Program-made: the position numbers and the translations under genes | Source of the DNA: Candidatus Altimarinota bacterium | Lineage (GTDB): Bacteria; Patescibacteriota; Gracilibacteria; CAIRYL01 | Length of the DNA: 64,000 nucleotides | Reading direction: 5' to 3' | Assembly: GCA_965250085.1 (NCBI GenBank) | Contig: OZ252287.1 | Span: 192,001 to 256,000, forward strand | Part shown: one piece after another, positions 1 to 64,000 of the stretch | Layout of the letters: the number at the start of each line of letters is the position of its first letter | Position numbering within the stretch: the stretch's first letter is position 1 | The notes under the pieces: generated by a model | The model's input: the letters and a program-made list of their open reading frames with translations, nothing else | Database searches by the model: none | Told to the model about the DNA's origin: nothing

Positions 1-54
1 TCAGAAAGTAAAAAGTATCGCGTTCATTCTGATTCCAATGAGTTTCAAATAACA

Positions 55-87
55 TAAAAAAACAGGCATCAGAATGATACCTGTTTT
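55..87 (-). terminator. Rho-independent terminator downstream of rpmH
   Basis: Minus strand reads AAACAGGTATC-ATTCT-GATGCCTGTTTTTTT: a stem-loop followed by a U-tract. Confidence 0.75.
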
Positions 88-113
88 CTGTTTTCTGCTC
101 TATGTTTCATGAC

Positions 114-242
114 CTATGCTGCCAATTTATGGCGTCCTTTGCTGCGTCGAGAGCGAATGACTGCCCGACCCCCAGGCCTTCTCATACGCTTGAGAAATCC
201 ATGTCTTTTGGACCGTTTTCGCTTGTTTCCTTTAGAAAGCAT
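114..242 (-). CDS. rpmH: 50S ribosomal protein L34
   Basis: Hand translation MLSKGNKRKRSKRHGFLKRMRRPGGRAVIRSRRSKGRHKLAA shows the L34 HGFxxRM...GR..L signature. Not in the ORF track because it is under 60 aa. Confidence 0.95.
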   Translation of the reverse strand: MLSKGNKRKRSKRHGFLKRMRRPGGRAVIRSRRSKGRHKLAA

Positions 243-307
243 TTTTTATAAACTCAAAATAAGCCGGCATATTGTGGTGGAAAGAGTTTGAGAAGTCAAG
301 ATTCTCT

Positions 308-742
308 CTACTGCCCGATAACGACAAACTCCCATTCACAAACTTTTCCATTGTCTCTTGTAATAATCATGTTCAATATATGTTCTCCTTCGGGCAATGA
401 TTGTATGACTGCTTCTTTGTCGGTGAGGGTTATACCTGCATTTTGGAGTGTTTCATCCGGAGTCCATTCTACCTTGGCTCCATCAGGGGCAGCTGAGAGT
501 ATACGCGCACTTCCTCCTACTGGATATTCTTTTATGGATCGGAACCTACTTTTGTTTTCCTCTACTGCTGTTGATCCTGTCCTGTCATCATCTCCATAGG
601 CAGTAGCGCCATGAAGTTGGTCGCCCAATGCACCCGTTAAGACCACTGCAGCGAGCAATGTGGTGCGAAAATGTTTTTTCAAATCTATTTGTCGCCCTCC
701 TTCATTTTCAGGAGAAGCAGGCGGAAGTATTTCTTGTGTCAT
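308..742 (-). CDS. Hypothetical exported/membrane-anchored protein
   Basis: 144 aa ORF with a hydrophobic stretch TTLLAAVVLTGA, a beta-rich C-terminus and its own promoter. Confidence 0.7.
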   Translation of the reverse strand: MTQEILPPASPENEGGRQIDLKKHFRTTLLAAVVLTGALGDQLHGATAYGDDDRTGSTAVEENKSRFRSIKEYPVGGSARILSAAPDGAKVEWTPDETLQNAGITLTDKEAVIQSLPEGEHILNMIITRDNGKVCEWEFVVIGQ

Positions 743-798
743 ATAAAAATATTAAACTTATTGGAGATTATGCTATCCATAAATTCTTGTCAAATTTT
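739..798 (-). promoter_or_regulatory. Sigma70-type promoter/leader, copy 1 of a 60 bp direct repeat
   Basis: TTGACA-17 nt-TAATCT then 22 nt to the ATG; 58/60 identical to 1332-1391. Confidence 0.75.
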
Positions 799-813
799 AA
801 TAGGATCAAAGAA

Positions 814-1335
814 TTACAAGATTTCTCCAATCATTTCTCTGAGTTCAAGTTCATCCATATAACCTTTTTGTTCTTTTTCTACTACTATCTTCCCATCTTT
901 AAAAATCCTGATGTCAGGAATGGTACCTACATTGTATTCTTCGACTATTTTGGGGTTTTCTATAAAATCAAGCTTTCCAATTTTAATTTCCCCTGTATAT
1001 TCCGCAGCAAGACGTTCTAGGAATGGTTCCATCCTTACACATGGCTTGCACCATGGTGAAGAAAAGCTTACTAAAACAGGAATTTCGGATGAAAGAACTT
1101 CATTTTGAAAATCGGTAAATTCCTGAATATGTATTTTAACATCAGAAAGCTCATGTGATTCTTGTATTTCAAGAGTAGGAAATTCATTCAAAGTTTGACC
1201 ATCAACCGTTTTTTCCTCTTCGATGCATCCTGTTATTGCGAGGGAAACAGCAAGTATGATTGCTGGAAATGGATTTTTCTTATTAATCTGAGAAGGACTC
1301 TTTTCTCTTTCAAGAGGCAGGTATACTTCTTTCAT
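814..1335 (-). CDS. Thioredoxin-family lipoprotein
   Basis: WCKPC active site, thioredoxin-like C-terminus, N-terminal hydrophobic segment ending in lipobox-like ITGC. Confidence 0.9.
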   Translation of the reverse strand: MKEVYLPLEREKSPSQINKKNPFPAIILAVSLAITGCIEEEKTVDGQTLNEFPTLEIQESHELSDVKIHIQEFTDFQNEVLSSEIPVLVSFSSPWCKPCVRMEPFLERLAAEYTGEIKIGKLDFIENPKIVEEYNVGTIPDIRIFKDGKIVVEKEQKGYMDELELREMIGEIL

Positions 1336-1391
1336 ATAAAAATATTAAACTTATTGGAGATTATGCCATCCATAAATCCTTGTCAAATTTT
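1332..1391 (-). promoter_or_regulatory. Sigma70-type promoter/leader, copy 2 of a 60 bp direct repeat
   Basis: TTGACA-17 nt-TAATCT; near-identical to 739-798. Confidence 0.75.
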
Positions 1392-1849
1392 TAGTTTTCT
1401 ATTCGATCCAAAAATAAAATTCCATCCAGATGATCGAGTTCATGTTGTACTACACGAGCGTCCATTTTGGAGAGATTGAGCTTTTGGACTCTTCCTTTTT
1501 CGTCCTCAAACTGCACTGTTATGTCCTTTGCTCTTTCTACATTCCCCCACTGTCCTGGAAGAGAAAGACACCCCTCTTCTCCTATTTCTGTTGCTTCAGA
1601 AAAATCAGTAATTTCCGGATTGATGAAAGTAAGGAAAGTATCAGAAATTTGAGCAATAAAGATACGAACATTTTGGCCCACCTGAGGCGCGGCTATTCCC
1701 ACTCCTTTTGCTATTCGTACGGTTTCTTGCATTCGATCAACAAGCTTTTTGATATCTTTGGTCACTTTGTTCACAGGTTTTGATGTTGCTCTCAAAACGG
1801 GATTGTCTTTGCCAGTAATGATTTCTAGTGTTTTTGACACGGACACCAA
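1391..1849 (-). CDS. def: Peptide deformylase
   Basis: GVGIAAPQVG, EGCLS and QHELDHLDG motifs. Confidence 0.97.
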   Translation of the reverse strand: MVSVSKTLEIITGKDNPVLRATSKPVNKVTKDIKKLVDRMQETVRIAKGVGIAAPQVGQNVRIFIAQISDTFLTFINPEITDFSEATEIGEEGCLSLPGQWGNVERAKDITVQFEDEKGRVQKLNLSKMDARVVQHELDHLDGILFLDRIEN

Positions 1850-1854
1850 TGTAA

Positions 1855-1980
1855 AATATAAAATTTAAAATGTAAAAAGAAATCTTAAATCTTAATCTTA
1901 AAAAGAGACAGTTTTATTGTTTAGGATTTAAAAATTAGAATTTGTTTTAAAATTTTGAATTATAAATTTTAAATTTCTTA
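1855..1980. repeat. AT-rich degenerate short (about 7-mer) repeat tract
   Basis: aaatctt-aaatctt-aatctt followed by complementary-type units (aggattt, aaaaatt, agaattt, tgaatt). Confidence 0.5.
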
Positions 1981-1989
1981 GGCTCCAGT

Positions 1990-2976
1990 CTAAAACAACG
2001 TTCCCTGCAATGCTTCTTCTATATGAAGTCCTGGTGATCTTTTGTCAAAGTTGACTTGATACCCCTGCAGATCTTTGGTATTTAAGAGAATCTTTTCGGT
2101 ATCTGTTTCCAGCAAGAGGGATGCACCTTTGACACTGAGGACTGTGCCACTTACTGATTCCCCTTCCAAGAGCTTCAGCTCATGGAGGGGCTTTGGGGAA
2201 TTGAGACCATTTTGAAGATGGTAGATCTGATCAAATTTTTCGAGGATGGGAGGATCGAGTATGAATTCTTTTGCTTCTGGAAGGTCGAAAACAAGAGAAG
2301 GGAGATATTTTTGGAATGCATTCTCTAAAATTTTCTGAGCCTGAACTTCTGTGATTGCTGGAGATAGAAAAAACTTTTTTTGAGAAATATGTATCTTATC
2401 AGGAATGCCGCATTTAGTGAGAAATTTTTCTATCTGCCGTGCCAATATTCCGCCAATGCCTTTTGCAATAACGAGGGCATAGTGACTCCCCTGCTCTATC
2501 TGTCTCAAGTATCCTCTGCTGGTCGATGAAACTCCGACTTTATAGACACTTGTGCCAAAAAAAGCCAGATACACATAGTGCGGCACATTTATCCGCTCAA
2601 GATCTTCTGGAGAAAATAATTCCAGATTATATCCATCACAAAATTGTTCTACCATGAGTCCTTCTTTTTGTTTGCAGTCTGCGCATCTCTTCGTTCCTTT
2701 TGTGCCATGAGGACATGCATGCCTCTCGCCGTTTTTATAATATCCAATGCAGTCCGGACCACTGATGATCTCTAGGGAAAGGTTTTTCCCAAAAAGAACG
2801 GGAAGAGACTCTATAGAATCGCTTTCCCGAATGTGAAATTCGGGACAGTGTTCGTCTTTCCATCGAAATTCTAAAACATGAGGCACTTGGAGTTCTTCTA
2901 AAAGAGGATCCCATTGTAATGACAAGCTTGTTGGTGAGCAAGGTGGCAAAAGAAACTCACCTCGTTTGAGCCTCAT
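1990..2976 (-). CDS. DUF2797-family protein (Cys-rich N-region, GIY-YIG-like YVYLA...KVG motif)
   Basis: CIG...ACP...CADC cysteines and PHYVYLAFFG..YKVGVS...RQIEQG, recognised as the DUF2797 pattern. Confidence 0.75.
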   Translation of the reverse strand: MRLKRGEFLLPPCSPTSLSLQWDPLLEELQVPHVLEFRWKDEHCPEFHIRESDSIESLPVLFGKNLSLEIISGPDCIGYYKNGERHACPHGTKGTKRCADCKQKEGLMVEQFCDGYNLELFSPEDLERINVPHYVYLAFFGTSVYKVGVSSTSRGYLRQIEQGSHYALVIAKGIGGILARQIEKFLTKCGIPDKIHISQKKFFLSPAITEVQAQKILENAFQKYLPSLVFDLPEAKEFILDPPILEKFDQIYHLQNGLNSPKPLHELKLLEGESVSGTVLSVKGASLLLETDTEKILLNTKDLQGYQVNFDKRSPGLHIEEALQGTLF

Positions 2977-4361
2977 GCTCTCTGTTCCATACGACGAATA
3001 AATACTTCAGGATCTTCGATATTATTAAAAATGACATATCGCAAAACAAACTCGTCCGTATGACGGTATTTACTACGAAGTTCTCTTAAGAGAAATAGCT
3101 CTTTACCCTTAAGTATTTCAGGAACTAATGCTTTTTCTATAAACCTTTCTGGATCTCTAAGACTTTTGATAGCAGCGTGCCTTAGAATCCCTACTCCAAT
3201 TCTAGGATAACGTCTTTTCAATTCTTTTAGTGTTTCCAATACTCTCTCGATAAAGCCTTCTGGATCTAAGGGATTGTTGACGGCTGCATACTTCAGAATC
3301 CATACATCGACTTTCGGATACTGTTCCTCCAATTCTTTTAATGTTTCCAATACTCTCTTGATAAAGCCTTCCGGGTCTGCGGAATTGTTGAGAGCTGCAC
3401 GCTTCAAAATCGATACATCGACCTTAGGATACTTTACTTTTAGTTTTTCTATTTTTTCCATCACTCTCTCAATAAATTCTTCTGGGTTCTTAGGATGGTT
3501 GGCAGCTGCATGCTTCAAAATTTTTACATCGACCTTAGGATACTTTACTTTTAGTTTTTCTATTTTTTCCACCACTCTCTCGATAAAGCTTTCTGGGTCT
3601 GTGAGGTAATGAGTAGCTGCACGTTTCAAAATTCCTGCATCGACCTTAGGATACTTTACTTTTAGTTTTTCTATTTTTTCCACCACTCTCTCGATAAAGC
3701 TTTCTGGGTTTTTAGGAAAGCCGACAGCTGCATACTTTAGAATCGATGCATCGACCTGAGGATACTTTGCTTTTAGTTCTCCCATTTTTTCCACCAGTCT
3801 CTCGATAAACTTTTTTGGGTTTTTAGGATTGTTTGCAGCTGCATGCTTCAAAATCCCTACGTTAATTTCAGAGTATCTTTCTATAAACTCTTGCATACTT
3901 CCAGCGGTGAATGATTTTATGTATTTTTTGCTTGGAGAAAACCCCTGTGTTGCCAGTGCTCCTGTCTGCAAAACCGCCTGCTTGGTTACTTCTGTAATGA
4001 AAGTTTCCCAATTCTTTCGTGTTTCATACGCTTCTCCCTTATCTATGTATCCTTTGTTGCTTGCTCGTAAAAAAGCTTTGATCAGAGATCGCAGAGCACT
4101 TTGAATATGTTCAATATTTTCTTCTCCACCAATTAAATGTCTCAGAATATCACGACTATTCAGAAGTTGGTGAACCACTTCTTCTGCTGTATCAATATAT
4201 TGTTGGTCGAGCGAAGAAAAAGGTCCTCCTACAGAAACATCCGGATAACGAAAATACTCCTGAAATTTTTGGAGCAGTGCAAATGATCTCTCTAAACGCT
4301 CATTAATGGCACCTTGTGCCTCTTCAATATGGTGCGCCGATGTCGGCACAGAAGAAAGCAT
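2973..4361 (-). CDS. Tandem-repeat protein with eight 37-aa helical repeats and a unique ~160 aa N-terminus
   Basis: Consensus YPKVDxxILKxAAxxxxxDPExFIERVxEKIEKLKxK; stop overlaps the DUF2797 start (ATGA). Confidence 0.85.
   Translation of the reverse strand: MLSSVPTSAHHIEEAQGAINERLERSFALLQKFQEYFRYPDVSVGGPFSSLDQQYIDTAEEVVHQLLNSRDILRHLIGGEENIEHIQSALRSLIKAFLRASNKGYIDKGEAYETRKNWETFITEVTKQAVLQTGALATQGFSPSKKYIKSFTAGSMQEFIERYSEINVGILKHAAANNPKNPKKFIERLVEKMGELKAKYPQVDASILKYAAVGFPKNPESFIERVVEKIEKLKVKYPKVDAGILKRAATHYLTDPESFIERVVEKIEKLKVKYPKVDVKILKHAAANHPKNPEEFIERVMEKIEKLKVKYPKVDVSILKRAALNNSADPEGFIKRVLETLKELEEQYPKVDVWILKYAAVNNPLDPEGFIERVLETLKELKRRYPRIGVGILRHAAIKSLRDPERFIEKALVPEILKGKELFLLRELRSKYRHTDEFVLRYVIFNNIEDPEVFIRRMEQRA
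2976..3875 (-). repeat. 111 bp coding tandem repeat array
   Basis: Repeat starts at 3875, 3764, 3653, 3542, 3431, 3320 and 3209, plus a degenerate eighth unit. Confidence 0.9.
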
Positions 4362-4384
4362 TTTTTTAGAACATATAAAAGAAC

Positions 4385-4416
4385 ATTATTTAATAGAAAA
4401 TAATGGAAGATGTCAA
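4385..4416 (-). promoter_or_regulatory. Putative sigma70 promoter of the repeat protein
   Basis: TTGACA followed 15-17 nt later by TATTAAAT, upstream of the 4361 start. Confidence 0.5.
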
Positions 4417-4433
4417 TATCTTAATATCTCTTC

Positions 4434-5570
4434 TTATTCTTCCCCATCCGGAATATTGACTCCATGGCGATTGATCAGTTTCCGGAGAGCTTCTTTTTGT
4501 TTTTTGAGGAATTTGGTTTGTACGTCTACGATAATCGCGGTTTCTTGTACTTCATTTTTCCAGTATTCGGCAGTAGAAGTGCCCAAGACAGCAAACACTG
4601 AAGCATCAATATATTTTTCTCCTTTCAGAATCTCTTCAGTAATTTTTGATTGTTCTTCTTCCAGGCTCAAAAAGGCATCGTTGAGTTGGTCTTTTTTGAG
4701 AGCTGCATTTTCTCTCTTGGCTCTTGTCCCCTCTTTATCGTCTGTGAAGTAATCCTGCAAACCTCTTCTCGCACCTGCGTTCTCCTCTTGGCTTCCAAAA
4801 TATCGCTCATAGTCCAAAAGCTTTGTGAGAGAATTATTTTTTATCCAGCTCGACGCTTGTTTTTTTGCCTGTTTTTGTATTCCCTTTCGAGTTTCCCCGG
4901 AAAAAGCATTCTTCCAGCCTTGCGTCTTCAAAATATCCTTCCATTTGGGTCCGGTTGTCAGTTGTTTAATTTTGTCTTTAAGCTCAGAGAACTTTTGAGC
5001 AATCAGTGATGTTTTTCCTTCTCCTCCTCCCTCGCAATTTGCTTTTATATATTTCTCATCAAAGTACACACTCTCTTCGTGTCTACTGCAGGATCGTAGT
5101 GTGGCGATTTCTTTTTGCAAATCATCAATTTCATCCAGATATGTAGGAGTTTTGAGGGCAATCAGGCGTATAGCACTGAGCATATCTTCCAAATCATTTA
5201 CATCTTTGCGAATACAGGCAGATTTTCCGAGGAGCAAAAATGTTTCCTGAAAGTACAGTCGTGTCGAAAATGACCGCAGCCGAAACTCACTGCGCATGGA
5301 GATGTTGTCAGTACTTTGGTTCAGTACCAGGCTCTGCTCATGTTCGACAGTGATTTTTTTAAGAAGCTCTTTTGCTTTATATTCAATGGTCTGAAAAGCC
5401 GCTTTCTCAGAGCCAGCAAATTTTTCATCATATGTCTGCTGATAGGTTTCAGTAAATGCTTCGCACTTTTGCGGTATTTTGGCAGATGCTTCTCCCAGAA
5501 AAGAAAAACTTGCAAAAAAGAGAAAAGTGCCAAGGATGAAATATTTTTTAAGCATCATTTTTTGGAACAA
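4434..5570 (-). CDS. Hypothetical secreted helical protein, last gene of the surface locus
   Basis: Signal peptide (KKYFILGTFLFFASFSFLGEASA), four Cys, coiled-coil character; overlaps the upstream gene. Confidence 0.8.
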   Translation of the reverse strand: MFQKMMLKKYFILGTFLFFASFSFLGEASAKIPQKCEAFTETYQQTYDEKFAGSEKAAFQTIEYKAKELLKKITVEHEQSLVLNQSTDNISMRSEFRLRSFSTRLYFQETFLLLGKSACIRKDVNDLEDMLSAIRLIALKTPTYLDEIDDLQKEIATLRSCSRHEESVYFDEKYIKANCEGGGEGKTSLIAQKFSELKDKIKQLTTGPKWKDILKTQGWKNAFSGETRKGIQKQAKKQASSWIKNNSLTKLLDYERYFGSQEENAGARRGLQDYFTDDKEGTRAKRENAALKKDQLNDAFLSLEEEQSKITEEILKGEKYIDASVFAVLGTSTAEYWKNEVQETAIIVDVQTKFLKKQKEALRKLINRHGVNIPDGEE

Positions 5571-7108
5571 TGGGGAATATCATTTAGAATGGAAGTCATG
5601 TCAGGAATCTGGTTGGTGAAATCAAAAAAGTCATTTTTGAGCCTTTGCAGCTGAAACTCTATCTCCCGTGCAAATTCGAGATGTTCTTCCAGATACAAGT
5701 ACCGCTCAATATCACTGGGATCTCCAGCAGTGGAAGAGAGTATCTTGTGTATGCTTTCTTCAGAGATTTCCTGGTCATATATGGTACAAAAATCAAAAAT
5801 TTCTTCTTGCGTTTGTATACTTTCTGGCGAAAGTTTGGGGAGGATATTGCAGTCGGTTTCAAAGAGTATCTGTGCTAATTTGTAATTTGCAGATTCTCCT
5901 GTATCCGGGCTCTGAGTGGTGCTTTCGGTGATATCTTTTTCTTTGTCTTCCAGTGGTGTTTTACTGCGGTAGTTCAAGAATGGAACTTTCTTGGGAATGG
6001 CATTAAAGTCCATGCCTATTTTTCCAAACAATGAGTTATTATCCTTAATGACATAGTTTTCGTTACTGGCTTTTTTTGGCGTCTCTACGGTGTGGTCGAG
6101 GAGAGAAAGCACTTCATATCCTCTCTGTATCATGCACTCTATACAGGCTGGAGTTTCTATCGGTGCAAGTGAAAATCCCTGTCCAGGTCGTATTTCGGTA
6201 TAGACACAAAACAAATCTTTACAAAACTCCGGAACACAATACATGCCATTAAACAGGGGGACAGCTCGTTCGTTTTCTCCGCAAGTGTCTTGAGGATCTT
6301 TTGCCTCATGCTGTGGATATGTACCTCTCAAAAAATCTGATCTTTCTCCGGCAAGGTCTGGAAGTTCTCCAGGAACATCAGAAATATTTCCCTGATCTGG
6401 AAGGAAAATATTATCTTCATCTGAGGAATGAGAGCCATCAAATGAAGTCAGAAAGAGGGCATCAGGATCTTCACAAATATTTCCAGAAAAATCTCCATCC
6501 CCATCACCGTCTCCATCTCCTCCTGATTCGGAAGGATCTTCTATGGTGCTTCCTTCAAAAGAATCTCCTCTTCTCAAGCCTGCAACAATGTCAGCATATC
6601 GACGTGATCTGCCATCATAATAGACTCCGGGGATGTATGCAGGCGGTACGGTCGCATTGGGTCCAAAGAGCAGGACATCCAGGACATTCAAATCCACGAT
6701 GATATCAAAAGTACTATCGGAAAGCGTGCCATTACTCCATCTGTTTCGAGCGGCATTTTCTTCGGTGAGAATATATTCATACGATGCCAGGAGTTCTGCA
6801 GAGGCAAAGAGTTTCTGAAATCTTTGCCAGCATATAAAAGAGCTTCCCCTGTTTTTTTCTTCCAAATCACTGCAAAAACTGAGTTTCCCCAGATCTTTGA
6901 GTTTGGGTGCAGAGGTTCGCAGTGCCTGTATATCACTGATTTCTACACCGGTCTGCAGAGCCAGTCGTTCGGATGCCATTTGATCTGGTTTTATCTGAAT
7001 ATCTTCATAGATCCGTTGGTACAGATTTTCTTCTTCAAATGCTGTAGCAGTGCCTATTGCACTGAATGCAAAGAATGAAATGCCGAAAAGGAAGAGGAGT
7101 TTTTTCAT
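5555..7108 (-). CDS. Hypothetical secreted Cys-rich protein
   Basis: Signal peptide MKKLLFLFG...ATA, multiple Cys, acidic GDGDGDGD linker. Confidence 0.85.
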   Translation of the reverse strand: MKKLLFLFGISFFAFSAIGTATAFEEENLYQRIYEDIQIKPDQMASERLALQTGVEISDIQALRTSAPKLKDLGKLSFCSDLEEKNRGSSFICWQRFQKLFASAELLASYEYILTEENAARNRWSNGTLSDSTFDIIVDLNVLDVLLFGPNATVPPAYIPGVYYDGRSRRYADIVAGLRRGDSFEGSTIEDPSESGGDGDGDGDGDFSGNICEDPDALFLTSFDGSHSSDEDNIFLPDQGNISDVPGELPDLAGERSDFLRGTYPQHEAKDPQDTCGENERAVPLFNGMYCVPEFCKDLFCVYTEIRPGQGFSLAPIETPACIECMIQRGYEVLSLLDHTVETPKKASNENYVIKDNNSLFGKIGMDFNAIPKKVPFLNYRSKTPLEDKEKDITESTTQSPDTGESANYKLAQILFETDCNILPKLSPESIQTQEEIFDFCTIYDQEISEESIHKILSSTAGDPSDIERYLYLEEHLEFAREIEFQLQRLKNDFFDFTNQIPDMTSILNDIPHCSKK

Positions 7109-7113
7109 AGATA

Positions 7114-7797
7114 TTACTGGCTGGCGGCGTTAATAAACTTGGCGGGCATGCGGGCAATTTGCGTGATAAACTTTTCCCACATGTCCCGCAGATCTTTGGT
7201 TTCAGAAATAAGGTTTTCAAACTCTGCATGCAGTGGATACAGGAGCCGCATTTCTGCATAACTCGAGAGCGTGATGCGCAGGGCTTTTTCAGCAGTGATT
7301 TGCTCAAATGTAATCTGCTCCTTGAGGCCATACGCGCATTTGAGCGCTTCTTCCACGAGATCAGAAGAATTGGCGCAGAGCTGGTTACTCTTTTTGAGCG
7401 TTTCAAGTGCTGATGTATATGCTTTCAGTTCCAGTTGCCGGCTGACGTAAACACCAGCAAATTCTGTTTGTTCTGCAGTACGGTCTCTGTTCTGATCTGT
7501 CTGAAACGATGTTTTAGCGAGCTTTGTAAAAAGCGCATTAAATGCACTATTTGCTTCAGAATGATACGCGGTGCGTATGTTTTCAAATCTGGATTCAACA
7601 CTTCCCTTCTTCTGAACGGTGTCACAATACTCATTATTTTCATCTTGTTTTTCATAATCTTCACAGGTATGAAACTCGGCAAGTGTGTTGAGTTGTTGTA
7701 GTGCATCTTCCGAGACGACTTCCTGAGCAGAGAAGGAAGGTCTGATGAGCAGAAGTCCAAAGACCAAGGCCAGAGATGTGAAGAGAAGTTTTTTCAT
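7114..7797 (-). CDS. Hypothetical secreted helical protein
   Basis: Signal peptide, two Cys pairs, long amphipathic helices. Confidence 0.85.
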   Translation of the reverse strand: MKKLLFTSLALVFGLLLIRPSFSAQEVVSEDALQQLNTLAEFHTCEDYEKQDENNEYCDTVQKKGSVESRFENIRTAYHSEANSAFNALFTKLAKTSFQTDQNRDRTAEQTEFAGVYVSRQLELKAYTSALETLKKSNQLCANSSDLVEEALKCAYGLKEQITFEQITAEKALRITLSSYAEMRLLYPLHAEFENLISETKDLRDMWEKFITQIARMPAKFINAASQ

Positions 7798-7799
7798 AG

Positions 7800-8525
7800 T
7801 TATCGAGTGGTCGTTTTAGGGATAGTGCAGGAAACTTTTTGCAGGACGGACTTGAAGGTGGCAGAAAATTTTCTGGTGAGTTCTGTCAGCGGAAACTCTT
7901 CTTGAAACCCATTCATACGGGTATGAATTTCCTGAAGCTTCTGGCTGATATATCCAATCTGCTTATCCCGCACAGATTCCTTCATTTTTGATGCGAGCTT
8001 TGCCGACTGGATGCGCATCTTTACTTTTGCAAATTGGCGGCACTGAGCAATAATATTGAGCTTTGCTTCTCGTGGCTCGAGCAATGTGCACCCGACAAGA
8101 CTCTGATCATCCATTTCGAATATTTCCATGGCGTTTTCGACGTTCAATTCTTTTTCCCCTCCGTCAGCTCCGGAAATGGTATCCCCACAAATCTCCATTG
8201 TTGTTTTCTTCCACTTCTCATATGTGCCAGTGGTGACTTGAGACTCTACAAAACCGCACACAATGCTCAGTTGACACTCATAAGTCCCAATGGCGCTGGA
8301 AAAAAGTAATGCCGGATCCACGATTGCCGGATCGGTCAAAATGGGATCTGTTCGAGAAGTGAAGATCTCATCCACCTGGTCAAAGACAGTGGTATATCCT
8401 CTCAGACATTGATCAGGATTCACTGCTACAGATTCTTCTTCTGTTTGTGCATTTGTCAGCATCAAGGATGGTGCAAAGATGCTTCCGAGTACAGTGGCCA
8501 AAAGGAAAAGAAAAAATCGTTTCAT
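7800..8525 (-). CDS. Hypothetical secreted Cys-containing protein
   Basis: Signal peptide MKRFFLFLL..., several Cys, helical C-terminus. Confidence 0.85.
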   Translation of the reverse strand: MKRFFLFLLATVLGSIFAPSLMLTNAQTEEESVAVNPDQCLRGYTTVFDQVDEIFTSRTDPILTDPAIVDPALLFSSAIGTYECQLSIVCGFVESQVTTGTYEKWKKTTMEICGDTISGADGGEKELNVENAMEIFEMDDQSLVGCTLLEPREAKLNIIAQCRQFAKVKMRIQSAKLASKMKESVRDKQIGYISQKLQEIHTRMNGFQEEFPLTELTRKFSATFKSVLQKVSCTIPKTTTR

Positions 8526-8529
8526 CGTT

Positions 8530-11500
8530 TTAAAAGGAAAGAGGAGTACTTTCAGAAAAAATAACAGTATTTTCTGTATTTAATATCGCGGCTTTGATGA
8601 GATCTCCCGCACGAATATCACTTACAAAATCCAGAAGCCCACACAGAGCCGGGTCACCGGGGAAGATATGAACTCCTGGAGATAGGAGTTCTGCTTCCGG
8701 AATGATCGGACATCCCCGTGCGTCATCCAGATCTGTGGGGAGAAATGGACACACATCCTTCTTTCCATCTGTATCTCCATCTCCATCGCCATTACTATCT
8801 CCTGAAAGATCTGAGTCCGTGCCAGTATCCGAAGTGTTGGTATCAGTATCTGTTTCATCCGTTGAAGAAGTATCGTCTGCATCGCCTTCAGATGAATCCC
8901 CATCTTGAGTATCATCATCTGCATCATCACCAAATGGATTGGTACCTGCCGCAATTTCATCTGCATTGGAAACTCCATCTGCGTCCGCATCTTCATCGGC
9001 ATCATTGGGATCGGTCTCATCTAGTCCGACGTCTATCTCTTCAAAATCCATCAGTCCATCACCATCGGTGTCTTTTTCCCGGCAGTCGGCGACATCTAGA
9101 ATCTTTTTGGCCATAAAGGCAAATTCGGCGCGAGTGATCGGTTGCTCGGGCAGGACAAACCCTCCGTCTCGTACGGGAATAAGTCCCAGATTGATACCCG
9201 TCAGCACATATGGGGAGTACCAGGCATCATCAGGCACATCTCTGAGAGTGTCAGAAACATCAGATGTTTCTTCGAGCGATACTTCTGCAGATCTGAGGAG
9301 AATAGCTACTGCTTCTGCCCTGGAAATATTATTCACGGGTTTGAACTGCCCGTCACCATATCCTTCTATCATTCCCAGCTTTTTGGCCTTTGAAACGCAG
9401 AACGCATACCACTGTTCAAATGAGACATCGGGGAATGGGAATGGTTCAAAAAATCGATCGATTTCTGCTGTACTGGGGTTGGTACAATCCGCGCAAGCAG
9501 TTGCGCCCAGAACTATTTTGACAAATTCTGCACGGGTGATCTGCTGATCCGGACGAAAGGTGCTATCGGCATATCCTTCCAGGATATTTCGTGTGTACAG
9601 TTCAAAAATAGCATCGGCATAGGGATGCTCTGCATTGAGATCCGAGAAAGGAAATTCCAGAGTGGTGGTAATAATTTCTGCAGGATCTTGGTGAGAAGAA
9701 GCAAATTTGGAAACGTCTTGTTTTACTGCAAGTCGAGAAGATTTGGCAGTAAGATCTTCTCCCTGATGCAGAACGATGTCTTGAAAGTTTGTTGTGATGA
9801 AGATATCGAAGACAACATCATTATTTCTCAGAACCTCCAAAACAAGTGGTTCGGATGCAGGATCCTGAACTGTTTTGAGTCTGAGGTTCATATCATTTTG
9901 AGTGAATCTGATATCGCCTTCTTTGGAAATCATGGCCAAGGTCTTTTGCTCGTTTGCATCAAAAATGATTCCGCCTCCGGCAAATACACTTGCATCAGCC
10001 GGAAGATTTCCGAACTCAATTTGATCTTGAATATCGCGATCAAAGACACTGACTCCAGAAAGACGTCCCACTGATCCCTTCGTAAACTCGAATAGAGAAA
10101 GATACACATCACTTCTGTCATTAGCGATCAGGAAGACGCTACTGGCGATACGCCCATCCGAAGAGACGATAGCGACTCTGGGGAAATAGGTTCCATCCCC
10201 AGGAAATACCTCCAGGCGATACCCAGGAGCTTCCAAAATGATCTGACCAGTACTGGCAGAAACTCTGCCGATTATTTTTCCTGCAGTATCTTTGATCACC
10301 GCATCTGAAGAAAGGGAAAGATCTGGAACCGTAAATGTCCCCTTCTGATCTGTCATATATCTTCCACTCTGATCTGCGGAAGAGGTTTTGATCATTTTCC
10401 AGGTATCAAACCGGTTTCTCAGGAGCGAGATCGGAATATCTTTCAGCGGTGGAGATACTCTCCCCGTTATTTTCTTTTGTGCAAGATCTGCTTCTGTAAG
10501 GATTACATCAGGTGCAAATACTTCGAGAAGAAGAGGTACTTCTGTTGCATTCCCCCCTTCATCTGTCGCTGTCAGCAATATTCCCTTTGTTTGAGGCTCA
10601 TCAAATGGTCCCACTTGCACTTCATATCCCTGAGCATCTGTCACCCCATCTCTATCGAGATCCCATGCAAATGAGAGACTACTTTCAAAATCAAAGATAC
10701 CCTCGGCAGAAATATTTTCTGTTGTAAAGATGGGAATCCTCTTGGTACTCTCGCCGACAAACAGCGGACTCGAATCATCATTTTGAGCAATAGATGCCGC
10801 CAAGTGTCCTTCCGAGAGAGTTCCTGTCTTTCCATCAGCCATCAGATATCGCATCTTTATGGTCCAAAATCCTTCTTCGAGATCAAATTCGGTAAACGGT
10901 ACTATAAGTTCTGAAATCATTATTTCTTCATCGCGTTCAATATTCATTTCTTCTTTCAAGACATATTGAGACCTTGGGCCGGAGAGAAAGACATCACGCT
11001 CCGCACCAGTAGGAAGGTGTTCTTCCTTGAGAAGCAGTACATACTTTGTTTTACTCCCAGTATCTCGTACATGACCAGTGAGAGCGTTTGTAAGAATAAT
11101 TTCTACTCCAGCAATGCGAGGAGCATCTCTCTCTGCAAAAGAAAGAGATACTTGAGATCCGTTCATTTGGAGAGAAATGTTTTTCACTGCATCTATCTCA
11201 GGAGTAAAGCTTGAGAGTGACCCTATTTCCGGATCAAATGGAACTGGAAGTTTTGGTTTTTCAAACGTTCTGTTTTCTTTGACCAGCACTCTCTCCGCTG
11301 TGAGCAGTAGAAGGTCTTCATCACCATCTCTATCAATATCAACAAATCTCATATCTCGGACAGAATTAGCAAAATCATCATAGGCGACTACTTTCTGAGC
11401 ACTTTTTCGTTCGTGATCATAGACAAAAACCCCTCTTCTCTGATACTCACCTGCCGGAGCGCTATTGTGAACACTTTGTGAAGAAGAATTTGAAGAAAGA

Positions 11501-14500
11501 GAGGGTGTTTGTGGTGGAGGTACTAACTGGGCGACATGCTTTTTTGGTATTTCACTCAGAGATGCAATACGCTCTGATTTTGTTTTCCTTGATCTCTCTT
11601 CCTCAAAAAGAATAGAAATATCGTCTCGTGCGAGGAGATTTCTACTTCTTTCTCTATATTGTTCTTCACGATCCAGAAGTGCCGTACGCAGATTTTGTAA
11701 ATATACATACGACGGAGTTGTCCGAAAAGGAACAAACCGTGAAGGCTCCGCAATACCAAAATGTTCAGCGGCTTCTTCCACAGAGATTTCTCCGGTTTGC
11801 TGGGAAAGCTTTTGGAGCAGAGCAAACTGCTTTATCATTTCTTGTGAAATAGGTTCAATGCTCTGATTTGGCTTTTCCAAAGAATCTACTGGGTCAGAAG
11901 GAAGTGGTGTTCGAGGAGGTAAATCATCTCCTCCCCTCTCTCCTGGAAGTGGCTGGATGCGGATATCTTCGGGAAGAGTGTGTCTGAAATCGAGAATATC
12001 TCCAAAATCAAAATGTTCATTCATGACCTTCAGGAGTTCTTTTCTTTTTTCAAATACCAATCCATTCCATTTATCCACTTGTGTTCCCACGACCTCTAAG
12101 ACAGACTCAAAACTCAAAGTAAAATTGACCTGTGTGTGGACGCGGATTTCATCGATACCAGGAATATTGACACTTGGGAAAGAAAGATTAAGAAAATCCA
12201 TGTCTAGTAGAACGGAAGCAGGGCGATTGGTCAGAGTCTCAATAATTGGTTTGAGTCCTTGTTCCGGATAGATAAAAAGTCCTTTTTTTACAAAGAGACA
12301 GTACAGTTCTAAGAGCTTACTGGTAACTCTCATGATTTTACTAATGTCTGCAGTAACTTTTGGAAGTTTTGGTGGTGGTGGCACCGTTGGGAGCTCTGGA
12401 ATGGATACATCCGGAAATGGTGGAAGTTCCGGAAGTGGAGGAAGCTGTGGTAGTAATGGAACCTCAGGAAGGACAAGAGTGACGGTTGGAACTCGAGGGA
12501 GTTTAAGCCGTGGAAGCTTTGGGAAAGGCACCTCTACAGGAAAGAATCTGAGCCGTGGAACACTTACTTCTATAGATGCTTTGATCTGAGAGATATCTAA
12601 TACAATATCTGGCAAGCTGGGGAAAGTCAGTACCGGTGGAGTCGGAAGAAGTCCCAGCACACCTTCAAACACACTATTGGCGGTCGTAAATTTTTCTGCT
12701 TTGCAGGCACTACAGTTTTTGGTGGGATTATCAATTGCTTTGATCAGATCTTCCCATTGTTTCTTTATTTCTTTTGCTGTTTCAAAAAAGAGAATCCAAG
12801 ATTTTACCCGGTTCAAATTGGTCTGGAACCACCCACTCATCAAATCTGTAATGGCATCCACGTAGCAAATAAGACCATTTATATATTTGGCGAGTTCTTC
12901 ATCAAAATGAGATACAATATTGCGGAAATTGGTGTACTCTTCGAGGATTTCCAGATTTCGATCAATAGAGTTTAGAGTGCCCTGATACGCTGTATCAACT
13001 CGTTCTTGCATTTTTTGCCATGCCTGCTTTGCTTTGGAGCATTCTTCTTCAGAAATCCCCTCTTCACATTCCCAGTGAGCTATAAACTCTTTCCAATCTG
13101 CAATTTCATTGATGGCATGCTCTTTCCAACTGCTCATATCATCCACAATACGACTCATTTCTGACCTCGGAATATGTGGCACTTGAATACTAAAGGTCTC
13201 TTCTTCAACATCCAGTAGAGGAATACTTTTCAAGAATGAATACATCTGCTCTACGCTTTCAATCTTCTGATTGATTTTTTCAGTTCCGTCTTGAATCAGA
13301 TCCAATGTATCATAGGCTGATTGTGCTCCTTCTTCTTTTTGAGCTTCCGGAGGTTCTGCAGGAGGAACTCTTTCCTCCTGATCTTCTCTGAGAGATGCTC
13401 CCGTAAAATCTGGGTATACCAGAGTAAATGTTGGCATTTCAAATGCTTTTTTTATTTCACCTATCTGCGCACTGACCCAGCGATCAAAGAGTCCAGGTCC
13501 TGGCTGAGGAACGGCATTCCGTCCGGAAGAGGTATTAAATCGTACTGTGCCAATTTCATAGTCCACCCCTATTCGTCCGGAAGTCGGTATATTCCCCTGA
13601 GTGCTACCGTCTACGACAAACGCTACATTACCTCCTACTGATGAAATAGCCTTGTCGGCTTTGGAAAGGACATTTTGAATGCTCTCATTGATCTCTTTAC
13701 ATATATTGGTCACTGAATCGAGAATGGGTACTCCCGTTGCAAAACATTTCCCTACGCTATAAAGACCATTGCACAGAGCGATGCCAGTCCCTCCATTCAA
13801 AGTAGGGGAAATATAAAATCGAAAATAACTGGTTTTATCTTTAATACACTCAGGACCGAAACATACAAATTTTGGAGGGGTTTTAGTAAACCCAAACACA
13901 GGAGCCACAAATGGTTCATTTGGACCTTTTGCTCCTTCTCCGTTTGCCAGTTTTCCCAGAGTTTGATTCAACTGATTTTCCAAATTTCCAATTCGAGATG
14001 CCAAGCCAGCACCTCCAGTGGAATTTAAAATACTTTGAAAATCTTGAATAGGTTTGAGTCCTCCCTGTAAGGTTTGAGTTGCTGCATTTACCAGTGCCTG
14101 AGAGATATTTACCGGACCGGGGACAAGAAATGCATAGTTGATCGGCAATGCAAGACATCCTCCCCCTTGGCATGTCGCATTATTGACGACATCCAATGCC
14201 TTGCCGAGCTTTCTATCGAGTGTATCCAGGTGTTCACCAAATTCACTTCCATCGGTGCCAACAGTGAGTATCCCCTCTTGAAAGCTGATCCCATCATCAA
14301 AATAATCAGCAATGCCATTCTCATTCTCATCAGCACTCCATCCATCTTGAATTCCCTGAATGTGATCTGAAATGCCATCGGCATCACTATCGGTTTCAAA
14401 AGTATCGGGAATACCATTGTGATCAGCATCAGTGATATCAGGAAGGAAGTCAGGAGTCTCTGGTTCTTCTTGCTCTCTGATATGCTTGGTGTATGACCTC

Positions 14501-17500
14501 TTTCCGGTAGAGATAAAACTCAAGATTTCCTGATCTTCTGAATTGGGAAAAAAGAAGGAAATATCTACAATTTCATCATTTGGAAATCCCTCTTCGGAGA
14601 TATGTTCCAAAATAAACTGCCCTTCTGGCACATCCGTCAATATCAGGTCATATGTAATTTGAATACTTGCCTCCGCAGGAATATTCCACACCTGCAGTAC
14701 CAATCCTTCACGAGAAGATGGAGGAATGATAATCATCTCTTCTGTGCATCCCGTGCAAGCGAGACTCTGTGGATCATATTCCATACCCGCGAGGATCATA
14801 TCTCTGAGGTGTAGCTCTGATGATTGAGAGGAAACAGTAAGCGTCACTTGCACACGATCATTTTTTTGCAGAGTGTTACCATTTACATCGTGAAGAGTTT
14901 TTTGTATTCCCCTTGCAGGAATATTTGAAAGAGCGGTAAACAAAGCAGTCTCTCCAATATTTGAATTGTGATAAGAAATACTTCCAGAATCAAAGGTGTT
15001 AGAATTTTGAATCCCATCAGTCAGTTCTGCTGCCCAAAGATTACTTCCACTTGGATTTCCTGCTGCTTGTGCTGAGAGGACTTCTGCTACTTCACTCTGA
15101 GAAGGTTTGGTATCACTTGGAATCAGAAATTCTTCTGTGAAAACTCCCTCTGGAATATCTAATCCAGAAATCAAGAGAGTATCAGATATTCCTTCGTCAG
15201 AAAGAGTTCCTCCCACAACATCTAGCCGGACAGGATCTTCCAATTCTCCGTTCCTGGTGCCATATCTGATCTGCAACTCACCACTCAGAGTATGTGCGAC
15301 CAGGTCAGAATATCCGTCCCCGTCCAAATCTTCCAGCAGTGCACTATGGACCTTGTCTTCCAGCGTTTCCTGTATAGAGAGAACACCTTTTTCATTGTGT
15401 ACCACAATATGATCATCATTGGTTTCGACCAGAAGATCTGAAAAATTATCATTCGAATCACTACTGAGAATTTGATCTATCCCCTTTGTCAGTTCCAACC
15501 CTTCTCCCCAATTTCGAAAAGCTCCTTCTGTGCTCGCGAGAAGAAATTCAGCAGTTTCAGATCCTTTTTGAAGAACAATGTCAGAAAGCTCATCTCCGTC
15601 TATCTCAGCATCATCCAAACTTTGAAAATCAAAAAATGGAGAGAAATGAACTTCTGTTCCCACTGTATTATCAAATCCAGTACTTCCTACTGCAGGAGGT
15701 TTGAGCGAAAGAGTAGGATCCCCCCATGTCATCAGAAGCGGTGTCGTCATATGCTTCATGGCATTCCCTATATTCTGACCACCAGCAATCAAAAGATTTG
15801 CAATTGCCTCCTGTTCCCATCCCACACCACCTACGTCTTGCGACACTGCATCTGAAGCACCTTCATACAGCAGGACTTCTTCTGTTTCATCAAAAAATAT
15901 ATGCCCAGCAGAAGATTCTCCGTTTTGAGGAAGAATCTTTGCTCCCTTGATGACAAACTGTCCGACATGCTTGGTGTGGTCAAGCATCAGACCTAGTTGT
16001 AAGTTTTTATTTTCATCTTGTAAAACTTTAAGAGAAAATCGATTGTCAAAGATTTGAAAAGAAAGATGTGCGTCAACACTCATAATTTTTCTTCCATCCA
16101 AAAAAATCTCAATGTTTTTATTATCTCCTGATGTGGTGAGTACATCTGCTGTATCAAGTGAAGAAAACAAAACACCATTTTCTCCTGGAGCGAAACCTTT
16201 TGTGGTCAGAACTCCATTTGCTGGGGGCAAGAGTTCAAATTCAGAAAGAGTTTTAAAAGTAATTCCGTCGAGAAGAGTAATACTCAGAGGGTCCAGTGAT
16301 GAGAGAGTTGCTACTACTGTTTCATCAATTATATGCACATCGCCATTCTCCCCAATAGAAGCTCTTTGAGCAGAGCTTGTAGCACTTTGCGTAAGTCCGG
16401 TAAAAGATAATGTTTTTCCAGAAAAAATCATGTCTTGAGCCAAATTACTATGGAGTGGATGAGCAGTAGGAGTTCCGAAAAATTGTGTCATCAAAGCATT
16501 TGGCCGTATGACAGCAAATCCTTCTGCAGTAATGGCAGATCCGAAAGAGAGTTCCAGTGGAGTCGTGGTATTTTTATATTCTGCAATAATTCTGAGTGTT
16601 CCAGTATCTCCAGAAGGCGTAATCACTACTTGGTTCCCTTCTTTTTGTGCTTGGGCAAGACTTTGGGTGCTGCTGTGAACTGTGACCGAAAGATCTTCGG
16701 GGAAATCTTCTGGGGCAGATACGACATCTCCTGAAGCAAGACGAAGAGCAAGATCGATACGAGTAGGGGAATTCAAAGAAAGAGTTTCTGGAGGGTTTAG
16801 AAAAAGAATTTCTGCAATTTCTGTGGCGCCTCCATTCTCTCCCAAGAGCAGTTTTGCTGATTGAGCATATGGCATAGTCGCCGAGAGAGTCACTGGGCCC
16901 CTGCGCACTCCCACGGGGAGAGTTGCTTTTCCTTCTTTCAAGGTATAGCGCGTATTTGAAAGAATTGCTTTGGTGGGATCAGAAATCGCAACAGTCACTT
17001 CTCCATTATTACCTATTTCGTTCCCCTCTTCTCCTTGAACTGAAATATCTACGGTAAAAAGTGTTACCCCTTTGTTTTGCTGAGGTTCTTCGTCAGAGAG
17101 TTCAAGGTTGAGCTTGAGCTCTGAAACCACTGAAACAGATATTTCTTGTGTTCCAACTACCTCAGAAGTAGCCGTGAGAGTGATTTTTCCTGTCTGGGTT
17201 GCTTGAAATGGAACCTCAAAACTTCCGGAAACGACAAAAATTTGAATTCCCGCTGCATCTGGATTGATATCCGCTACGAGAAGTTCACCTGCTCCATGAA
17301 GAGAGACAGTAATCTCAATACCTCCTGCAGCCGTTTTGACACCGTTCGCGTCAACAATATCTCCCGAAAGGTGAGACTTCATTCCCGGAGAAAGTACGAG
17401 ATCTGAAGTGGTGAGACGAATTCCCACTGGATCTTCCCGAGAGAGTGGCTCTACCAGATCTCCAGTGCGTCGATCTCTAAATGGCTGAGCACTGAGTGCA

Positions 17501-18057
17501 TCATATTCTGCATCTACGCTACAGACTCGTTTTTCAAATATGCCAAGCTCTTCAAAACTCTGTATCCAACACACGACAGAAGGGATCCATTCCCAGATAT
17601 CCACTCCATCCAATGGTGCACACTCCCCTCTTAAAGGAGGACTCTGTTCTTCATTTTCTCTCGCATCAGTTACAGAATTCTGAATCGAATCCAGCACTAT
17701 TTGATTCCATTCCAAATCACTCTCAGTTTTATCCGGCCCTTTCCAAGAGAGTGTGTTTTCTTCTCCATCAGATCGGAAGTATGCCAAAGCGTATCCTTTC
17801 TCCTTTGCTCCTGGGAGGAATTGATTTTCTGCATCAAAGAACAAACGCACCACCTCTGTATGCTTTTCATGTATATTTAATGTTTTCCAATTGAGCAAGG
17901 TTCTCAGGAGATCTGAATCAATTGAAACTATTTTTTTCTGCAAAAATCCATTTTCCGGAAGCTCTAACGCTGGGAATAGCATCACCTCTACTTCTGCTCC
18001 GAGTGGGATAAAAAGCTCTATTTCTCGTTCAAAAAAGTCAAAAACATTCTTTTCCAT
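8530..18057 (-). CDS. Giant cell-surface protein (Ig-like, FG-GAP/VCBS, TSP3-like Ca-binding, Pro-rich, 3 SLH domains); probably the C-terminal part of a split gene
   Basis: SLH motifs (GYADSTFRPDQQITRAEF, GYGDGQFKPVNNISRAEA, PEQPITRAEF), DLDGDGYSDL and DIDRDGDEDL, DTDGDGLMD and DADADGVSN. No signal peptide. Confidence 0.9.
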   Translation of the reverse strand: MEKNVFDFFEREIELFIPLGAEVEVMLFPALELPENGFLQKKIVSIDSDLLRTLLNWKTLNIHEKHTEVVRLFFDAENQFLPGAKEKGYALAYFRSDGEENTLSWKGPDKTESDLEWNQIVLDSIQNSVTDARENEEQSPPLRGECAPLDGVDIWEWIPSVVCWIQSFEELGIFEKRVCSVDAEYDALSAQPFRDRRTGDLVEPLSREDPVGIRLTTSDLVLSPGMKSHLSGDIVDANGVKTAAGGIEITVSLHGAGELLVADINPDAAGIQIFVVSGSFEVPFQATQTGKITLTATSEVVGTQEISVSVVSELKLNLELSDEEPQQNKGVTLFTVDISVQGEEGNEIGNNGEVTVAISDPTKAILSNTRYTLKEGKATLPVGVRRGPVTLSATMPYAQSAKLLLGENGGATEIAEILFLNPPETLSLNSPTRIDLALRLASGDVVSAPEDFPEDLSVTVHSSTQSLAQAQKEGNQVVITPSGDTGTLRIIAEYKNTTTPLELSFGSAITAEGFAVIRPNALMTQFFGTPTAHPLHSNLAQDMIFSGKTLSFTGLTQSATSSAQRASIGENGDVHIIDETVVATLSSLDPLSITLLDGITFKTLSEFELLPPANGVLTTKGFAPGENGVLFSSLDTADVLTTSGDNKNIEIFLDGRKIMSVDAHLSFQIFDNRFSLKVLQDENKNLQLGLMLDHTKHVGQFVIKGAKILPQNGESSAGHIFFDETEEVLLYEGASDAVSQDVGGVGWEQEAIANLLIAGGQNIGNAMKHMTTPLLMTWGDPTLSLKPPAVGSTGFDNTVGTEVHFSPFFDFQSLDDAEIDGDELSDIVLQKGSETAEFLLASTEGAFRNWGEGLELTKGIDQILSSDSNDNFSDLLVETNDDHIVVHNEKGVLSIQETLEDKVHSALLEDLDGDGYSDLVAHTLSGELQIRYGTRNGELEDPVRLDVVGGTLSDEGISDTLLISGLDIPEGVFTEEFLIPSDTKPSQSEVAEVLSAQAAGNPSGSNLWAAELTDGIQNSNTFDSGSISYHNSNIGETALFTALSNIPARGIQKTLHDVNGNTLQKNDRVQVTLTVSSQSSELHLRDMILAGMEYDPQSLACTGCTEEMIIIPPSSREGLVLQVWNIPAEASIQITYDLILTDVPEGQFILEHISEEGFPNDEIVDISFFFPNSEDQEILSFISTGKRSYTKHIREQEEPETPDFLPDITDADHNGIPDTFETDSDADGISDHIQGIQDGWSADENENGIADYFDDGISFQEGILTVGTDGSEFGEHLDTLDRKLGKALDVVNNATCQGGGCLALPINYAFLVPGPVNISQALVNAATQTLQGGLKPIQDFQSILNSTGGAGLASRIGNLENQLNQTLGKLANGEGAKGPNEPFVAPVFGFTKTPPKFVCFGPECIKDKTSYFRFYISPTLNGGTGIALCNGLYSVGKCFATGVPILDSVTNICKEINESIQNVLSKADKAISSVGGNVAFVVDGSTQGNIPTSGRIGVDYEIGTVRFNTSSGRNAVPQPGPGLFDRWVSAQIGEIKKAFEMPTFTLVYPDFTGASLREDQEERVPPAEPPEAQKEEGAQSAYDTLDLIQDGTEKINQKIESVEQMYSFLKSIPLLDVEEETFSIQVPHIPRSEMSRIVDDMSSWKEHAINEIADWKEFIAHWECEEGISEEECSKAKQAWQKMQERVDTAYQGTLNSIDRNLEILEEYTNFRNIVSHFDEELAKYINGLICYVDAITDLMSGWFQTNLNRVKSWILFFETAKEIKKQWEDLIKAIDNPTKNCSACKAEKFTTANSVFEGVLGLLPTPPVLTFPSLPDIVLDISQIKASIEVSVPRLRFFPVEVPFPKLPRLKLPRVPTVTLVLPEVPLLPQLPPLPELPPFPDVSIPELPTVPPPPKLPKVTADISKIMRVTSKLLELYCLFVKKGLFIYPEQGLKPIIETLTNRPASVLLDMDFLNLSFPSVNIPGIDEIRVHTQVNFTLSFESVLEVVGTQVDKWNGLVFEKRKELLKVMNEHFDFGDILDFRHTLPEDIRIQPLPGERGGDDLPPRTPLPSDPVDSLEKPNQSIEPISQEMIKQFALLQKLSQQTGEISVEEAAEHFGIAEPSRFVPFRTTPSYVYLQNLRTALLDREEQYRERSRNLLARDDISILFEEERSRKTKSERIASLSEIPKKHVAQLVPPPQTPSLSSNSSSQSVHNSAPAGEYQRRGVFVYDHERKSAQKVVAYDDFANSVRDMRFVDIDRDGDEDLLLLTAERVLVKENRTFEKPKLPVPFDPEIGSLSSFTPEIDAVKNISLQMNGSQVSLSFAERDAPRIAGVEIILTNALTGHVRDTGSKTKYVLLLKEEHLPTGAERDVFLSGPRSQYVLKEEMNIERDEEIMISELIVPFTEFDLEEGFWTIKMRYLMADGKTGTLSEGHLAASIAQNDDSSPLFVGESTKRIPIFTTENISAEGIFDFESSLSFAWDLDRDGVTDAQGYEVQVGPFDEPQTKGILLTATDEGGNATEVPLLLEVFAPDVILTEADLAQKKITGRVSPPLKDIPISLLRNRFDTWKMIKTSSADQSGRYMTDQKGTFTVPDLSLSSDAVIKDTAGKIIGRVSASTGQIILEAPGYRLEVFPGDGTYFPRVAIVSSDGRIASSVFLIANDRSDVYLSLFEFTKGSVGRLSGVSVFDRDIQDQIEFGNLPADASVFAGGGIIFDANEQKTLAMISKEGDIRFTQNDMNLRLKTVQDPASEPLVLEVLRNNDVVFDIFITTNFQDIVLHQGEDLTAKSSRLAVKQDVSKFASSHQDPAEIITTTLEFPFSDLNAEHPYADAIFELYTRNILEGYADSTFRPDQQITRAEFVKIVLGATACADCTNPSTAEIDRFFEPFPFPDVSFEQWYAFCVSKAKKLGMIEGYGDGQFKPVNNISRAEAVAILLRSAEVSLEETSDVSDTLRDVPDDAWYSPYVLTGINLGLIPVRDGGFVLPEQPITRAEFAFMAKKILDVADCREKDTDGDGLMDFEEIDVGLDETDPNDADEDADADGVSNADEIAAGTNPFGDDADDDTQDGDSSEGDADDTSSTDETDTDTNTSDTGTDSDLSGDSNGDGDGDTDGKKDVCPFLPTDLDDARGCPIIPEAELLSPGVHIFPGDPALCGLLDFVSDIRAGDLIKAAILNTENTVIFSESTPLSF

Positions 18058-20198
18058 TGGCCAGTAATGCCATTAGAAACTGGTGTGAAGTGGCGATTAA
18101 ATATCGCTTCTGCTTGGCCTTTAACACTTTCTGAAGCGCTTCGTACGGCTTGTATCCATGTAGCAGAGATTTCGTCTTGTTCTGGATATTCTTCTCTCAA
18201 GACGTGCTCAATATCAGTAATATATGAGCTAAAAATGTTCAAAAATTCTTCCGGCAGAAGATTTACATCTATTGGTCGACTCAAGTCATGTTGTCCGGTT
18301 CTGACAAATAAATACTGCGCAAAATTTAAAAGTGCATCAGTGATCATTTTTTTCTCCAGCACACTCTCTTTTGATTCTATAAATGAAAGAAATGTAGAAA
18401 AAATATCCTCGGGAGTTTTTGGATCAAAATCAAAAGAACTGAGGAAATCAACTTTTTCCAATTGTCCTGACATATTCATAAAGTTCACAAATCGCTGAGC
18501 ATCACTGGGGATGTGTCCTCCAGAGATGTTCTCCAGCGCATTCTGAATATGCTCTGCGCGAGGAGCATCGTGTATCACCATGCTTGAAATTGCTGTATAC
18601 CTTATATCTTTCCAATCGCTCTGAGAACTGTTTGCCAGCAAGAATCCTTCAGAGTTGCAATTCAGAAAACTAGATCCCCTCCTTTTTATTTGAGGAGTAT
18701 TCCCTCCCCAGGAAAATACGCTCTCCTCCGCTTCACCAGGAACACATTGATTGGGAGCAGAAAGGTTTTGAATACAACATTCTCCATACGGATCGCATTG
18801 CTCGGATGCGGTTCCAGCAGTATTGGGATCATAAAGTCTATTATATTCCACCATTTGAGAAGCGGGATATTCTTCTGTAGGATTGGAGCCTTTCAAAAGA
18901 GAACAGTCTTCCGCCGTTTCAAAAGAACTCACAAGTCTTCCATTGATTTTGTTAAGAAGAAGCGTGTCAGTAGGAAAATCTGAAAGAGTAACGCTTTCGA
19001 TGACATCTACCGGTTTCTGCCACGAACGTACTACCTGAAGAGTTTGTTCTTCCAAAATTGTATTTATTTCTTTGAACGCTTCTCTCGTCAGAATATCCAG
19101 AGTGGTTATCAGTTTTGGCACGGTGTCCACTTGGCTTTCACTCCATCTCCCAGAGTTTGTAACTCGCTCTTGCAATTCACTGGAAGTAGAAGGAATCGCT
19201 TGCAGATATTCTGGCAGTATTTGACGAATCTGTTGGCGCGTATGAATATCTGGAATGAAGAATTCATCATTCTCCTGACTCTCCAGTCCTTCCGGCAAGC
19301 CATCATCTTCATCAATCAGTCCATCACCATCATTATCTTCTAAATCAAAAAGGTCTTCATCGATTTTTCCATCATTGTCATCATCAATTCCTTCAGAGTC
19401 ATTAATACTTGAATGTAATTCCTCTTGAAGCTTTTTGAGCAAATTTTTGTTATATCTCTTGTAAGCTATATCCTCTGCATACTCTTGAGTGAGCTCATAC
19501 TGGTCGAGTGAAAAAGAAGAAATACTTCCTTGCTCATCTGTAAAATCCGCATAGAGAACTTCATCATTGTAGGGCGCTTCTCCGTTTTTAAGCGCCTGAT
19601 GATAGGTATGATTACGATCGAAGTATGCAGAAATATCTTCTTCGCTTCCTCTTATGACCCCATGCCATACTTCTGCGGTTATGGAAGACGACTCTTCATT
19701 TGGAGTGAATACCTGCGATTCTTCATTCCAAAGAAATGCTGGGTCTTCAAAGTCAATGTAGGGGAACACAGAAACGAAAGGCAAATTCCCCTGTATTGTA
19801 GGAAGTGGAATATCTCCTATGAGGACAATGCCTTTGAGAAAAGAAACAGTGGCATCTTTTTGATATCCTTCCAGATACATCTTCTCGAGTACTTTGTAGA
19901 GATTGAGCGAATTTTCTTCAGAAGACACGGGGAGCACGAGTGTTTTTGTATTCCCAAGTGCATCTTGTACATCTCGGGCGTACCGATACACTTTTCCCGT
20001 AATGCTTTCTTCACTGTCTTCCTTTCCTGCTGTATACCACTGGGCATCCGCAAATATTACTACGAGGTCATACTCTGCATCAGCCCCCTGACTCTTCACA
20101 TTGTCAAACTGCCATGAGTGAGGAAAAATCAGCACGGTAATCAGCAGAGCCGCCACAAATTTCTTAAAAGCCGAAAATGCTGTTTGTTTCTGTATCAA
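18018..20198 (-). CDS. Secreted protein, probable N-terminal part of the giant surface protein
   Basis: Signal peptide, GIVLIGDIPLP motif, DDDNDGKIDED/DNDGDGLIDED Ca-binding repeats, Cys cluster; overlaps the downstream ORF by 40 bp in the -1 frame. Confidence 0.85.
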   Translation of the reverse strand: MIQKQTAFSAFKKFVAALLITVLIFPHSWQFDNVKSQGADAEYDLVVIFADAQWYTAGKEDSEESITGKVYRYARDVQDALGNTKTLVLPVSSEENSLNLYKVLEKMYLEGYQKDATVSFLKGIVLIGDIPLPTIQGNLPFVSVFPYIDFEDPAFLWNEESQVFTPNEESSSITAEVWHGVIRGSEEDISAYFDRNHTYHQALKNGEAPYNDEVLYADFTDEQGSISSFSLDQYELTQEYAEDIAYKRYNKNLLKKLQEELHSSINDSEGIDDDNDGKIDEDLFDLEDNDGDGLIDEDDGLPEGLESQENDEFFIPDIHTRQQIRQILPEYLQAIPSTSSELQERVTNSGRWSESQVDTVPKLITTLDILTREAFKEINTILEEQTLQVVRSWQKPVDVIESVTLSDFPTDTLLLNKINGRLVSSFETAEDCSLLKGSNPTEEYPASQMVEYNRLYDPNTAGTASEQCDPYGECCIQNLSAPNQCVPGEAEESVFSWGGNTPQIKRRGSSFLNCNSEGFLLANSSQSDWKDIRYTAISSMVIHDAPRAEHIQNALENISGGHIPSDAQRFVNFMNMSGQLEKVDFLSSFDFDPKTPEDIFSTFLSFIESKESVLEKKMITDALLNFAQYLFVRTGQHDLSRPIDVNLLPEEFLNIFSSYITDIEHVLREEYPEQDEISATWIQAVRSASESVKGQAEAIFNRHFTPVSNGITGQWKRMFLTFLNEK

Positions 20199-20221
20199 TG
20201 TATATTTTTATGCATCCGTAC

Positions 20222-20230
20222 AGTATACCA
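20222..20230 (-). promoter_or_regulatory. Extended -10 promoter for the surface locus
   Basis: TGGTATACT about 25 nt upstream of the TTG start. Confidence 0.45.
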
Positions 20231-20338
20231 AAAATAATACCCTTGAAGAAGGGTTTTACCTCTTTTTAGAGCCAAAAATCACAATTTTTAATTGATAAAA
20301 CACTTAAAAATGTCAAAATATCCATAATTTAAAAAAAT

Positions 20339-21430
20339 TTAGAAGAAATTTGGCAGAAGAAGCTTGCATTTTCCTTTCTCTCCATCTACTGATTTTTCAA
20401 TTTTATTTCTCACAGAAGCTGTTTTCTTCTTGAGAGACCTATATTTTTTACGAAGATTTGTGTCTGTTATTTTGTTATGAAATAAACAATCTGAGAGATT
20501 TGCACTCTGCAGAAAATCAGAAATTTTGGGACGTGATGCAAATGCCAAAAACGGTGTTGCAGAGAGCATACTCAGGATCGCTCCGTGAAGGCGATTGGTT
20601 ACTACAAATTTTGCAGAAGTGATGCTTTTGCGCACTTCATCTAAATCCTTGGCTGTTAACAGGGGTATTCCCCACTCTTCTGCCAAAAAAGCGTCTTTTG
20701 TTTGCTCTGTTTGTAACGGAAGAAGCGAAACTTGTTCTCCATTTTTTTGTAAATATCTTGCAAATTTTCTTATTTCTGCAAGCTCCCGGGGAGCAAAATC
20801 TTCTTTTCTGAGTATAAAGAAGATGCCTTTTTTCTGAACATATGGTTTCTTTTTTTCCGGCAATAAAAAACTAAAGTCTGTGGAGAGATTGATTCTTTGT
20901 TCTGAGACACCCATTTTTTTGAGAATTTTATATGAAGCTTCATCTCTCAGAGAAAAAAATGACACATGGGCAAAGAGTTTTTGCGTTCTCTTCTTCGCAT
21001 GTTCAGAAACAAATGGTCCTAATGAATTACCGGCAAGGAGTATCTTTTTATCCTCTCGAATACATTTTGTGAGATAAGAATTCCAAATTTTGAGAGCCTT
21101 TTTGGGTTGCTCTTGGAAAAGCCCTCCTCCTCCAAAAATCACATAATTGGCTTTTTCTAAAGCTCTATATGCTTTTTTAGAGTCCCCAGTATATGCTCTC
21201 CATATCTTCGAACACACACCTGAGTGCAAATGAGGTGCAGAAGAGACTTTATGATGACTCCTAGTAAATGCAGGCTGGTGAGACATTACTGTCACCTTCC
21301 ATTTCTTTTGGTCAATGCGTTTGAGTAAACCAGCCAAAATGGCCTCATCCCCCCAATTAGGAACCCCATAGTGCCCGATGATAAGGATATTATTATGAGA
21401 GCTATGTTTCATCAAAACAGAGTCTTTCAC
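20339..21430 (-). CDS. csaB: Polysaccharide pyruvyl transferase (CsaB/WcaK family)
   Basis: GHYGVPNWGDEAIL, GGGGLFQE, SLRDEAS and RLHGAILS motifs. Confidence 0.88.
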   Translation of the reverse strand: MKDSVLMKHSSHNNILIIGHYGVPNWGDEAILAGLLKRIDQKKWKVTVMSHQPAFTRSHHKVSSAPHLHSGVCSKIWRAYTGDSKKAYRALEKANYVIFGGGGLFQEQPKKALKIWNSYLTKCIREDKKILLAGNSLGPFVSEHAKKRTQKLFAHVSFFSLRDEASYKILKKMGVSEQRINLSTDFSFLLPEKKKPYVQKKGIFFILRKEDFAPRELAEIRKFARYLQKNGEQVSLLPLQTEQTKDAFLAEEWGIPLLTAKDLDEVRKSITSAKFVVTNRLHGAILSMLSATPFLAFASRPKISDFLQSANLSDCLFHNKITDTNLRKKYRSLKKKTASVRNKIEKSVDGEKGKCKLLLPNFF

Positions 21431-21464
21431 ACTTCTTCTCTTGGTTCAACGCCTTCAATATGAA

Positions 21465-22187
21465 CTATTTTTTCTCTTCTGGCTTCTCCTTCTCTTCTTT
21501 TACTTCTGTTTTTTCTTTTGGCGTTTCTGGCTTTTTTTCGGTCTCTTCCTTTTTCACTGCTGCTTTCTTGTCTGTCGAAGCTTCAGCGGAGGCGGATTCT
21601 TCTTTTGATTCCGTCTTTTCTTCAGACTTGTCAGTTTTCTTGTCCTCTGTAGCCTTAGCAGAGGAAGATGCTTCTTCTTTTTGATTTTTTGAAGGTGTTT
21701 CTTGTTCGGCTTTTCCCTCTTCCCCTGATTCTTCAGCTTTCTTTGCTTCCTCTTCTTTTTTATGTTCTACAGCCTCTTCCACCTCTTCCTCCGTGACCTC
21801 ATGTGGAGCCAGAGCAGTGAGCTCAGATTCAGAGAAAAATCTCTCTTGTAAACGAGCGGATTTCCCACTTCTATCTCTCATAAAAAAGATACGCGAACGA
21901 CGAACTTTTGCTTCTTTAATGAGCTCTATCTTTTGAATAAATGGAGAATGCACAGGAAACACTTTCTCTACTCCAGTTCCATCTACAATCCTGCGCACTG
22001 TGACAGATCCAGTGATACCTGCTCCTCCACTTACCTCAATAATGAGTCCCTCAAATATTTGAATACGCTCTTTTCCTCCTTCTTTAATGCGCTGATGTAC
22101 TCGAACGGTTTGTCCAGTTCTAAACTGAGGAAGGTTCTTTTTGACTCCGACTTCCTTTTGGAGATCATGAAGAGTAACGGTTCCCAT
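21465..22187 (-). CDS. rplS: 50S ribosomal protein L19 with long charged C-terminal extension
   Basis: IKEGGKERIQIFEG, GVEKVFPVHSP, KVRRSRIFFMR followed by an E/K-rich tail. Confidence 0.95.
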   Translation of the reverse strand: MGTVTLHDLQKEVGVKKNLPQFRTGQTVRVHQRIKEGGKERIQIFEGLIIEVSGGAGITGSVTVRRIVDGTGVEKVFPVHSPFIQKIELIKEAKVRRSRIFFMRDRSGKSARLQERFFSESELTALAPHEVTEEEVEEAVEHKKEEEAKKAEESGEEGKAEQETPSKNQKEEASSSAKATEDKKTDKSEEKTESKEESASAEASTDKKAAVKKEETEKKPETPKEKTEVKEEKEKPEEKK

Positions 22188-22208
22188 TGTGTTTACAAAT
22201 AAAATTTA

Positions 22209-22838
22209 TTATTTTTGTGTCTTTTGGATATCTTTGGAAAGCTTGTTGATAGCGATCACATTTCCTTCATCTTGGAGGAGATGCGTTACAAATTTATCAT
22301 TGCATTCCAGTCGATATAAAAAGTCACTTTTACTCAGCACTGTAAACCGAACTGGCTTGTCGTGCTTAAGATCTTGCGAAGTGTAATGGCTGAGTTTTTC
22401 CTTGTCAACATCTCCTACCACAAAGAGGTCTATGGGAGCAGATTCGTCTCCAATAAAGATTCCTGAAAGAACCAGAAGATCTATTTTACCCATTTTAGAG
22501 ACTTTTTTGACGACTTCTCCCCCAGATGCATCGTCTTTTTGAAAAATGGAAGTAAGTTCTGAATAGATTAAAAAAGTGGGGTCGAGGTAAAAATACTTCT
22601 TTCGATCTCGATTTCGTGCTTTGAGCAGTCCAATACGCTTGAGATTATTGAGTTCCCTTCGTACTGAATTAATTTGCTCATCCAGCATTCGTGTTAACTC
22701 ACGAATAAAATACTCCTGATCAGGATTTAAGAGAAAGGTTTTTAAGAGCTTTATTCGAGTGGTGGAGGAAAAGAGAGATTTGAGTATTCCGTTTGCGGCC
22801 ATAATAGAGAATGGTAAAGATTTAGGAAATATCATCAA
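22209..22838 (-). CDS. Winged-helix regulator with C-terminal nucleotidyltransferase-like region
   Basis: LFSSTTRIKLL...YFIRELTR...NSVRRELNNL wHTH; SG...IDLFVVG motif. Confidence 0.75.
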   Translation of the reverse strand: MMIFPKSLPFSIMAANGILKSLFSSTTRIKLLKTFLLNPDQEYFIRELTRMLDEQINSVRRELNNLKRIGLLKARNRDRKKYFYLDPTFLIYSELTSIFQKDDASGGEVVKKVSKMGKIDLLVLSGIFIGDESAPIDLFVVGDVDKEKLSHYTSQDLKHDKPVRFTVLSKSDFLYRLECNDKFVTHLLQDEGNVIAINKLSKDIQKTQK

Positions 22839-23063
22839 AATTTATCGTGCACATATTTTATGCATATTTAAATTTTGAATGCAATACTTTTTTTCAAAAA
22901 ATATTATATATTGGCTTTCTTTCATTATATTTGATGTGTATTTTTTTGATTCATGATCACTTTCTCAGATCAAAATGATGTTCATTCTTGTATACATTTT
23001 TTATTCATATAGAAAAAGAATGCTCTAATTGCCTTCTCTTATTTTCTCCTCTATTCTAATAAT

Positions 23064-23720
23064 ATGCGTATTATTACAAATATATCACAGATTCAAGACA
23101 CACTACAAAGATTCCCTCGTTCTTGTTTGTTAGTAGTAACCAAAGGAAGAAGTGCCTCAGAAATACAAAGTGTTCTCGATGCCGGATGCTATCAAATTGG
23201 AGAAAATAGAATACAAGAAATAGAAAAAAAGCAGAGTCCCCTCCTCGCTTCAGCAGATATTCACCTTATTGGTCATCTTCAAACAAATAAAGTGAAAAAG
23301 GCAGTGCAATACTGTGATATCATTCAAAGCATTGACTCCTTTCGCCTTGCAAAAAAGGTGAATGATGAGTCGGGCAAGCAAAAAAAAGTGACCTCTGTTT
23401 TTCTGCAAATAAATATTTCTCGAGAAGAACAGAAGTACGGATTTTTACCAGAAGAAATCTTAGAGATGTATACAAAAATTGATCAATTAAAGCATCTCAA
23501 AATAAAAGGGCTCATGTGTCTCCCTAAATATAGTTTAAAAGCCGAAAAATCAAGAAAATATTTTAAAAAAATGTACGGAATGTATACAAAAATTATTCAA
23601 AAATTTAATCTCGATATTCTTTCTTTTGAGCTCTCCATGGGAACGAGTCATGACTATCGTATTGCTCTTGAGGAGGGTTCTACTTTGATTCGAGTGGGAA
23701 GAGGAATCTTTGAAGAATAA
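23064..23720 (+). CDS. yggS: YggS family PLP homeostasis protein
   Basis: VTK, GENRIQE, HLIGHLQTNK, LSMGTSHDY, GST.IRVG motifs. Confidence 0.95.
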   Translation: MRIITNISQIQDTLQRFPRSCLLVVTKGRSASEIQSVLDAGCYQIGENRIQEIEKKQSPLLASADIHLIGHLQTNKVKKAVQYCDIIQSIDSFRLAKKVNDESGKQKKVTSVFLQINISREEQKYGFLPEEILEMYTKIDQLKHLKIKGLMCLPKYSLKAEKSRKYFKKMYGMYTKIIQKFNLDILSFELSMGTSHDYRIALEEGSTLIRVGRGIFEE

Positions 23721-23797
23721 AATGACTCTCACAATATGTTTGTATGGAAAAATATTACTTTTTCCAGTATAATGACAGGAAATAAAAACAAAAAAAC

Positions 23798-24454
23798 ATG
23801 TCTCGATTTTTGGCCATACTTGCCTTTTTGTGCACCGCATTCCTTCTTTTTCAATTCTTCGGAGAAGAAAATGCTTCTTATTTTGAAGCTTCTTCTCTCT
23901 CTCAAGAAAGAGTCATTGTGGCTTTTGGAGATAGTTTGACCGAAGGATATGGACTCCCTGTAGATCAGAGTTACCCATCTCAGCTCGAGCGAAAACTCAT
24001 ACGAACAGGTTTTTTAAGAACTCATCTTCTCAATCTTGGTGTCAGTGGGGATACGACAAAAGGAGGGCTCAAAAGAATTAAAAGTGTCTTAAGAGCAAAT
24101 CCAGATATTGTAATCCTTGCCTTAGGGGCCAATGATGGACTCAGAAATATGAACATGCGAGAGACTGAGCAAAACCTCCGTGAAGCAATCCGAGTATTTC
24201 AAAAAGAAGGCATTGAGGTTCTTCTCGTCGGTATTGACTTTCCGTTTCTTATGGGAATATTGGGATATACAGGTGATTTTGAACAAATGTATGCAGATAT
24301 TTCAGAAGAATTTGATGTTCCTCTTGTCCCCAACATTCTAGAAGGTGTCATGGAGAAAGAAGAGCTCAATCTTATTGACGGAAAACACCCGAATGAAAAA
24401 GGGTATCAGATAGTGGCGGAAACCATATGGCAAGAGCTTAAAAAAATGCTCTAA
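23798..24454 (+). CDS. SGNH/GDSL arylesterase (TesA-like)
   Basis: GDSLTEG, GVSGDTT, GANDG, DGKHPN motifs. Confidence 0.93.
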   Translation: MSRFLAILAFLCTAFLLFQFFGEENASYFEASSLSQERVIVAFGDSLTEGYGLPVDQSYPSQLERKLIRTGFLRTHLLNLGVSGDTTKGGLKRIKSVLRANPDIVILALGANDGLRNMNMRETEQNLREAIRVFQKEGIEVLLVGIDFPFLMGILGYTGDFEQMYADISEEFDVPLVPNILEGVMEKEELNLIDGKHPNEKGYQIVAETIWQELKKML

Positions 24455-24458
24455 ATGA

Positions 24459-25433
24459 CTATGTTGCGTTCTCCCAATACTTCTTCAGATTTTCTTCAAT
24501 CCTCTCCGCTCCCCCCATTTCTGGTACAAATTCTTCTCCAGTAATGGTTTCAAACGCCTGCATATAACGCTTGCTGAGCTCTATCACGAGCTCTGGAGGA
24601 GCATCGGGGAGTATTGTATCGTTGTATGGATCTGAGTGGTTTACAAACCACAATCGTAAAAACTCTTTATCAAATGCATCTGGTTCTTCTCCAGTACTGA
24701 ATCGTTCCTGATAAGTAGATGCCTTCCAATAACGTGAAGAGTCGGGCGTGTGCACTTCATCTATGAGCATGATGCCCCCTTCTTCATCTTTCCCAAATTC
24801 ATATTTTGTGTCCACCAAAATAAACCCATTTTTTGCCGCAATCTCTGTTCCTCGATGAAATATTTTCAATGCTTTGCTGGAGACATAGTCCCATTCTTCT
24901 TGAGTCATTAGTCCTCTTTCCACAATTTCTGCCGGTGATATTTTTTCATCATGACCTTCTGCTTTTGTCGTGGGAGTTACGATGGGAGTTTCAAATTTTT
25001 GATTTTTTATGAGTCCTTCTGGCAGTTGTACTCCGCAAAAATCTCGCACTCCTTCTTTATAGTTCATCCAGGCCGAAGTGTCTGTCGTCCCCGTAATATA
25101 CCCTCTCACCACAAATTCAACTGGAAACACCGTTGCTGATTTGACCACTGATACATTCGGATCCGGCATAGCCACAATATGATTGGGAATAATGTCAGCT
25201 GTTTGCTGAAACCAGAAATTAGAAATACGATTGAGCACTTGGCCTTTAAACGGAATGGCAGCCAAAATACGATCAAACGCACTCTGACGATCAGTGGTGA
25301 CAATTACTCGTTTCCCCTCTATTTCATAAGTATCTCGTACTTTTCCTTGATGGAGTTTGGTTCCGAGAGAAAAATTAGTTTTTTCGATCACATCATCAAT
25401 GTGATCAGTAATAAAATCAGATGAAACGGTCAT
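24459..25433 (-). CDS. purC: SAICAR synthase
   Basis: GKVRD, DRQSAFD, DTKYEFG, DEVHTPDSSR, DKEFLR motifs. Confidence 0.96.
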   Translation of the reverse strand: MTVSSDFITDHIDDVIEKTNFSLGTKLHQGKVRDTYEIEGKRVIVTTDRQSAFDRILAAIPFKGQVLNRISNFWFQQTADIIPNHIVAMPDPNVSVVKSATVFPVEFVVRGYITGTTDTSAWMNYKEGVRDFCGVQLPEGLIKNQKFETPIVTPTTKAEGHDEKISPAEIVERGLMTQEEWDYVSSKALKIFHRGTEIAAKNGFILVDTKYEFGKDEEGGIMLIDEVHTPDSSRYWKASTYQERFSTGEEPDAFDKEFLRLWFVNHSDPYNDTILPDAPPELVIELSKRYMQAFETITGEEFVPEMGGAERIEENLKKYWENAT

Positions 25434-25504
25434 TTAAAAAATATTAAATTTTGAATTTTAAATTCGGAAGAGATTTTTACGGTTTTAGAGAGAGAAGTCA
25501 AAAT

Positions 25505-26932
25505 TTAGGTTTTTATCTTTTGAGCAGCATCCCTGAGAGCATCTCTGAGTCCTTCTTCTACGGTCGGATGATAAAATGGCATATCCAGCATTTCCGAAAG
25601 AATCATCTCATTTTGATGTGCCCACGCGAGAAGATGAGAAATATTTTCAGCTTTTGGTCCCATCATTTCTGCTCCGAGAAGTCGTCCTGTTTTTTTATCT
25701 GCATAGAGATGAAGCAAGCCTTTGTTTTTTGCCATAACCTGACTCCTTCCTTGTTTTTCAAAATTGACTTCTCCAGTGACAAAGCTTCTCTCTTGGAGAT
25801 CTTTGTAACTTGATCCCAGCGTCGCAATTTGTGGATCGGTGAAGACGACTGCGAGCTTTGATCTTCTTTGTCCCGACTGTACATCTGGAAATCTACCAGC
25901 GTTATCTCCGGCAATAATTCCCTCATCTGCGGCTTCATGGAGGAGTTGAAGCTCTCCATTGGCATCTCCAGCCAGAAATATATGACTCTCGCCGCACTGC
26001 ATGGTTTGAGGACTATAGAGCGGTACACCTTTGTCGTTCAACTGGAGTCCTGATTTTTCTATATCTAAATTCTTTACATTTGCAAAACGCCCAGTTGCTG
26101 CCAGAACATATTCATAGACGGCTGTTTTTTCCTCATTCGTTTTTTTGTTTCTATAATGCATCTGCACTCCATCTTTTACCTCTGTGACGTCCAAAACTTC
26201 CGCTTGTGATGTCAGGTCGAGCTCCTCAGAAAATATCTTGGTGGCGTATTCTTGCAGATCTGGATCACTGAGAGTGGTGATGCGCCCACTTCTGCCAAAA
26301 AGAGTGACTCTTACTCCAAGGCGATGAAGAGCTTGTCCGAGCTCCATAGCAATAATACCTGTTCCAAAGACAGCAACAGATACCGGTAGATCTTCCCAAT
26401 AAAACACGTCATCATTGGTAATGACTCTCTTTTTTTTCCTCCCTTGTAAAGGGAGGCTAGGTGGGTTTATATCTTTTAAAAATCCAGGAATGATCGAATC
26501 CGATCCAGTGGCAATTACAATACGATCCGCTTGAACAGTTGTGTGATCATCCACTTGGAGTGTGTGTGGATCCAGAAATTTTGCATATCCAGTAATCCGA
26601 TGCTCAGCAGGAATGTCTTCTACGGCTTTCAGCACAAAACTCACAAAAAAATCCCTCATCTCTCGTACACGCTTCATCACTTCCTTTCCGTTTATATGGA
26701 TTTTGCCATCCAAGTGCACGCCAAATTGATCTGAAGTTTGCATTTCATGCACCTTTTCTGCCGCCGCAATCAGCAATTTACTCGGCATGCATCCCACTCT
26801 GGCACACGTCGTCCCATAAGAACCTCCATTAATAATCACTATTTTATCGGTATGTTGAATCGCAGAGTGATATGCTCGTGATCCAGCAGTCCCATGACCA
26901 ATAATTGCTACATCTACCAAAAGTTCTTTCAT
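25505..26932 (-). CDS. Dihydrolipoyl dehydrogenase-family flavoprotein disulfide reductase
   Basis: GHGTAG, TTCARVGCMPSK, YHPTVEE; carries an in-frame palindromic insertion near 26435-26468. Confidence 0.9.
   Translation of the reverse strand: MKELLVDVAIIGHGTAGSRAYHSAIQHTDKIVIINGGSYGTTCARVGCMPSKLLIAAAEKVHEMQTSDQFGVHLDGKIHINGKEVMKRVREMRDFFVSFVLKAVEDIPAEHRITGYAKFLDPHTLQVDDHTTVQADRIVIATGSDSIIPGFLKDINPPSLPLQGRKKKRVITNDDVFYWEDLPVSVAVFGTGIIAMELGQALHRLGVRVTLFGRSGRITTLSDPDLQEYATKIFSEELDLTSQAEVLDVTEVKDGVQMHYRNKKTNEEKTAVYEYVLAATGRFANVKNLDIEKSGLQLNDKGVPLYSPQTMQCGESHIFLAGDANGELQLLHEAADEGIIAGDNAGRFPDVQSGQRRSKLAVVFTDPQIATLGSSYKDLQERSFVTGEVNFEKQGRSQVMAKNKGLLHLYADKKTGRLLGAEMMGPKAENISHLLAWAHQNEMILSEMLDMPFYHPTVEEGLRDALRDAAQKIKT
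26435..26468 (-). repeat. Small palindromic element (family B), in-frame within a CDS
   Basis: AAACCCACCTAG-CCTCCCTT-TAC-AAGGGAGG, encoding NPPSLPLQGR; related to 42452-42490 and 32661-32722. Confidence 0.65.
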
Positions 26933-27135
26933 GCAAAAGAAGATAGTGATCCCATGCTACAATTATTTTTGTCCCTTGGTAAGGTCTTTGATGGTGAATT
27001 TAGACGAACCAGAGGTGGGAGTAAATTGTTGGCGAACATTAGTTTGTAGGTGCAGGGGCAGAAAATTTTGAACGCCTATGTTTTCCAAACTTTAAAGGAC
27101 AGAGCAATCCTTTTTAAAGGGGAGGTTTTCTTTAT

Positions 27136-27165
27136 TTGACATATGAATTTCTTAAAGCATAGAAT
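27136..27165 (+). promoter_or_regulatory. Sigma70 promoter
   Basis: TTGACA-18 nt-TAGAAT upstream of the orphan at 27189. Confidence 0.65.
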
Positions 27166-27188
27166 GCAGATGCTTTGATTCCTGAAAA

Positions 27189-27542
27189 ATGATGAATGAA
27201 AATGAAGTAGGACTTGGCTCCGCTCAAGAAGCATCAGAGAGATCAGCACAAACTCCAGAAGATATAGGAGAAGCTATTTCGGGAAATCGAAGCGATGTGA
27301 ACTTAATAACGGAAGGATCAGAGGAAAGTTCAGATAATTCACCATCCTTGTTACCTATTGCAGATGCTCTAAGAGCCCGCAGGCAAAATGTCCCACCAGA
27401 AAGAGAAGCTGTCATAGATCGGATAATGTGTAGGCTGGGATATGATTCACTCTTAAGATTTGGCGAAATAAGTATTTATGAGTACGAGAGAATAAGGAAA
27501 GAGGTCGAATGGAATACTCCTTGGCCTCACTTAAAATTTTAA
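27189..27542 (+). CDS. Hypothetical protein (orphan, low-complexity N-terminus)
   Basis: 117 aa ORF with its own promoter. Confidence 0.7.
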   Translation: MMNENEVGLGSAQEASERSAQTPEDIGEAISGNRSDVNLITEGSEESSDNSPSLLPIADALRARRQNVPPEREAVIDRIMCRLGYDSLLRFGEISIYEYERIRKEVEWNTPWPHLKF

Positions 27543-27609
27543 GGAGAACTTCTTGTAGACTATGTCAGGACTTTAGTACACTCTGCTATGAGTATTTTTT
27601 TGAATGCAC

Positions 27610-28908
27610 ATGCCAACTATTCGAATATCTGAATTTCAAGATTATGTGGATACAGAGATCACTATTCAAGGTTGGATGTTTAATAAGCGTGGAAGTGGCA
27701 AAATCGCGTTTTTGCAGCTCAGAGATGGAAGTAGTCTTACTCAGGGCATTGTGGTCAAAAATGAAGTTTCGGATGATGTATTCAAAAGAGTGGAAAAGCT
27801 TACCATTGAGTCTTCTGTCCGAGTTACGGGAATTGTTACTCAACATCCCAAGCAACAAGACACTTTTGAATTGCAGGTCAGTGACATTGAAATCATTGAT
27901 CTTGTGGAAGAAGAATATCCAATAGGAAAAAAAGAACACGGTCCTGATTTTCTTCTCAGCCATCGACATTTATGGCTGAGATCTCAAAAACAATGGGCTC
28001 TTCAGCGTATTCGAAACACTCTTATCTATGGCATATACGAATATTTGGAAAAAGAAGGATTTCTCAAGATCGACTCCCCTATTTTAACTCCTAATGCCTG
28101 TGAAGGCACTACAACACTCTTTGAAGTGGAGTATTTTGATGAAGGAACGGCCTATCTTTCGCAATCGGGACAACTGTACCTGGAAGCTGCTATTATGAGT
28201 CATGGAAGATGCTTTGATTTTGGACCTGTATTCCGTGCCGAAAAATCAAAAACTCGCCGACACCTCACGGAGTTCTGGATGATGGATGCGGAAGCGGCAT
28301 TTGTGGAGCATGAAGAAAACATGAGAATTCAAGAAGAGCTGATTGTGTTTGTGATACAAAAAGTACTGGAAAAAAACACAAAAGAACTAGATATTTTGGA
28401 AAGAGATATCTCAAAGTTAAAAAATATAAAAGCTCCATTCCTTCGGAAGACACACGCCCAAGCAGTAGAAGAACTTCAAAAAATGGGATCCAAGATTGGG
28501 GATCATGATGACTTGGGAGCTGAAGATGAAGCCATGCTCACGCAAAAATATGACCTTCCTCTTTTTGTAGAAAAGTATCCAGCTACAGTCAAAGCATTTT
28601 ATATGAAACGAGATCCCAAAAACTCTGATGTTGTGCTCTGTGCCGATCTTCTGGCTCCGGAAGGATATGGAGAAATTATTGGCGGATCTGAGCGTGAAGA
28701 CAACTATGAGACGCTTCTCAAGAGAATACGAGAGCACAAGCTTCCCGAGAAAGAATTTGAATGGTATTTAGACCTCAGAAAATATGGATCTGTGCCTCAT
28801 AGTGGATTTGGTATCGGCCTCGAACGAGTGGTAGCCTGGATTTCAGGTGTTCGCCATATACGAGAAACTATCCCCTTTCCTCGTATGATTACCAGAATAT
28901 ATCCGTAA
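27610..28908 (+). CDS. asnS: Asparagine--tRNA ligase
   Basis: OB-fold N-terminus, YLSQSGQLY, FRAEKSKTRRHLTEFWM, PHSGFGIGLER. Confidence 0.97.
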   Translation: MPTIRISEFQDYVDTEITIQGWMFNKRGSGKIAFLQLRDGSSLTQGIVVKNEVSDDVFKRVEKLTIESSVRVTGIVTQHPKQQDTFELQVSDIEIIDLVEEEYPIGKKEHGPDFLLSHRHLWLRSQKQWALQRIRNTLIYGIYEYLEKEGFLKIDSPILTPNACEGTTTLFEVEYFDEGTAYLSQSGQLYLEAAIMSHGRCFDFGPVFRAEKSKTRRHLTEFWMMDAEAAFVEHEENMRIQEELIVFVIQKVLEKNTKELDILERDISKLKNIKAPFLRKTHAQAVEELQKMGSKIGDHDDLGAEDEAMLTQKYDLPLFVEKYPATVKAFYMKRDPKNSDVVLCADLLAPEGYGEIIGGSEREDNYETLLKRIREHKLPEKEFEWYLDLRKYGSVPHSGFGIGLERVVAWISGVRHIRETIPFPRMITRIYP

Positions 28909-28927
28909 GAAAATTCTTAAACAATAT

Positions 28928-29569
28928 TTAATATTCTTTTGGACTTGGCAAAATATACAATATAGGAACTAATATAAGCAGAAAAATACTCGCCTTCGTG
29001 CTGAAGAGGGCTGCAAAAATGGTAATGATGTATATCAGAATGCCAGTGAGGACTTTGAGTTTTCCTCGCTGAATAATACCATAGGAAAGATTTTTTCGGA
29101 CCAGGCGATGACCTGTGGTCGCATGGTTCCATTTGGCATAGAGCAAAAAAGCCGCGAGCATCATGTTGATCGAATAAATCACGACGGGCATGATGCGTTC
29201 TGGATATGCACCCAGCAATTTTGTCGAAAAGGGAATCAGAGAAATAAACATCAGAAACAAAATATTGAGCCAGAGCATCGTTCGATCTGATCCCTGGATG
29301 TAATGAAACTGTTTATGATGTCCTATCCAGTAGACTCCTAAGATAATAAAACTGATAGTATAGTCAAAAAATACTGGCCATATGTTCCCCAGTGCTTGAA
29401 GAAACTCCAACCTTGTGGCTGATTCTGGAACTCCTGGAACATGTATTTCCAGGACCAAGAGAGTCATGACAATGGCAAATACAGCATCACTGAGTCCCTC
29501 AATACGAGTAGTGGGAAGAATGTACTCTCCGTCATGGTGATGTGGGCCGGGATGTTGTCCTGAATCCAT
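28928..29569 (-). CDS. TMEM175-family (DUF1211) potassium channel
   Basis: RIEGLSDAVFAIVMTLLVLEI signature, W..HH, multiple transmembrane helices. Confidence 0.9.
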   Translation of the reverse strand: MDSGQHPGPHHHDGEYILPTTRIEGLSDAVFAIVMTLLVLEIHVPGVPESATRLEFLQALGNIWPVFFDYTISFIILGVYWIGHHKQFHYIQGSDRTMLWLNILFLMFISLIPFSTKLLGAYPERIMPVVIYSINMMLAAFLLYAKWNHATTGHRLVRKNLSYGIIQRGKLKVLTGILIYIITIFAALFSTKASIFLLILVPILYILPSPKEY

Positions 29570-29595
29570 TATAGAAATTTAAGAATTATAAAATT

Positions 29596-31254
29596 TTACA
29601 TATCCCAAATCTTCTCTTCGTATTGCTTTATGCATCGATGAGTATTAAAGAACCCCGCGAGTGAGACAGCAGATTTCATTCGTTTTGCCCACTCTTTTGG
29701 TCTTTGATAATAACAATCTATAGCGTCTTTGAGCTTATCATAGAGTTCTTCGGCATCTATATCATCACGAGTGTTTTCATCAAATTGATCAGATGTATCG
29801 CCAAATCCCCAACCAGCATCTGGATTCATCTTGATCCCTTCTATCCACCATCCATCCAACACTGAAAGATTGAGCACTCCATTCAGCGCTGCTTTCATGC
29901 CACTCGTCCCACTGGCTTCACGAGGTTTGATAGGATTGTTGAGCCAAATGTCGGATCCAGAAATAAGTTTATGAGCAATGTCTAAGTTATAGTCAGAAAC
30001 TACTGCGACACGGATCTGCCCCCTGAGCCTTCGTGCACATGTCTGCAGATCACCTTTTTTCCAATTGCAATAATTATCATCCGGATGGCACTTGCCCGCA
30101 AAGATAAACTGTAATTTTCGGTACCCTAACTCTCTGAGTTTTTCCAAATTTCGAAAGACAAGACCTGGTCTCTTATACGGAACAAAGCGCCTGGCAAAAG
30201 CAATGGTCAGTGTTTTTTCATCAAATTTGTCTTCTGGATACATTTCCGAATGACCAGTAAAAAATTCAGAATGACTGTTGACCCATGTGATAAGTGCTTT
30301 TTTATTTTTTTTATGAGCGAATTGTAATTTTTCTACTGGAAGTGACTTCAGCGCTGATTCCAATTTTTTTGGATTTTCCCTCCATCCTTTTATTTTTTCA
30401 TCAAAAAGTTTTGCCATCGGCTCAGACGCCCAAGTGAGATGATGGATTCCGTTGGTTACATTCTCAAATTCGTACCCGGGAAACATTTCTCTACAGACTT
30501 CCTGATGCTTTGTGGAAACACTATTGGTTACTTTACTCATATTCATGGCCAAGTGCGTCATGCTCAAATCTTTTTCCGTGGCGATACGGTCAATGTGCCA
30601 TGGCATCATCTTTCCGAGCACTTGATTTGCCAGTGTATAGTCAAAATGATCGTGACCAGCTTTGATAGGTGTGTGTGTTGTAAATGTGCATCCGGTACGA
30701 ACTTCAGCATCTTTGTATCCTTGTTCCTTCAGACTTTCAAAAGTCAAAAAAGCAGAATGCCCTTCATTCATATGAAGATTTTGTATTTCCTCATACCCAA
30801 GTGCTCTGAGCATTCTTAGCCCTCCTATCCCTAAAATAGCCTCCTGTGCGATGCGAGTGTATTGATCAGAAGCGTAGAGCCACTTGGTCAAATCACGATC
30901 CCATCGTTTATTTTCTGGAAAATTAGTAGTCAAAAAATAGAGAAGAGCTGCGTTTCCATTTTCACTTTTGACGCTGTATTCGAAGGCTCCAACCTTTACT
31001 ATCCTGTCCTCAATTTGCACCTCGACCGTTGGCTTCAGTCGTTTCATAAATTTTTCCGGTTTGAATGCTTTTTTGGGATCATCATCTTGGTGATATATGA
31101 GAGAAACCCCTATCATTGGGAATTTCATATCCGCAGCAGAGTGCATCATGTCTGCTGCCAAGACACCAAGACCGCCCGCATAATTTGGGATTCTGGAATC
31201 CAGAGCAAATTCCATAGAGAAATAAGCGACTTTTATGGGAGTTTTTATTGACAT
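29596..31254 (-). CDS. glgP: Alpha-glucan (glycogen) phosphorylase
   Basis: AYFSMEF...YAGGLGVLA, HMNEGH, EASGTSGMKAALNG (PLP-binding Lys). Confidence 0.95.
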   Translation of the reverse strand: MSIKTPIKVAYFSMEFALDSRIPNYAGGLGVLAADMMHSAADMKFPMIGVSLIYHQDDDPKKAFKPEKFMKRLKPTVEVQIEDRIVKVGAFEYSVKSENGNAALLYFLTTNFPENKRWDRDLTKWLYASDQYTRIAQEAILGIGGLRMLRALGYEEIQNLHMNEGHSAFLTFESLKEQGYKDAEVRTGCTFTTHTPIKAGHDHFDYTLANQVLGKMMPWHIDRIATEKDLSMTHLAMNMSKVTNSVSTKHQEVCREMFPGYEFENVTNGIHHLTWASEPMAKLFDEKIKGWRENPKKLESALKSLPVEKLQFAHKKNKKALITWVNSHSEFFTGHSEMYPEDKFDEKTLTIAFARRFVPYKRPGLVFRNLEKLRELGYRKLQFIFAGKCHPDDNYCNWKKGDLQTCARRLRGQIRVAVVSDYNLDIAHKLISGSDIWLNNPIKPREASGTSGMKAALNGVLNLSVLDGWWIEGIKMNPDAGWGFGDTSDQFDENTRDDIDAEELYDKLKDAIDCYYQRPKEWAKRMKSAVSLAGFFNTHRCIKQYEEKIWDM

Positions 31255-31310
31255 AGTATATATTTATTTACTATAGTATTTTACCAAAGATTTACATATT
31301 TTGCAACAAT

Positions 31311-31712
31311 ATGACCTCTTCCAAATCACTCAGCAAAATTGATCGCGGTGGATACCCCACTTCTCAGGAAGTTTTGAAAACTGCATTAGAAGACATCATG
31401 AAAAACTCTCCTTTTCTGGAAATAGCCAGAGAGGATCCTCAGGAAGTCATTTCTCATCTGGCTCAGATGCTCTTTGATGCTGATATAACTCTCAATCAAG
31501 TGCGATCAGGAACTCATCGCGTGGGTATATATATTCGGAAAATTGTAAATAGAAGAAGGAGAAGAAGGAATAGAGAAATGGATTTTCTAATAAACGATGC
31601 TGCTGTATTTCAAGAGCTTCTCAGAAGTTTAAAGGGAACATCAGACAATGAAGGTATTTCTTCAAAAACTACTGAAACACGGGAGAATATTGGAGGCATT
31701 ACAGAGTCGTGA
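31311..31712 (+). CDS. Hypothetical protein (orphan)
   Basis: 133 aa ORF filling the gap between glgP and aroA. Confidence 0.65.
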   Translation: MTSSKSLSKIDRGGYPTSQEVLKTALEDIMKNSPFLEIAREDPQEVISHLAQMLFDADITLNQVRSGTHRVGIYIRKIVNRRRRRRNREMDFLINDAAVFQELLRSLKGTSDNEGISSKTTETRENIGGITES

Positions 31713-33570
31713 GTCGCTGCAAAAGCTCAACGCTTTGCTCAATGTTTTCTTGTTCGGATAATTCTGCATCTGCGTATTTTTGAAACAAATCTTTCCTTTC
31801 ATTCCATATTTCCTCTACTTCCTGAAAAAGTGGTTTTTCAGACTTTAAAACTGGTCTCTTCTTTGAAGTATTTTGAAGCCTTTGTATCAGTTCCTGTATC
31901 GGAACATTGAGAAAAATAACCTCTCCATTTTTTTTCAGATACTCCATGTTTTTGGAATTGAGCACAACTCCCCCACCAGTAGCAATCACCGTATTTTGGA
32001 CATTTGCAAGACTTTTGCAGATTTCTTTTTCCAACTCTCGAAATGCATCCCACCCGCCTTGTTCCACAATTTTAGAAATTGTTTTCCCAGATATTTTTTC
32101 TATTTCTTGATCTGTATCCACAAAATCATGTCCGTACTTCTCTGCAAACGCTTTTCCTAAAGTCGTTTTGCCGCTTCCTCGCATGCCAATAAGTACAATA
32201 TTCTTTTGGATCTTCCTCGGAATATCCACCCTGAGCGGAGTCGAAGGGTCTTGCCACTCCTCATACTCCTCCCAATATGTTGGATATGTTTTTCTGACAC
32301 ATTCTGGATTTTGAATAACGACATCAGAAACAACTGCTCCGAGCACAGAAAAACACATAGCCACTCGATGATCATCATAGGTTTCTATCTCTGCTCCATG
32401 AAGCAGACTTGGATCACCATGGATTTCAATTGCATCATTCCCAGACTCTATATTTGCCCCCATTTTTTTGAGGTTTTTAGTAAGTGCATGAATACGATCA
32501 CATTCCTTGTATTTGAGGGTAGAAAGCCCTGTAATGCGAGACCGTCCCTCTGCACATGCAGAGAGTACTACTGCGGTCATTGCTGCATCTGGCATTAATT
32601 CCAAATTGATTTCTCCCAGTGGTTGTAATTTCTTAGGACCGATCACAGATATCCCTCTTTGTCCTCCTTCCTTCGACCATGAGCTCAGGACCAAATGGTT
32701 ATTAGGGGGATGCAGGGGGGGGCGCTCCCCGCTCTCCGCTCCTGACTCCCAACTCACATCACATCCCATTTTTTTGAGAACAATCTCTGCAAATTGAGCA
32801 TCACCTTGGAGAGAGTTATGAGGAATATTCTTCATCACAACTTTGCCTCCCGTTATAGCAGCCAGAGCCATCGGATACGTTGCGGAGGTGGCATCTGCTT
32901 CTACGGTATATTCCGAAGCAACAAAATTCTTGAGTATCTGAAAGGTCATCTCTACATATGGCTGAGAAACGAGGTTTCCTCGCACATCAATATTTATGTC
33001 AGGCAAGTGTGTTGCCAGTAGTAATAAGGCACTTACAAATTGCGATGAAATATTTCCAGAAATAGGAACTGTTTTGGAAGATATATTCAAATTTCCTTGA
33101 ATTCCAATAGGTGGAAATCCTTGTTTTTCTAAATATTCAACCTCTATGCCAAGATTCTGAAGAGCGTCTCCCAAATCTCTTATAGGTCTCTCTTGCATGC
33201 GATCATTACCACCAAGAAGAGTATTCCCCTTCCGAAGAATGCAAAGTGCTGTCAAAAATCGCAAAGTTGTTCCGGAGTTTTTACAGTCGAGTGTTATATC
33301 TCCAGTTTGCGCAAATCTCCCTTTTTCTCCGTGTATTTCAATATAATCATAATTCGCTCCCCCTGAATATTTTTCCTCTATAGAAACTCCGAGCTTTTTT
33401 AAAGCTTCTATCATGGCATCAGTATCTTCACTCTTCAAAGCTCCAAAAATCTGTATCTTTTTACCAGAAAGCGCAGCAAGTGGGAGCACTCGATTCGTGA
33501 TTGACTTTGATCCAGGAACGGTAAAACTTCCTTTCAATGGTTTTGAGAAAGGGCTAAGTTTGAGTTTCAT
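31699..33570 (-). CDS. aroA: Fused EPSP synthase-shikimate kinase (AroA-AroK)
   Basis: VPGSKSITNR, NSGTTLRF, SSQFVSALL, KECDRI, DDHRVAM, then GMRGSGKTT, DTD, FRELE, ATGGG, RP shikimate kinase motifs. Confidence 0.93.
   Translation of the reverse strand: MKLKLSPFSKPLKGSFTVPGSKSITNRVLPLAALSGKKIQIFGALKSEDTDAMIEALKKLGVSIEEKYSGGANYDYIEIHGEKGRFAQTGDITLDCKNSGTTLRFLTALCILRKGNTLLGGNDRMQERPIRDLGDALQNLGIEVEYLEKQGFPPIGIQGNLNISSKTVPISGNISSQFVSALLLLATHLPDINIDVRGNLVSQPYVEMTFQILKNFVASEYTVEADATSATYPMALAAITGGKVVMKNIPHNSLQGDAQFAEIVLKKMGCDVSWESGAESGERPPLHPPNNHLVLSSWSKEGGQRGISVIGPKKLQPLGEINLELMPDAAMTAVVLSACAEGRSRITGLSTLKYKECDRIHALTKNLKKMGANIESGNDAIEIHGDPSLLHGAEIETYDDHRVAMCFSVLGAVVSDVVIQNPECVRKTYPTYWEEYEEWQDPSTPLRVDIPRKIQKNIVLIGMRGSGKTTLGKAFAEKYGHDFVDTDQEIEKISGKTISKIVEQGGWDAFRELEKEICKSLANVQNTVIATGGGVVLNSKNMEYLKKNGEVIFLNVPIQELIQRLQNTSKKRPVLKSEKPLFQEVEEIWNERKDLFQKYADAELSEQENIEQSVELLQRLTTL
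32229..32248 (+). repeat. Small REP-like element (family A) at the AroA/AroK linker
   Basis: CCCTGAGCGGAGTCGAAGGG; an inverted variant lies at 32671-32689. Confidence 0.6.
32661..32730. repeat. Nested palindromic elements (family A inside family B), in-frame within AroA
   Basis: GTCCTCCTT[CCTTCGACCATGAGCTCAGGACC...]ATTAGGGGGATGCAGGGGG, encoding the extra peptide ERPPLHPPNNHLVLSSWSKEGG. Confidence 0.6.
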
Positions 33571-33579
33571 GACTGAGCA

Positions 33580-33632
33580 TTTAAATTTCCAATTTCTAAT
33601 TTCTAATTTCTAAATAAATCTTAATTCCTCAT
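33580..33632. repeat. AT-rich heptamer tandem repeat
   Basis: aatttcc-aatttct-aatttct-aatttct-aaataaatcttaatt. Confidence 0.65.
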
Positions 33633-33684
33633 GTCTGAAAAAATGATTGAGAATTCAGTGTTCAAAATTCAATATTGTTTTTCT

Positions 33685-33951
33685 CTACTTCTTTTTTCCA
33701 AAAAATATCTTATTCAGAGTGTGCCAAACACCTTTCTTTTTATGCTTTTTGCTCTGTTCTTTAATGGTCTCTCCTAGCAAAATACGGCTTTTTTCCCATG
33801 TTTCGAGTGTTTTTTTCTTTACCAGGTCTCTATTTTCCTTATCAGAAAGAGTCACTCCCAAAACCGAACCTATTGCACCACCAATAATCACTCCTGTGAG
33901 CAATTTTGAAGCCTTGCCTTCTCTCTTCTTTTTGTCATCTTTGTTTGCCAT
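33685..33951 (-). CDS. YtxH-like membrane protein
   Basis: LLTGVIIGGAIGSVLGVTL followed by a basic helix; start moved to MANKDD. Confidence 0.75.
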   Translation of the reverse strand: MANKDDKKKREGKASKLLTGVIIGGAIGSVLGVTLSDKENRDLVKKKTLETWEKSRILLGETIKEQSKKHKKKGVWHTLNKIFFGKKK

Positions 33952-34080
33952 ATTCGAGCAAAGTAAAAACCGAGCGCATTGTCGCGAAAAACAAAGAAAA
34001 AAACAAAGGAAAAACTCTTTTCTGTTCCATGAGATATGGTTCATGTTTTATACTCACTCTGCATCATTTTTCGCGAAAAA

Positions 34081-34632
34081 ATGGATCAGCAGAAAATTAT
34101 TGAAGCGACCAAAATAATTCTTCAGGCAATTGGAGAAAATCCTTCTCGAGAGGGACTTCGAGATACTCCAGAACGAGTTGCTCGATTTTGGCAAAAAGCC
34201 ACAGAAGGATACCAAGTAAATCCTAAAGATTTTATCACCGCATTTGATGGAGAAAATTATGACGAAATGATTCTCTGTCGGGATATTGAATTTCATTCAC
34301 TCTGCGAGCATCACCTCCTGCCTATCATGGGCAAAGCGCATATTGCTTATGTACCCCATAAAAAAATAATAGGACTTTCCAAACTTCCCCGTATTGTGGA
34401 AATGTTTGCTCGCCGATTACAAAATCAAGAACGCATGACCTCTCAAATAGCAGATACTATTCAAGATCTCTTAAAGCCAAAAGGAGTCGCAGTGGTGCTT
34501 TCCGCCAAGCACCTGTGCATGAGTGCGCGAGGAGTAGAGAAACAAAATGCAATAATGGAAACCTCAGCGGTGCGTGGACTCTTCAAAAAAGACGCTCGTA
34601 CCAGAGCAGAATTTTTTCAGATGATACGGTAA
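34081..34632 (+). CDS. folE: GTP cyclohydrolase I
   Basis: REGLRDTPERVA, SLCEHHLLP, GLSKLPR, RRLQNQER, HLCMSARG. Confidence 0.97.
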   Translation: MDQQKIIEATKIILQAIGENPSREGLRDTPERVARFWQKATEGYQVNPKDFITAFDGENYDEMILCRDIEFHSLCEHHLLPIMGKAHIAYVPHKKIIGLSKLPRIVEMFARRLQNQERMTSQIADTIQDLLKPKGVAVVLSAKHLCMSARGVEKQNAIMETSAVRGLFKKDARTRAEFFQMIR

Positions 34633-34638
34633 ACGCCT

Positions 34639-35061
34639 TCATATCGTTTGCTCTCCCCGCAGTATTCTTCCAACGATATCTATCACAAAAGCAAGTTCTG
34701 TACTGACGGTAAGGAAGTCCGCTCTTTCTTCCCTTGAGATGATTCCTTTCTTCTTTGCCAGGCGCTCCATGACTAGCCGAGAGATCTCTTGTCGAACCTT
34801 CCATGCCCTGTCTTCTTCTTTTTTTTGTTCCTTTGAAAGCTCGTTCTGATTGGTGCTAAAATAACCTGTGAACTTTTGGTCAGGCAATTTTCCAAGAATT
34901 TCCCCTATTGAGCTCCTGCATTTTTCAAAACATTCTGCTACTTGATTGCTTTGATCCTCTTGCAAACCCCGTGATTGTGAACCAGGTTTTTGACGAGATG
35001 TTTCTATGCAAGAATCAACAAAGGATTGTTTCCAGTGGGATACTTCTTGCTGAGTTGTCAT
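34639..35061 (-). CDS. Hypothetical protein (orphan)
   Basis: ORF from MTTQQ; TTGACA-17 nt-TATAAA promoter at about 35083-35111. Confidence 0.65.
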   Translation of the reverse strand: MTTQQEVSHWKQSFVDSCIETSRQKPGSQSRGLQEDQSNQVAECFEKCRSSIGEILGKLPDQKFTGYFSTNQNELSKEQKKEEDRAWKVRQEISRLVMERLAKKKGIISREERADFLTVSTELAFVIDIVGRILRGEQTI

Positions 35062-35262
35062 GAAAAGTATAAAAGGGTAAGTTTTATAATAAATTTTTAA
35101 GCATTTGTCAACATTTAGTGAACGTGTCATTCGCCATTTGGCGATCATTACAGACCCTGTAATCCGAAGATAGGTGGACTGGCAGGCAATTCACTGGAGA
35201 AAGTATTGACAAAAAAACTTATAAGATGTAAAAAGATCCCCTTTTATATTTTTCATTTACAA

Positions 35263-36531
35263 ATGACAGAAAAAAAAACTTCTGCTTCGAAAGAGAGTAA
35301 AAAAACCGCAGAAAGTGCGGACAATCTTGCTGTTGAAGAACATCTTCTCAGAGATCTGATAGCAGCAGGACCGTTACCAAACGATATTGCATCTGCTGTT
35401 TATAAAAAATTCCAGGGTGTTTTTGACGAACACATAAAGCGGGATCCCAACAGTGCTAGTGCCCATGAATACTTAGGATATGTTCTTTCTCAACAAGGAA
35501 ACTATGAAGAGGCAGAGGCTTCTTTCAGAAAGGCGATAGAGCTGGATCCGAACAATGCTAGTTCCCATAACAACTTAGGATATGCTCTTAATAGACAAGG
35601 AAAACATGAAGAGGCAGAGGCTTCTTACAGAAAGGCGATAGAGCTGGATCCGAACAATGCTAGTGCCCATAACAACTTAGGATATGCTCTTAATAGACAA
35701 GGAAACTATGAAGAGGCAGAGGCTTCTTGCAGAAAGGCGATAGAGCTGGATCCCAACTATGCTATTGCCCATAACAACTTAGGAGATGCTCTTAATAGAC
35801 AAGGAAACTATGAAGAGTCAGAGGCTTCTTTCAGAAAGGCGATAGAGCTGGATCCCAACTATGCTAGTGCCCATGAATACTTAGGATATGCTCTTAATAG
35901 ACAAGGAAAACATGAAGAGGCAGAGGCTTCTTTCAGAAAGGCGATAGAGCTGGATCCGAACAATGCTAGTGCCCATAACAACTTAGGATATGCTCTTAAT
36001 AGACAAGGAAACTATGAAGAGGCAGAGGCTTCTTGCAGAAAGGCGATAGAGCTGGATCCGAACAATGCTAGTGCCCATAACAACTTAGGATATGCTCTTA
36101 ATAGACAAGGAAACTATGAAGAGGCAGAGGCTTCTTACAGAAAGGCGATAGAGCTGTATCCCAACTATGCTAGTGCCCATAACAACTTAGGAGATGCTCT
36201 TAATAGACAAGGAAACTATGAAGAGGCAGAGGTTTCTTGCAGAAAGGCGATAGAGCTGGATCCGAACAATGCTAGTGCCCATAACAACTTAGGATATGCT
36301 CTTAATAGACAAGGAAACTATGAAGAGGCAGAGGCTTCTTGCAGAAAGGCGATAGAGCTGGATCCGAACAATGCTATTGCCCATAACAACTTAGGATATG
36401 TTCTTTCTCAACAAGGAAAACATGAAGAGGCAGAGGTTTCTTACAGAAAGGCGATAGAGCTGGATCCGAACAATGCTATTGCCTATCGCGGACTGGCAAA
36501 TGTCCTTGAAAAACAACAGAATGCGTCATAA
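35263..36531 (+). CDS. Tetratricopeptide-repeat protein
   Basis: 34-aa repeats AHNNLGYALNRQGNYEEAEASxRKAIELDPNNAS. Start placed at ATG 35263 because TTGACA at 35206 is probably the -35 box. Confidence 0.95.
   Translation: MTEKKTSASKESKKTAESADNLAVEEHLLRDLIAAGPLPNDIASAVYKKFQGVFDEHIKRDPNSASAHEYLGYVLSQQGNYEEAEASFRKAIELDPNNASSHNNLGYALNRQGKHEEAEASYRKAIELDPNNASAHNNLGYALNRQGNYEEAEASCRKAIELDPNYAIAHNNLGDALNRQGNYEESEASFRKAIELDPNYASAHEYLGYALNRQGKHEEAEASFRKAIELDPNNASAHNNLGYALNRQGNYEEAEASCRKAIELDPNNASAHNNLGYALNRQGNYEEAEASYRKAIELYPNYASAHNNLGDALNRQGNYEEAEVSCRKAIELDPNNASAHNNLGYALNRQGNYEEAEASCRKAIELDPNNAIAHNNLGYVLSQQGKHEEAEVSYRKAIELDPNNAIAYRGLANVLEKQQNAS
35443..36483 (+). repeat. 102 bp coding tandem repeat, 10 full copies plus a partial copy
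   Basis: Units start at 35443 + 102n, up to 36463; copies are near-identical. Confidence 0.97.
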
Positions 36532-36705
36532 GGAATCTTCTTTTGTTTTTCCTCTTTCACCTAAATACGGAAAGTGACTGGCACAGAATCTTTATCTTTA
36601 TTTGGTGATTTAGATCTAGGTGTATAACTCCTTCAATAAGAATTCAGGTCCTTCACTTTTTTTTAAAAAATGACTATGATATCTGCTGAAGTTTTTTGAA
36701 GTAAT

Positions 36706-37758
36706 ATGCCCATTTTGCACAACAGAAAAAATAAAGAAATTCTTAAGAAAAAGCTCCAAGAAGAGTCTTTTAAACGCATAACACTTTCCTTTTATCGATA
36801 TGTACATATTGATGATGTGCAAACGTTTCGCGATAGTCTCTATCTGAAATGGTCAGATCTCAAAATTTTTGGCCGTACATATGTCGCCAGTGAAGGAATC
36901 AATGCTCAAATCAGTGTTCCAGAACACAATTGGCAGGCATTTCTGAACCACATGAAGTCTCACAAGGAACTCCATGATATTCCTCTTAAAATTGCCATAG
37001 AAGACGATGGGAAGTCATTTTATAAGCTTATCGTACGCGTGAAAAAACAAATAGTTGCTGATGGTTTGCATGAAAATGAATATGATGTAACAAAGGTGGG
37101 GAATCACCTGACAGCCGAGAAATGGAATGAAGCTATGGATGATCCGGATACGATTATTGTAGACATGCGCAATCATTATGAGAGTGAAGTGGGACACTTT
37201 GAAAACGCTATTTGCCCGGATGCCGATACCTTCAAAGATGAACTTCCAATGGTAAAGGAAACATTGAAGGGTAAAAAAGAGAAAAAAGTACTTCTCTACT
37301 GCACAGGAGGTATACGATGTGAGAAAACGAGTGCGTACCTCAAGCACCATGGATTCAAAGATGTGAACCAGTTACATGGGGGTATTATTGACTATAAGAG
37401 ACAAATTGAAAGATCCAATCTCCCCTGTCGATTTCAGGGAAAAAATTTCGTTTTTGATGAACGCCGAGGCGAGCGCATTACTGACGATATTGTCAGTGAA
37501 TGCCATCAATGCGGGGGTCCATGTGATGAACATGTAAACTGCGAAAATGATGCTTGTCACCTGCTCTTTATTCAATGTAATGATTGTAAGAAAAAATATG
37601 ATGGATGCTGTACTTCCAAATGTCAGAAGACCATTCATCTCTCACCCGAAGAACAAAAAAAACTCAGAAAAGGAACGTCAAATGCCCCAGGCGTTTATAA
37701 AAGCCGGCTCAGACCAAAGCTAAAAGATATCATCTACAGCAAGGGTCACACGGAGTAG
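36706..37758 (+). CDS. trhO: Rhodanese-domain tRNA uridine(34) hydroxylase (TrhO/YceA)
   Basis: SFYRY, EGINAQ, DMRNHYESEVGHF, YCTGGIRCEK, NFVFDER, Cys-rich tail. Confidence 0.93.
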   Translation: MPILHNRKNKEILKKKLQEESFKRITLSFYRYVHIDDVQTFRDSLYLKWSDLKIFGRTYVASEGINAQISVPEHNWQAFLNHMKSHKELHDIPLKIAIEDDGKSFYKLIVRVKKQIVADGLHENEYDVTKVGNHLTAEKWNEAMDDPDTIIVDMRNHYESEVGHFENAICPDADTFKDELPMVKETLKGKKEKKVLLYCTGGIRCEKTSAYLKHHGFKDVNQLHGGIIDYKRQIERSNLPCRFQGKNFVFDERRGERITDDIVSECHQCGGPCDEHVNCENDACHLLFIQCNDCKKKYDGCCTSKCQKTIHLSPEEQKKLRKGTSNAPGVYKSRLRPKLKDIIYSKGHTE

Positions 37759-37766
37759 TGCAACTT

Positions 37767-38075
37767 TTAAAATATATTCAATATTCGCTTTACATCACCC
37801 TCTATCTGTTTTGTTATTTCATCGTCAAAAGATCCATTTTCTGATGATGAAAAAGTGAGAAGTGGTCTTTTGGACTTCCCAAACCCCTCTCTGTTTGGGA
37901 CAAGCTTCAACTTAAATTTTACATCTCCTTCCAAAGAATCCACAATTCCTTTTAATGCCTCTTCATTTTCTTGCACGGTATCAATCAATCTTTCATCAAG
38001 ATAGAGCGTATGTGTATACTCTGTGTTCTCGCCTGTATTATCTGAGGAGGTAACTGAAATTATCTCGGGCTTCAT
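37767..38075 (-). CDS. Hypothetical protein (orphan)
   Basis: 102 aa ORF with ATG start and AT-rich upstream region. Confidence 0.6.
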   Translation of the reverse strand: MKPEIISVTSSDNTGENTEYTHTLYLDERLIDTVQENEEALKGIVDSLEGDVKFKLKLVPNREGFGKSKRPLLTFSSSENGSFDDEITKQIEGDVKRILNIF

Positions 38076-38172
38076 AACGCTTTTTGTAATATTAAAACTT
38101 TATTATATTATTAAATAAAAACTCATTATTTACAAGAGCTCTTGAGGGAAAAACTTAAAAAATGTAACAAAA

Positions 38173-38661
38173 TTATCCCAAATCAGGAGCTTTACTTCTC
38201 TTTTTTTTAATTTGAATCTTTCGATGCCCTTCTTCTCCAATACTTTCGGTTTCAAGGCCTTCATATGTATTGGCAATGTACAGGTGGATAATGCGACGAA
38301 GAAACGGATTCATTGGTGGGAGAACCTGCGACATTCCTGTAGACTGTACCGCCTCACATTTTTCACTCGCAGCAGTAATCATGCGATCTTCTTGTCTCTT
38401 GCGGTATCCATTGATATCAACACGAACACTACTTTTTTCTCCAAAATCCTGCTTCCAGAGCAAACTCTTGACTACCGATTGCAAGGCACTCAGTGATTGT
38501 CCAAAGGTGCCAATCATCAAGGGAGCATCTTCTTCTTCTACTTCTACTTCTGCTCGAATAATCCCATATTGATCCTCTGCAACATGAATTTTTGTAAACG
38601 TTAATTCCATAACTCTCAGGAGTGCGCTGACGGTGTCTTTGACGACAACAGTTTTTTCCAT
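38173..38661 (-). CDS. Jag/KhpB-like KH + R3H RNA-binding protein (no Jag_N domain)
   Basis: IGTFGQSLSALQ, VDINGYR, PMNPFLRRIIH, ESIGE..R. Confidence 0.88.
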   Translation of the reverse strand: MEKTVVVKDTVSALLRVMELTFTKIHVAEDQYGIIRAEVEVEEEDAPLMIGTFGQSLSALQSVVKSLLWKQDFGEKSSVRVDINGYRKRQEDRMITAASEKCEAVQSTGMSQVLPPMNPFLRRIIHLYIANTYEGLETESIGEEGHRKIQIKKKRSKAPDLG

Positions 38662-38806
38662 ACAGAAAAAATAAGATTATTAAAAAAAAGAGGAAAGAAG
38701 AGGTGAAAATAAAGTTAAGATCTCGTTTTTTACTTTAATTTATGACAAAATATGATTCCAGTGCGGACGGCATTGTACCAAGTTTTTGTAAAATTTAAAG
38801 GAAAAA

Positions 38807-40126
38807 ATGTCCTTTTGTGACAAGACCAACATCACCGTGCTCTCTGGAAGCGGAGGAGACGGATGCGCTTCATTTCGCCGAGAAAAGTATGTCGCCAAAG
38901 GAGGGCCTCATGGTGGAAATGGAGGAAAAGGAGGTGATGTGATCATTATGGTAAATCCACACTTAAATTCTCTCATTGACCTGCATACCAAAAAATATTT
39001 TAAAGCCAATCCGGGAAAAATGGGATCGTCATATTTGAAAAATGGAGAATCTGCTGAAGATTTTATCATTGAAGTACCGGTAGGAACTCTCCTAAGTGAT
39101 CCGGACACAGAGGAAGTAATAGCTGATTTGAATACAGACAACATGTCTGTCATCGTGGCACATGGAGGACGAGGTGGCTACGGAAATGCGCATTTTACAT
39201 CATCAACCAGACAGGCTCCCCGATTTGCAGAGCTTGGAGAGCCGGGAGAAGAAATATCTCTTACCTTGGAACTCCAGCTCGTTGCTGATATTGGAATTAT
39301 TGGCCTTCCAAGCGTGGGGAAATCTACTCTTATTTCAAGAATTTCGGCAGCGAAACCAAAAATTGCGGAATATCATTTTACAACTCTTGTTCCGAATCTA
39401 GGAGTCGTACGGCTTTCCTCTGGGAGATCTCTTGTCGTGTGCGATATCCCAGGACTTATCAAAGGAGCTCATGAGGGAAAAGGATTGGGCGATCAGTTTT
39501 TACGACATATATCACGAAGTCGAGTACTCGTGCATCTTGTGGACGTCTCACAAAAAGATCTTGCTCAGGACTACGCAACTATTCGCACGGAACTCAAAAA
39601 ATATTCAAAAGAGTTGTTTCAAAAAAAAGAAATTGTAGCATTTAATAAAATTGATACTTTGCAAAATGACAAAGATCTTCTCAAAATGATCACGAAGGAG
39701 TTTTGTCAAAAAACTCGCATTGCTCAAAAAAATATATTTTCCATCTCAGCAATCACAGGAGTTGGTATTCCTGAACTTTTGGAAGAGATGTGGAAAGGAA
39801 GTGCATTAGAAAAAAAATCACTCCAAAAACCACAACCGTCACTCAAAAAACAAGTAGTATTAAAACCGCACCTAAAAGACGCAGAATCAGCAAAAAAATG
39901 GCATATCGAGCCGGAAAAAAATGGATTTCGTATATACGGAACTCGTATAGAGCAAATTGCGGTCATGACGAATTATGAAAACCCAGAAGCGGTGATGAGA
40001 CTGAGAGATGTGTTTAAAAAACTCGGAATTGAAAAAGCGCTCCTCAGACTCGGTGCTCAGATGGGAGCAAAACTTTTTTTGAAAGATAAGGAACTTGAAT
40101 TTGTGCCCAGTGTGCTCAAGAAATAA
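38807..40126 (+). CDS. obgE: GTPase ObgE
   Basis: FRREKYV..GGP.GGNGG, GLPSVGKST, YHFTTL.PNLG, DIPG, NKID. Confidence 0.97.
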   Translation: MSFCDKTNITVLSGSGGDGCASFRREKYVAKGGPHGGNGGKGGDVIIMVNPHLNSLIDLHTKKYFKANPGKMGSSYLKNGESAEDFIIEVPVGTLLSDPDTEEVIADLNTDNMSVIVAHGGRGGYGNAHFTSSTRQAPRFAELGEPGEEISLTLELQLVADIGIIGLPSVGKSTLISRISAAKPKIAEYHFTTLVPNLGVVRLSSGRSLVVCDIPGLIKGAHEGKGLGDQFLRHISRSRVLVHLVDVSQKDLAQDYATIRTELKKYSKELFQKKEIVAFNKIDTLQNDKDLLKMITKEFCQKTRIAQKNIFSISAITGVGIPELLEEMWKGSALEKKSLQKPQPSLKKQVVLKPHLKDAESAKKWHIEPEKNGFRIYGTRIEQIAVMTNYENPEAVMRLRDVFKKLGIEKALLRLGAQMGAKLFLKDKELEFVPSVLKK

Positions 40127-40153
40127 TCAAATTATGATACACTTTCCCTGCAT

Positions 40154-40711
40154 ATGAAACTTCTTGTTTTCCTCGGAAACATCGGCAAAAAGTATGAAAA
40201 AACACGGCACAATGCCGGATTTTTGTGCGGAGATTCTCTTCAAAAAAAATGGGATTTTGAAGAGTGGAAAGAATCCTCCAGGTTTTTTGGAGAAACAACT
40301 CAAGGAATATATTTGAAAGAAAAATTATTGTTTCTAAAACCCTCTACACTCATGAATCGATCAGGAAAATCCGTGCGATCTGTGGTTGATTTTTATAAAA
40401 TACCACTTCAAGACATTGTGCTTATCTATGACGACAAGGATATTGAATTTGGAAAAGTAAAATATCGAAAAAGCGGCTCTTCTGGGGGGCACAAAGGAGT
40501 GAAAGATATTCTAAGAGTTTTGGGAACAGAGGATATTCAAAGAATCAAAATTGGGGTAGATAGTGAAAAAAGGGAGCAATACAACGAAACTTCAGATTTT
40601 GTGCTCGCAAAATTTTTACCAGAAGAGCGAGATGCCCTGCCAGAAATTTTTGAAAAAGCGTTAGAAAAAATAGAAGAAATAATACAAGAATCGAGTGATG
40701 CATCATCCTGA
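40154..40711 (+). CDS. pth: Peptidyl-tRNA hydrolase
   Basis: LGNIG..YEKTRHNAGF, KPSTLMNRSG, GSSGGHKG. Confidence 0.95.
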   Translation: MKLLVFLGNIGKKYEKTRHNAGFLCGDSLQKKWDFEEWKESSRFFGETTQGIYLKEKLLFLKPSTLMNRSGKSVRSVVDFYKIPLQDIVLIYDDKDIEFGKVKYRKSGSSGGHKGVKDILRVLGTEDIQRIKIGVDSEKREQYNETSDFVLAKFLPEERDALPEIFEKALEKIEEIIQESSDASS

Positions 40712-41761
40712 TTCTCGTATTCCCTTTTGGTACTTCTCAAAAATCACTTCCACCTCCTGAGAGTTTGTCACTTGCATGAGCTGAGTTCTGAGATCTTTGG
40801 CTCCATAAAATCCTTTTGCATACCATCCTAAATGCTTTCGCATATTCCAAAAATTTCTATCTCCTAATAATCTCTCAAATGCTTGGCTGTGAACTATAGC
40901 TGCTTCAATGCGTTCCGCTTGATTTGGAATATGACCTGAAAAGAACCATGGATTCCCATACGTTGCTCTTCCCACCAGGACTCCATCCACTCCGTACATC
41001 TGTATTTTATCTTTTGCGTCTTTGAGTGAAGTCACATCACCATTTCCCAAAAATGTGATCCCGCTCTGCTGACACACCTTCGCCGCTTTTTCCAGCACTT
41101 CCCAATGAGCCTCTCCGGAATACATTTGCTTCAGTGTCCTCCCATGTACCGTAATATTTGCAGGACGCTCTTCCAGTAAATGCGCGACCCACTCCTCTGC
41201 TACAATTTCATCATAGCCGATTCGTGTTTTGACGGATACGGGCAAGAGCTTTCGGAGTGGCTCCTGAGGGTTCATTTTGGTGATAGCAGTAATCATTCGT
41301 GGACGAACTTTTGCTTCTTCTAGGGTAATACCATTGGACCAATCAAGAGCTGCTTTTTTACAAATACGAATGAGTTTTTTCGCTTTTTCTGGTGTACGAA
41401 TAAGACCTGCTCCAGAGCCTCTCCTCGCTACCTTATTCGCCGGACATCCCATATTGATATCAATACCATCAAACCCGAGTCGGCAGAGCATAAGGACTGA
41501 TACATAGAAAGATTCCTCTTCTACTCCATAGATTTGACCCACAATGGGTCTTTCTTCTGCACTATATCCAAATGCGTTCAACATTTTTGCCGCGCCACGA
41601 GCCAGCCCTTCTACATTTGTAAATTCAGTAATAATCACACCTGGCTTACTGGTCACTGCCGTGATATATCGAAAGGCAGCATCTGTCACGCCATCCATAG
41701 GAGATAAGCCAATAATAGGGCGCTTTATGGTGTCCCAGAATCCTCGATCTGTCATGCACAC
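40703..41761 (-). CDS. tRNA-dihydrouridine synthase
   Basis: SPMDGVTD, IDINMGCP, VSVKTRIG, HGRT, GNGDV, GNPWFF. Confidence 0.93.
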   Translation of the reverse strand: MCMTDRGFWDTIKRPIIGLSPMDGVTDAAFRYITAVTSKPGVIITEFTNVEGLARGAAKMLNAFGYSAEERPIVGQIYGVEEESFYVSVLMLCRLGFDGIDINMGCPANKVARRGSGAGLIRTPEKAKKLIRICKKAALDWSNGITLEEAKVRPRMITAITKMNPQEPLRKLLPVSVKTRIGYDEIVAEEWVAHLLEERPANITVHGRTLKQMYSGEAHWEVLEKAAKVCQQSGITFLGNGDVTSLKDAKDKIQMYGVDGVLVGRATYGNPWFFSGHIPNQAERIEAAIVHSQAFERLLGDRNFWNMRKHLGWYAKGFYGAKDLRTQLMQVTNSQEVEVIFEKYQKGIRESG

Positions 41762-41890
41762 ATCTTATATTATTTCATGAAAAAACATGAATCATAAAAG
41801 AGAAAGAATTCTTTTTCTCTTCCTGCCCTTGGTTCTTTTCTCACAACTGGCTCTTGATTTCTTGATCTCGCCTATCTCTTTCTTTTTATA

Positions 41891-42379
41891 TTAATCATCC
41901 TGAGCTTTGTGGAGTAAAGCAATATTGTACGCCGCCAATAAAAGAACTAACAAAAGAGGAATCCAAAAATAACTATCCCTTATTGGGGCAAAGGAGTTTG
42001 ATACTTTTTTTACCTTTCTGGCCGTAACTGATGCCAGCAGAGAATCACGAGTCACCACATCTCCGTTTTCTTCAAAGAGAGAAAATTCATCCGGATCTCC
42101 ATCCAAATTCTTATCAATAGCCTCCATTTCCAGTTCCAAATTTTCATCATATCGTCTCCATTTTTCATATATTTTATCTTCATTCGTGTCATGAATGGTC
42201 AAAATGAGCTTGCCATCCCTATAATAGGCTCTCTGATCGTTCGCACCGTCTTCATTGGTATCGGTCTCTATCATAACGTCATAATCCACTTCAATATCTT
42301 TGGCGACCTCAATCAACTTCGCCGAAGCAAACGCTGGAAAAAGAAAAAATACCAGAGCGGACAGAAACACTTTTTTCAT
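41891..42379 (-). CDS. Hypothetical exported protein with DxNxDG-type loops and a C-terminal membrane anchor
   Basis: Signal peptide; DTNEDGAND, DTNEDKIYE, DKNLDGDPD; C-terminal transmembrane helix. Confidence 0.8.
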   Translation of the reverse strand: MKKVFLSALVFFLFPAFASAKLIEVAKDIEVDYDVMIETDTNEDGANDQRAYYRDGKLILTIHDTNEDKIYEKWRRYDENLELEMEAIDKNLDGDPDEFSLFEENGDVVTRDSLLASVTARKVKKVSNSFAPIRDSYFWIPLLLVLLLAAYNIALLHKAQDD

Positions 42380-42451
42380 AGGGAAAGGGGGAAATGCGAA
42401 TGGATTATAAACTGCATTTTTTTATATTGCAATATTGTGTTAAAAAACAAA

Positions 42452-42490
42452 TACCCTCTCCCTTTTGAAGGGGGAGTTGGAGGGGGTTTT
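42452..42490. repeat. Small palindromic element (family B), intergenic
   Basis: CTCTCCCTTTTGAAGGGGGAGTTGGAGGGGGTTTT. Confidence 0.65.
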
Positions 42491-42514
42491 AAATCTTGGT
42501 ACAATAGAGCACAA

Positions 42515-42775
42515 GTGAAAAAACGAAAAACTCTTCTGGTCACTTGTGCGTGTGGGCAAAAGCTCGCCAAATACGCAAAAGGCGGCAAGGGACGTCTTGT
42601 GAAAATGTTTTTGGAGCGAATTAAAGAAGATCAGCAGCAGCTTTTTCTCACTTCGCCTCCTCAAAAACTCCATGAAAATATTGTGTGTCCTTCATGTCAC
42701 AAACGGGTCGCTACTATTCAAATTATAAATGGGAGATATGCTGCAAAGCTTAATCAAGGGGCCATTAGTTCTTAG
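42515..42775 (+). CDS. Small zinc-ribbon protein
   Basis: CAC...KYAKGGKGRL...CPSC; GTG start after an extended -10 TGGTACAAT. Confidence 0.7.
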   Translation: MKKRKTLLVTCACGQKLAKYAKGGKGRLVKMFLERIKEDQQQLFLTSPPQKLHENIVCPSCHKRVATIQIINGRYAAKLNQGAISS

Positions 42776-42785
42776 AAATAATAAG

Positions 42786-42820
42786 AAAAAAGCCTTCTGG
42801 GAAGTCCCGGAAGGCTTTTT
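42786..42820. terminator. Bidirectional Rho-independent terminator
   Basis: AAAAAAGCCTTCTGGGA-AG-TCCCGGAAGGCTTTTT between convergent genes. Confidence 0.85.
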
Positions 42821-42843
42821 AAGAAACAAAGGAAACGAAAAGT

Positions 42844-43041
42844 TTATGCCTTTGCAACCTTTGCGGCTTTCATACCGCCTCGATCTGAAGGAGCTTCTTC
42901 AAAAGTGACGGCGTCACCTTCGCTGAGCTCATTAAACATGATTCCTTCCAAGTCAGAGACGTGGAAGAAGAGATCCTTGCTCCCATCTTCAGGAGTAATG
43001 AATCCGAATCCGTTTTTCAGAACCTTAATGGTTCCATTCAT
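42844..43041 (-). CDS. Cold-shock domain protein
   Basis: GFGFITPEDGSKDLFFHVS (RNP1/RNP2). Confidence 0.95.
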   Translation of the reverse strand: MNGTIKVLKNGFGFITPEDGSKDLFFHVSDLEGIMFNELSEGDAVTFEEAPSDRGGMKAAKVAKA

Positions 43042-43273
43042 ATGGAAAAAAATAAAAAAATAGAAATCTGCAATAAGTTTCGACTGTGCAGAAATAAAAT
43101 ATTCTTGTATTTTCTCCAGCAAGTAAACCTTTGCGGCGGGGATGATAGCAGAAACAAAGAGAAAGGCAATACTTTTTTCACTTTTTCTTTAAGAAACCAA
43201 GTAAGAGGCTTTTTGACAAAAAAGAGGTATATCTTTACCATGCTCCGTGATTTTATCACTTATCTCCTTTTTT

Positions 43274-43696
43274 ATGACATTTGCAAAGCTCAGACGAAGT
43301 AAAAACTTTCGTCTCATTCTTATCTTGGCACTCCTCATTATTGTGGGAATCCTTTGGTTTACTTGGGAAAAATTTCGCCTCATACTCGCCGGATTGTTCC
43401 TCACTCTTCTGATCGCATTGGGGATGGAAGTCTCTGGAAATGACTGGGATATTGGCAAGCTCATTGAAACCGGATCACTCGATGAATCCAAGGTCCAACA
43501 AACCGAAAATGGCACATGGCTTATTGGAGATGAGTGTGATGAAAACAATTTGAACTGTGGCAATTTTAAGTACCAGGAAGAAGCACAGACACTCTTTGAA
43601 GGCTGTGGAGGCATGGAAAATGATGTGCATAGACTCGATGGAGATGGTAACGGAGTTGTATGTGAGGCACTCCCCTCTCGTGCGAACGCCAGCTAG
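43274..43696 (+). CDS. Membrane protein with Excalibur Ca-binding domain
   Basis: Two transmembrane helices; LNCGNF...EAQ...HRLDGDGNGVVCE. Confidence 0.85.
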   Translation: MTFAKLRRSKNFRLILILALLIIVGILWFTWEKFRLILAGLFLTLLIALGMEVSGNDWDIGKLIETGSLDESKVQQTENGTWLIGDECDENNLNCGNFKYQEEAQTLFEGCGGMENDVHRLDGDGNGVVCEALPSRANAS

Positions 43697-43722
43697 ATAT
43701 TTCCTCTTTATAAAGAAATTTT

Positions 43723-43755
43723 AAAAAGCAGGTGATGAAAAATCCCCTGCTTTTT
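43723..43755. terminator. Rho-independent terminator-like hairpin
   Basis: AAAAAGCAGG...CCTGCTTTTT. Confidence 0.6.
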
Positions 43756-43763
43756 GGTGTGCT

Positions 43764-44024
43764 ATGAAGGCTCTGGCGGTGTTTGGCTTCGCGGAAATGC
43801 TGAAGAATGAAGGAGCGAGGAAGATGAAGAGTATTTTTAAGAAGCGGTTTACGGGCAAGACTTTTTCTCGGCAGTTTGAAAAGATCGAGAGTTTTGATCT
43901 TCCGATTTCAGTTGAGTTTGAGCCGTTTGTGAAAATTGAGAAGGATTTGAAAGAGATAAAACCGCTTCGATTAGAGAATTTTAAGGATTTTTTAATTTCT
44001 GATGTCGTTAAAAATGGAGTATGA
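43764..44024 (+). CDS. Small hypothetical protein or gene remnant upstream of the RM gene
   Basis: 86 aa ORF with an ATGA overlap onto the next ORF. Confidence 0.4.
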   Translation: MKALAVFGFAEMLKNEGARKMKSIFKKRFTGKTFSRQFEKIESFDLPISVEFEPFVKIEKDLKEIKPLRLENFKDFLISDVVKNGV

Positions 44025-47000
44025 TTTTGACAACTTTTAAAGTTACAATGAAAAAATGTTTTGAAAAATTTGTTCAAGAATTAAGAAAACTTTCCGATGG
44101 TGATCGGGAAGAAAGTTTCTATCCTGCTCTCAAGAGTTTTCTTGAAGAATTTGCCAGCAGTCTTCCTGCAACAAAAAATTTTGCAGTTGAGGCAATTCAA
44201 AATCCATCAAAAAGAAGGTTATTCGAAGCTGGAATTGATGGAGATGTCGGGTTTCCTGATTTTCAAGTCGAAAAAAAGGGAGAAATTACAATTGGACAAA
44301 TAGAGGTAAAGAAACCAAACAAACACTTGGACGATAAAGAGTTTCAGGAGCAATTTAATCGCTATAAAACTGAACTTGATAACATTATTTTTACAAATTT
44401 TAAAAAATGGGAATTGTGGCAGAATATTGATGGCAAGATGCGAAATATCGCTAATGCTGACTTTGATTTTTATGAAAAGTCCTTTGATACTGACGCATTA
44501 CAAGATTTGTTAGAAAAATTCTTTCTTGAAGAAATCCGCTATGCCAAAAACACAAAAGAACTCTCTGTTTTGCTAGCACGAAAAACAAAGACATTGCGAA
44601 AAACTGTACAAGTTTCATTGAAAAATGATAATGCTCCTTCCGAACTGATAGAAACCTTTCAGACTGTAAAAACAAATCTTGTGAGGAAGATTTCAATTGA
44701 AGATTTTGCTGATGTATATGCCCAAACTATTGCATACGCTCTCTTTTTTGCAAAAATTGAAAGTGAAAAAGAAAACAAAGGAAAGATTACTCGCTTTAAT
44801 GCACTTGAATTCTTGCCAACGGAAAGTGTTCCCCTCTTATCAAAACTCTATTCAATTATTGCGATCAATCAAAAAAAGGAAAGTGAAATTGAGATTGTGA
44901 CACAAATATTAGTGGAACAACTGAATCAGGCAAATTTTGAAATGATAAATGCTCAGCTCGAAAAGGAAAAAGGAGATCCTGTGATTTATTTTTATGAACC
45001 GTTTTTGAATGAATATGATAAGGAAACAAAAAAGGATCGCGGAGTTTTTTATACACCAAAAGAAATTACTGATTTTATTATCCGAGGTACAGATGAGATT
45101 TTACGAAAACACTTTGACTGTGAGGAATTGGGGATTGCTGATTCAAAAGTAAAACTCCTTGATCCCGCCACAGGATCAGCAACATTTCTGGTAAGTGCTA
45201 TTGAAAAAGCACATGATAATGTTTTTAAAAAGTTCGGAAAGAATCAAGAAAGTTTGGCGAAGGAAAGTTTTTTAAAAAATCTGGAAAATCATATTCTCGA
45301 AAATTTCTTTGGTTTTGAGTTGATGATGGCTCCATATGCCGTTGCTCACCTAAAATTACATCTTCTGCTCAAAAGGCTTGGTATCAAAAACGAAGCGAAA
45401 AAGCATTTTCAGGTACTCCTTGCAAATACTCTGGAAAAACCGAGCATGCCGCAACAGCAGATCGACGCCTTTGAGGATGAAATTACCAAAGAGTCCAGAA
45501 GAGCAAAGGAAGTAAAATCAAAAGAAGAAATTATTGCAATTATTGGCAATCCTCCATATAAAGGTGAATCTGAGAATAAGGGGGAAGGGTTTGAATGGAT
45601 TGCGGATCAATTAAAAGTCTATAAGGATTTTTCAAAGACGGATGGGGAAAATATTCACAGAGAACAAAATCCGAAGCTATTGAATGACGATTATGTGAAG
45701 TTTTTTCGATTTTCGCAGTGGAAAATTGCAAAAGAAAAACAAGGAATGGTGGCGATGATTACTAATCACGGATATTTAGATAATTCAACTTTTAGAGCAA
45801 TGAGAAAAAGTTTGATGGATGATTTTGACGAAATTTATATTTTAGATTTACATGGGAATTTATTAAAGAAAGAAAAAACACCTGATGGAGGGAAAGATGA
45901 AAGTGTTTTTACAATTCGCCTAGGAGCAGCAATTTGTTTTTTAATCAAGAAAAGAAATAAGAACACCCAACAAAAGAAAGTTTTTCATGCTGATATGTAT
46001 GGACTAAGAAAAGAAAAATTAGAAAAATTGAAAAAATTAGATTTTGAAAAAATAGAGTGGAAAGAAATATTTCCCAAGCCTCCAGAGTTTTTCCTTTTAC
46101 CAAAAAAAGAAAAAACAAAGGAGTGGAAGGGTGCCATAACCTTATTAGATATTTTCCCTCTTAATTTAAATGGTATAAAAACTTCTCGTGATAGCTTTGT
46201 AATTGATTTTGAAACTGAAACCCTATCAGAAAAAATTCAGATATTTTATGATGAAACGCTTAGTAGTTCCGAAATTGCTAGAAAATTTAATATAAAAACT
46301 GAATTTATCACTAAAGTTAAGAAAAAAAATAATAAGTTCTCCCAAAAAAAGTTACAAACCATTCATTATCGTCCATTTGATTTACGAGTAATATATTTTG
46401 ATAAAGACTTAATTGATAGACCGCGTACAAAGGTAATGCAACATCTTGTGGAAAGAAATAATATTGGTCTTTCTTTTGGTCGTGCTGGTGCCGTTGTTGG
46501 AGGAAAAGAATGGAATTTAGTCTTTTGTTCAAAGAAAATCGTTGATTTGAATCTTTTTTATCGAGGAGGAAACAACTTTGCCCCGCTCTTTCTTTATCTT
46601 GAAAAAAACAAAATTCCCAATTTTTCCAAGTCATTCATTTCTCAGCTTGAAAACATACTTCAAATTTCCTTCTCTGACCCAAACCTCCAAGACTGGATAC
46701 TCCACGAAAACGAACGCTTACCAGAAAATTCTAAAATTCAAATTGGAAAGCTAAAATCAAACAAATCATTTACAGCAGAAGATATTTTTGACTATATCTA
46801 TGCCCAGCTCCACGCTCCCAAATACCGCCAACATTTCGCCGAAGAACTCAAATCAGACTTTCCACGAGTAGTTCTGCCAAAAAACAGCACACAATTTTTT
46901 CAAATGACAGAACTCGGAAAAGAACTGAGGCTTTTTCATACACTTGAACATCCGAATCTCTCCACACCCTCCAATTGGAATTTTGGCACTCAGGAAATCA

Positions 47001-47278
47001 AAGGAGAAACAATTGAAGCAGTAGAATACGATGAAACAACTAAAGAAATCAAAGTCAACGATCAAACTGCTTTTACCAATATTTCCAAAGAAATATGGAA
47101 TTTTCAAATCGGCGGCTATCAAGTTTTAAAAAAATATCTCAAAGAACGCACCGGAACAAAAAAGAAAAAAGGAATGTCTCTTGAAAAATTTGATACACTG
47201 CACTTTCTTAAAATTTGTGCCGTTCTTTCTGAAACTTTACGATTACAAAAAGAAATTGATATAATTTTTAAATTCTAA
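44021..47278 (+). CDS. Single-chain restriction-modification enzyme (PD-(D/E)xK nuclease + N6-adenine MTase + type ISP-like specificity domain)
   Basis: FPDF...IEVK nuclease motif, GVFYTP, LDPATGSATF, GNPPY, YRPFD, FQIGGYQVLKKYLK; no helicase motifs seen. Confidence 0.88.
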   Translation: MILTTFKVTMKKCFEKFVQELRKLSDGDREESFYPALKSFLEEFASSLPATKNFAVEAIQNPSKRRLFEAGIDGDVGFPDFQVEKKGEITIGQIEVKKPNKHLDDKEFQEQFNRYKTELDNIIFTNFKKWELWQNIDGKMRNIANADFDFYEKSFDTDALQDLLEKFFLEEIRYAKNTKELSVLLARKTKTLRKTVQVSLKNDNAPSELIETFQTVKTNLVRKISIEDFADVYAQTIAYALFFAKIESEKENKGKITRFNALEFLPTESVPLLSKLYSIIAINQKKESEIEIVTQILVEQLNQANFEMINAQLEKEKGDPVIYFYEPFLNEYDKETKKDRGVFYTPKEITDFIIRGTDEILRKHFDCEELGIADSKVKLLDPATGSATFLVSAIEKAHDNVFKKFGKNQESLAKESFLKNLENHILENFFGFELMMAPYAVAHLKLHLLLKRLGIKNEAKKHFQVLLANTLEKPSMPQQQIDAFEDEITKESRRAKEVKSKEEIIAIIGNPPYKGESENKGEGFEWIADQLKVYKDFSKTDGENIHREQNPKLLNDDYVKFFRFSQWKIAKEKQGMVAMITNHGYLDNSTFRAMRKSLMDDFDEIYILDLHGNLLKKEKTPDGGKDESVFTIRLGAAICFLIKKRNKNTQQKKVFHADMYGLRKEKLEKLKKLDFEKIEWKEIFPKPPEFFLLPKKEKTKEWKGAITLLDIFPLNLNGIKTSRDSFVIDFETETLSEKIQIFYDETLSSSEIARKFNIKTEFITKVKKKNNKFSQKKLQTIHYRPFDLRVIYFDKDLIDRPRTKVMQHLVERNNIGLSFGRAGAVVGGKEWNLVFCSKKIVDLNLFYRGGNNFAPLFLYLEKNKIPNFSKSFISQLENILQISFSDPNLQDWILHENERLPENSKIQIGKLKSNKSFTAEDIFDYIYAQLHAPKYRQHFAEELKSDFPRVVLPKNSTQFFQMTELGKELRLFHTLEHPNLSTPSNWNFGTQEIKGETIEAVEYDETTKEIKVNDQTAFTNISKEIWNFQIGGYQVLKKYLKERTGTKKKKGMSLEKFDTLHFLKICAVLSETLRLQKEIDIIFKF

Positions 47279-47280
47279 AA

Positions 47281-47530
47281 ATGCCAAAATTCAACCCCAA
47301 AAACCCATTTAACGACTTGCCCTTACTCCCTCCAAACTTCAACTTCAACGAAGTCGACATCCTCAAAACCTGCAATACCGCCAATATTGCCCTTGCCGAA
47401 CTCAAAGGACAAAACCTCGTCATCCCTCTGATTCCTCAATACTCATGCATCCCCTGCTCATCAGTAAGTCAGTAGAAAGCTCTGAAATAGAAAATATCCA
47501 TACGATCATAAAAAGAGTGTTCCAACTGGC
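47281..47530 (+). pseudogene. Fic/DOC-family N-terminal remnant (frameshifted and truncated)
   Basis: PFNDLPLLPP...ANIALAELKG...IP continues in another frame as DSSILMHPLLISKSVESSEIENIHT; the catalytic HPFxDGNGR motif is absent. Confidence 0.8.
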
Positions 47531-47612
47531 GCGCGTTTTCAACGCGTGCCTTCTTCCCCCCTTCCCAAACCCCAAAAAATAAGTACAATATCCCGGTCAT
47601 TTTTGAAACCGT

Positions 47613-48515
47613 ATGAAAGTCTGGGTTTTGACTCGCCGGAGCAATTTTGAGAAGTATTCCAACCAGCGATTTTTGGAGGAAGGAAAAAAAATGAAAATGA
47701 ACGTAGAGCTCATGTGTCCGCAAGAATTTGAGCTCATCGTCACCAAAGAAGGAAAAAAGAGTATCCTCCATCAAGGGAAAGTAGAATCTATGCCAGATGT
47801 GCTTATTCCTCGTATGGGCGCGAGTACTACCTATTTTGCCCTCGCCGTCATCCGGCATTTAGAAAAACTGGGAGTCTATGTGCTCAATACCAGTGAATCT
47901 ATTGAAAAGGCAAAGGACAAACTCGCCAGTCTGCAGATCTTGGCCACGGAAAATCTTCCTTTTCCCAAAACCATGCTTGCCAAACTACCACTCAATAGCG
48001 AAATGGTCGAAAAAGAATTTGGCTTTCCCGTCGTGCTCAAAACTATTTCCGGCATGCAGGGCAAAGGAGTCATGCTGTGTGAAAATAAAGAAAACCTTGA
48101 AGACATTATCAACCTCCTTGGAAAGTCGCGAAACGGAAACCTGAACCTTATTTTTCAGGAATATATTGCTGCCAGTCGCGGAAAAGACCTTCGCGTGTTT
48201 GTGGTGGGAGGCAAAGCCTTAGGTGCTATGCAGCGCACTGCCCCTGAAGGGAAGTTCAAAACTAATTTTTCCGCTGGAGGAAGCGTAGAATCATTTACAC
48301 TGCTTCCAGAAGTGGAATGGCTTGCCATTGAATCCGCCAAACTTTTGAATCTGGAAATTGCCGGTGTGGATATCCTGTTTGATGAAAGCGGTTACAAAGT
48401 GTGTGAAATCAACTCTTCTCCTGGTTTTGAAGGTTTTGAATACGCGACAAAAATCAACATCCCCGAAGAAATCTACCACTTCCTGCAAGTGAGACTTCAA
48501 GGAGAGATGAGCTAA
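47613..48515 (+). CDS. rimK: RimK-family ATP-grasp glutamate ligase
   Basis: IPRMG, KDKL, G.QGKGV, QEYI..SRGKDLRV, AGVDIL, CEINSSPG. Confidence 0.92.
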   Translation: MKVWVLTRRSNFEKYSNQRFLEEGKKMKMNVELMCPQEFELIVTKEGKKSILHQGKVESMPDVLIPRMGASTTYFALAVIRHLEKLGVYVLNTSESIEKAKDKLASLQILATENLPFPKTMLAKLPLNSEMVEKEFGFPVVLKTISGMQGKGVMLCENKENLEDIINLLGKSRNGNLNLIFQEYIAASRGKDLRVFVVGGKALGAMQRTAPEGKFKTNFSAGGSVESFTLLPEVEWLAIESAKLLNLEIAGVDILFDESGYKVCEINSSPGFEGFEYATKINIPEEIYHFLQVRLQGEMS

Positions 48516-48541
48516 AATGAGATAGCATATAGAGAAGAAGC

Positions 48542-48739
48542 CTAAATGGTTTCAGCTTCAGTTTCAAATCGTTCTCTGTTTTCAACCATCCATTTCTTTT
48601 TGTCTTCTTCCCCTTTGCTCGGATCATTCATTACATCAGCATGGGCCTGCATATAATGGGGCATAAGTGCCTGCATCCACTCTTCGAATGTTTCGGCTTC
48701 AGCCACATGATCGCAAAGATCGCATTTGAGAGACCTCAT
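48542..48739 (-). CDS. Small metal-binding hypothetical protein
   Basis: CDLC...AETFEEW...HYMQAH. Confidence 0.7.
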   Translation of the reverse strand: MRSLKCDLCDHVAEAETFEEWMQALMPHYMQAHADVMNDPSKGEEDKKKWMVENRERFETEAETI

Positions 48740-48886
48740 AAAGTGTATATATAAAAGATGAGGTCAGTGTAACACATGCAAAAAAATTCCCAATTCGTGA
48801 GATGCTCAAAGTGGCTTTTTAGACAAAAAGAACACCTTCTCCATAAGCAATTGTGGCGTCTTGGTCGTGTGCGATGAACTGCCTCT

Positions 48887-49186
48887 CTAGTTGCACCATA
48901 CTCTTCCGCCAGATCCCGGGTCGTCAACTCTGCGATCCTTGGAAGCAATACCCCTCCTTATTCTCTTAGGAGAAGCCATTGATTCAGGGATGGGAATATA
49001 TGGGTACCTAAATTTAACTCGTGTTCTGGGCTGTTCCCCCTTCCTTGGATCGTGAGATCCTAATATTCCTGAGGTATTCCTGCTAACCTCGTTTCTCACT
49101 GGTTCTATTTCAGAGGAATCAGATGTCACCACCTCTTTCTGTTCTGTCGGTTCTGTACGAGGAGAAACTCGGTTTGGATTTTTCAT
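48887..49186 (-). CDS. Hypothetical protein (orphan)
   Basis: 99 aa ORF with low-complexity N-terminus. Confidence 0.5.
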   Translation of the reverse strand: MKNPNRVSPRTEPTEQKEVVTSDSSEIEPVRNEVSRNTSGILGSHDPRKGEQPRTRVKFRYPYIPIPESMASPKRIRRGIASKDRRVDDPGSGGRVWCN

Positions 49187-49190
49187 ATAG

Positions 49191-49460
49191 AATAAAAAAG
49201 AAGAAAAAGATCCGAATACAACTGCTCATATGGAAATTGCTATGGTTTTACCTGAATACAGAGGAAATAATCTTCAGAGTTTTTTTATTCGGGAACGTTT
49301 AGAAATGGCAAGAAAAAAAGGGATGAAACATGTCGCTTCAACCGTTTCTGTAGAGAACATTCATAGTCTTGTAAACTTAAAAGATGAAGGTTTTTCTATC
49401 AAAAAAACGACGGAGAAATATGGAGGACGAATGAGACATCTTCTCTTAAAAAATTTATAA
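49191..49460 (+). pseudogene. GNAT acetyltransferase C-terminal fragment
   Basis: VLPEYRGNNLQ and N..SL...GF motifs; in-frame TAG at 49188-49190, N-terminal half missing. Confidence 0.65.
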
Positions 49461-49587
49461 AATTCCGCAAATCAGTATTAGAAAAATTCTTTCTTGTGCC
49501 CTTATCAAATGTAAAAAGTTGCCTCTTATACTCCATTACTCCCTGCCTACGGTGCTCATTTGTACGAAGATCAACTTGAGAAATATT

Positions 49588-49848
49588 TTACTTGCAAAGT
49601 ACTTCGAGTTGTCCAGTGCCAGCACAGGGTTTGCATCTCTCTTTTTTTTCACTGCTTTTTTCAAAACAAATAGGGCAGATAACAAAAAAATCACGTGGTG
49701 GATGTGAGTTTGCTTCGAGTGTCTCGATGCGTTTAAGAATTGATTTTATCATAGGGATACGACTGAGTGACCTCAAGTGTATCACATAAATCGTACGACC
49801 CCCTAGACTGGATGCCCCTCCCCGAGAGGTTCTTCCTTGTTCGTTCAT
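49588..49848 (-). CDS. Small Zn-finger hypothetical protein (start uncertain)
   Basis: CPIC...CKPCAGTG (DnaJ-type CxxCxGxG). Confidence 0.5.
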   Translation of the reverse strand: MNEQGRTSRGGASSLGGRTIYVIHLRSLSRIPMIKSILKRIETLEANSHPPRDFFVICPICFEKSSEKKERCKPCAGTGQLEVLCK

Positions 49849-50068
49849 TTTTTTGAAAACTTTGTTTTCTCAAAAGAATTCACTCGTCGTTATCAAATCA
49901 TGGTTCTCTGTCCAGCCAAAATAAAGGGATCAAAAATAACCCCGTCACTTCGTGATGAGAACACTTTCGATTGGCTCGGCGTAAGGTTGGAGGTTTTAAA
50001 GATTTAAAGAAATAAAACAGAACAATTCATCATTCTTGATTTTGTTCGTATTTAGTACAGATGCGGTT

Positions 50069-51265
50069 TTAATCAACACACGGACACTTCTTTGCATCTT
50101 TAAAACTCCAAATACGATTGCACAGAATCCATGCTGCTGTCCCCCCTAGTATTCCAATAGTTAACTGACCACTAAAAACCAAAGCGAATATCATTATATA
50201 AATTATCGATTCCTTCACAAGTAACCCATTTCTGTAAAGATGCCATATCCCTCCGCCATCTACTGCCTTTAATCCTGCCTTCATTAAAACTCCTATAAAA
50301 ACTGCGATAGGAACAAATGCCAAAATATTACTAAAAAAGAAAACTTCTATGAAGACCAGAATTCCGACCAGCATTCCTACAAATTGTGATTGAGCCTGAC
50401 CGAGCTGGAGAAGTTTTGTACGAATAAAGCCAACACTGCTGGGAATTCCTCCAATAAATCCTATAGCTATATTTACGATACTTTGATTTTTTAATTCCCT
50501 ATTCCCATCTTGTTTGGGAGAAAGTGCTCGCAAAGTTATGAGAGTAACGAGCAGTATTAAAAACGCCATATTTAACGACTGAAACACAACCAACCCCCAG
50601 GGTATATTTTGCAAGGTGATGTCAGGTATAAGTTCAAATAAACCCGCTAATTCAACATTCAGAGTTTTTGTTTGTATTTTAAAGAGAAAAACCACAACGC
50701 CTCCAAGAATCATACTCATAAGCGATCCTGAAAACATTCCAAACCAAGATGATTTTCCTTTGAGTTTTTTGAAAATTGGGAGCCATAAAAAAAGAAAACC
50801 CAATGTTCCCAGAGCGATCCATATCTCTGGAGATAAAAGTGCTTCAGATAATGTTTTTTCAGAGGGAAAGAGTTTTTTGATCTGCTTCCAAATAATCAGC
50901 GCTGCTACGCCATTTATAAATGCGGAAACAACAACATTTGGAACATATTTGAGAAAATTGCCCATTTTAAACTGCCCGGCCAAAAATAACCAAACAGCTC
51001 CCAATATGCAGGAAATCATCAGCGCACCTCTGTTCTCTCCAAAAACTGTGAGCATTCCCACAAAAAGTGCTGCTGTTGGCCCAATTGGCCCCGATGCTTT
51101 TACTTTCATACCCCCAAAAAAACTGTCGACAATAGAGGCTATTCCGTAAGACAAAATCCCAATAAGTGCCCCTACTCCTGTCCACACTCCAAAAGCTGCT
51201 CCGGCAGCAACAGTCAAAAAACTTACACTAATCGCCGAACTGACGTCTTGGATTTTTATTTTCAT
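50069..51265 (-). CDS. SulP-family anion transporter (no STAS domain)
   Basis: SGPIGPTA, KYVPNVVVSAFING, RELKNQSIVN...GGIP, FVPIAV; ATGA overlap with the upstream antiporter. Confidence 0.85.
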   Translation of the reverse strand: MKIKIQDVSSAISVSFLTVAAGAAFGVWTGVGALIGILSYGIASIVDSFFGGMKVKASGPIGPTAALFVGMLTVFGENRGALMISCILGAVWLFLAGQFKMGNFLKYVPNVVVSAFINGVAALIIWKQIKKLFPSEKTLSEALLSPEIWIALGTLGFLFLWLPIFKKLKGKSSWFGMFSGSLMSMILGGVVVFLFKIQTKTLNVELAGLFELIPDITLQNIPWGLVVFQSLNMAFLILLVTLITLRALSPKQDGNRELKNQSIVNIAIGFIGGIPSSVGFIRTKLLQLGQAQSQFVGMLVGILVFIEVFFFSNILAFVPIAVFIGVLMKAGLKAVDGGGIWHLYRNGLLVKESIIYIMIFALVFSGQLTIGILGGTAAWILCNRIWSFKDAKKCPCVD

Positions 51266-52476
51266 AATGGATGTTTTGTAAGATTGCGACTCAAAGCAAG
51301 TGGATTCACAATCATCGACCACAACACAAGGAAAAACACCAAACAGAGAAACAAACTCTTCCATTCAAAACTTTGAGGAAGAAGAAATACCAGTGCCACA
51401 CTCACTGCTCCGCGAAGTCCGGACCAGCTCAAGATACTCTTCCAGCGAGATTCGAATTTTGAACACATGCCGGCAATAATCGGACTGCTGCCGTAAATCA
51501 ATAGGAAACGGGATATCAGCACTCCTGCAGCGACTCCCAGCAGTGGCAAGCTCCACGGAAAAGAATGATTTGTTAAGATTACTCCTAATAACAAAAATAG
51601 TGTGCTATTTGCCAGGATTTCAAGCATTTCCCAAAAAGTATTCACAAAAGAAGATGGACCAAGCCTGGAACAGGTTTCTTTTTGGCAAAAAACAAAAACC
51701 ATCCCTGCCACGAGTGTGGTAATAATGCCCGAAGCATGAAAAATCTCCTCACCAAGAAAAAAACTGCCATATGCGACCAACAGTGAAAAAAGTGCCTGCA
51801 CAATTTCTGTTTCCCGCCAGCGAGTGTAGAGCAACTTGGCTCCCCATCCTATCACGCAGCCAATCGGCACCGCTCCTAGTACTTTCCAGCTCAGGACTCC
51901 TAATGCTTCAAGTGTAGTTACTTCATTAGTTCCAAAGAGAAGTCCTGAAAGAATTGTAAAGAGTACAATACTGGTTGCATCATTAAAAAGTGCTTCACCT
52001 TCAATCATGGTGTGCAGTTTCTCCGGCAGGCCAAACCTTCCGAGCAAGCCGCCTACTGCAACAGGGTCTGTACCGGCGATAATCGCACCAAACAGCATTC
52101 CTGTAAGCCAGCTCACTGGAAGTAAGAGCCAAGCAAGTGTGCCGATAAAGAGTGCTGAGAGAATAACTCCGACAATTGAGAGGTATAGTATGGGTCCCAG
52201 ATCATCTCTGAGCTCATGCCAATGGAGTTTTCGTGCGGCGTTAAACGTATAAATAGGGAGGAAAACAGACAAAATAACATGCGGATCGAGAGTATGAATC
52301 TGAAGTTCTCTAGGCAAATACCCTTGCAGAAGACCAAAAATCACTCCAATTCCAAGGATCCAGGTAGGAAATGGAATCACGGATTTTTTACTGTAGTGGA
52401 AAACGACAACACTGATTGAAATTATAAAAAGGGCAAGAACAATGATTTCAGTTATCAGTGAATGGGACATGAGCAA
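51262..52476 (-). CDS. CPA1 Na+/H+ antiporter (NhaP-like)
   Basis: FGAIIAGTDPVAV, IEGEALFNDA, WSGLRGAVSVAL. Confidence 0.93.
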   Translation of the reverse strand: MLMSHSLITEIIVLALFIISISVVVFHYSKKSVIPFPTWILGIGVIFGLLQGYLPRELQIHTLDPHVILSVFLPIYTFNAARKLHWHELRDDLGPILYLSIVGVILSALFIGTLAWLLLPVSWLTGMLFGAIIAGTDPVAVGGLLGRFGLPEKLHTMIEGEALFNDATSIVLFTILSGLLFGTNEVTTLEALGVLSWKVLGAVPIGCVIGWGAKLLYTRWRETEIVQALFSLLVAYGSFFLGEEIFHASGIITTLVAGMVFVFCQKETCSRLGPSSFVNTFWEMLEILANSTLFLLLGVILTNHSFPWSLPLLGVAAGVLISRFLLIYGSSPIIAGMCSKFESRWKSILSWSGLRGAVSVALVFLLPQSFEWKSLFLCLVFFLVLWSMIVNPLALSRNLTKHPL

Positions 52477-52604
52477 GTCGGAAAAGATTAGAGTTCAATG
52501 ATTTTTAAAATTCTAAGATATATATCACACTTTCGTTTACCAGGTAGTTCATATATATTTTTTCTTAGTGTATCATCATTTTTGAACCTTAACCCAATCT
52601 TTCT

Positions 52605-53534
52605 ATGATGCAGAATCTGAATCCTGTACCAGAAAACGGGCGTGTACCAGTTTGGTACAATGGGAAGCTTGTTGCTTTTGAGGATGCCACTATTCATGTC
52701 ATCACCCATGCCGTTAACTACGGCACTGCAGTTTTTGAAGGTATACGCGTGTATGATACAGAAAAGGGCGTCAGTATTTTTCATTTGCATGCTCATCTGA
52801 AGCGTTTGATGAAGAGTGCAGAAAAATTTGGCATCAAAACACCTTATAGCTACGAAGAGATTGTCCAGGCCTGCATTGATACTGTTAAAGCCAGCGGGCA
52901 CAAGGTCGGTTATATTCGTCCACAAATTCAATTTGGTCTGAGCAAACCAGGCCTCGGCAGTATTACCGAAGTCGAGATGTATATATTCTTTTGGCCGTTG
53001 GGCAAATACCGAGAGAATGAATTTCTACGCGTGGTATTAAGTGATATAGAACGTATCTCACCGAAGGCCGGTGATATCGAGGCAAAAGTAATGGGCTATT
53101 ACACCAATAGCCATTTTAATCATCAATTTGCTCACCATCATGACGCGGATGACGCGCTCATGCTGGATGTGAATGGAAATGTAGCCGAAGCTAGTTCCAG
53201 TAATGTGTTTATCGTGAAAGATGGCGTATTGATTACCCCAAAAACAGGATATATTTTAAAAGGAATAACCCGTGCTAGTGTGCTTGAACTCGCCGAAAAA
53301 GAACTCACAATGGAAACACAAGAACGAGTTGTCACTCCCGAAAATCTCGAATCAGCTGACGAGATATTTTTAACTGGAACAGCAGCTCAAATTGATCCAG
53401 TTACGAAATACAATGGCAAGCCGGTTGGCACTGGAGAACTTGGAAAGTTCACTGGAAAACTTCGTGAATCATATGTAAATGTCGCAAATGGGAAAGTCGA
53501 TGGCTATGAAGATTGGCACACACCAGTTTCTTAA
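52605..53534 (+). CDS. ilvE: Branched-chain amino acid aminotransferase
   Basis: NYGTAVFEGIR, HLKRL..SA, EASSSNVF, ILKGITR, ADEIFLTGTAA. Confidence 0.93.
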   Translation: MMQNLNPVPENGRVPVWYNGKLVAFEDATIHVITHAVNYGTAVFEGIRVYDTEKGVSIFHLHAHLKRLMKSAEKFGIKTPYSYEEIVQACIDTVKASGHKVGYIRPQIQFGLSKPGLGSITEVEMYIFFWPLGKYRENEFLRVVLSDIERISPKAGDIEAKVMGYYTNSHFNHQFAHHHDADDALMLDVNGNVAEASSSNVFIVKDGVLITPKTGYILKGITRASVLELAEKELTMETQERVVTPENLESADEIFLTGTAAQIDPVTKYNGKPVGTGELGKFTGKLRESYVNVANGKVDGYEDWHTPVS

Positions 53535-53562
53535 TATCTAACTTTTTTCTATTTTCTTGTTT

Positions 53563-54351
53563 ATGAATTTCAAAATCATTAAATCCCTTGCCCAAAAAAC
53601 CAGTACTGCCACTGTCACCGATGTGCTGACGAAAGAAATTGGTGCTGGTACTCACGGGCATGAATCCCAGTACTTTATGCGCGGGCTCAAAACTGACACA
53701 CCCTACAATAAATTCATTGGAGAGGCCGTCACTGTTCGTTCACTGCCCATGCGCCCTGATCTGGCACGCGATGTGCAGGCAAAGCATAAGGATCGTGTTA
53801 AAAATGGAGATCCCATGATGCTTGCTTTTGAAGAATGTGGTCCGGGAAAGGTGTTGATTATTGACAGCGGTGAGATGAGTGATTCTGCTGTTGGGGGAGA
53901 TACAAAAATGGCATATCTTGACTCAAAGGGCACCGAAGGACTTGTTACTGATGGCGGATTACGCGACCGCAGAGATTTTGCCGAAGTATTTAAAATGACA
54001 ACGTGGTGTGGCGGCTATACGCCGCTTGTGGGCACCAAAGCCAAACTCTTTCCCTATGAATACAATGTGTCAATCAACTGCGCTGGCGTCTTGGTGCGAC
54101 CAGGGGATTATGTTTATGGTGATGAAAATGGTGTCATCTCAATTCCTGCTGAAAATATTGAAGATCTTCTAAACGCCGCAGTGGCCCGTGAGGCTTTTAA
54201 CACTTTTCTCCGCGAAAAATCAGTTAAAGAAAACATTTCACCAGGTGATCTCTTTGCCTCAAAAAAGATAATACTTCCCGAATTTTTAGAAAATGCTGAT
54301 TTAACAGATGAGCAAAAGACCACACTTGAACCGAAGGGAGACAGTGATTGA
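53563..54351 (+). CDS. RraA/HMG-aldolase family protein
   Basis: GEAVTVR, AVGGD, GLVTDGGLRD, VRPGDYVYGDENGV. Confidence 0.88.
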   Translation: MNFKIIKSLAQKTSTATVTDVLTKEIGAGTHGHESQYFMRGLKTDTPYNKFIGEAVTVRSLPMRPDLARDVQAKHKDRVKNGDPMMLAFEECGPGKVLIIDSGEMSDSAVGGDTKMAYLDSKGTEGLVTDGGLRDRRDFAEVFKMTTWCGGYTPLVGTKAKLFPYEYNVSINCAGVLVRPGDYVYGDENGVISIPAENIEDLLNAAVAREAFNTFLREKSVKENISPGDLFASKKIILPEFLENADLTDEQKTTLEPKGDSD

Positions 54352-54450
54352 AGATTACAATTTTCTGCTTATATACATTTCGAACTTTGGTAAATATGGC
54401 ATTTTTTGGCGACCCCTCAATAATACCTTGAAGAAAGCAAAAACTAATGG

Positions 54451-54525
54451 TGGCTCCCCGGACTGGATTCGAACCAGTGACCTAACGGTTAACAGCCGTA
54501 CGCTCTACCGCTGAGCTACCGGGGA
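54451..54525 (-). tRNA. tRNA-Asn (GTT)
   Basis: TCCCCGGTAGCTCAGCGGTAGAGCGTACGGCT-GTT-AACCGTTAGGTCACTGGTTCGAATCCAGTCCGGGGAGCCA: cloverleaf with encoded CCA. Confidence 0.97.
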
Positions 54526-54601
54526 TTACATGCGGTGTATGATGATTTTATTTGATAGTATAATCGTCCTCCTGACCTATCGAGATGAGTTTTACCAGAG
54601 A

Positions 54602-55792
54602 TTACGTGCGGTGAAACCGAAAAATCTCTCTTCCTACTATTTGCCCCTTTCTCATAAACTCTAAGCTTCCCCTCTCTGTTCCATTCCCAAAAGCAGAGGC
54701 AATATATCCAAAAGACTTGGCACTTTCAAGAACTTTTTGCAGATACCAATACCCACCGCCTGTTTTTCTCCAAAAAGGAAGGCTTATGATAATGGTCTCC
54801 GCTGTTGCATGTTCAAAAAAACCTTGATATATGGAGGTAATTTTTGTTCCCAGTTTTTGAAATTCTGACTCAGACAGAGGTTTTGAGCAAATAGGTCCGA
54901 GGTATCCTTCCGTCACTACTGCGTGTGACTCTTTTTTTCCGGAAAAGGGCTTGGTCGCATCATGCTGAATAATATTCTGAGTATTAAAATCAGGAAAAAA
55001 ATGTTTTATGTTTTCTTTCGTAGCTACCACCATTTTAGATGCAAGATCACTTCCAAAACAATCGACCACTAGGCGTGCCGCTTCGATCACAATAGATCCG
55101 GTTCCACAAAAGGGGTCCCAGATCTCGTGGGGCAAGTCTCCTGCTGTATTCCGTGAAAGATTGACCATAATAAGAGCAAGTTTGGGAGGAAGCATCCCCA
55201 CATGCATATCTCTCACTGGCTTTCCAAAATCTCTTTTTGCAAAAGCCTCCACGTCTTGCGCTGCAAGTGTTTCGGCAAGTACAAATCCTTTTTTTTCTGA
55301 AAAAATACAGAATTCCACATTATTCTCCTTTCCCAATTGCTCTTTGTGATATGTCCCTGCATCAAGATTTTGAAAATTACGATTTACAAACCGAATGGGA
55401 ATATTATTTTTCTGGCACTCTTTCTTAACACCAATCAGGAGCGTCTTGAGAAAGTTTCTCCTGGCATCAGGAGGAAAAGAAGAAATGCCAAAAAGAATTT
55501 TTTGATGTGATTTCTCATATTTTTTATATATTTGCTTATATATTTCATCCTGAATATCCAAAACTCGAGCAAATTCTCCCAAAATACGTCCGCATCGAAT
55601 GGATGATCCGAGTTCATTATAGGTTTGTTGAGTTTCTTTTTTGGAAAGACTTAAAAGATCCTTAAATTTTATGACCAAAACATTTGACACCAAAAGGGAC
55701 TTTGCAGAAGACTTGGGAAACCGACAAACGATTTCCTCAAAGGAAATTTTAGGGAATCTGCCACATTGAAAAAAAAAGAGTTCCGAAGTCAA
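54602..55792 (-). CDS. Trm11/Trm14-like SAM-dependent RNA methyltransferase
   Basis: GMLPPKLALIMVNL, WDPFCGTGSI, GSD, DAT, VTEGYLG. Confidence 0.8.
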   Translation of the reverse strand: MTSELFFFQCGRFPKISFEEIVCRFPKSSAKSLLVSNVLVIKFKDLLSLSKKETQQTYNELGSSIRCGRILGEFARVLDIQDEIYKQIYKKYEKSHQKILFGISSFPPDARRNFLKTLLIGVKKECQKNNIPIRFVNRNFQNLDAGTYHKEQLGKENNVEFCIFSEKKGFVLAETLAAQDVEAFAKRDFGKPVRDMHVGMLPPKLALIMVNLSRNTAGDLPHEIWDPFCGTGSIVIEAARLVVDCFGSDLASKMVVATKENIKHFFPDFNTQNIIQHDATKPFSGKKESHAVVTEGYLGPICSKPLSESEFQKLGTKITSIYQGFFEHATAETIIISLPFWRKTGGGYWYLQKVLESAKSFGYIASAFGNGTERGSLEFMRKGQIVGREIFRFHRT

Positions 55793-55835
55793 TTTACAAC
55801 TTTTAAACAGTTTCTGATTTTATTCTGTCACAAAG

Positions 55836-56330
55836 ATGAAAAAAATGCTCATTCAGTTCTGGAAACGTCATGCAGATATCACTTTGCTCGGTACAATAGG
55901 GGTACTTCTTTTTTCTATTGGATTCTTGGGAGGAACCATTTGGCAAAAGCGTTTTGTTTCTTTGCAAATTCCTGATTTGGTGTGGGCGGAAGAATCTTCT
56001 TCAGAGGTCTCTGTGCTTTTTCTCAAAAAAATTGAGAACGGTGTTCTCTCTGGAAATAATGAGGGGAAGCAAGTGCGCTTTGTGATTGGAGAGAAGCAAG
56101 AAGAGATTGTACCTCTTCAGAGTGGTGAATTTTCTTTTGATGTCACAACCATTCTTCCTAATTTGAAGCAAATACCTGCACCAACAGGCATGCTCTTTGT
56201 TGCATCAAAGAGAGGGAAAAAATTCTGGCCTCTGGATGCTCCAGAAGCCAATATGCTCTCTCCAAAAAATCGTATTTTTTTCAAAAATACAGAAGAAGCA
56301 ACATCGCAAGGCTTTGAGAGAGGTCGATAA
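55836..56330 (+). CDS. Membrane-anchored hypothetical protein with degenerate Ada-metal-binding-like C-terminus
   Basis: N-terminal transmembrane helix; FVASKRGKKF...KNRIFF....EA...GF. Confidence 0.75.
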   Translation: MKKMLIQFWKRHADITLLGTIGVLLFSIGFLGGTIWQKRFVSLQIPDLVWAEESSSEVSVLFLKKIENGVLSGNNEGKQVRFVIGEKQEEIVPLQSGEFSFDVTTILPNLKQIPAPTGMLFVASKRGKKFWPLDAPEANMLSPKNRIFFKNTEEATSQGFERGR

Positions 56331-56501
56331 TGCTTTTTTTGATAGTAAGAACCAAGTATACACAAAAACTGGTTTTTAGTTTTAAAGTAAAATATATAAT
56401 TATTCTGTCAACAGATTTTTTTGCGCGCATGAAAAATGGGAGAAAAAAGGCTTGCTTTTAACGATATCTCCTTCTAAAATTCCCTGGCTTTTTTGAGCTT
56501 C

Positions 56502-56747
56502 ATGACAAAAGAAGATGTAATTGAGGTGGAGGGAATCGTTGAAGAATGTCTCCCTGGTGCAAAATTTCGAGTTCGAATTACTACAGAAGGATTTGTCGAT
56601 AAAGAAGGAGCTCCTATGACTGTGCTTGCTCATGTAGGAGGGAAAATGAGAAAGTTTTCCATTCGAGTAATCCCTGGGGATTCAGTCACCGTAGAACTTT
56701 CGCCCTATGACCTAACAAAAGGTCGCATTACCTATAGAGCAAAATAA
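56502..56747 (+). CDS. infA: Translation initiation factor IF-1
   Basis: KEDVIEVEG...LAHVGGKMR...[21 protein letters not shown]. Confidence 0.97.
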
Positions 56748-56760
56748 TTTTTCCATACTT

Positions 56761-56874
56761 ATGAAAGTACGTCCGTCTGTAAAAAAAATGTGTCAGCATT
56801 GCAGAATTATCCTTCGGAAAAAGGTAGTGCGTGTCATATGTAAAACCAAAAAACATAAACAGAGACAAGGGTAA
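56761..56874 (+). CDS. rpmJ: 50S ribosomal protein L36
   Basis: Hand translation [37 protein letters not shown]. Confidence 0.97.
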
Positions 56875-56940
56875 AAGGATAAATGAATATCAGGATTATA
56901 AGCTTTTAGAACTTTCTATTTTTCACTTTTTAATTTGCGA

Positions 56941-57309
56941 ATGGCCCGTATTGCAGGAGTAAACTTACCAAACAAACGAATTGAAATTGCCTTGACCTAT
57001 GTTTTTGGAGTTGGGCTTTCACGAGCTCAGTTTATTCTTAAAAAGGCGGGTGTAGACCCTGAAAAGCGCGCGAATGAGTTAACGGAAAGTGAAGAGAATA
57101 AAGTTCGTACAGAAGTTCAAAAATTCCCTGTAGAAGGAGATTTGCGACAAAAAATCTCTCTTGATATCAAGCGTTTGGAAGAAACGGGATCATACAAAGG
57201 ATATCGTCACAGGCGCCGTTTGCCCGTGAGAGGACAAAGGACTAAAACCAATGCGCGTACTCGCAAAGGAAAAGCTCGAGTCCAAATCACAAACAAAAAG
57301 AAGGTATAG
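56941..57309 (+). CDS. rpsM: 30S ribosomal protein S13
   Basis: [10 protein letters not shown]...[17 protein letters not shown]. Confidence 0.97.
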
Positions 57310-57339
57310 GAATCCATTTTTTATCTCTTTGAAATTTTT

Positions 57340-57732
57340 ATGACAACCCCAAAAAAATCAGCACCAAAAAAGAAAGTAAAACGAGTGGTTCCCGAGGCAA
57401 AAGCATATATTACCGCAGGTTTTAATAACACCCTTGTGACCATTGCTGATCTGAATGGAGCTGTATTATCGTGGAGTTCTGCTGGTGCGGCTGGGTTTAA
57501 AGGTTCAAGAAAATCAACTCCATACGCTGCTCAGATGGCTGCTGAAAAAGCAGCAGGAAATGCGAAGGCATATGGGGTAGAAAAAGTTGCTGTTACGATA
57601 AAAGGAATTGGTCCCGGTCGAGAACAAGCTCTCCGAGGGCTTCATTTGGCTGGTTTTTCTATCTCCTCTATCGTCGATAGAACCCCTGTTCCTCACAATG
57701 GATGTCGTCCTAAGAAAAAACGAAAAATTTAA
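57340..57732 (+). CDS. rpsK: 30S ribosomal protein S11
   Basis: FNNT, GFKGSRKSTPYAA, TPVPHNGCRP. Confidence 0.97.
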   Translation: MTTPKKSAPKKKVKRVVPEAKAYITAGFNNTLVTIADLNGAVLSWSSAGAAGFKGSRKSTPYAAQMAAEKAAGNAKAYGVEKVAVTIKGIGPGREQALRGLHLAGFSISSIVDRTPVPHNGCRPKKKRKI

Positions 57733-57786
57733 AGCGACACATTATTTTTTCATCTTTCATTATTTTTTTACTTTCAATTTAATTTC

Positions 57787-58383
57787 ATGCGTTACACAGG
57801 ACCCAAGGTACGGCTTGCACGACGAGAAGGACAAAATCTTTTCTTAAAGAGCACATATAAAGGTGATTTTGGTAAAGTGCCAGGAGCTCAAAAAAAACGA
57901 TTTGGAAAATTGTCAGAATATGGGAAGCAGCTCAGAGAAAAGCAGAAAGCGAAACGTATCTTTGGCATTACTGAACGCGTATGCCGAAAATACTATGCAG
58001 AAGCAGTCCGGAGAAAAGGTGTTACCGGTGTGAATTTTCTCCGACTCTTAGAAATGCGATTTGATAACGTAGTGTATCGCGCAGGATTTGCTCTCACAAG
58101 AGCTCAGGCGCGCCAAATGGTGAATCATCGCGTATTTGAAGTAAATAAAAAAAGGGCTGATATTCCTTCTCAAGAACTTAAAGAGGGAGATGTTATCACT
58201 GTGAGAGAAAAATTTATAAATCATCCAGTACTCATACAAATGGAAGAAGAAAATCAGCTCTCTCCTAAATGGATTGACTCTGACTTAAAGAAAAGAACAA
58301 TCACCGTTACTCGAGTTCCAGAAGAAGACGAAATGGAGCAATCTATTGCCTTACATCTTATTGTAGAGTTTTACTCTCGATAG
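57787..58383 (+). CDS. rpsD: 30S ribosomal protein S4
   Basis: RYTGP, SEYGKQLREKQK, LEMRFDNVVYRAGF, IVEFYSR. Confidence 0.97.
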   Translation: MRYTGPKVRLARREGQNLFLKSTYKGDFGKVPGAQKKRFGKLSEYGKQLREKQKAKRIFGITERVCRKYYAEAVRRKGVTGVNFLRLLEMRFDNVVYRAGFALTRAQARQMVNHRVFEVNKKRADIPSQELKEGDVITVREKFINHPVLIQMEEENQLSPKWIDSDLKKRTITVTRVPEEDEMEQSIALHLIVEFYSR

Positions 58384-58447
58384 TTCACATTTTTAGGATT
58401 CAATACTTCAAGAATTCTTCCTTTATTATTTTTTTCACTCTTTTCTT

Positions 58448-59422
58448 ATGCACATTATTCAAGAGGAAATCGGACCTCCAAAGATGACGGTTCAAACACA
58501 AGATACAAACACCGGAGTCTTTACACTGTCTCCTCTGCCTTCTGGTTTTGGTCATACTCTTGGGAATTCAATGAGAAGAGTTCTTTTGTCTTCTCTTCCG
58601 GGGGCTACCATTACCGCAATAAAGGTGAAGGGAGCTACTCATGAATATGCGACTCTTTCGGGCATAAAGGATTCTGTGTTAGATATTATTTTAAACCTTA
58701 AAAAAGTACGATTCAAAAAGCATTCTTCTGAAATGGAAATTATTTCTCTTGAAAAAAAAGGAAATGGACCTGTATTAGCAAAGGACATCAAATCTTCAAG
58801 TGACATTGAAATCTTGAATCCTGACGAAGTCATTACTATGATTGATGGAAAAAAAAGCTCTCTTTCTCTTCAGCTTAGGATCGAAAAGGGGGTTGGGTAT
58901 TTGCCAGTAAAAGATCGCGCAAAGAAAGAAGACGACGCCGAATGGATATTAGTTGACGCCGCATTTTCACCAGTACTGCTGTGTCGGTATGAAGTCATTC
59001 CTACTCGTGTAGGAGAAATGACAAATCTTGATAAACTCGAAATAGAAGTTAAAACGAATGGATCTCTTTCTCCTGAGGAATGTATTAAATTTTGCTCAGA
59101 GCTTTTGCAAAGATACTTCAATATCTTCAAAGCTGGAAGCGAAGAGATAGTAGAGCCAGACTACGTCACTGACTTTTCCCGAGCTTCACAGGCTGAAGAG
59201 CGGGTAGAGCCAGAGGAAAAAGAAAGTTACACTCCTATTGAGATTCTCAACCTTTCTCCCCGCACGCTCAATGCTCTTATTAATGGAGATATTGGGTCCA
59301 TAGAAGAGCTTACAAAATGTACTCTCGCAAAACTTTCAACTTTGAGAGGATTTGGGAAAAAAGCACAAGACGAGGTGTCCAGCGCACTTCAGGGCAGGGG
59401 TCTTTCTCTTTCAGAAGAATAA
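58448..59422 (+). CDS. rpoA: RNA polymerase subunit alpha
   Basis: GFGHTLGNSMRRVLLSS, DAAFSPV, alpha-CTD LSPRTLNAL. Confidence 0.97.
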   Translation: MHIIQEEIGPPKMTVQTQDTNTGVFTLSPLPSGFGHTLGNSMRRVLLSSLPGATITAIKVKGATHEYATLSGIKDSVLDIILNLKKVRFKKHSSEMEIISLEKKGNGPVLAKDIKSSSDIEILNPDEVITMIDGKKSSLSLQLRIEKGVGYLPVKDRAKKEDDAEWILVDAAFSPVLLCRYEVIPTRVGEMTNLDKLEIEVKTNGSLSPEECIKFCSELLQRYFNIFKAGSEEIVEPDYVTDFSRASQAEERVEPEEKESYTPIEILNLSPRTLNALINGDIGSIEELTKCTLAKLSTLRGFGKKAQDEVSSALQGRGLSLSEE

Positions 59423-59451
59423 ACACTTTTATTTAAACTTTTTATCAATCC

Positions 59452-59808
59452 ATGAGACATCGCGTTCGATCTGTAAAGCTTGGCAGAAAAAAAGATCACC
59501 TCAAATCTCTTTTGAGAAACTTGGTAACATCTCTTGTTCTCCATGGGCACATTCAGACTACTGAAAAAAAAGCCAAAGCAATTCAGGGCATGGTCGATAA
59601 GTTGATCACAACTGTAAAAAAGAAAGAAGAACGAGAAGCAATACGAGAACTGAGAAAAGTCCTGTTTACAAAAGAGTCTTCTGAGAAAATGGTCCAAGAT
59701 CTCAAGAAGAGATATAAAGATAGGAATTCGGGGTTTACCCGTATTATACCTCTTGGAGTCAGAGAGGGAGATGGGGCATCAAAGGTCCAGATAGAACTTA
59801 TTTTGTAA
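59452..59808 (+). CDS. rplQ: 50S ribosomal protein L17
   Basis: MRHR...KLGR, I.TT..KAK, SGFTRI...REGD. Confidence 0.97.
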   Translation: MRHRVRSVKLGRKKDHLKSLLRNLVTSLVLHGHIQTTEKKAKAIQGMVDKLITTVKKKEEREAIRELRKVLFTKESSEKMVQDLKKRYKDRNSGFTRIIPLGVREGDGASKVQIELIL

Positions 59809-59838
59809 CACGCCATAGATTTCTTTTATCCTTCACTC

Positions 59839-60270
59839 ATGAAAACAGTTCTTCCAAAAAAATCAGATATTACTCGCACGTGGCATATAGTAGATGCCAA
59901 GGGGAAAGTCTTGGGAAAGGTGGCAACAAAAGTAGCTGAAATTCTCAGGGGAAAACATAAAGCAATATTTACTCCTCATCTTGATACTGGCGATGCGGTT
60001 ATCGTTATTAACGCTAAAGATGTAGTCTTGACTGGTTCAAAACTTTCTCAAAAAAAATACTATCGTTCAAGTGGATACAGTGGAAGTGTGAAAGAAATAA
60101 GTGCAGAAAAACTTCTTGCAAAAGATCCAAAGCAAGTTTTGGAAAAAGCAATCTCAGGCATGATACCCCATAATCGACTCAAAAAAGGGATTTTGCAGCG
60201 CCTCAAAATCTATAAAGGTGATGAACATGCTCATGCTGCTCAAAGCCCAAAAATTCTTGAAATTTCTTAA
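59839..60270 (+). CDS. rplM: 50S ribosomal protein L13
   Basis: WHIVDA...LRGKHK..FTPHLDTGD. Confidence 0.97.
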   Translation: MKTVLPKKSDITRTWHIVDAKGKVLGKVATKVAEILRGKHKAIFTPHLDTGDAVIVINAKDVVLTGSKLSQKKYYRSSGYSGSVKEISAEKLLAKDPKQVLEKAISGMIPHNRLKKGILQRLKIYKGDEHAHAAQSPKILEIS

Positions 60271-60285
60271 TTTTTCTTCTTCTGT

Positions 60286-60735
60286 ATGCCAACTGCTCAA
60301 TCAAAAAGTACCAGTCCAAAAAAACCTTCTGTTAAAAAAGAGAGTTCTCGAACATATTTTTACGCTGTTGGAAAACGAAAAACTTCTATAGCGAAGGTGA
60401 AGCTTTATCCTAAGGGCAGTGGCTCTGTTTTGATTAATGAAAAGAAAGCAGAGGAGTATTTTTCTGGAACCTCTTTGGAAAAAATCCTTCTTCCTTTTAG
60501 TATTTTGGGTGATAAGAAAGGATATGACGTAGAAGCCAGTGTGCTTGGCGGAGGAAAAATGGGTCAATCAGATGCAGTATGCCATGGTATTTCAAGGGCA
60601 TTGACGATTTGTGATGATGGACTGAGGATTGTTTTAAAAAGAGCTGGACTGCTCACTCGTGATTCTCGTACGAAAGAACGAAAGAAGTATGGCCTCAAAA
60701 AGGCACGAAGGTCGCCACAATGGTCTAAGAGATAG
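60286..60735 (+). CDS. rpsI: 30S ribosomal protein S9
   Basis: GKRKT, GGGKMGQ, LTRDSR.KERKKYGLKKARRSPQWSKR. Confidence 0.97.
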   Translation: MPTAQSKSTSPKKPSVKKESSRTYFYAVGKRKTSIAKVKLYPKGSGSVLINEKKAEEYFSGTSLEKILLPFSILGDKKGYDVEASVLGGGKMGQSDAVCHGISRALTICDDGLRIVLKRAGLLTRDSRTKERKKYGLKKARRSPQWSKR

Positions 60736-60847
60736 AGCTTTCTCTCGTGTTTTAATTTAATGGTCTCCTTCTTTAAAAAAGTTACGATGAAATCTCAAGT
60801 ACTTTTGCTATTACGTTTGGTAATATATCCAGAAAAAATTTCTCTTC

Positions 60848-62725
60848 ATGCCAAAAAAAAAGAAAAAGAAGGCGTTTTATCGATGGAGAAAAAAGTATAA
60901 AAAGCTTCGTCACAGCTGGAAAAAATATTTCTCCTGGTCACGATGGAAATGGTGGATGGGAGCCCTTGTATTGATAATATTTCTGACCAAGACATTTTTT
61001 GCGTTTCATTCCTTCCAAAAAGAACTTTCTGACATTCAGACTCTTCAAGAAATAGAGCTCAATGATGTCTTGCAACTCAAAACTGCTCTGCGGCAAGAGT
61101 GCGATTCCGCAAATACCCTCAGAAACTATCTCCTCCTTCCTCCCAAAGATTGTGTGTTTCTGGACGAGAATGAAGGAGAAGACAGCACAACAGAGACGGC
61201 AGAAGATGCTCTGTATTTTTATGTCACCCTGCTCAAAACAAAGCAGGAGAATCAATCCTTGCACGAGGACTTCAAAGCCTTTGTGGAGAATTGGAACGGA
61301 GTAAATATCTCTGCGGAATCACAAAGCCCCTTTGAAATATCTCTGAACACCGCCAGTGGTGGTTCTGATGAATTTTTGGAGCTGACATTTGCGCACAAGG
61401 ATGAAGACCTCGCTCATATCACTGCTTCTCATCTGGAGCATCGATACGAAGTGGAGTTTGGTGACGAAAAACAAATATTTGGAGATATGGAAGAAGTAAA
61501 AAAATTCCTGGATTCTTTGTTCCAAAAAGCCCAACAAGCATCTGAAAAACCTCAAAATGACTCTCCTCCTTCTCCGGAACAAAATCCGCCCCCCATTTCT
61601 GCCACAGACACATCTTCGACTCAAATTCAGGTCTCCCCTCCCCCACCATCAGAACATGGAGAATCTCTTGCAAATATCACTCAAAACAAAACATTCCAGA
61701 AATATCTCACCGCTCTGGGATTTACGGCAGAGGAAATCCCAGATGAAAACGGTGGTTCAGTACGTATTGCCCTCAAACAAGGAGGACAAGTGGTGCGATA
61801 CATCTCTCAAGAAAGTGAAACGGGTGAACTGCTCGGTTCACTTCCCGATGGTTCTGCTCCCGTCAAACTGCAAGGGCTCAAAAGCCTGATAGCAGAGAAC
61901 AAGCGACTTAAAGAAGAAGCGGTGGATATTTCTGAATTTCAAAAAATACAATTTGGAAATCCTGTGGGAAGAGAAAACTATCTTCTTTTGGGACACAATG
62001 GAGGCAATATTGATACCATCATTCTGGCGAATATAGATCATGCCAAAAAGCGAGTGACGCTCATCAGTATTCCCCGAGACTTGCTCGTGGGAGAAAATAA
62101 GATCAATGCTCTGTATGCAAAATATGGAATGCACGCATTTGTTTCACAGATCCAGTCCATTACTGGGCAAAAGATCTCATACTATGGCTTGATTGATTTT
62201 TGGATTTTTATGGACGGCATTGATGCCCTGGGAGGCATCAGTCTCTATCTTCCACGAGCTATTGCCGATCCTACCTATAAGACATTTGATAACGAAGAAT
62301 GGGGCACCATGTTCTTTGAAAAAGGAACGCATCATCTCTCTGGAGTCCAGGCACTCAGACTCGCCAGAAGCCGCGCAACCTCGAGTGATTTTGAACGCGC
62401 ACGCAGACAACATCAGATCCTCTCCGCCGCTCATCAAAAAGCCAAAGGACTCAGTCTGCGTGATGCCAATACTTTGATCAATATTATTCGTGGAGTCCTC
62501 AAACGAGTGGAGACAAATATGTCTGCTCGCATAGCTATTGCACAATTTTTTAAGCTCAAAGATTATGAAATCCGATCAGGAAATGTCATGAGCACCTCGA
62601 ATATACTCGTTTCTGAGCAAAGAGAAACCGCTTACAATGGAGCAAAGCAATATATTTTGATCCCAAGAGATGATGACTGGGGATTGATTAAGAAGTATAT
62701 TTGGGGAGAAATTTTGAAGGACTAA
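60848..62725 (+). CDS. LytR-CpsA-Psr (LCP) family protein with large N-terminal extracellular region
   Basis: Basic N-terminus plus transmembrane helix; DTIIL, ISIPRD, KINA, ALRLARSR, SDFERARRQ. Confidence 0.92.
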   Translation: MPKKKKKKAFYRWRKKYKKLRHSWKKYFSWSRWKWWMGALVLIIFLTKTFFAFHSFQKELSDIQTLQEIELNDVLQLKTALRQECDSANTLRNYLLLPPKDCVFLDENEGEDSTTETAEDALYFYVTLLKTKQENQSLHEDFKAFVENWNGVNISAESQSPFEISLNTASGGSDEFLELTFAHKDEDLAHITASHLEHRYEVEFGDEKQIFGDMEEVKKFLDSLFQKAQQASEKPQNDSPPSPEQNPPPISATDTSSTQIQVSPPPPSEHGESLANITQNKTFQKYLTALGFTAEEIPDENGGSVRIALKQGGQVVRYISQESETGELLGSLPDGSAPVKLQGLKSLIAENKRLKEEAVDISEFQKIQFGNPVGRENYLLLGHNGGNIDTIILANIDHAKKRVTLISIPRDLLVGENKINALYAKYGMHAFVSQIQSITGQKISYYGLIDFWIFMDGIDALGGISLYLPRAIADPTYKTFDNEEWGTMFFEKGTHHLSGVQALRLARSRATSSDFERARRQHQILSAAHQKAKGLSLRDANTLINIIRGVLKRVETNMSARIAIAQFFKLKDYEIRSGNVMSTSNILVSEQRETAYNGAKQYILIPRDDDWGLIKKYIWGEILKD

Positions 62726-62769
62726 GCATCGAAAGGAATAATTTGTTTGTATAAAATATATTTTTCACT

Positions 62770-62878
62770 TTGAAAATTTTTAATTTATAATTCTTAATTT
62801 TTAAATAAATTCTAATTTTATAATTTTTAAAAATTGGAATTTAAAAAATTATTCACAAAAATTAAAAATTAAAAAATT
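62770..62878. repeat. AT-rich heptamer tract forming an imperfect inverted repeat
   Basis: aattttt-aatttat-aattctt-aattttt ... aaaaatt-aaaaatt-aaaaaatt. Confidence 0.6.
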
Positions 62879-62891
62879 GCACATCTCAGCC

Positions 62892-63491
62892 ATGGATTCT
62901 CTCGACACACATTACCACCAGCTTGGCTTTGAATTGATCTGCGGTATTGATGAAGCCGGTCGAGGCCCTTTGGCAGGTCCTGTATATTGCGGTGCGGTGA
63001 TCCTTCCTCAAAATCATGGTATTGCCGACCTTGATGATTCCAAACTCCTCTCAGAAAAGGTACGCGAAGAGCTTTTTGAACAAATTATTTATACAGCTGT
63101 TTCGTACGGAGTAGTGGCTATATCCCCTCTTCAGATTGATAAAATAAATATTCTGAAAGCCACGAAGCGTGGCATGCAGAAAGCCGTGAAGAAACTCCAG
63201 ACTTCACCTGATATTCTGCTTCTGGATGCAGTGAATATCAATTTTCCGGAAATTCCTCAGGTAAATCTGATAAAAGGTGACAATAGAAGCGAATCCATTG
63301 CCGCCGCCTCTATTCTCGCCAAAGTAAGCCGCGATCGGTATATGCACAAGATGCATATGAAGTATCCACACTATAATTTTGCGAGGAATAAAGGCTATGG
63401 CACCAAAGAGCATCTCGAGGCTCTTAAAAAACATGGACCTTGTCCCATTCATCGAACTTCTTTTGCTCCTGTCAAAGATCTCAGTATATGA
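62892..63491 (+). CDS. rnhB: Ribonuclease HII
   Basis: GIDEAGRGPLAGPV, DDSK, IKGD, IAAASILAKV.RD, KGYGT, HR.SF. Confidence 0.97.
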   Translation: MDSLDTHYHQLGFELICGIDEAGRGPLAGPVYCGAVILPQNHGIADLDDSKLLSEKVREELFEQIIYTAVSYGVVAISPLQIDKINILKATKRGMQKAVKKLQTSPDILLLDAVNINFPEIPQVNLIKGDNRSESIAAASILAKVSRDRYMHKMHMKYPHYNFARNKGYGTKEHLEALKKHGPCPIHRTSFAPVKDLSI

Positions 63492-63606
63492 AAAATCAAA
63501 TAGCACATGTGCTATTTGATTTTTTTTACATACCAAACTCACAAAAAAATATATATACTCCTCCCAAGCCAAATGGTGAAATACATCTCCTTTTTAAGGT
63601 CGTATA

Positions 63607-64000
63607 ATGGCACGATGGGACAGAATTAAAAGCAGAGGCCACGTTGAGGATCGTCGAGGAATGGGTCCCGCTATGGTTGGAGGGATTGGAGCCGCTGGGA
63701 TTCTCCTCTTTTTGGCTGTTAGCCTTTTTGGTGGAGGAGAGCAGGCGATGGAGATCATGGAGCAGTTTCAGGAATTTCAGTATCAAACGCCGCAGCAAAC
63801 AGGTGGTGAAGACATCTTTTCCGGAAAGGATGAGTACGAAGTATTCGCATCCACTGTTCTGGGATCGAATAATGATCTCTGGGAGCAGATATTTTCTGCC
63901 AATAATCTGCAGTATCAGGAGCCCACTATGGTGCTGTTTCGCGGAGCAACAAACTCCTCGTGTGGGGCCGCTACTTCTCAAGTAGGACCTCACTACTGTC
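63607..64000 (+). CDS. Neutral zinc metallopeptidase (YpfJ-like), truncated by the window edge
   Basis: Hand translation MARWDRIKSRGHVEDRRG...YQEPTMVLF...SSCGAATSQVGPHYC. Confidence 0.85.
   Translation, partial: MARWDRIKSRGHVEDRRGMGPAMVGGIGAAGILLFLAVSLFGGGEQAMEIMEQFQEFQYQTPQQTGGEDIFSGKDEYEVFASTVLGSNNDLWEQIFSANNLQYQEPTMVLFRGATNSSCGAATSQVGPHYC

Follow-up and report, generated by a model that had tools for sequence, protein, structure and literature searches.

Helical repeats that combine a fixed scaffold with a few specificity positions (TALE, PUF, PPR, ankyrin, and alphaRep proteins) have been the most useful sources of programmable binders. TALEs consist of near-identical two-helix units of 33 to 35 aa whose hypervariable residues, a variable loop di-residue, lie at or after the end of the short helix, and PUF proteins use His, Tyr, and Arg for base stacking. 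Prokaryotic HEAT-like repeats of the alphaRep type reportedly combine a fixed scaffold with a few hypervariable positions on one helix, which form a protein-binding surface. Natural HEAT-like repeats are reported to lie behind the artificial alphaRep binders (PMC3754942). A solenoid of overlapping UBA/CUE-like bundles has so far been known only as the three-unit SOUBA domain. In the SOUBA domain of human UBAP1 (PDB 4ae4), successive UBAs overlap in a rigid solenoid, helix 3 of each doubling as helix 1 of its successor; the short middle helices (helix 2) line the concave face, and ubiquitin is bound on the convex face through M/L-G-F/Y loops.

Here we describe P0001, a protein encoded in a 64,000-nucleotide stretch of DNA from a Candidatus Altimarinota bacterium (contig OZ252287.1, positions 192,001 to 256,000; referred to below as the window). 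Its C-terminal repeat array is predicted to form a longer solenoid of overlapping UBA/CUE-like bundles that vary at a few positions on one helix face.

The gene and its repeat array

The features of the gene, all on the minus strand, are as follows (positions are those of the window).

2973..4361, minus strand: whole gene, encoding the 462-aa protein P0001 (open reading frame and translation)
3876..4361, minus strand: N-terminal helical domain, aa 1-162 (AF2 model and profile comparison)
2976..3875, minus strand: repeat array of eight units, aa 163-462 (Tandem Repeats Finder, unit alignment, and model)
3765..3875, minus strand: unit 1, aa 163-199
3654..3764, minus strand: unit 2, aa 200-236
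3543..3653, minus strand: unit 3, aa 237-273
3432..3542, minus strand: unit 4, aa 274-310
3321..3431, minus strand: unit 5, aa 311-347
3210..3320, minus strand: unit 6, aa 348-384
3069..3209, minus strand: unit 7, aa 385-421, with a 10-aa insertion, aa 422-431
2976..3068, minus strand: unit 8, aa 432-462, degenerate and truncated, the C-terminal cap
3638..3709, minus strand: 72-nt scaffold stretch, from codon 19 of unit 2 to codon 5 of unit 3
3527..3598, minus strand: second identical copy of the 72-nt scaffold stretch

The array makes up the C-terminal 300 aa of the protein, and an earlier note on this DNA had read it correctly as eight 37-aa units at exactly 2976..3875. The residues listed there are also exact, at position 7 (G,S,G,K,S,W,G,F), at position 11 (H,Y,R,H,R,Y,H,Y), and at positions 14-18 (ANNPK, VGFPK, THYLT, ANHPK, LNNSA, VNNPL, IKSLR, FNNIE), as is the reported identity of repeats 2 and 3, since both stretches running from ACCCAGAAAGC to TATCCTAAGGTCGATG are the same over 72 nt (3638-3709 and 3527-3598). 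At the DNA level, conservation of the scaffold above that of the variable cassette holds for units 2-4 alone, where the scaffold is 92-97% identical versus 51-67% for cassette codons 6-18 (Fisher P values from 1e-3 to 8e-9); in the other 12 of the 15 pairs among units 1-6, scaffold and cassette have diverged to a similar degree. Tandem Repeats Finder recovered a period of 111 nt (5.8 copies, 79% matches, score 593) and one of 222 nt (score 723). The array of P0001 is basic (pI 9.6; 61 K+R versus 46 D+E). No hydrophobic N-terminus or signal peptide was seen in P0001 when judged by eye, so the protein is probably cytoplasmic.

The N-terminal domain is 69% identical to that of a paralogue in the same genome and faintly similar to those of the rest of the family (7.9 bits against a profile of the N-domains of 99 members). 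Its fold matches are weak and generic, with Z scores of at most 5.8 (Sld7 C-domain, PHIST, and ECF sigma-2 domains). A sigma-like reading of this domain, prompted by the relative P0099, was dropped, there being no sequence signal for it.

The stop codon of the gene overlaps the start of the next gene, a DUF2797 gene, in the sequence ATGA. DUF2797 was considered as a partner gene and rejected, because it is common in genomes that lack the repeat gene (9 of 11 genomes of the same family and 6 of 8 of the same order, none with the repeat gene) and because its flanks are not syntenic among the genomes compared. No conserved gene neighbor was found in about 10 other loci examined, where the neighbors are unrelated genes (EF-P, YidC, HrcA/GrpE, SpoU, Fic, HepT/MNT, transposases, metG, and TatD).

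The family and its distribution

Among 1.84 billion proteins, relatives of P0001 were found in 208 clusters, counted by their representatives, at an E value of ≤1e-3, in 122 at ≤1e-10, and in 19 at ≤1e-30. They come from metagenome-assembled genomes of Patescibacteria, Margulisiibacteriota, Omnitrophota, and Planctomycetota and share a layout in which a divergent helical N-domain of about 160 aa is followed by a tandem array of 1-12 units, each 37-41 aa long; in 99 of the members listed, this array begins between aa 150 and 190. Arrays have a median of 4 units, with 81 of 151 proteins at 4 or fewer, and these unit counts are lower bounds, as some of the proteins are fragments. The same genome carries one paralogue (62% identity to P0001). 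Of 60 related genomes searched, 1 has a match, as do 2 among 400 that were sampled across the phylum. Viral searches turned up no relatives: none of the 55 pattern matches in IMG/VR was confirmed, a set of 50,697 phage records held none, and no BFVD structure reached an E value of ≤1e-3. One homologue is split by a frame change. In the relative P0099, about 15 units of a sister type precede sigma-70 regions 2-4.

Neither Pfam nor NCBIfam has a curated entry that covers the family; with P0001, the NCBIfam search gave no match, and PADLOC gave subthreshold matches only. A word-indexed protein search returned 1 match when queried with P0001 and 2 when queried with the 86-row profile. Compared with PDB sequences, the profile of 86 members had its best E value, 0.032, with AP-1 beta, and the Vps9 CUE stood at 0.14; the nearest ESM Atlas cluster is assigned to the TAL_effector family at a score of 0.76, which the tool rates as no more than a lead. 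The literature searched on SOUBA, TALE-like metagenome repeats, and UBA-like tandem solenoids held no description of the family. Two published repeat screens would miss it because one was limited to periods of 15-35 aa (PMC11417379) and the other demanded at least 11 adjacent units (PMC5472282). The view put forward in the earlier note, that the array represents an apparently undescribed modular helical solenoid, is supported; the family is unnamed.

Predicted fold

The AF2 model of the full-length protein has a pLDDT of 87 overall and about 97 within the units, and a 129-aa fragment with three units was modeled as seven helices with a pLDDT of 96.9 and a pTM of 0.84. In the full-length model, each unit has a short helix of 10 residues at positions 6-15 and a long one of 18 residues at positions 20-37, with a loop of 4 residues in between, that is, two helices versus the three of the PUF unit to which it had been likened. 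Wherever three successive helices are taken in the order long-short-long, they are shaped like a three-helix UBA/CUE bundle, and the long helix is common to neighboring bundles; therefore, the array is predicted to be a rigid solenoid of overlapping bundles.

Single triples matched SMARCAD1 CUE1 (Z 6.0-6.2), the EF-Ts N-domain (Z 5.8-5.9), the Dcn1 UBA (Z 5.9), and the Cue2 CUE (1otr; Z 5.5), at an rmsd of 1.4-2.5 Å over 42-49 aa apart from one looser match (6h3a_B on the full model, 4.8 Å over 54 aa), and, more weakly, the UBAs of TDP2 (Z 5.0) and EDD (Z 4.7). Many CUE/UBA entries lie at Z 5.0-6.8, mostly with an rmsd of 1.2-2.5 Å over 42-49 aa; these and all other fold matches have Z scores below 8, where, as the notes of the tool caution, chance matches between helical repeats can occur. 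The best natural match over three units is the SOUBA domain of UBAP1 (Z 6.7 over 98/115 aa and Z 5.8 over 110/115 aa).

With the full model, the top Foldseek matches are TALEs, BurrH, and mTERF1 (E values from 5.5e-4 to 3e-2); the TALE match has an E value of 5.5e-4 and a probability of 1.0, yet its TM is 0.17 and its rmsd 23 Å. With the three-unit fragment, TALEs reach a TM of 0.30-0.34 and a Z of 3.2, compared with a Z of 5.8 for SOUBA; BurrH reaches Z 3.4 and mTERF4 Z 2.6. This fragment is best superposed on a closed designed toroid of six repeats (TMq 0.51), which suggests tight curvature. No carbohydrate-binding folds are among the structural matches.

P0001 itself has no Pfam match to CUE, TALE, PUF, PPR, or mTERF and no HEAT match that reaches the cutoff. 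Pfam CUE (PF02845) was matched by 20 of 86 members at an E value of ≤1e-3 and, at ≤1e-5, by 8 of 42 rescanned proteins, whose 26-58 bits (versus a cutoff of 21.1 bits) are sums of partial matches at profile positions of about 2-38, with 0 stretches passing alone; the homogenized paralogue likewise collects unrelated Pfam families from summed weak matches. Tandem CUE/UBA-like three-helix units, which had been named as the alternative to a TALE/PUF-like array, are better supported structurally than TALE or PUF units.

Scaffold and variable stripe

The scaffold consists of conserved residues at positions 1, 2, 9, 12, 13, 17, 20, 23, 24, 31, and 34, while a stripe on the free side of the short helix, continued by the loop that follows (positions 7, 10, 11, 14-16, and 18), is variable. 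The proposal that positions 7, 11, and 14/15 share one helix face is borne out by DSSP on the model, in which unit positions 6-15 are one helix with the conserved positions 8, 9, 12, and 13 on its opposite face. The stripe is rich in His, Tyr, Arg, Asn, Trp, Ser, Gly, and Lys and nearly free of acid: 92 of 2,420 residues (3.8%) are acidic, versus 989 of 2,003 (49%) at six other exposed positions. H/Y/R make up 57% of residues at position 11 across the family, consistent with what had been noticed in P0001, and N/Y/H make up about 75% at position 16. Positions 10 and 18 flank the stripe with K/R/S/T and are basic in 44% and 31% of cases, respectively.

In the 32 proteins with at least four aligned units, the difference between units was highest at positions 11 (0.87), 15 (0.86), 22 (0.82), and 7 (0.79). 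Positions 11, 15, 7, and 6 were among the four most variable of 20 core positions in 35, 32, 29, and 28 of 64 proteins, respectively, where 12.8 would be expected by chance; loop sites 16 and 18 vary less than short-helix sites 7, 11, and 15. The pattern of a fixed scaffold with few hypervariable positions on one helix face thus recurs in independent lineages. The seven full 111-nt units of the paralogue hold 5 nucleotide differences in all, 4 of them amino acid changing (codons 5, 7, 11, and 15) and 1 synonymous (codon 6), and the same pattern is seen in a Margulisiibacteriota member, whose units carry H,R,R,H,Y,Y at the site corresponding to position 11. Units 2-4 of the gene in the window have a nonsynonymous difference of 0.56-0.60 at 8 variable codons and a synonymous difference of 0.11-0.17 at 29 scaffold codons. 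Within the variable codon class, which was picked from the same gene that was used for the counts, pN/pS (dN/dS) is about 0.8 and by itself not >1.

A discrete residue code at positions 7, 11, 15, and 16 was considered and rejected, as these positions show 299 different combinations in 343 units and no covariation was found between them (z of ≤2.6, with mutual information no higher than at long-helix control positions). The top 8 residue pairs at positions 11 and 15 cover 33% of 345 units. The paralogue array is acidic (pI 4.9; 38 K+R versus 63 D+E; net charge of about -25), and the mean net charge across the family is -0.6 per unit.

Discussion

We tentatively favor a protein or peptide partner over nucleic acid as the ligand of the array. 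UBA/CUE-like overlapping bundles would form a rigid solenoid that extends the SOUBA architecture to eight units, and the variable stripe may lie on its concave side, as the analogy with SOUBA suggests. A modular recognition stripe has good support; each unit would give a small patch to this surface, and recombination between units may homogenize the scaffold while selection keeps the patches different. A fold of this kind typically serves protein contacts. A protein ligand is preferred because the arrays are short, because the paralogue array is acidic and the family mean charge slightly negative, and because residue combinations are nearly as numerous as units, with mutual information at control level. 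The same median array of 4 units, acidic paralogue, and 299 combinations in 343 units, together with the lack of a Pfam TALE or PUF match for P0001, do not bear out the one-repeat-one-base code proposed in the earlier note. An acid-free stripe rich in His, Tyr, Arg, and Asn with K/R/S/T flanks would, at the same time, also suit a polyanion, such as nucleic acid.

The alternative that survives best, which we nevertheless consider rather unlikely, is a modular nucleic acid reader. In this reading, an extended RNA or DNA strand would lie against the stripe at one or two bases per unit, with base stacking or bonding by residues at positions 11 and 16 (H/Y/R/N) and with phosphates held by those at positions 10 and 18 (K/R/S/T). 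The composition of positions 11 and 16, the 3.8% acidic content of the stripe, the basic flanks, and the pI of 9.6 of the P0001 array are all consistent with such a reader, as are the best whole-model Foldseek matches to TALEs, BurrH, and mTERF1, the junction of about 15 sister-type units with sigma-70 regions 2-4 in P0099, and the TAL_effector lead from the ESM Atlas. However, the TM to TALEs is 0.17 for the whole model and 0.30-0.34 for the three-unit fragment, which scores higher with SOUBA, and P0001 matches none of the nucleic acid-binding repeat families TALE, PUF, PPR, and mTERF in Pfam. A median of 4 units, albeit a lower bound, is too few for useful sequence specificity, the paralogue array carries a strong negative charge, the pairs at positions 11 and 15 are dispersed and do not covary, and the superposition on a closed toroid suggests tight curvature. 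The specific form of this idea, a naturally programmable reader of single-stranded nucleic acid whose UBA-derived 37-aa units would each specify 1-2 bases through positions 7, 11, 15, and 16, is unlikely; if it were true, the two paralogues of the genome would carry different "words".

The stripe could instead bind another polar or anionic polymer, such as a polysaccharide, a teichoic acid-like polymer, polyphosphate, or a phosphorylated tail. Periodic units with a stripe that is poor in acid and rich in aromatic residues, His, Asn, Ser, and Gly would fit such a ligand, but a cytoplasmic location is likely for the protein, the loci examined share no conserved neighbor with a sugar or polymer function, and no carbohydrate-binding fold was matched, which makes this reading improbable.

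It is more improbable still that the array has no specific ligand and is a spacer or scaffold whose variable positions tolerate change while recombination homogenizes the rest. A dN/dS of about 0.8 in the variable codons, the ready expansion and homogenization of units, and the frame-split homologue are compatible with this idea. Against it, homogenized arrays keep other exposed long-helix positions identical while positions 11, 15, and 7 differ, the same variable positions recur in unrelated members of different phyla, and the alphabet at the variable sites is restricted, with acidic and aliphatic residues excluded. Neutral tolerance would not produce such a restricted alphabet.

Least probable of all, and by a reading of the context unlikely, is the binding of a ubiquitin-like protein through the convex face (long helices and aromatic-Pro loop) with the variable stripe as incidental: the units do resemble CUE/UBA domains solved with ubiquitin (Cue2 1otr, TDP2, and EDD), 20 of 86 members match Pfam CUE, and a conserved Y/F-P (positions 1-2) stands at the place of the UBA M/L-G-F/Y loop, but the hosts come from bacterial lineages that live freely or as episymbionts, none of the loci examined has a ubiquitin-like, E1/E2, or JAB gene next to it, the exposed long-helix positions are about 49% acidic with no hydrophobic patch, and the diversification of the opposite face would be left unexplained.

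The family is rare, patchy, and fast changing in the poorly known bacterial lineages where it occurs (Patescibacteria and others); this suggests a role in recognizing a variable partner. To the scaffolds in use, the family would add one of another geometry, a long solenoid of overlapping UBA/CUE-like bundles, whose specificity positions can already be read from natural variation.

Comparison with known systems

P0001 resembles PUF proteins in having eight units of similar length with His, Tyr, or Arg at one recurring helix position; it differs in that the PUF unit (PF00806) has three helices, whereas the family has two per unit in arrays of 1-12 units and P0001 has no Pfam match, and no PUF structures are among the fold matches listed. 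TALEs and the family both have a unit of short helix, loop, and long helix with few hypervariable residues. Unlike in TALEs, the period is 37 aa, the main variable sites (7, 11, and 15) lie on the short helix rather than in a loop di-residue, and the family does not use a small set of residue pairs; TAL_effector (PF03377) was not matched by P0001 even at an E value of ≤1 and is absent among the 25 families listed of 40 matched by the 86 members.

The three-unit fragment matched the de novo designed left-handed alpha/alpha toroid (PDB 4yxx) and its derivatives with a TMq of 0.51 and an rmsd of 5.3 Å over 131 columns in Foldseek and with an rmsd of 3.5 Å over 106 aa and a Z of 4.2 in VIA, at 24-26% identity by two aligners. 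Unlike the family, 4yxx is an artificial closed ring of six 35-aa units that has no function, and the likeness indicates no more than a similar curvature and a similar handedness of the helix hairpins. With the alphaRep-type repeats, the family would share a fixed scaffold and hypervariable positions on one helix; those repeats reportedly have a unit of about 31 aa in a HEAT-like hairpin, compared with 37 aa here.

The modeled units also resemble CUE and UBA domains, three-helix bundles of about 40 aa; CUE profile positions of about 2-24 are covered by the stretch that runs from the end of the long helix through the Y/F-P loop into the short helix. Known CUE/UBA domains are single or separated by linkers, whereas the bundles of the family are fused in register. 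SOUBA itself has only three bundles and is eukaryotic, while arrays of the family reach 12 units, have a Y/F-P loop, and keep a strict 37-aa period; SOUBA binds ubiquitin on its convex face, but the family diversifies the opposite face and lacks the M/L-G-F/Y motif. The Foldseek TM of SOUBA with the three-unit fragment is only 0.37-0.40, and a search of all PDB sequences with the 86-member profile found no similarity to UBAP1 at an E value of ≤1. Judging from the model, in which one 18-residue helix lies between successive 10-residue helices and three units give seven helices, SOUBA and the family share the architecture only, with no common descent implied.

Repeat array and variable stripe

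The 37-aa helical repeats belong to P0001, a protein with a helical N-domain followed by eight units, for which no Pfam match above the curated cut-off and none in NCBIfam was found. Its features are the following.

2973-4361, minus strand: open reading frame of P0001, 462 aa
2976-3875, minus strand: repeat array, corresponding exactly to residues 163-462
Residues 163, 200, 237, 274, 311, 348, 385: starts of seven contiguous 37-aa units
Residue 432: start of a truncated eighth unit, preceded by a 10-aa insertion

Tandem Repeats Finder reported a period of 111 nt with 5.8 copies (score 593), and a 72-nt stretch at 3638-3709 is identical to 3527-3598. The residues that an earlier note had read at unit positions 7, 11, and 14-18 are all correct in the P0001 translation; at the DNA level, the scaffold stands out clearly as conserved only in units 2-4, where it is 92-97% identical versus 51-67% for the cassette (codons 6-18; p 1e-3 to 8e-9); of the 15 pairs among units 1-6, the remaining 12 showed no significant contrast. 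In units 2-4, eight variable codons differed nonsynonymously by 0.56-0.60, far more than scaffold codons did synonymously (0.11-0.17); these eight codons were picked post hoc, and pN/pS inside the class is about 0.8.

The combination of a fixed scaffold and a hypervariable stripe proposed in that note is real and extends to the whole family. A profile of the unit was made, and 346 units of 115 proteins were aligned. Conserved positions are 1 (Y/F), 2 (P), 9 (I), 12-13 (A/A), 17 (P), 20 (P), 23 (F), 24 (L/I), and 31 and 34 (L). Among 32 proteins that have four or more units, differences between units of one protein peak at positions 11 (0.87), 15 (0.86), 22 (0.82), and 7 (0.79); scored over core positions 5-24, positions 11, 15, 7, and 6 rank among the four most variable in 35, 32, 29, and 28 of 64 proteins (12.8 by chance). 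Residues H, Y, and R make up 57% of position 11. In a Margulisiibacteriota MAG, a sister type of 39 aa has H,R,R,H,Y,Y at the equivalent of position 11; at that of position 15 it has H,G,Y,H,H,I. Acidic residues account for 92 of 2420 residues (3.8%) at the exposed stripe positions (7, 10, 11, 14, 15, 16, and 18) versus 989 of 2003 (49%) at six other exposed positions, and for 13.9% overall.

Family extent and genomic setting

Scanned in full, a set of 1.84 billion representatives yielded 208 relatives at E<=1e-3, 122 of them at or below 1e-10 and 19 at or below 1e-30. Seven of 20 looked-up clusters carry names, six of them "hypothetical protein" and one after an unrelated HPr domain; the sources given by name are Levybacteria, Phycisphaerales, and Omnitrophota MAGs, with Parcubacteria, Margulisiibacteriota, and a further Patescibacteria MAG coming from genome records. 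In 99 of the members listed, the array starts at residues 150-190 behind a helical N-domain; that of P0001 is divergent, since it scores only 7.9 bits against a profile of those 99. Proteins hold 1-12 units (median 4), counts that are lower bounds, some proteins being fragments. The family is scarce: among 60 related genomes one matched, and among 400 sampled from the phylum two did. Phage collections yielded no relatives. The literature searched gave no description of the repeat family; a 2024 screen for DNA-binding tandem-repeat proteins covered only periods of 15-35 aa (PMC11417379), and a TALE-inspired 2017 screen asked for 11 similar units in a row (PMC5472282).

The source genome carries a sole paralogue.

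522264-523442 of contig C1 (L002:1345-2721), minus strand: paralogue, eight units

It is 62% identical to P0001 (N-domain 69%). Its seven full 111-nt units differ at only five nucleotides, four changing amino acids (codons 5, 7, 11, and 15) and one synonymous (codon 6); in order, they are of types A, B, C, A, B, C, A, a block of three units that has been duplicated. By eye from translations, its neighbors are a transposase fragment, a Bax-inhibitor-like membrane protein, and a tilS-like gene.

The stop of the P0001 gene and the start of a DUF2797 gene share an ATGA, and no promoter-like site was found between the upstream gene and the repeat gene.

1990-2976, minus strand: DUF2797 gene (Pfam E 3.5e-18)

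DUF2797 is present, without the repeat gene, in 9 of 11 genomes from the same family and in 6 of 8 from the same order; its flanks are not syntenic. Because most close relatives keep DUF2797 without the repeat gene, the latter looks like an insertion upstream of it. Other family members adjoin unrelated genes, some mobile or toxin-antitoxin. Settings of this accessory or mobile kind occur more than once: one member from a metagenome has a HepT/MNT toxin-antitoxin pair and a Fic-domain gene as neighbors (L016:4564-5422 and 999-1895), and a DDE transposase is near another (locus L013). In the window, the minus-strand region 4434-18057 encodes four successive proteins (378, 517, 227, and 241 aa) that match no Pfam or NCBIfam family and have, by eye, hydrophobic N-termini; the protein upstream, of 3175 aa, matches the S-layer-homology (SLH) domain near its C-terminus, and the region may be a cell-surface gene cluster.

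Some relatives are unusual. In metagenomic P0099 (965 aa), a complete sigma-70 (regions 2, 3, and 4) is fused behind some 15 sister-type units of 37 aa, and a Margulisiibacteriota ORF (L012:3996-5861) has a P0099-like N-terminal part and units without the sigma factor. Metagenomic P0080 (609 aa) has a ThsA-like SIR2_2 domain (PADLOC, E 8.5e-11) ahead of 41-aa helical repeats tied to the family by search, which may be a different repeat type serving as sensor of a defence protein. The closest homologue in genome records (Parcubacteria MAG, L011:3445-4421; 61% in the best segment) consists of two ORFs, the frame changing after its first unit; either this copy is decaying or the repeats were misassembled.

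Predicted structure

An AlphaFold2 model of P0001 built from an 86-row alignment has pLDDT 87 overall and about 97 within units, each unit pairing a 10-residue helix (positions 6-15) with an 18-residue helix (20-37) across a loop (16-19). A 129-aa three-unit fragment reached pLDDT 96.9 and pTM 0.84 (model m6bc13b1b66ab; 3321-3707, minus strand).

Table. Fold matches of the three-unit fragment (Foldseek TM; VIA-align Z). All Z-scores are below 8, where, by the tool's warning, a shared arrangement can be common among helical proteins.
Designed alpha/alpha toroid 4yxx: TM 0.51; Z 4.2
UBAP1 SOUBA: TM 0.37; Z 5.8 (110/115 aa)
TALEs (dHax3): TM 0.30-0.34; Z 3.2
mTERF1/mTERF4: TM 0.30-0.33; Z 2.6 (mTERF4)
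BurrH: none among the Foldseek matches listed; Z 3.4

The closest structure to three natural units is the de novo designed, left-handed 4yxx (TMq 0.51, 24-26% identity), which places a natural family near a designed geometry presented as artificial. In an unbiased search of 48,161 chains, single long-short-long triples resembled many CUE/UBA-type bundles (Z 5.0-6.9), including SMARCAD1 CUE1, the EF-Ts N-domain, Dcn1, Cue2, Tollip, and TDP2. Pfam CUE was matched by 20 of 86 members as summed partial matches, mostly at profile positions 2-24 and none significant alone.

Putative ligand of the array

The UBA/CUE-like unit fold usually serves as a protein-contact module, and the residues typical of protein-binding hot spots also include Tyr, Trp, Arg, His, Ser, and Gly. 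Weighing these residues with the evidence for and against nucleic acid, we tentatively favor a protein or peptide as the ligand, at a little short of an even chance.

Binding of nucleic acid is possible but the less likely reading, and we consider it doubtful. In its favor, the acid-free stripe is rich in His, Tyr, Arg, and Asn, positions 10 and 18 carry basic or hydroxyl side chains, and the P0001 array is basic (pI 9.6); against it, the paralogue's is very acidic (38 K+R versus 63 D+E, pI 4.9) and the family mean net charge is -0.6 per unit. TALE and mTERF entries appear in the Foldseek results for the whole model, TALEs at the top (E 5.5e-4), yet with TM 0.17 and an rmsd of 23 A, and the fragment superposes poorly on TALEs (TM 0.30-0.34, Z 3.2). 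The sister units fused to sigma-70 regions 2-4 in one protein also favor this reading; against it, besides the usual role of the fold, arrays are short (four units or fewer in 81 of 151 proteins), and the four variable residues occur in 299 combinations among 343 units, with covariation not above controls. Of the modular nucleic acid reader envisaged earlier, the modular scaffold and variable stripe stand, but the base code is the less likely reading. Another polar or anionic ligand seems improbable, the lack of any specific ligand slightly more so, and binding of ubiquitin-like proteins very improbable.

Comparison with known solenoids

The P0001 solenoid has no close natural counterpart among solved structures. 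On the model, the description that fits the array best is a long solenoid in which UBA/CUE-like bundles overlap, as in SOUBA; SOUBA superposes on the full model with a Z of 6.7 (below 8, as for the other matches). According to its description, helix 3 of one UBA in SOUBA doubles as helix 1 of the next, the same helix-sharing architecture as in the repeat array; helices 1 and 3 form its convex, ubiquitin-binding face, and helix 2 of every UBA lines the concave face (PMC3314968). By analogy, the short helix of the P0001 units would lie on the concave face, as SOUBA helix 2 does.

Follow-up and report, generated by a model that had tools for sequence, protein, structure and literature searches.

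The locus and its reading frames

In the window, by which we mean the whole stretch of 64,000 nucleotides that was analysed, six co-oriented open reading frames lie on the minus strand between positions 4434 and 20198 of the sequence as assembled. In the direction of transcription, they are A (726 aa, 20198-18018), G (3175 aa, 18057-8530), B (241 aa, 7800..8525), C (227 aa, 7114..7797), D (517 aa, 5555..7108) and E (378 aa, 4434..5570), and the spacing along A-G-B-C-D-E is -40, +4, +2, +5 and -16 bp. Judged by eye, every frame except the 3175-aa one starts with what resembles a class I signal peptide. B, C, D and E are predicted to be exported: B as a helical protein with conserved cysteines, C as a three-helix bundle with YPxH and PxKF motifs, and E as a helical protein with spaced cysteines. 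The original prediction for this DNA had claimed six co-oriented genes with small gaps or overlaps, a signal peptide on all but the 3175-aa frame, and the absence of ATPase, pilin and channel genes from the operon. Coordinates and spacing are as it claimed, its reading of the N-termini agrees with ours, and no ATPase, pilin or channel gene lies in the 4434-20198 span. The number of genes, in turn, had to be corrected to five, as the 726-aa and 3175-aa frames belong to one gene. What lies here is a genuine cluster of five genes, giant-B-C-D-E.

The giant surface protein gene (8530..20198, minus strand) encodes 3,889 aa in the reads and is split by a one-base deletion in the assembly (18060..18061). 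Short-read contigs cover all 16 kb without a break, and those from all four runs (4/4) carry a single extra base after 18060; they show no other difference from the assembly over 4300-20300. The four runs come from one sample of one study, possibly the source sample of the genome, so they serve as a check on the assembly and not as an independent occurrence. With the extra base restored, A and G join in one 3,889-aa frame that has a signal peptide; on its own, the 3175-aa frame lacks such a peptide, and a stop codon precedes its first ATG by 18 bases. Of the first 20 loci from relatives, 10 have both halves in one ORF of 3,587-4,433 aa, and the closest relative, G004, aligns without a break over the A/G junction. 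Split giants occur in G018, G019, G021 and G532, with break sites that differ from 18060. A programmed frameshift or a giant made of two genes was considered and rejected, given that the reads have the extra base and the splits of other genomes sit elsewhere. For long-read assemblies in general, a single indel can hide giants of such size.

The giant: variable arms and a conserved core

The giant begins with its signal peptide and a conserved N-terminal domain of no family (18600..20198, minus strand), defined by matches in relatives; its segments match 21-25 of 30 relatives' giants each, and Pfam gave no match for the 726-aa frame. Three SLH domains, a predicted wall anchor, lie at 9118..9651 (minus strand) and give three PF00395 matches above the Pfam cut-off (E 1.2e-26), as had been expected from the sequence. 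The expectation of Ig-like, TSP3 and FG-GAP segments stood only in part: the Ig-like (Pfam E 8e-4) and TSP3 (Pfam E 0.035) matches are sub-cut-off, and FG-GAP was undetected by Pfam in the giant of the window, although it is present in 8 of the 12 relatives that were scanned (SLH in 7, Ig-like in 3 and TSP3 in 1). NCBIfam and PHROGs matched the cassette in the SLH region, with one further NCBIfam match below the cut-off; the PHROGs matches are confined to that region, and no tail structural family is among them. Neither Pfam nor NCBIfam found a PilY1/PilC or vWA family in the giant or the 12 relatives.

The best-conserved segment of the giant, from which we built a profile (G residues 1290-2030), is a core at 11968..14190 (minus strand), supported by relatives' giants, the profile and a structural model of moderate confidence (pLDDT 66.7, pTM 0.44). 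It comprises a Cys-rich beta domain, a helical hairpin of ~150 residues, amphipathic beta strands, a Pro-rich linker and a moderately hydrophobic helix. In the strands at core residues 326-339 and 528-553, polar residues take turns with apolar ones (best angle 160-162 degrees), and the conserved helix at 614-635 bears lysines and has a KD19 >1.6 in 22/34 and >1.9 in 2/34. Among representatives at 50% identity, 742 are related to the core, and the length of the giant varies from 3,221 to 7,874 aa across relatives. In f9 (the family labels f3 to f174 are the genome collection's own numbering), the counterpart of the giant has 930-1,058 aa, with the core (99.3%) and a different N-terminus. Since the arms and the anchor vary between relatives, the core and B-E are the constant unit. 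As far as sequence comparison can tell, the SLH and Ig parts are dispensable, and the conserved unit is the core with its partners.

The four partner proteins

It had been claimed that the four small proteins belong to no recognised family, and this holds: Pfam has no family for B, C, D or E, and NCBIfam gave just one match, below its cut-off. The model of C (pLDDT 89.9) has helices at 43-71, 89-112 and 124-191, the last of which is C-terminal and 68 residues long. B and C are probably paralogous, given their profile alignment (95% probability, E 2e-8), and when the profiles were compared with one another, no other two of B, C, D, E and the core were significantly similar. D contains a conserved NGxLxDSxFDLxxDLNxID motif, an acidic linker, a Cys-rich domain and a C-terminal helix ending in Cys, and long C-terminal helices with a terminal Cys are found in B, D and E. 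The hydrophobic periodicity of the helical tails and the core hairpin is 100-106 degrees. Coiled-coil bias could partly account for the similarity of B and C.

The hydropathy of homologues gave no membrane span in mature B-E, with best column-mean values of 0.08-0.72 and a KD19 >1.9 in only 1/54 B, 2/74 C, 0/55 D and 2/43 E. The class III prepilin motif (G|F...E5) was found in 0/53 B, 0/73 C, 0/54 D and 0/42 E homologues, with a pattern that does recover true pilins, and a lipobox is almost never present in the homologues of these proteins.

Searches of solved structures by sequence with the profiles of B, C, D and the core gave best E values of 0.09-0.6. Foldseek against the PDB with the models of C and the core gave no match at E 0.001, and neither did a BFVD search with the core model. 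In VIA-align, the best matches of the C model were a designed bundle (Z 9.8), a spectrin repeat (Z 9.1) and ribosome recycling factor (Z 8.7), and the core model reached a best Z of 7.8, over helices 339-442 only. Such scores are usual for widespread helical arrangements, and no VirB5, ClyA-family, Mce or secretin chain stood among the matches listed for C and the core. The best ESM Atlas values, 0.75 for B and 0.79 for the core, are leads only, and a pattern scan of the genome contigs with D gave no match. B-E and the core have no family, sequence or fold match beyond generic helix bundles (folds having been compared for C and the core). The original prediction had named membership of its components in a known S-layer, conjugation or pilus system as the finding that would speak against it, and no such family fits any component by Pfam, NCBIfam or the fold comparison of C and the core.

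Distribution and gene order across the class

We take the class as Gracilibacteria sensu lato; one homologue bears the name Peregrinibacteria, and several families read TGA as sense. The C profile matches 155 of 251 class genomes and the core profile 194 of 251, counts that include the genomes from which the profiles were built. In a phylum-wide draw, C was found in 15/27 same-class genomes and the core in 16/27, as against 0/373 and 5/373 other-class Patescibacteria genomes, the five being weak and short. We put these five matches of the core (E 6e-5 to 8e-4, <100 positions) down to helix or proline bias. Within the class, both profiles are unmatched in f18 (0/9), f20 (0/6), and f3, f22 and f172 (0/1 each). 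Lineage specificity, as originally proposed, is borne out at the level of the class by the absence of C from the 373 other Patescibacteria, and profile matches indicate that the cassette is kept in most of the class Gracilibacteria and is not found in the sister classes sampled.

Gene order was scored in 77 loci, that is, regions fetched around a C or D match, some of which reach contig edges, with genes scored at E <1e-8. The sets were giant-B-C-D-E in 33 loci, GBCD in 4, GBC in 3, BCDE in 6, BCD in 4, BC in 3, CD in 10, DE in 1 and C alone in 13, and no set detected at this threshold was out of order. Even f9 and f13, the families that diverge most, have recognisable counterparts of all five parts (hhalign 86-99%): in f13 by profile comparison, the order is giant-B-E-C-D (B 92%, E 86.5%), and in f9 a core-bearing protein is followed by B-C-D-E (D 91%, E 95%). 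The synteny of the small genes with the giant, which the original prediction had put forward as a check, is therefore kept across many families. The genes are dispersed in five complete genomes of f23, f174 and f10, in which the giant and C are present, D is found in 5/5, E is found weakly in 1/5 and B was not found with one query. That such genomes keep the giant, C and D points to a shared function and not to hitch-hiking. Operon breaks mostly fall between the giant and B, and the cassette is near single copy per genome.

Genomic neighbourhood

The upstream neighbour of the giant, outside the conserved cassette, is a polysaccharide pyruvyl transferase gene (20339..21430, minus strand; PF04230, E 5e-30). 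The CsaB pyruvyl transferase has a role in SLH anchoring, and by analogy the enzyme encoded here could supply the ligand by which the SLH domains are held on the wall. In f10, the second gene upstream of C is pyruvyl transferase-like. The genome of the window encodes some 20 SLH proteins besides the giant (40 domain matches).

Pilin genes stand directly upstream of the cassette, on the same strand, in 13 of the 20 genomes tested. They are accompanied by pilC and a pilus ATPase gene in 12/20, and a co-directional run of pilN/O-like, ATPase, pilC, pilin, giant and B-E genes is found in 12/20. In the core tree, the 13 pilus-linked genomes form one clade (FastTree support 0.991), so the pilus link represents one event. 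The genome of the window has its pilus operon at C1:667-672 kb, ~455 kb from the cassette. Family f18 carries pilC and lacks the cassette; in f20, both pilC (0/2) and C/core (0/6) are missing, and this family encodes a ~630-aa protein resembling the N-terminus of the giant; other Patescibacteria have pili without the cassette. A secretin (PF00263) was matched nowhere in the genome (control 6/14).

As for conjugation, a VirB4-like gene lies ~36 kb from the cassette, and VirB4 and core mating-pair genes are absent from the cassette span. The 75 flanking genes include no T4SS family, and 0/74 C and 0/55 D members match a T4SS Pfam family. A gene for a ~810-aa P-loop ATPase, which from its motifs we take to be a coupling protein, precedes C in 5 loci of f173/f174.

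A possible docking device and its alternatives

The reading that we prefer, which is a real possibility if somewhat short of probable, is that the five products form a wall-anchored device that grips host cells. Its observed part is a coupled operon of conserved order, near single copy and class-wide. The products are predicted to be exported by Sec, with oxidation of their conserved Cys pairs; C and, by paralogy, B are predicted to be three-helix bundles that end in a long tail of heptads, and the core to contain a long helical hairpin. Because of the coupling, the co-retention and the helix pattern, we infer that the long helices of the core, B, C, D and E would pack as one disulfide-braced coiled-coil hub or stalk. 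The variable Ig-like and FG-GAP propeller arms would bind the host surface, and the SLH domains, where present, would hold the device on the cell wall. As the one clade with the pilus link suggests, type IV pili might touch and pull the host first, after which the device would keep tight contact. Translational coupling, conserved order and a core that is constant while the arms vary speak for this docking device, as do the class-wide spread, the co-retention of giant, C and D in genomes with dispersed genes, the long helices and their periodicity, the B-C similarity, the lack of membrane spans in mature B-E, the pilin genes upstream in 13 of 20 genomes and the attached way of life of cultured or enriched class members. 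Against it stand the restriction of the pilus link to one clade, the ~455 kb between pilus operon and cassette in the genome of the window, the presence of pilC without the cassette in f18 and of pili without it in other Patescibacteria, the lack of SLH in 5/12 relatives, the five complete genomes of f23, f174 and f10 in which B was not found, and the moderate core model.

Other functions can be envisaged for the same proteins. The core could oligomerise as a channel, by means of a helical needle and its amphipathic beta strands, and together with B-E breach or bridge the host envelope as a feeding conduit that imports lipids and metabolites. The Vampirococcus study states substrate crossing as an open question (PMC8080830), and class-wide single-copy conservation fits an essential role. 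The two amphipathic core strands and the conserved, moderately hydrophobic core helix would also suit a channel, but this helix contains lysines and rarely passes the higher KD19 threshold, mature B-E have no hydrophobic hairpin and the cassette has no energising component, so we regard a conduit as unlikely. Rather more doubtful is an accessory role for type IV pili, in which the products would form either a tip complex without pilins or a portal in the wall, which would take the place of the absent secretin and lead the pilus across wall and S-layer. The co-directional run in 12/20 genomes, the lack of a secretin and the family f20, with neither pilC nor C/core, are consistent with such a role; however, the link is confined to one clade, B, C, D and E have no prepilin motif, f18 and other classes run pili without the cassette, and a pilus tip cannot carry an SLH-anchored protein.

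To our knowledge, four coupled partner genes are untypical of lattice proteins, which counts against the improbable case of an envelope scaffold for the bacterium's own cell (the stalks of stacked daughter cells, a fibrous coat or a determinant of shape) that would play no direct part at the host. The SLH anchor with its adjoining pyruvyl transferase gene, the 20 or so further SLH proteins of the genome, and the piled-cell stalks and fibrous surface described in the Vampirococcus study (PMC8080830) would agree with a scaffold, but the core appears indispensable and the SLH domains dispensable. We give very little credence to the idea that these are highly diverged extracellular parts of the T4SS of Patescibacteria (VirB5/VirB6-like or TraH/TraN/TraU-like), even though the partners have long helices with Cys, the P-loop ATPase gene stands before C in the f173/f174 loci, and VirB6 is reported as absent in Gracilibacteria, "suggesting extreme sequence divergence" (PMC12102498). 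The VirB4-like gene is distant, T4SS families are absent from the flanking genes and from the C and D members, and the T4SS is phylum-wide whereas the cassette is class-restricted.

In a bolder reading, the cassette might encode a class-defining host-engagement machine of Gracilibacteria and Absconditabacteria, Sec-exported, ATPase-free and made of five proteins, whose helical hub docks and opens a conduit in the host envelope. We consider this a long shot, but if true, the conduit would be the missing feeding route of Vampirococcus-like predators. The cassette bears on the attachment of ultra-small epibiotic bacteria to their hosts and on the way they feed, and 16 kb kept near single copy by organisms of ~1 Mb, in most genomes of the class, are unlikely to be ornamental. 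It provides five targets for expression, of which four are new small families and one is a new domain, it predicts what to look for at host contact in existing co-cultures of the class, and C and the core are usable as class markers.

Comparison with known systems

Large surface proteins and pili have been described in the class (PMC8080830, PMC6851277, PMC4736985, PMC11452946, PMC12102498, PMC13293708), and giant surface proteins in Vampirococcus lugosii, Peribacter and BD1-5 (PMC8080830, PMC4736985, PMC6851277). Those of Vampirococcus have 1,392-4,163 aa, and the cells have a fibrous surface (PMC8080830). Cultured or enriched class members are attached predators whose fibrous surfaces are ascribed to giant proteins (PMC8080830, PMC13293708). 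The giant described here resembles those of Vampirococcus, Peribacter and BD1-5, which come from the same class, are very large, exported and often Cys-rich, have FG-GAP or S-layer domains in some cases, and have been proposed to act in attachment. The published giants, however, are presented by size and domains in single genomes, and the passages of these papers on giant proteins name no conserved core, no four partner families and no five-gene cassette. The supplements of PMC8080830, searched as text, gave no match to cassette terms. Our search of the open literature found no description of the cassette.

Surface proteins of the Bacillus anthracis Sap/EA1 type are SLH-anchored with the help of the CsaB pyruvyl transferase, and the cassette is like them in its three SLH domains and the PF04230 gene directly upstream. 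Unlike them, the giant is a 3,900-aa mosaic with C-terminal and optional SLH domains, four coupled partners and no detected S-layer assembly domain. The type IV pilus tip contains a large non-pilin adhesin, PilY1, and four minor pilins, FimU/PilV/W/X; likewise, the cassette has a large adhesin-like protein with a beta-propeller and four small genes, and it adjoins a pilus operon in one clade. In contrast to the minor pilins, B-E have class I-like signal peptides, no prepilin motif and a long helix that is C-terminal, and the giant has a wall anchor in most cases. Operons with several helical proteins that are exported and in part paralogous are also typical of the tripartite alpha pore-forming toxins (Hbl/Nhe/ClyA family) and the WXG100/LXG-Lap rods, and the cassette shares this arrangement, but B-E have no hydrophobic tongue or hairpin, their signals are Sec-type and not type VII, and the likeness is that of generic bundles (Z 6-10; C and core models). 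The cassette lacks the testable hallmarks of pilus tip complexes, T4SS loci, pore-forming toxins and secretins. Its most plausible mode of action is that of an adhesin assisted by partners of its own.

Variants of the giant and its parts

The conserved Cys/helix/Pro core is the only part of the giant surface protein kept in family f9 of the class Gracilibacteria, in which a Cys-rich protein of about 1,000 aa stands in place of the giant (L050:6344-9400, and loci L051, L107, L117, and L118). This protein is a natural minimal version of the giant, and the one easiest to express. In f5, the open frame of the giant is 7,874 aa (G022:C6) or 6,555 aa (G054:C1). The f20 genomes encode a protein of about 630 aa similar to the giant's N-terminal domain (G051:C6:8257-8835 and G037:C9:40233-40532), and neither the type IV pilus gene pilC, nor C, the 227-aa exported partner, nor the core was found in the genomes of this family that were searched. 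A second giant bearing SLH wall-anchor domains (3,779-aa open frame) lies in genome G000 (C1:279608-290944, plus strand), with a prepilin motif less than 1 kb past it, at 291815.

Genes adjoining the cassette

Directly upstream of the giant, on the same minus strand, is a polysaccharide pyruvyl transferase gene (window 20339-21430). In f10, such a gene lies two genes upstream of C, as identified by BLAST at L039:5631-6509 and by visual inspection at L049, L098, L109, and L110. The minus-strand L19 ribosomal protein gene (21465-22187) encodes 240 aa, with the Pfam domain at residues 10-116 and a C-terminal extension of about 120 aa.

Downstream, also on the minus strand, are thioredoxin (814-1335) and DUF2797 (1990-2976) genes and a gene for a 462-aa protein (2973-4361) with around six tandem helical repeats of about 38 aa (pattern LKxAAxxxPxxPExFIERV) and scattered Pfam matches, all below the cut-off; its conservation next to the cassette was not found in the relatives' loci compared.

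In f173 and f174, a gene for a P-loop ATPase of about 810 aa (L104:12072-14504; also L113, L114, L119, and L125) immediately precedes the lone C gene. Judging from its motifs, this ATPase resembles type IV coupling proteins.
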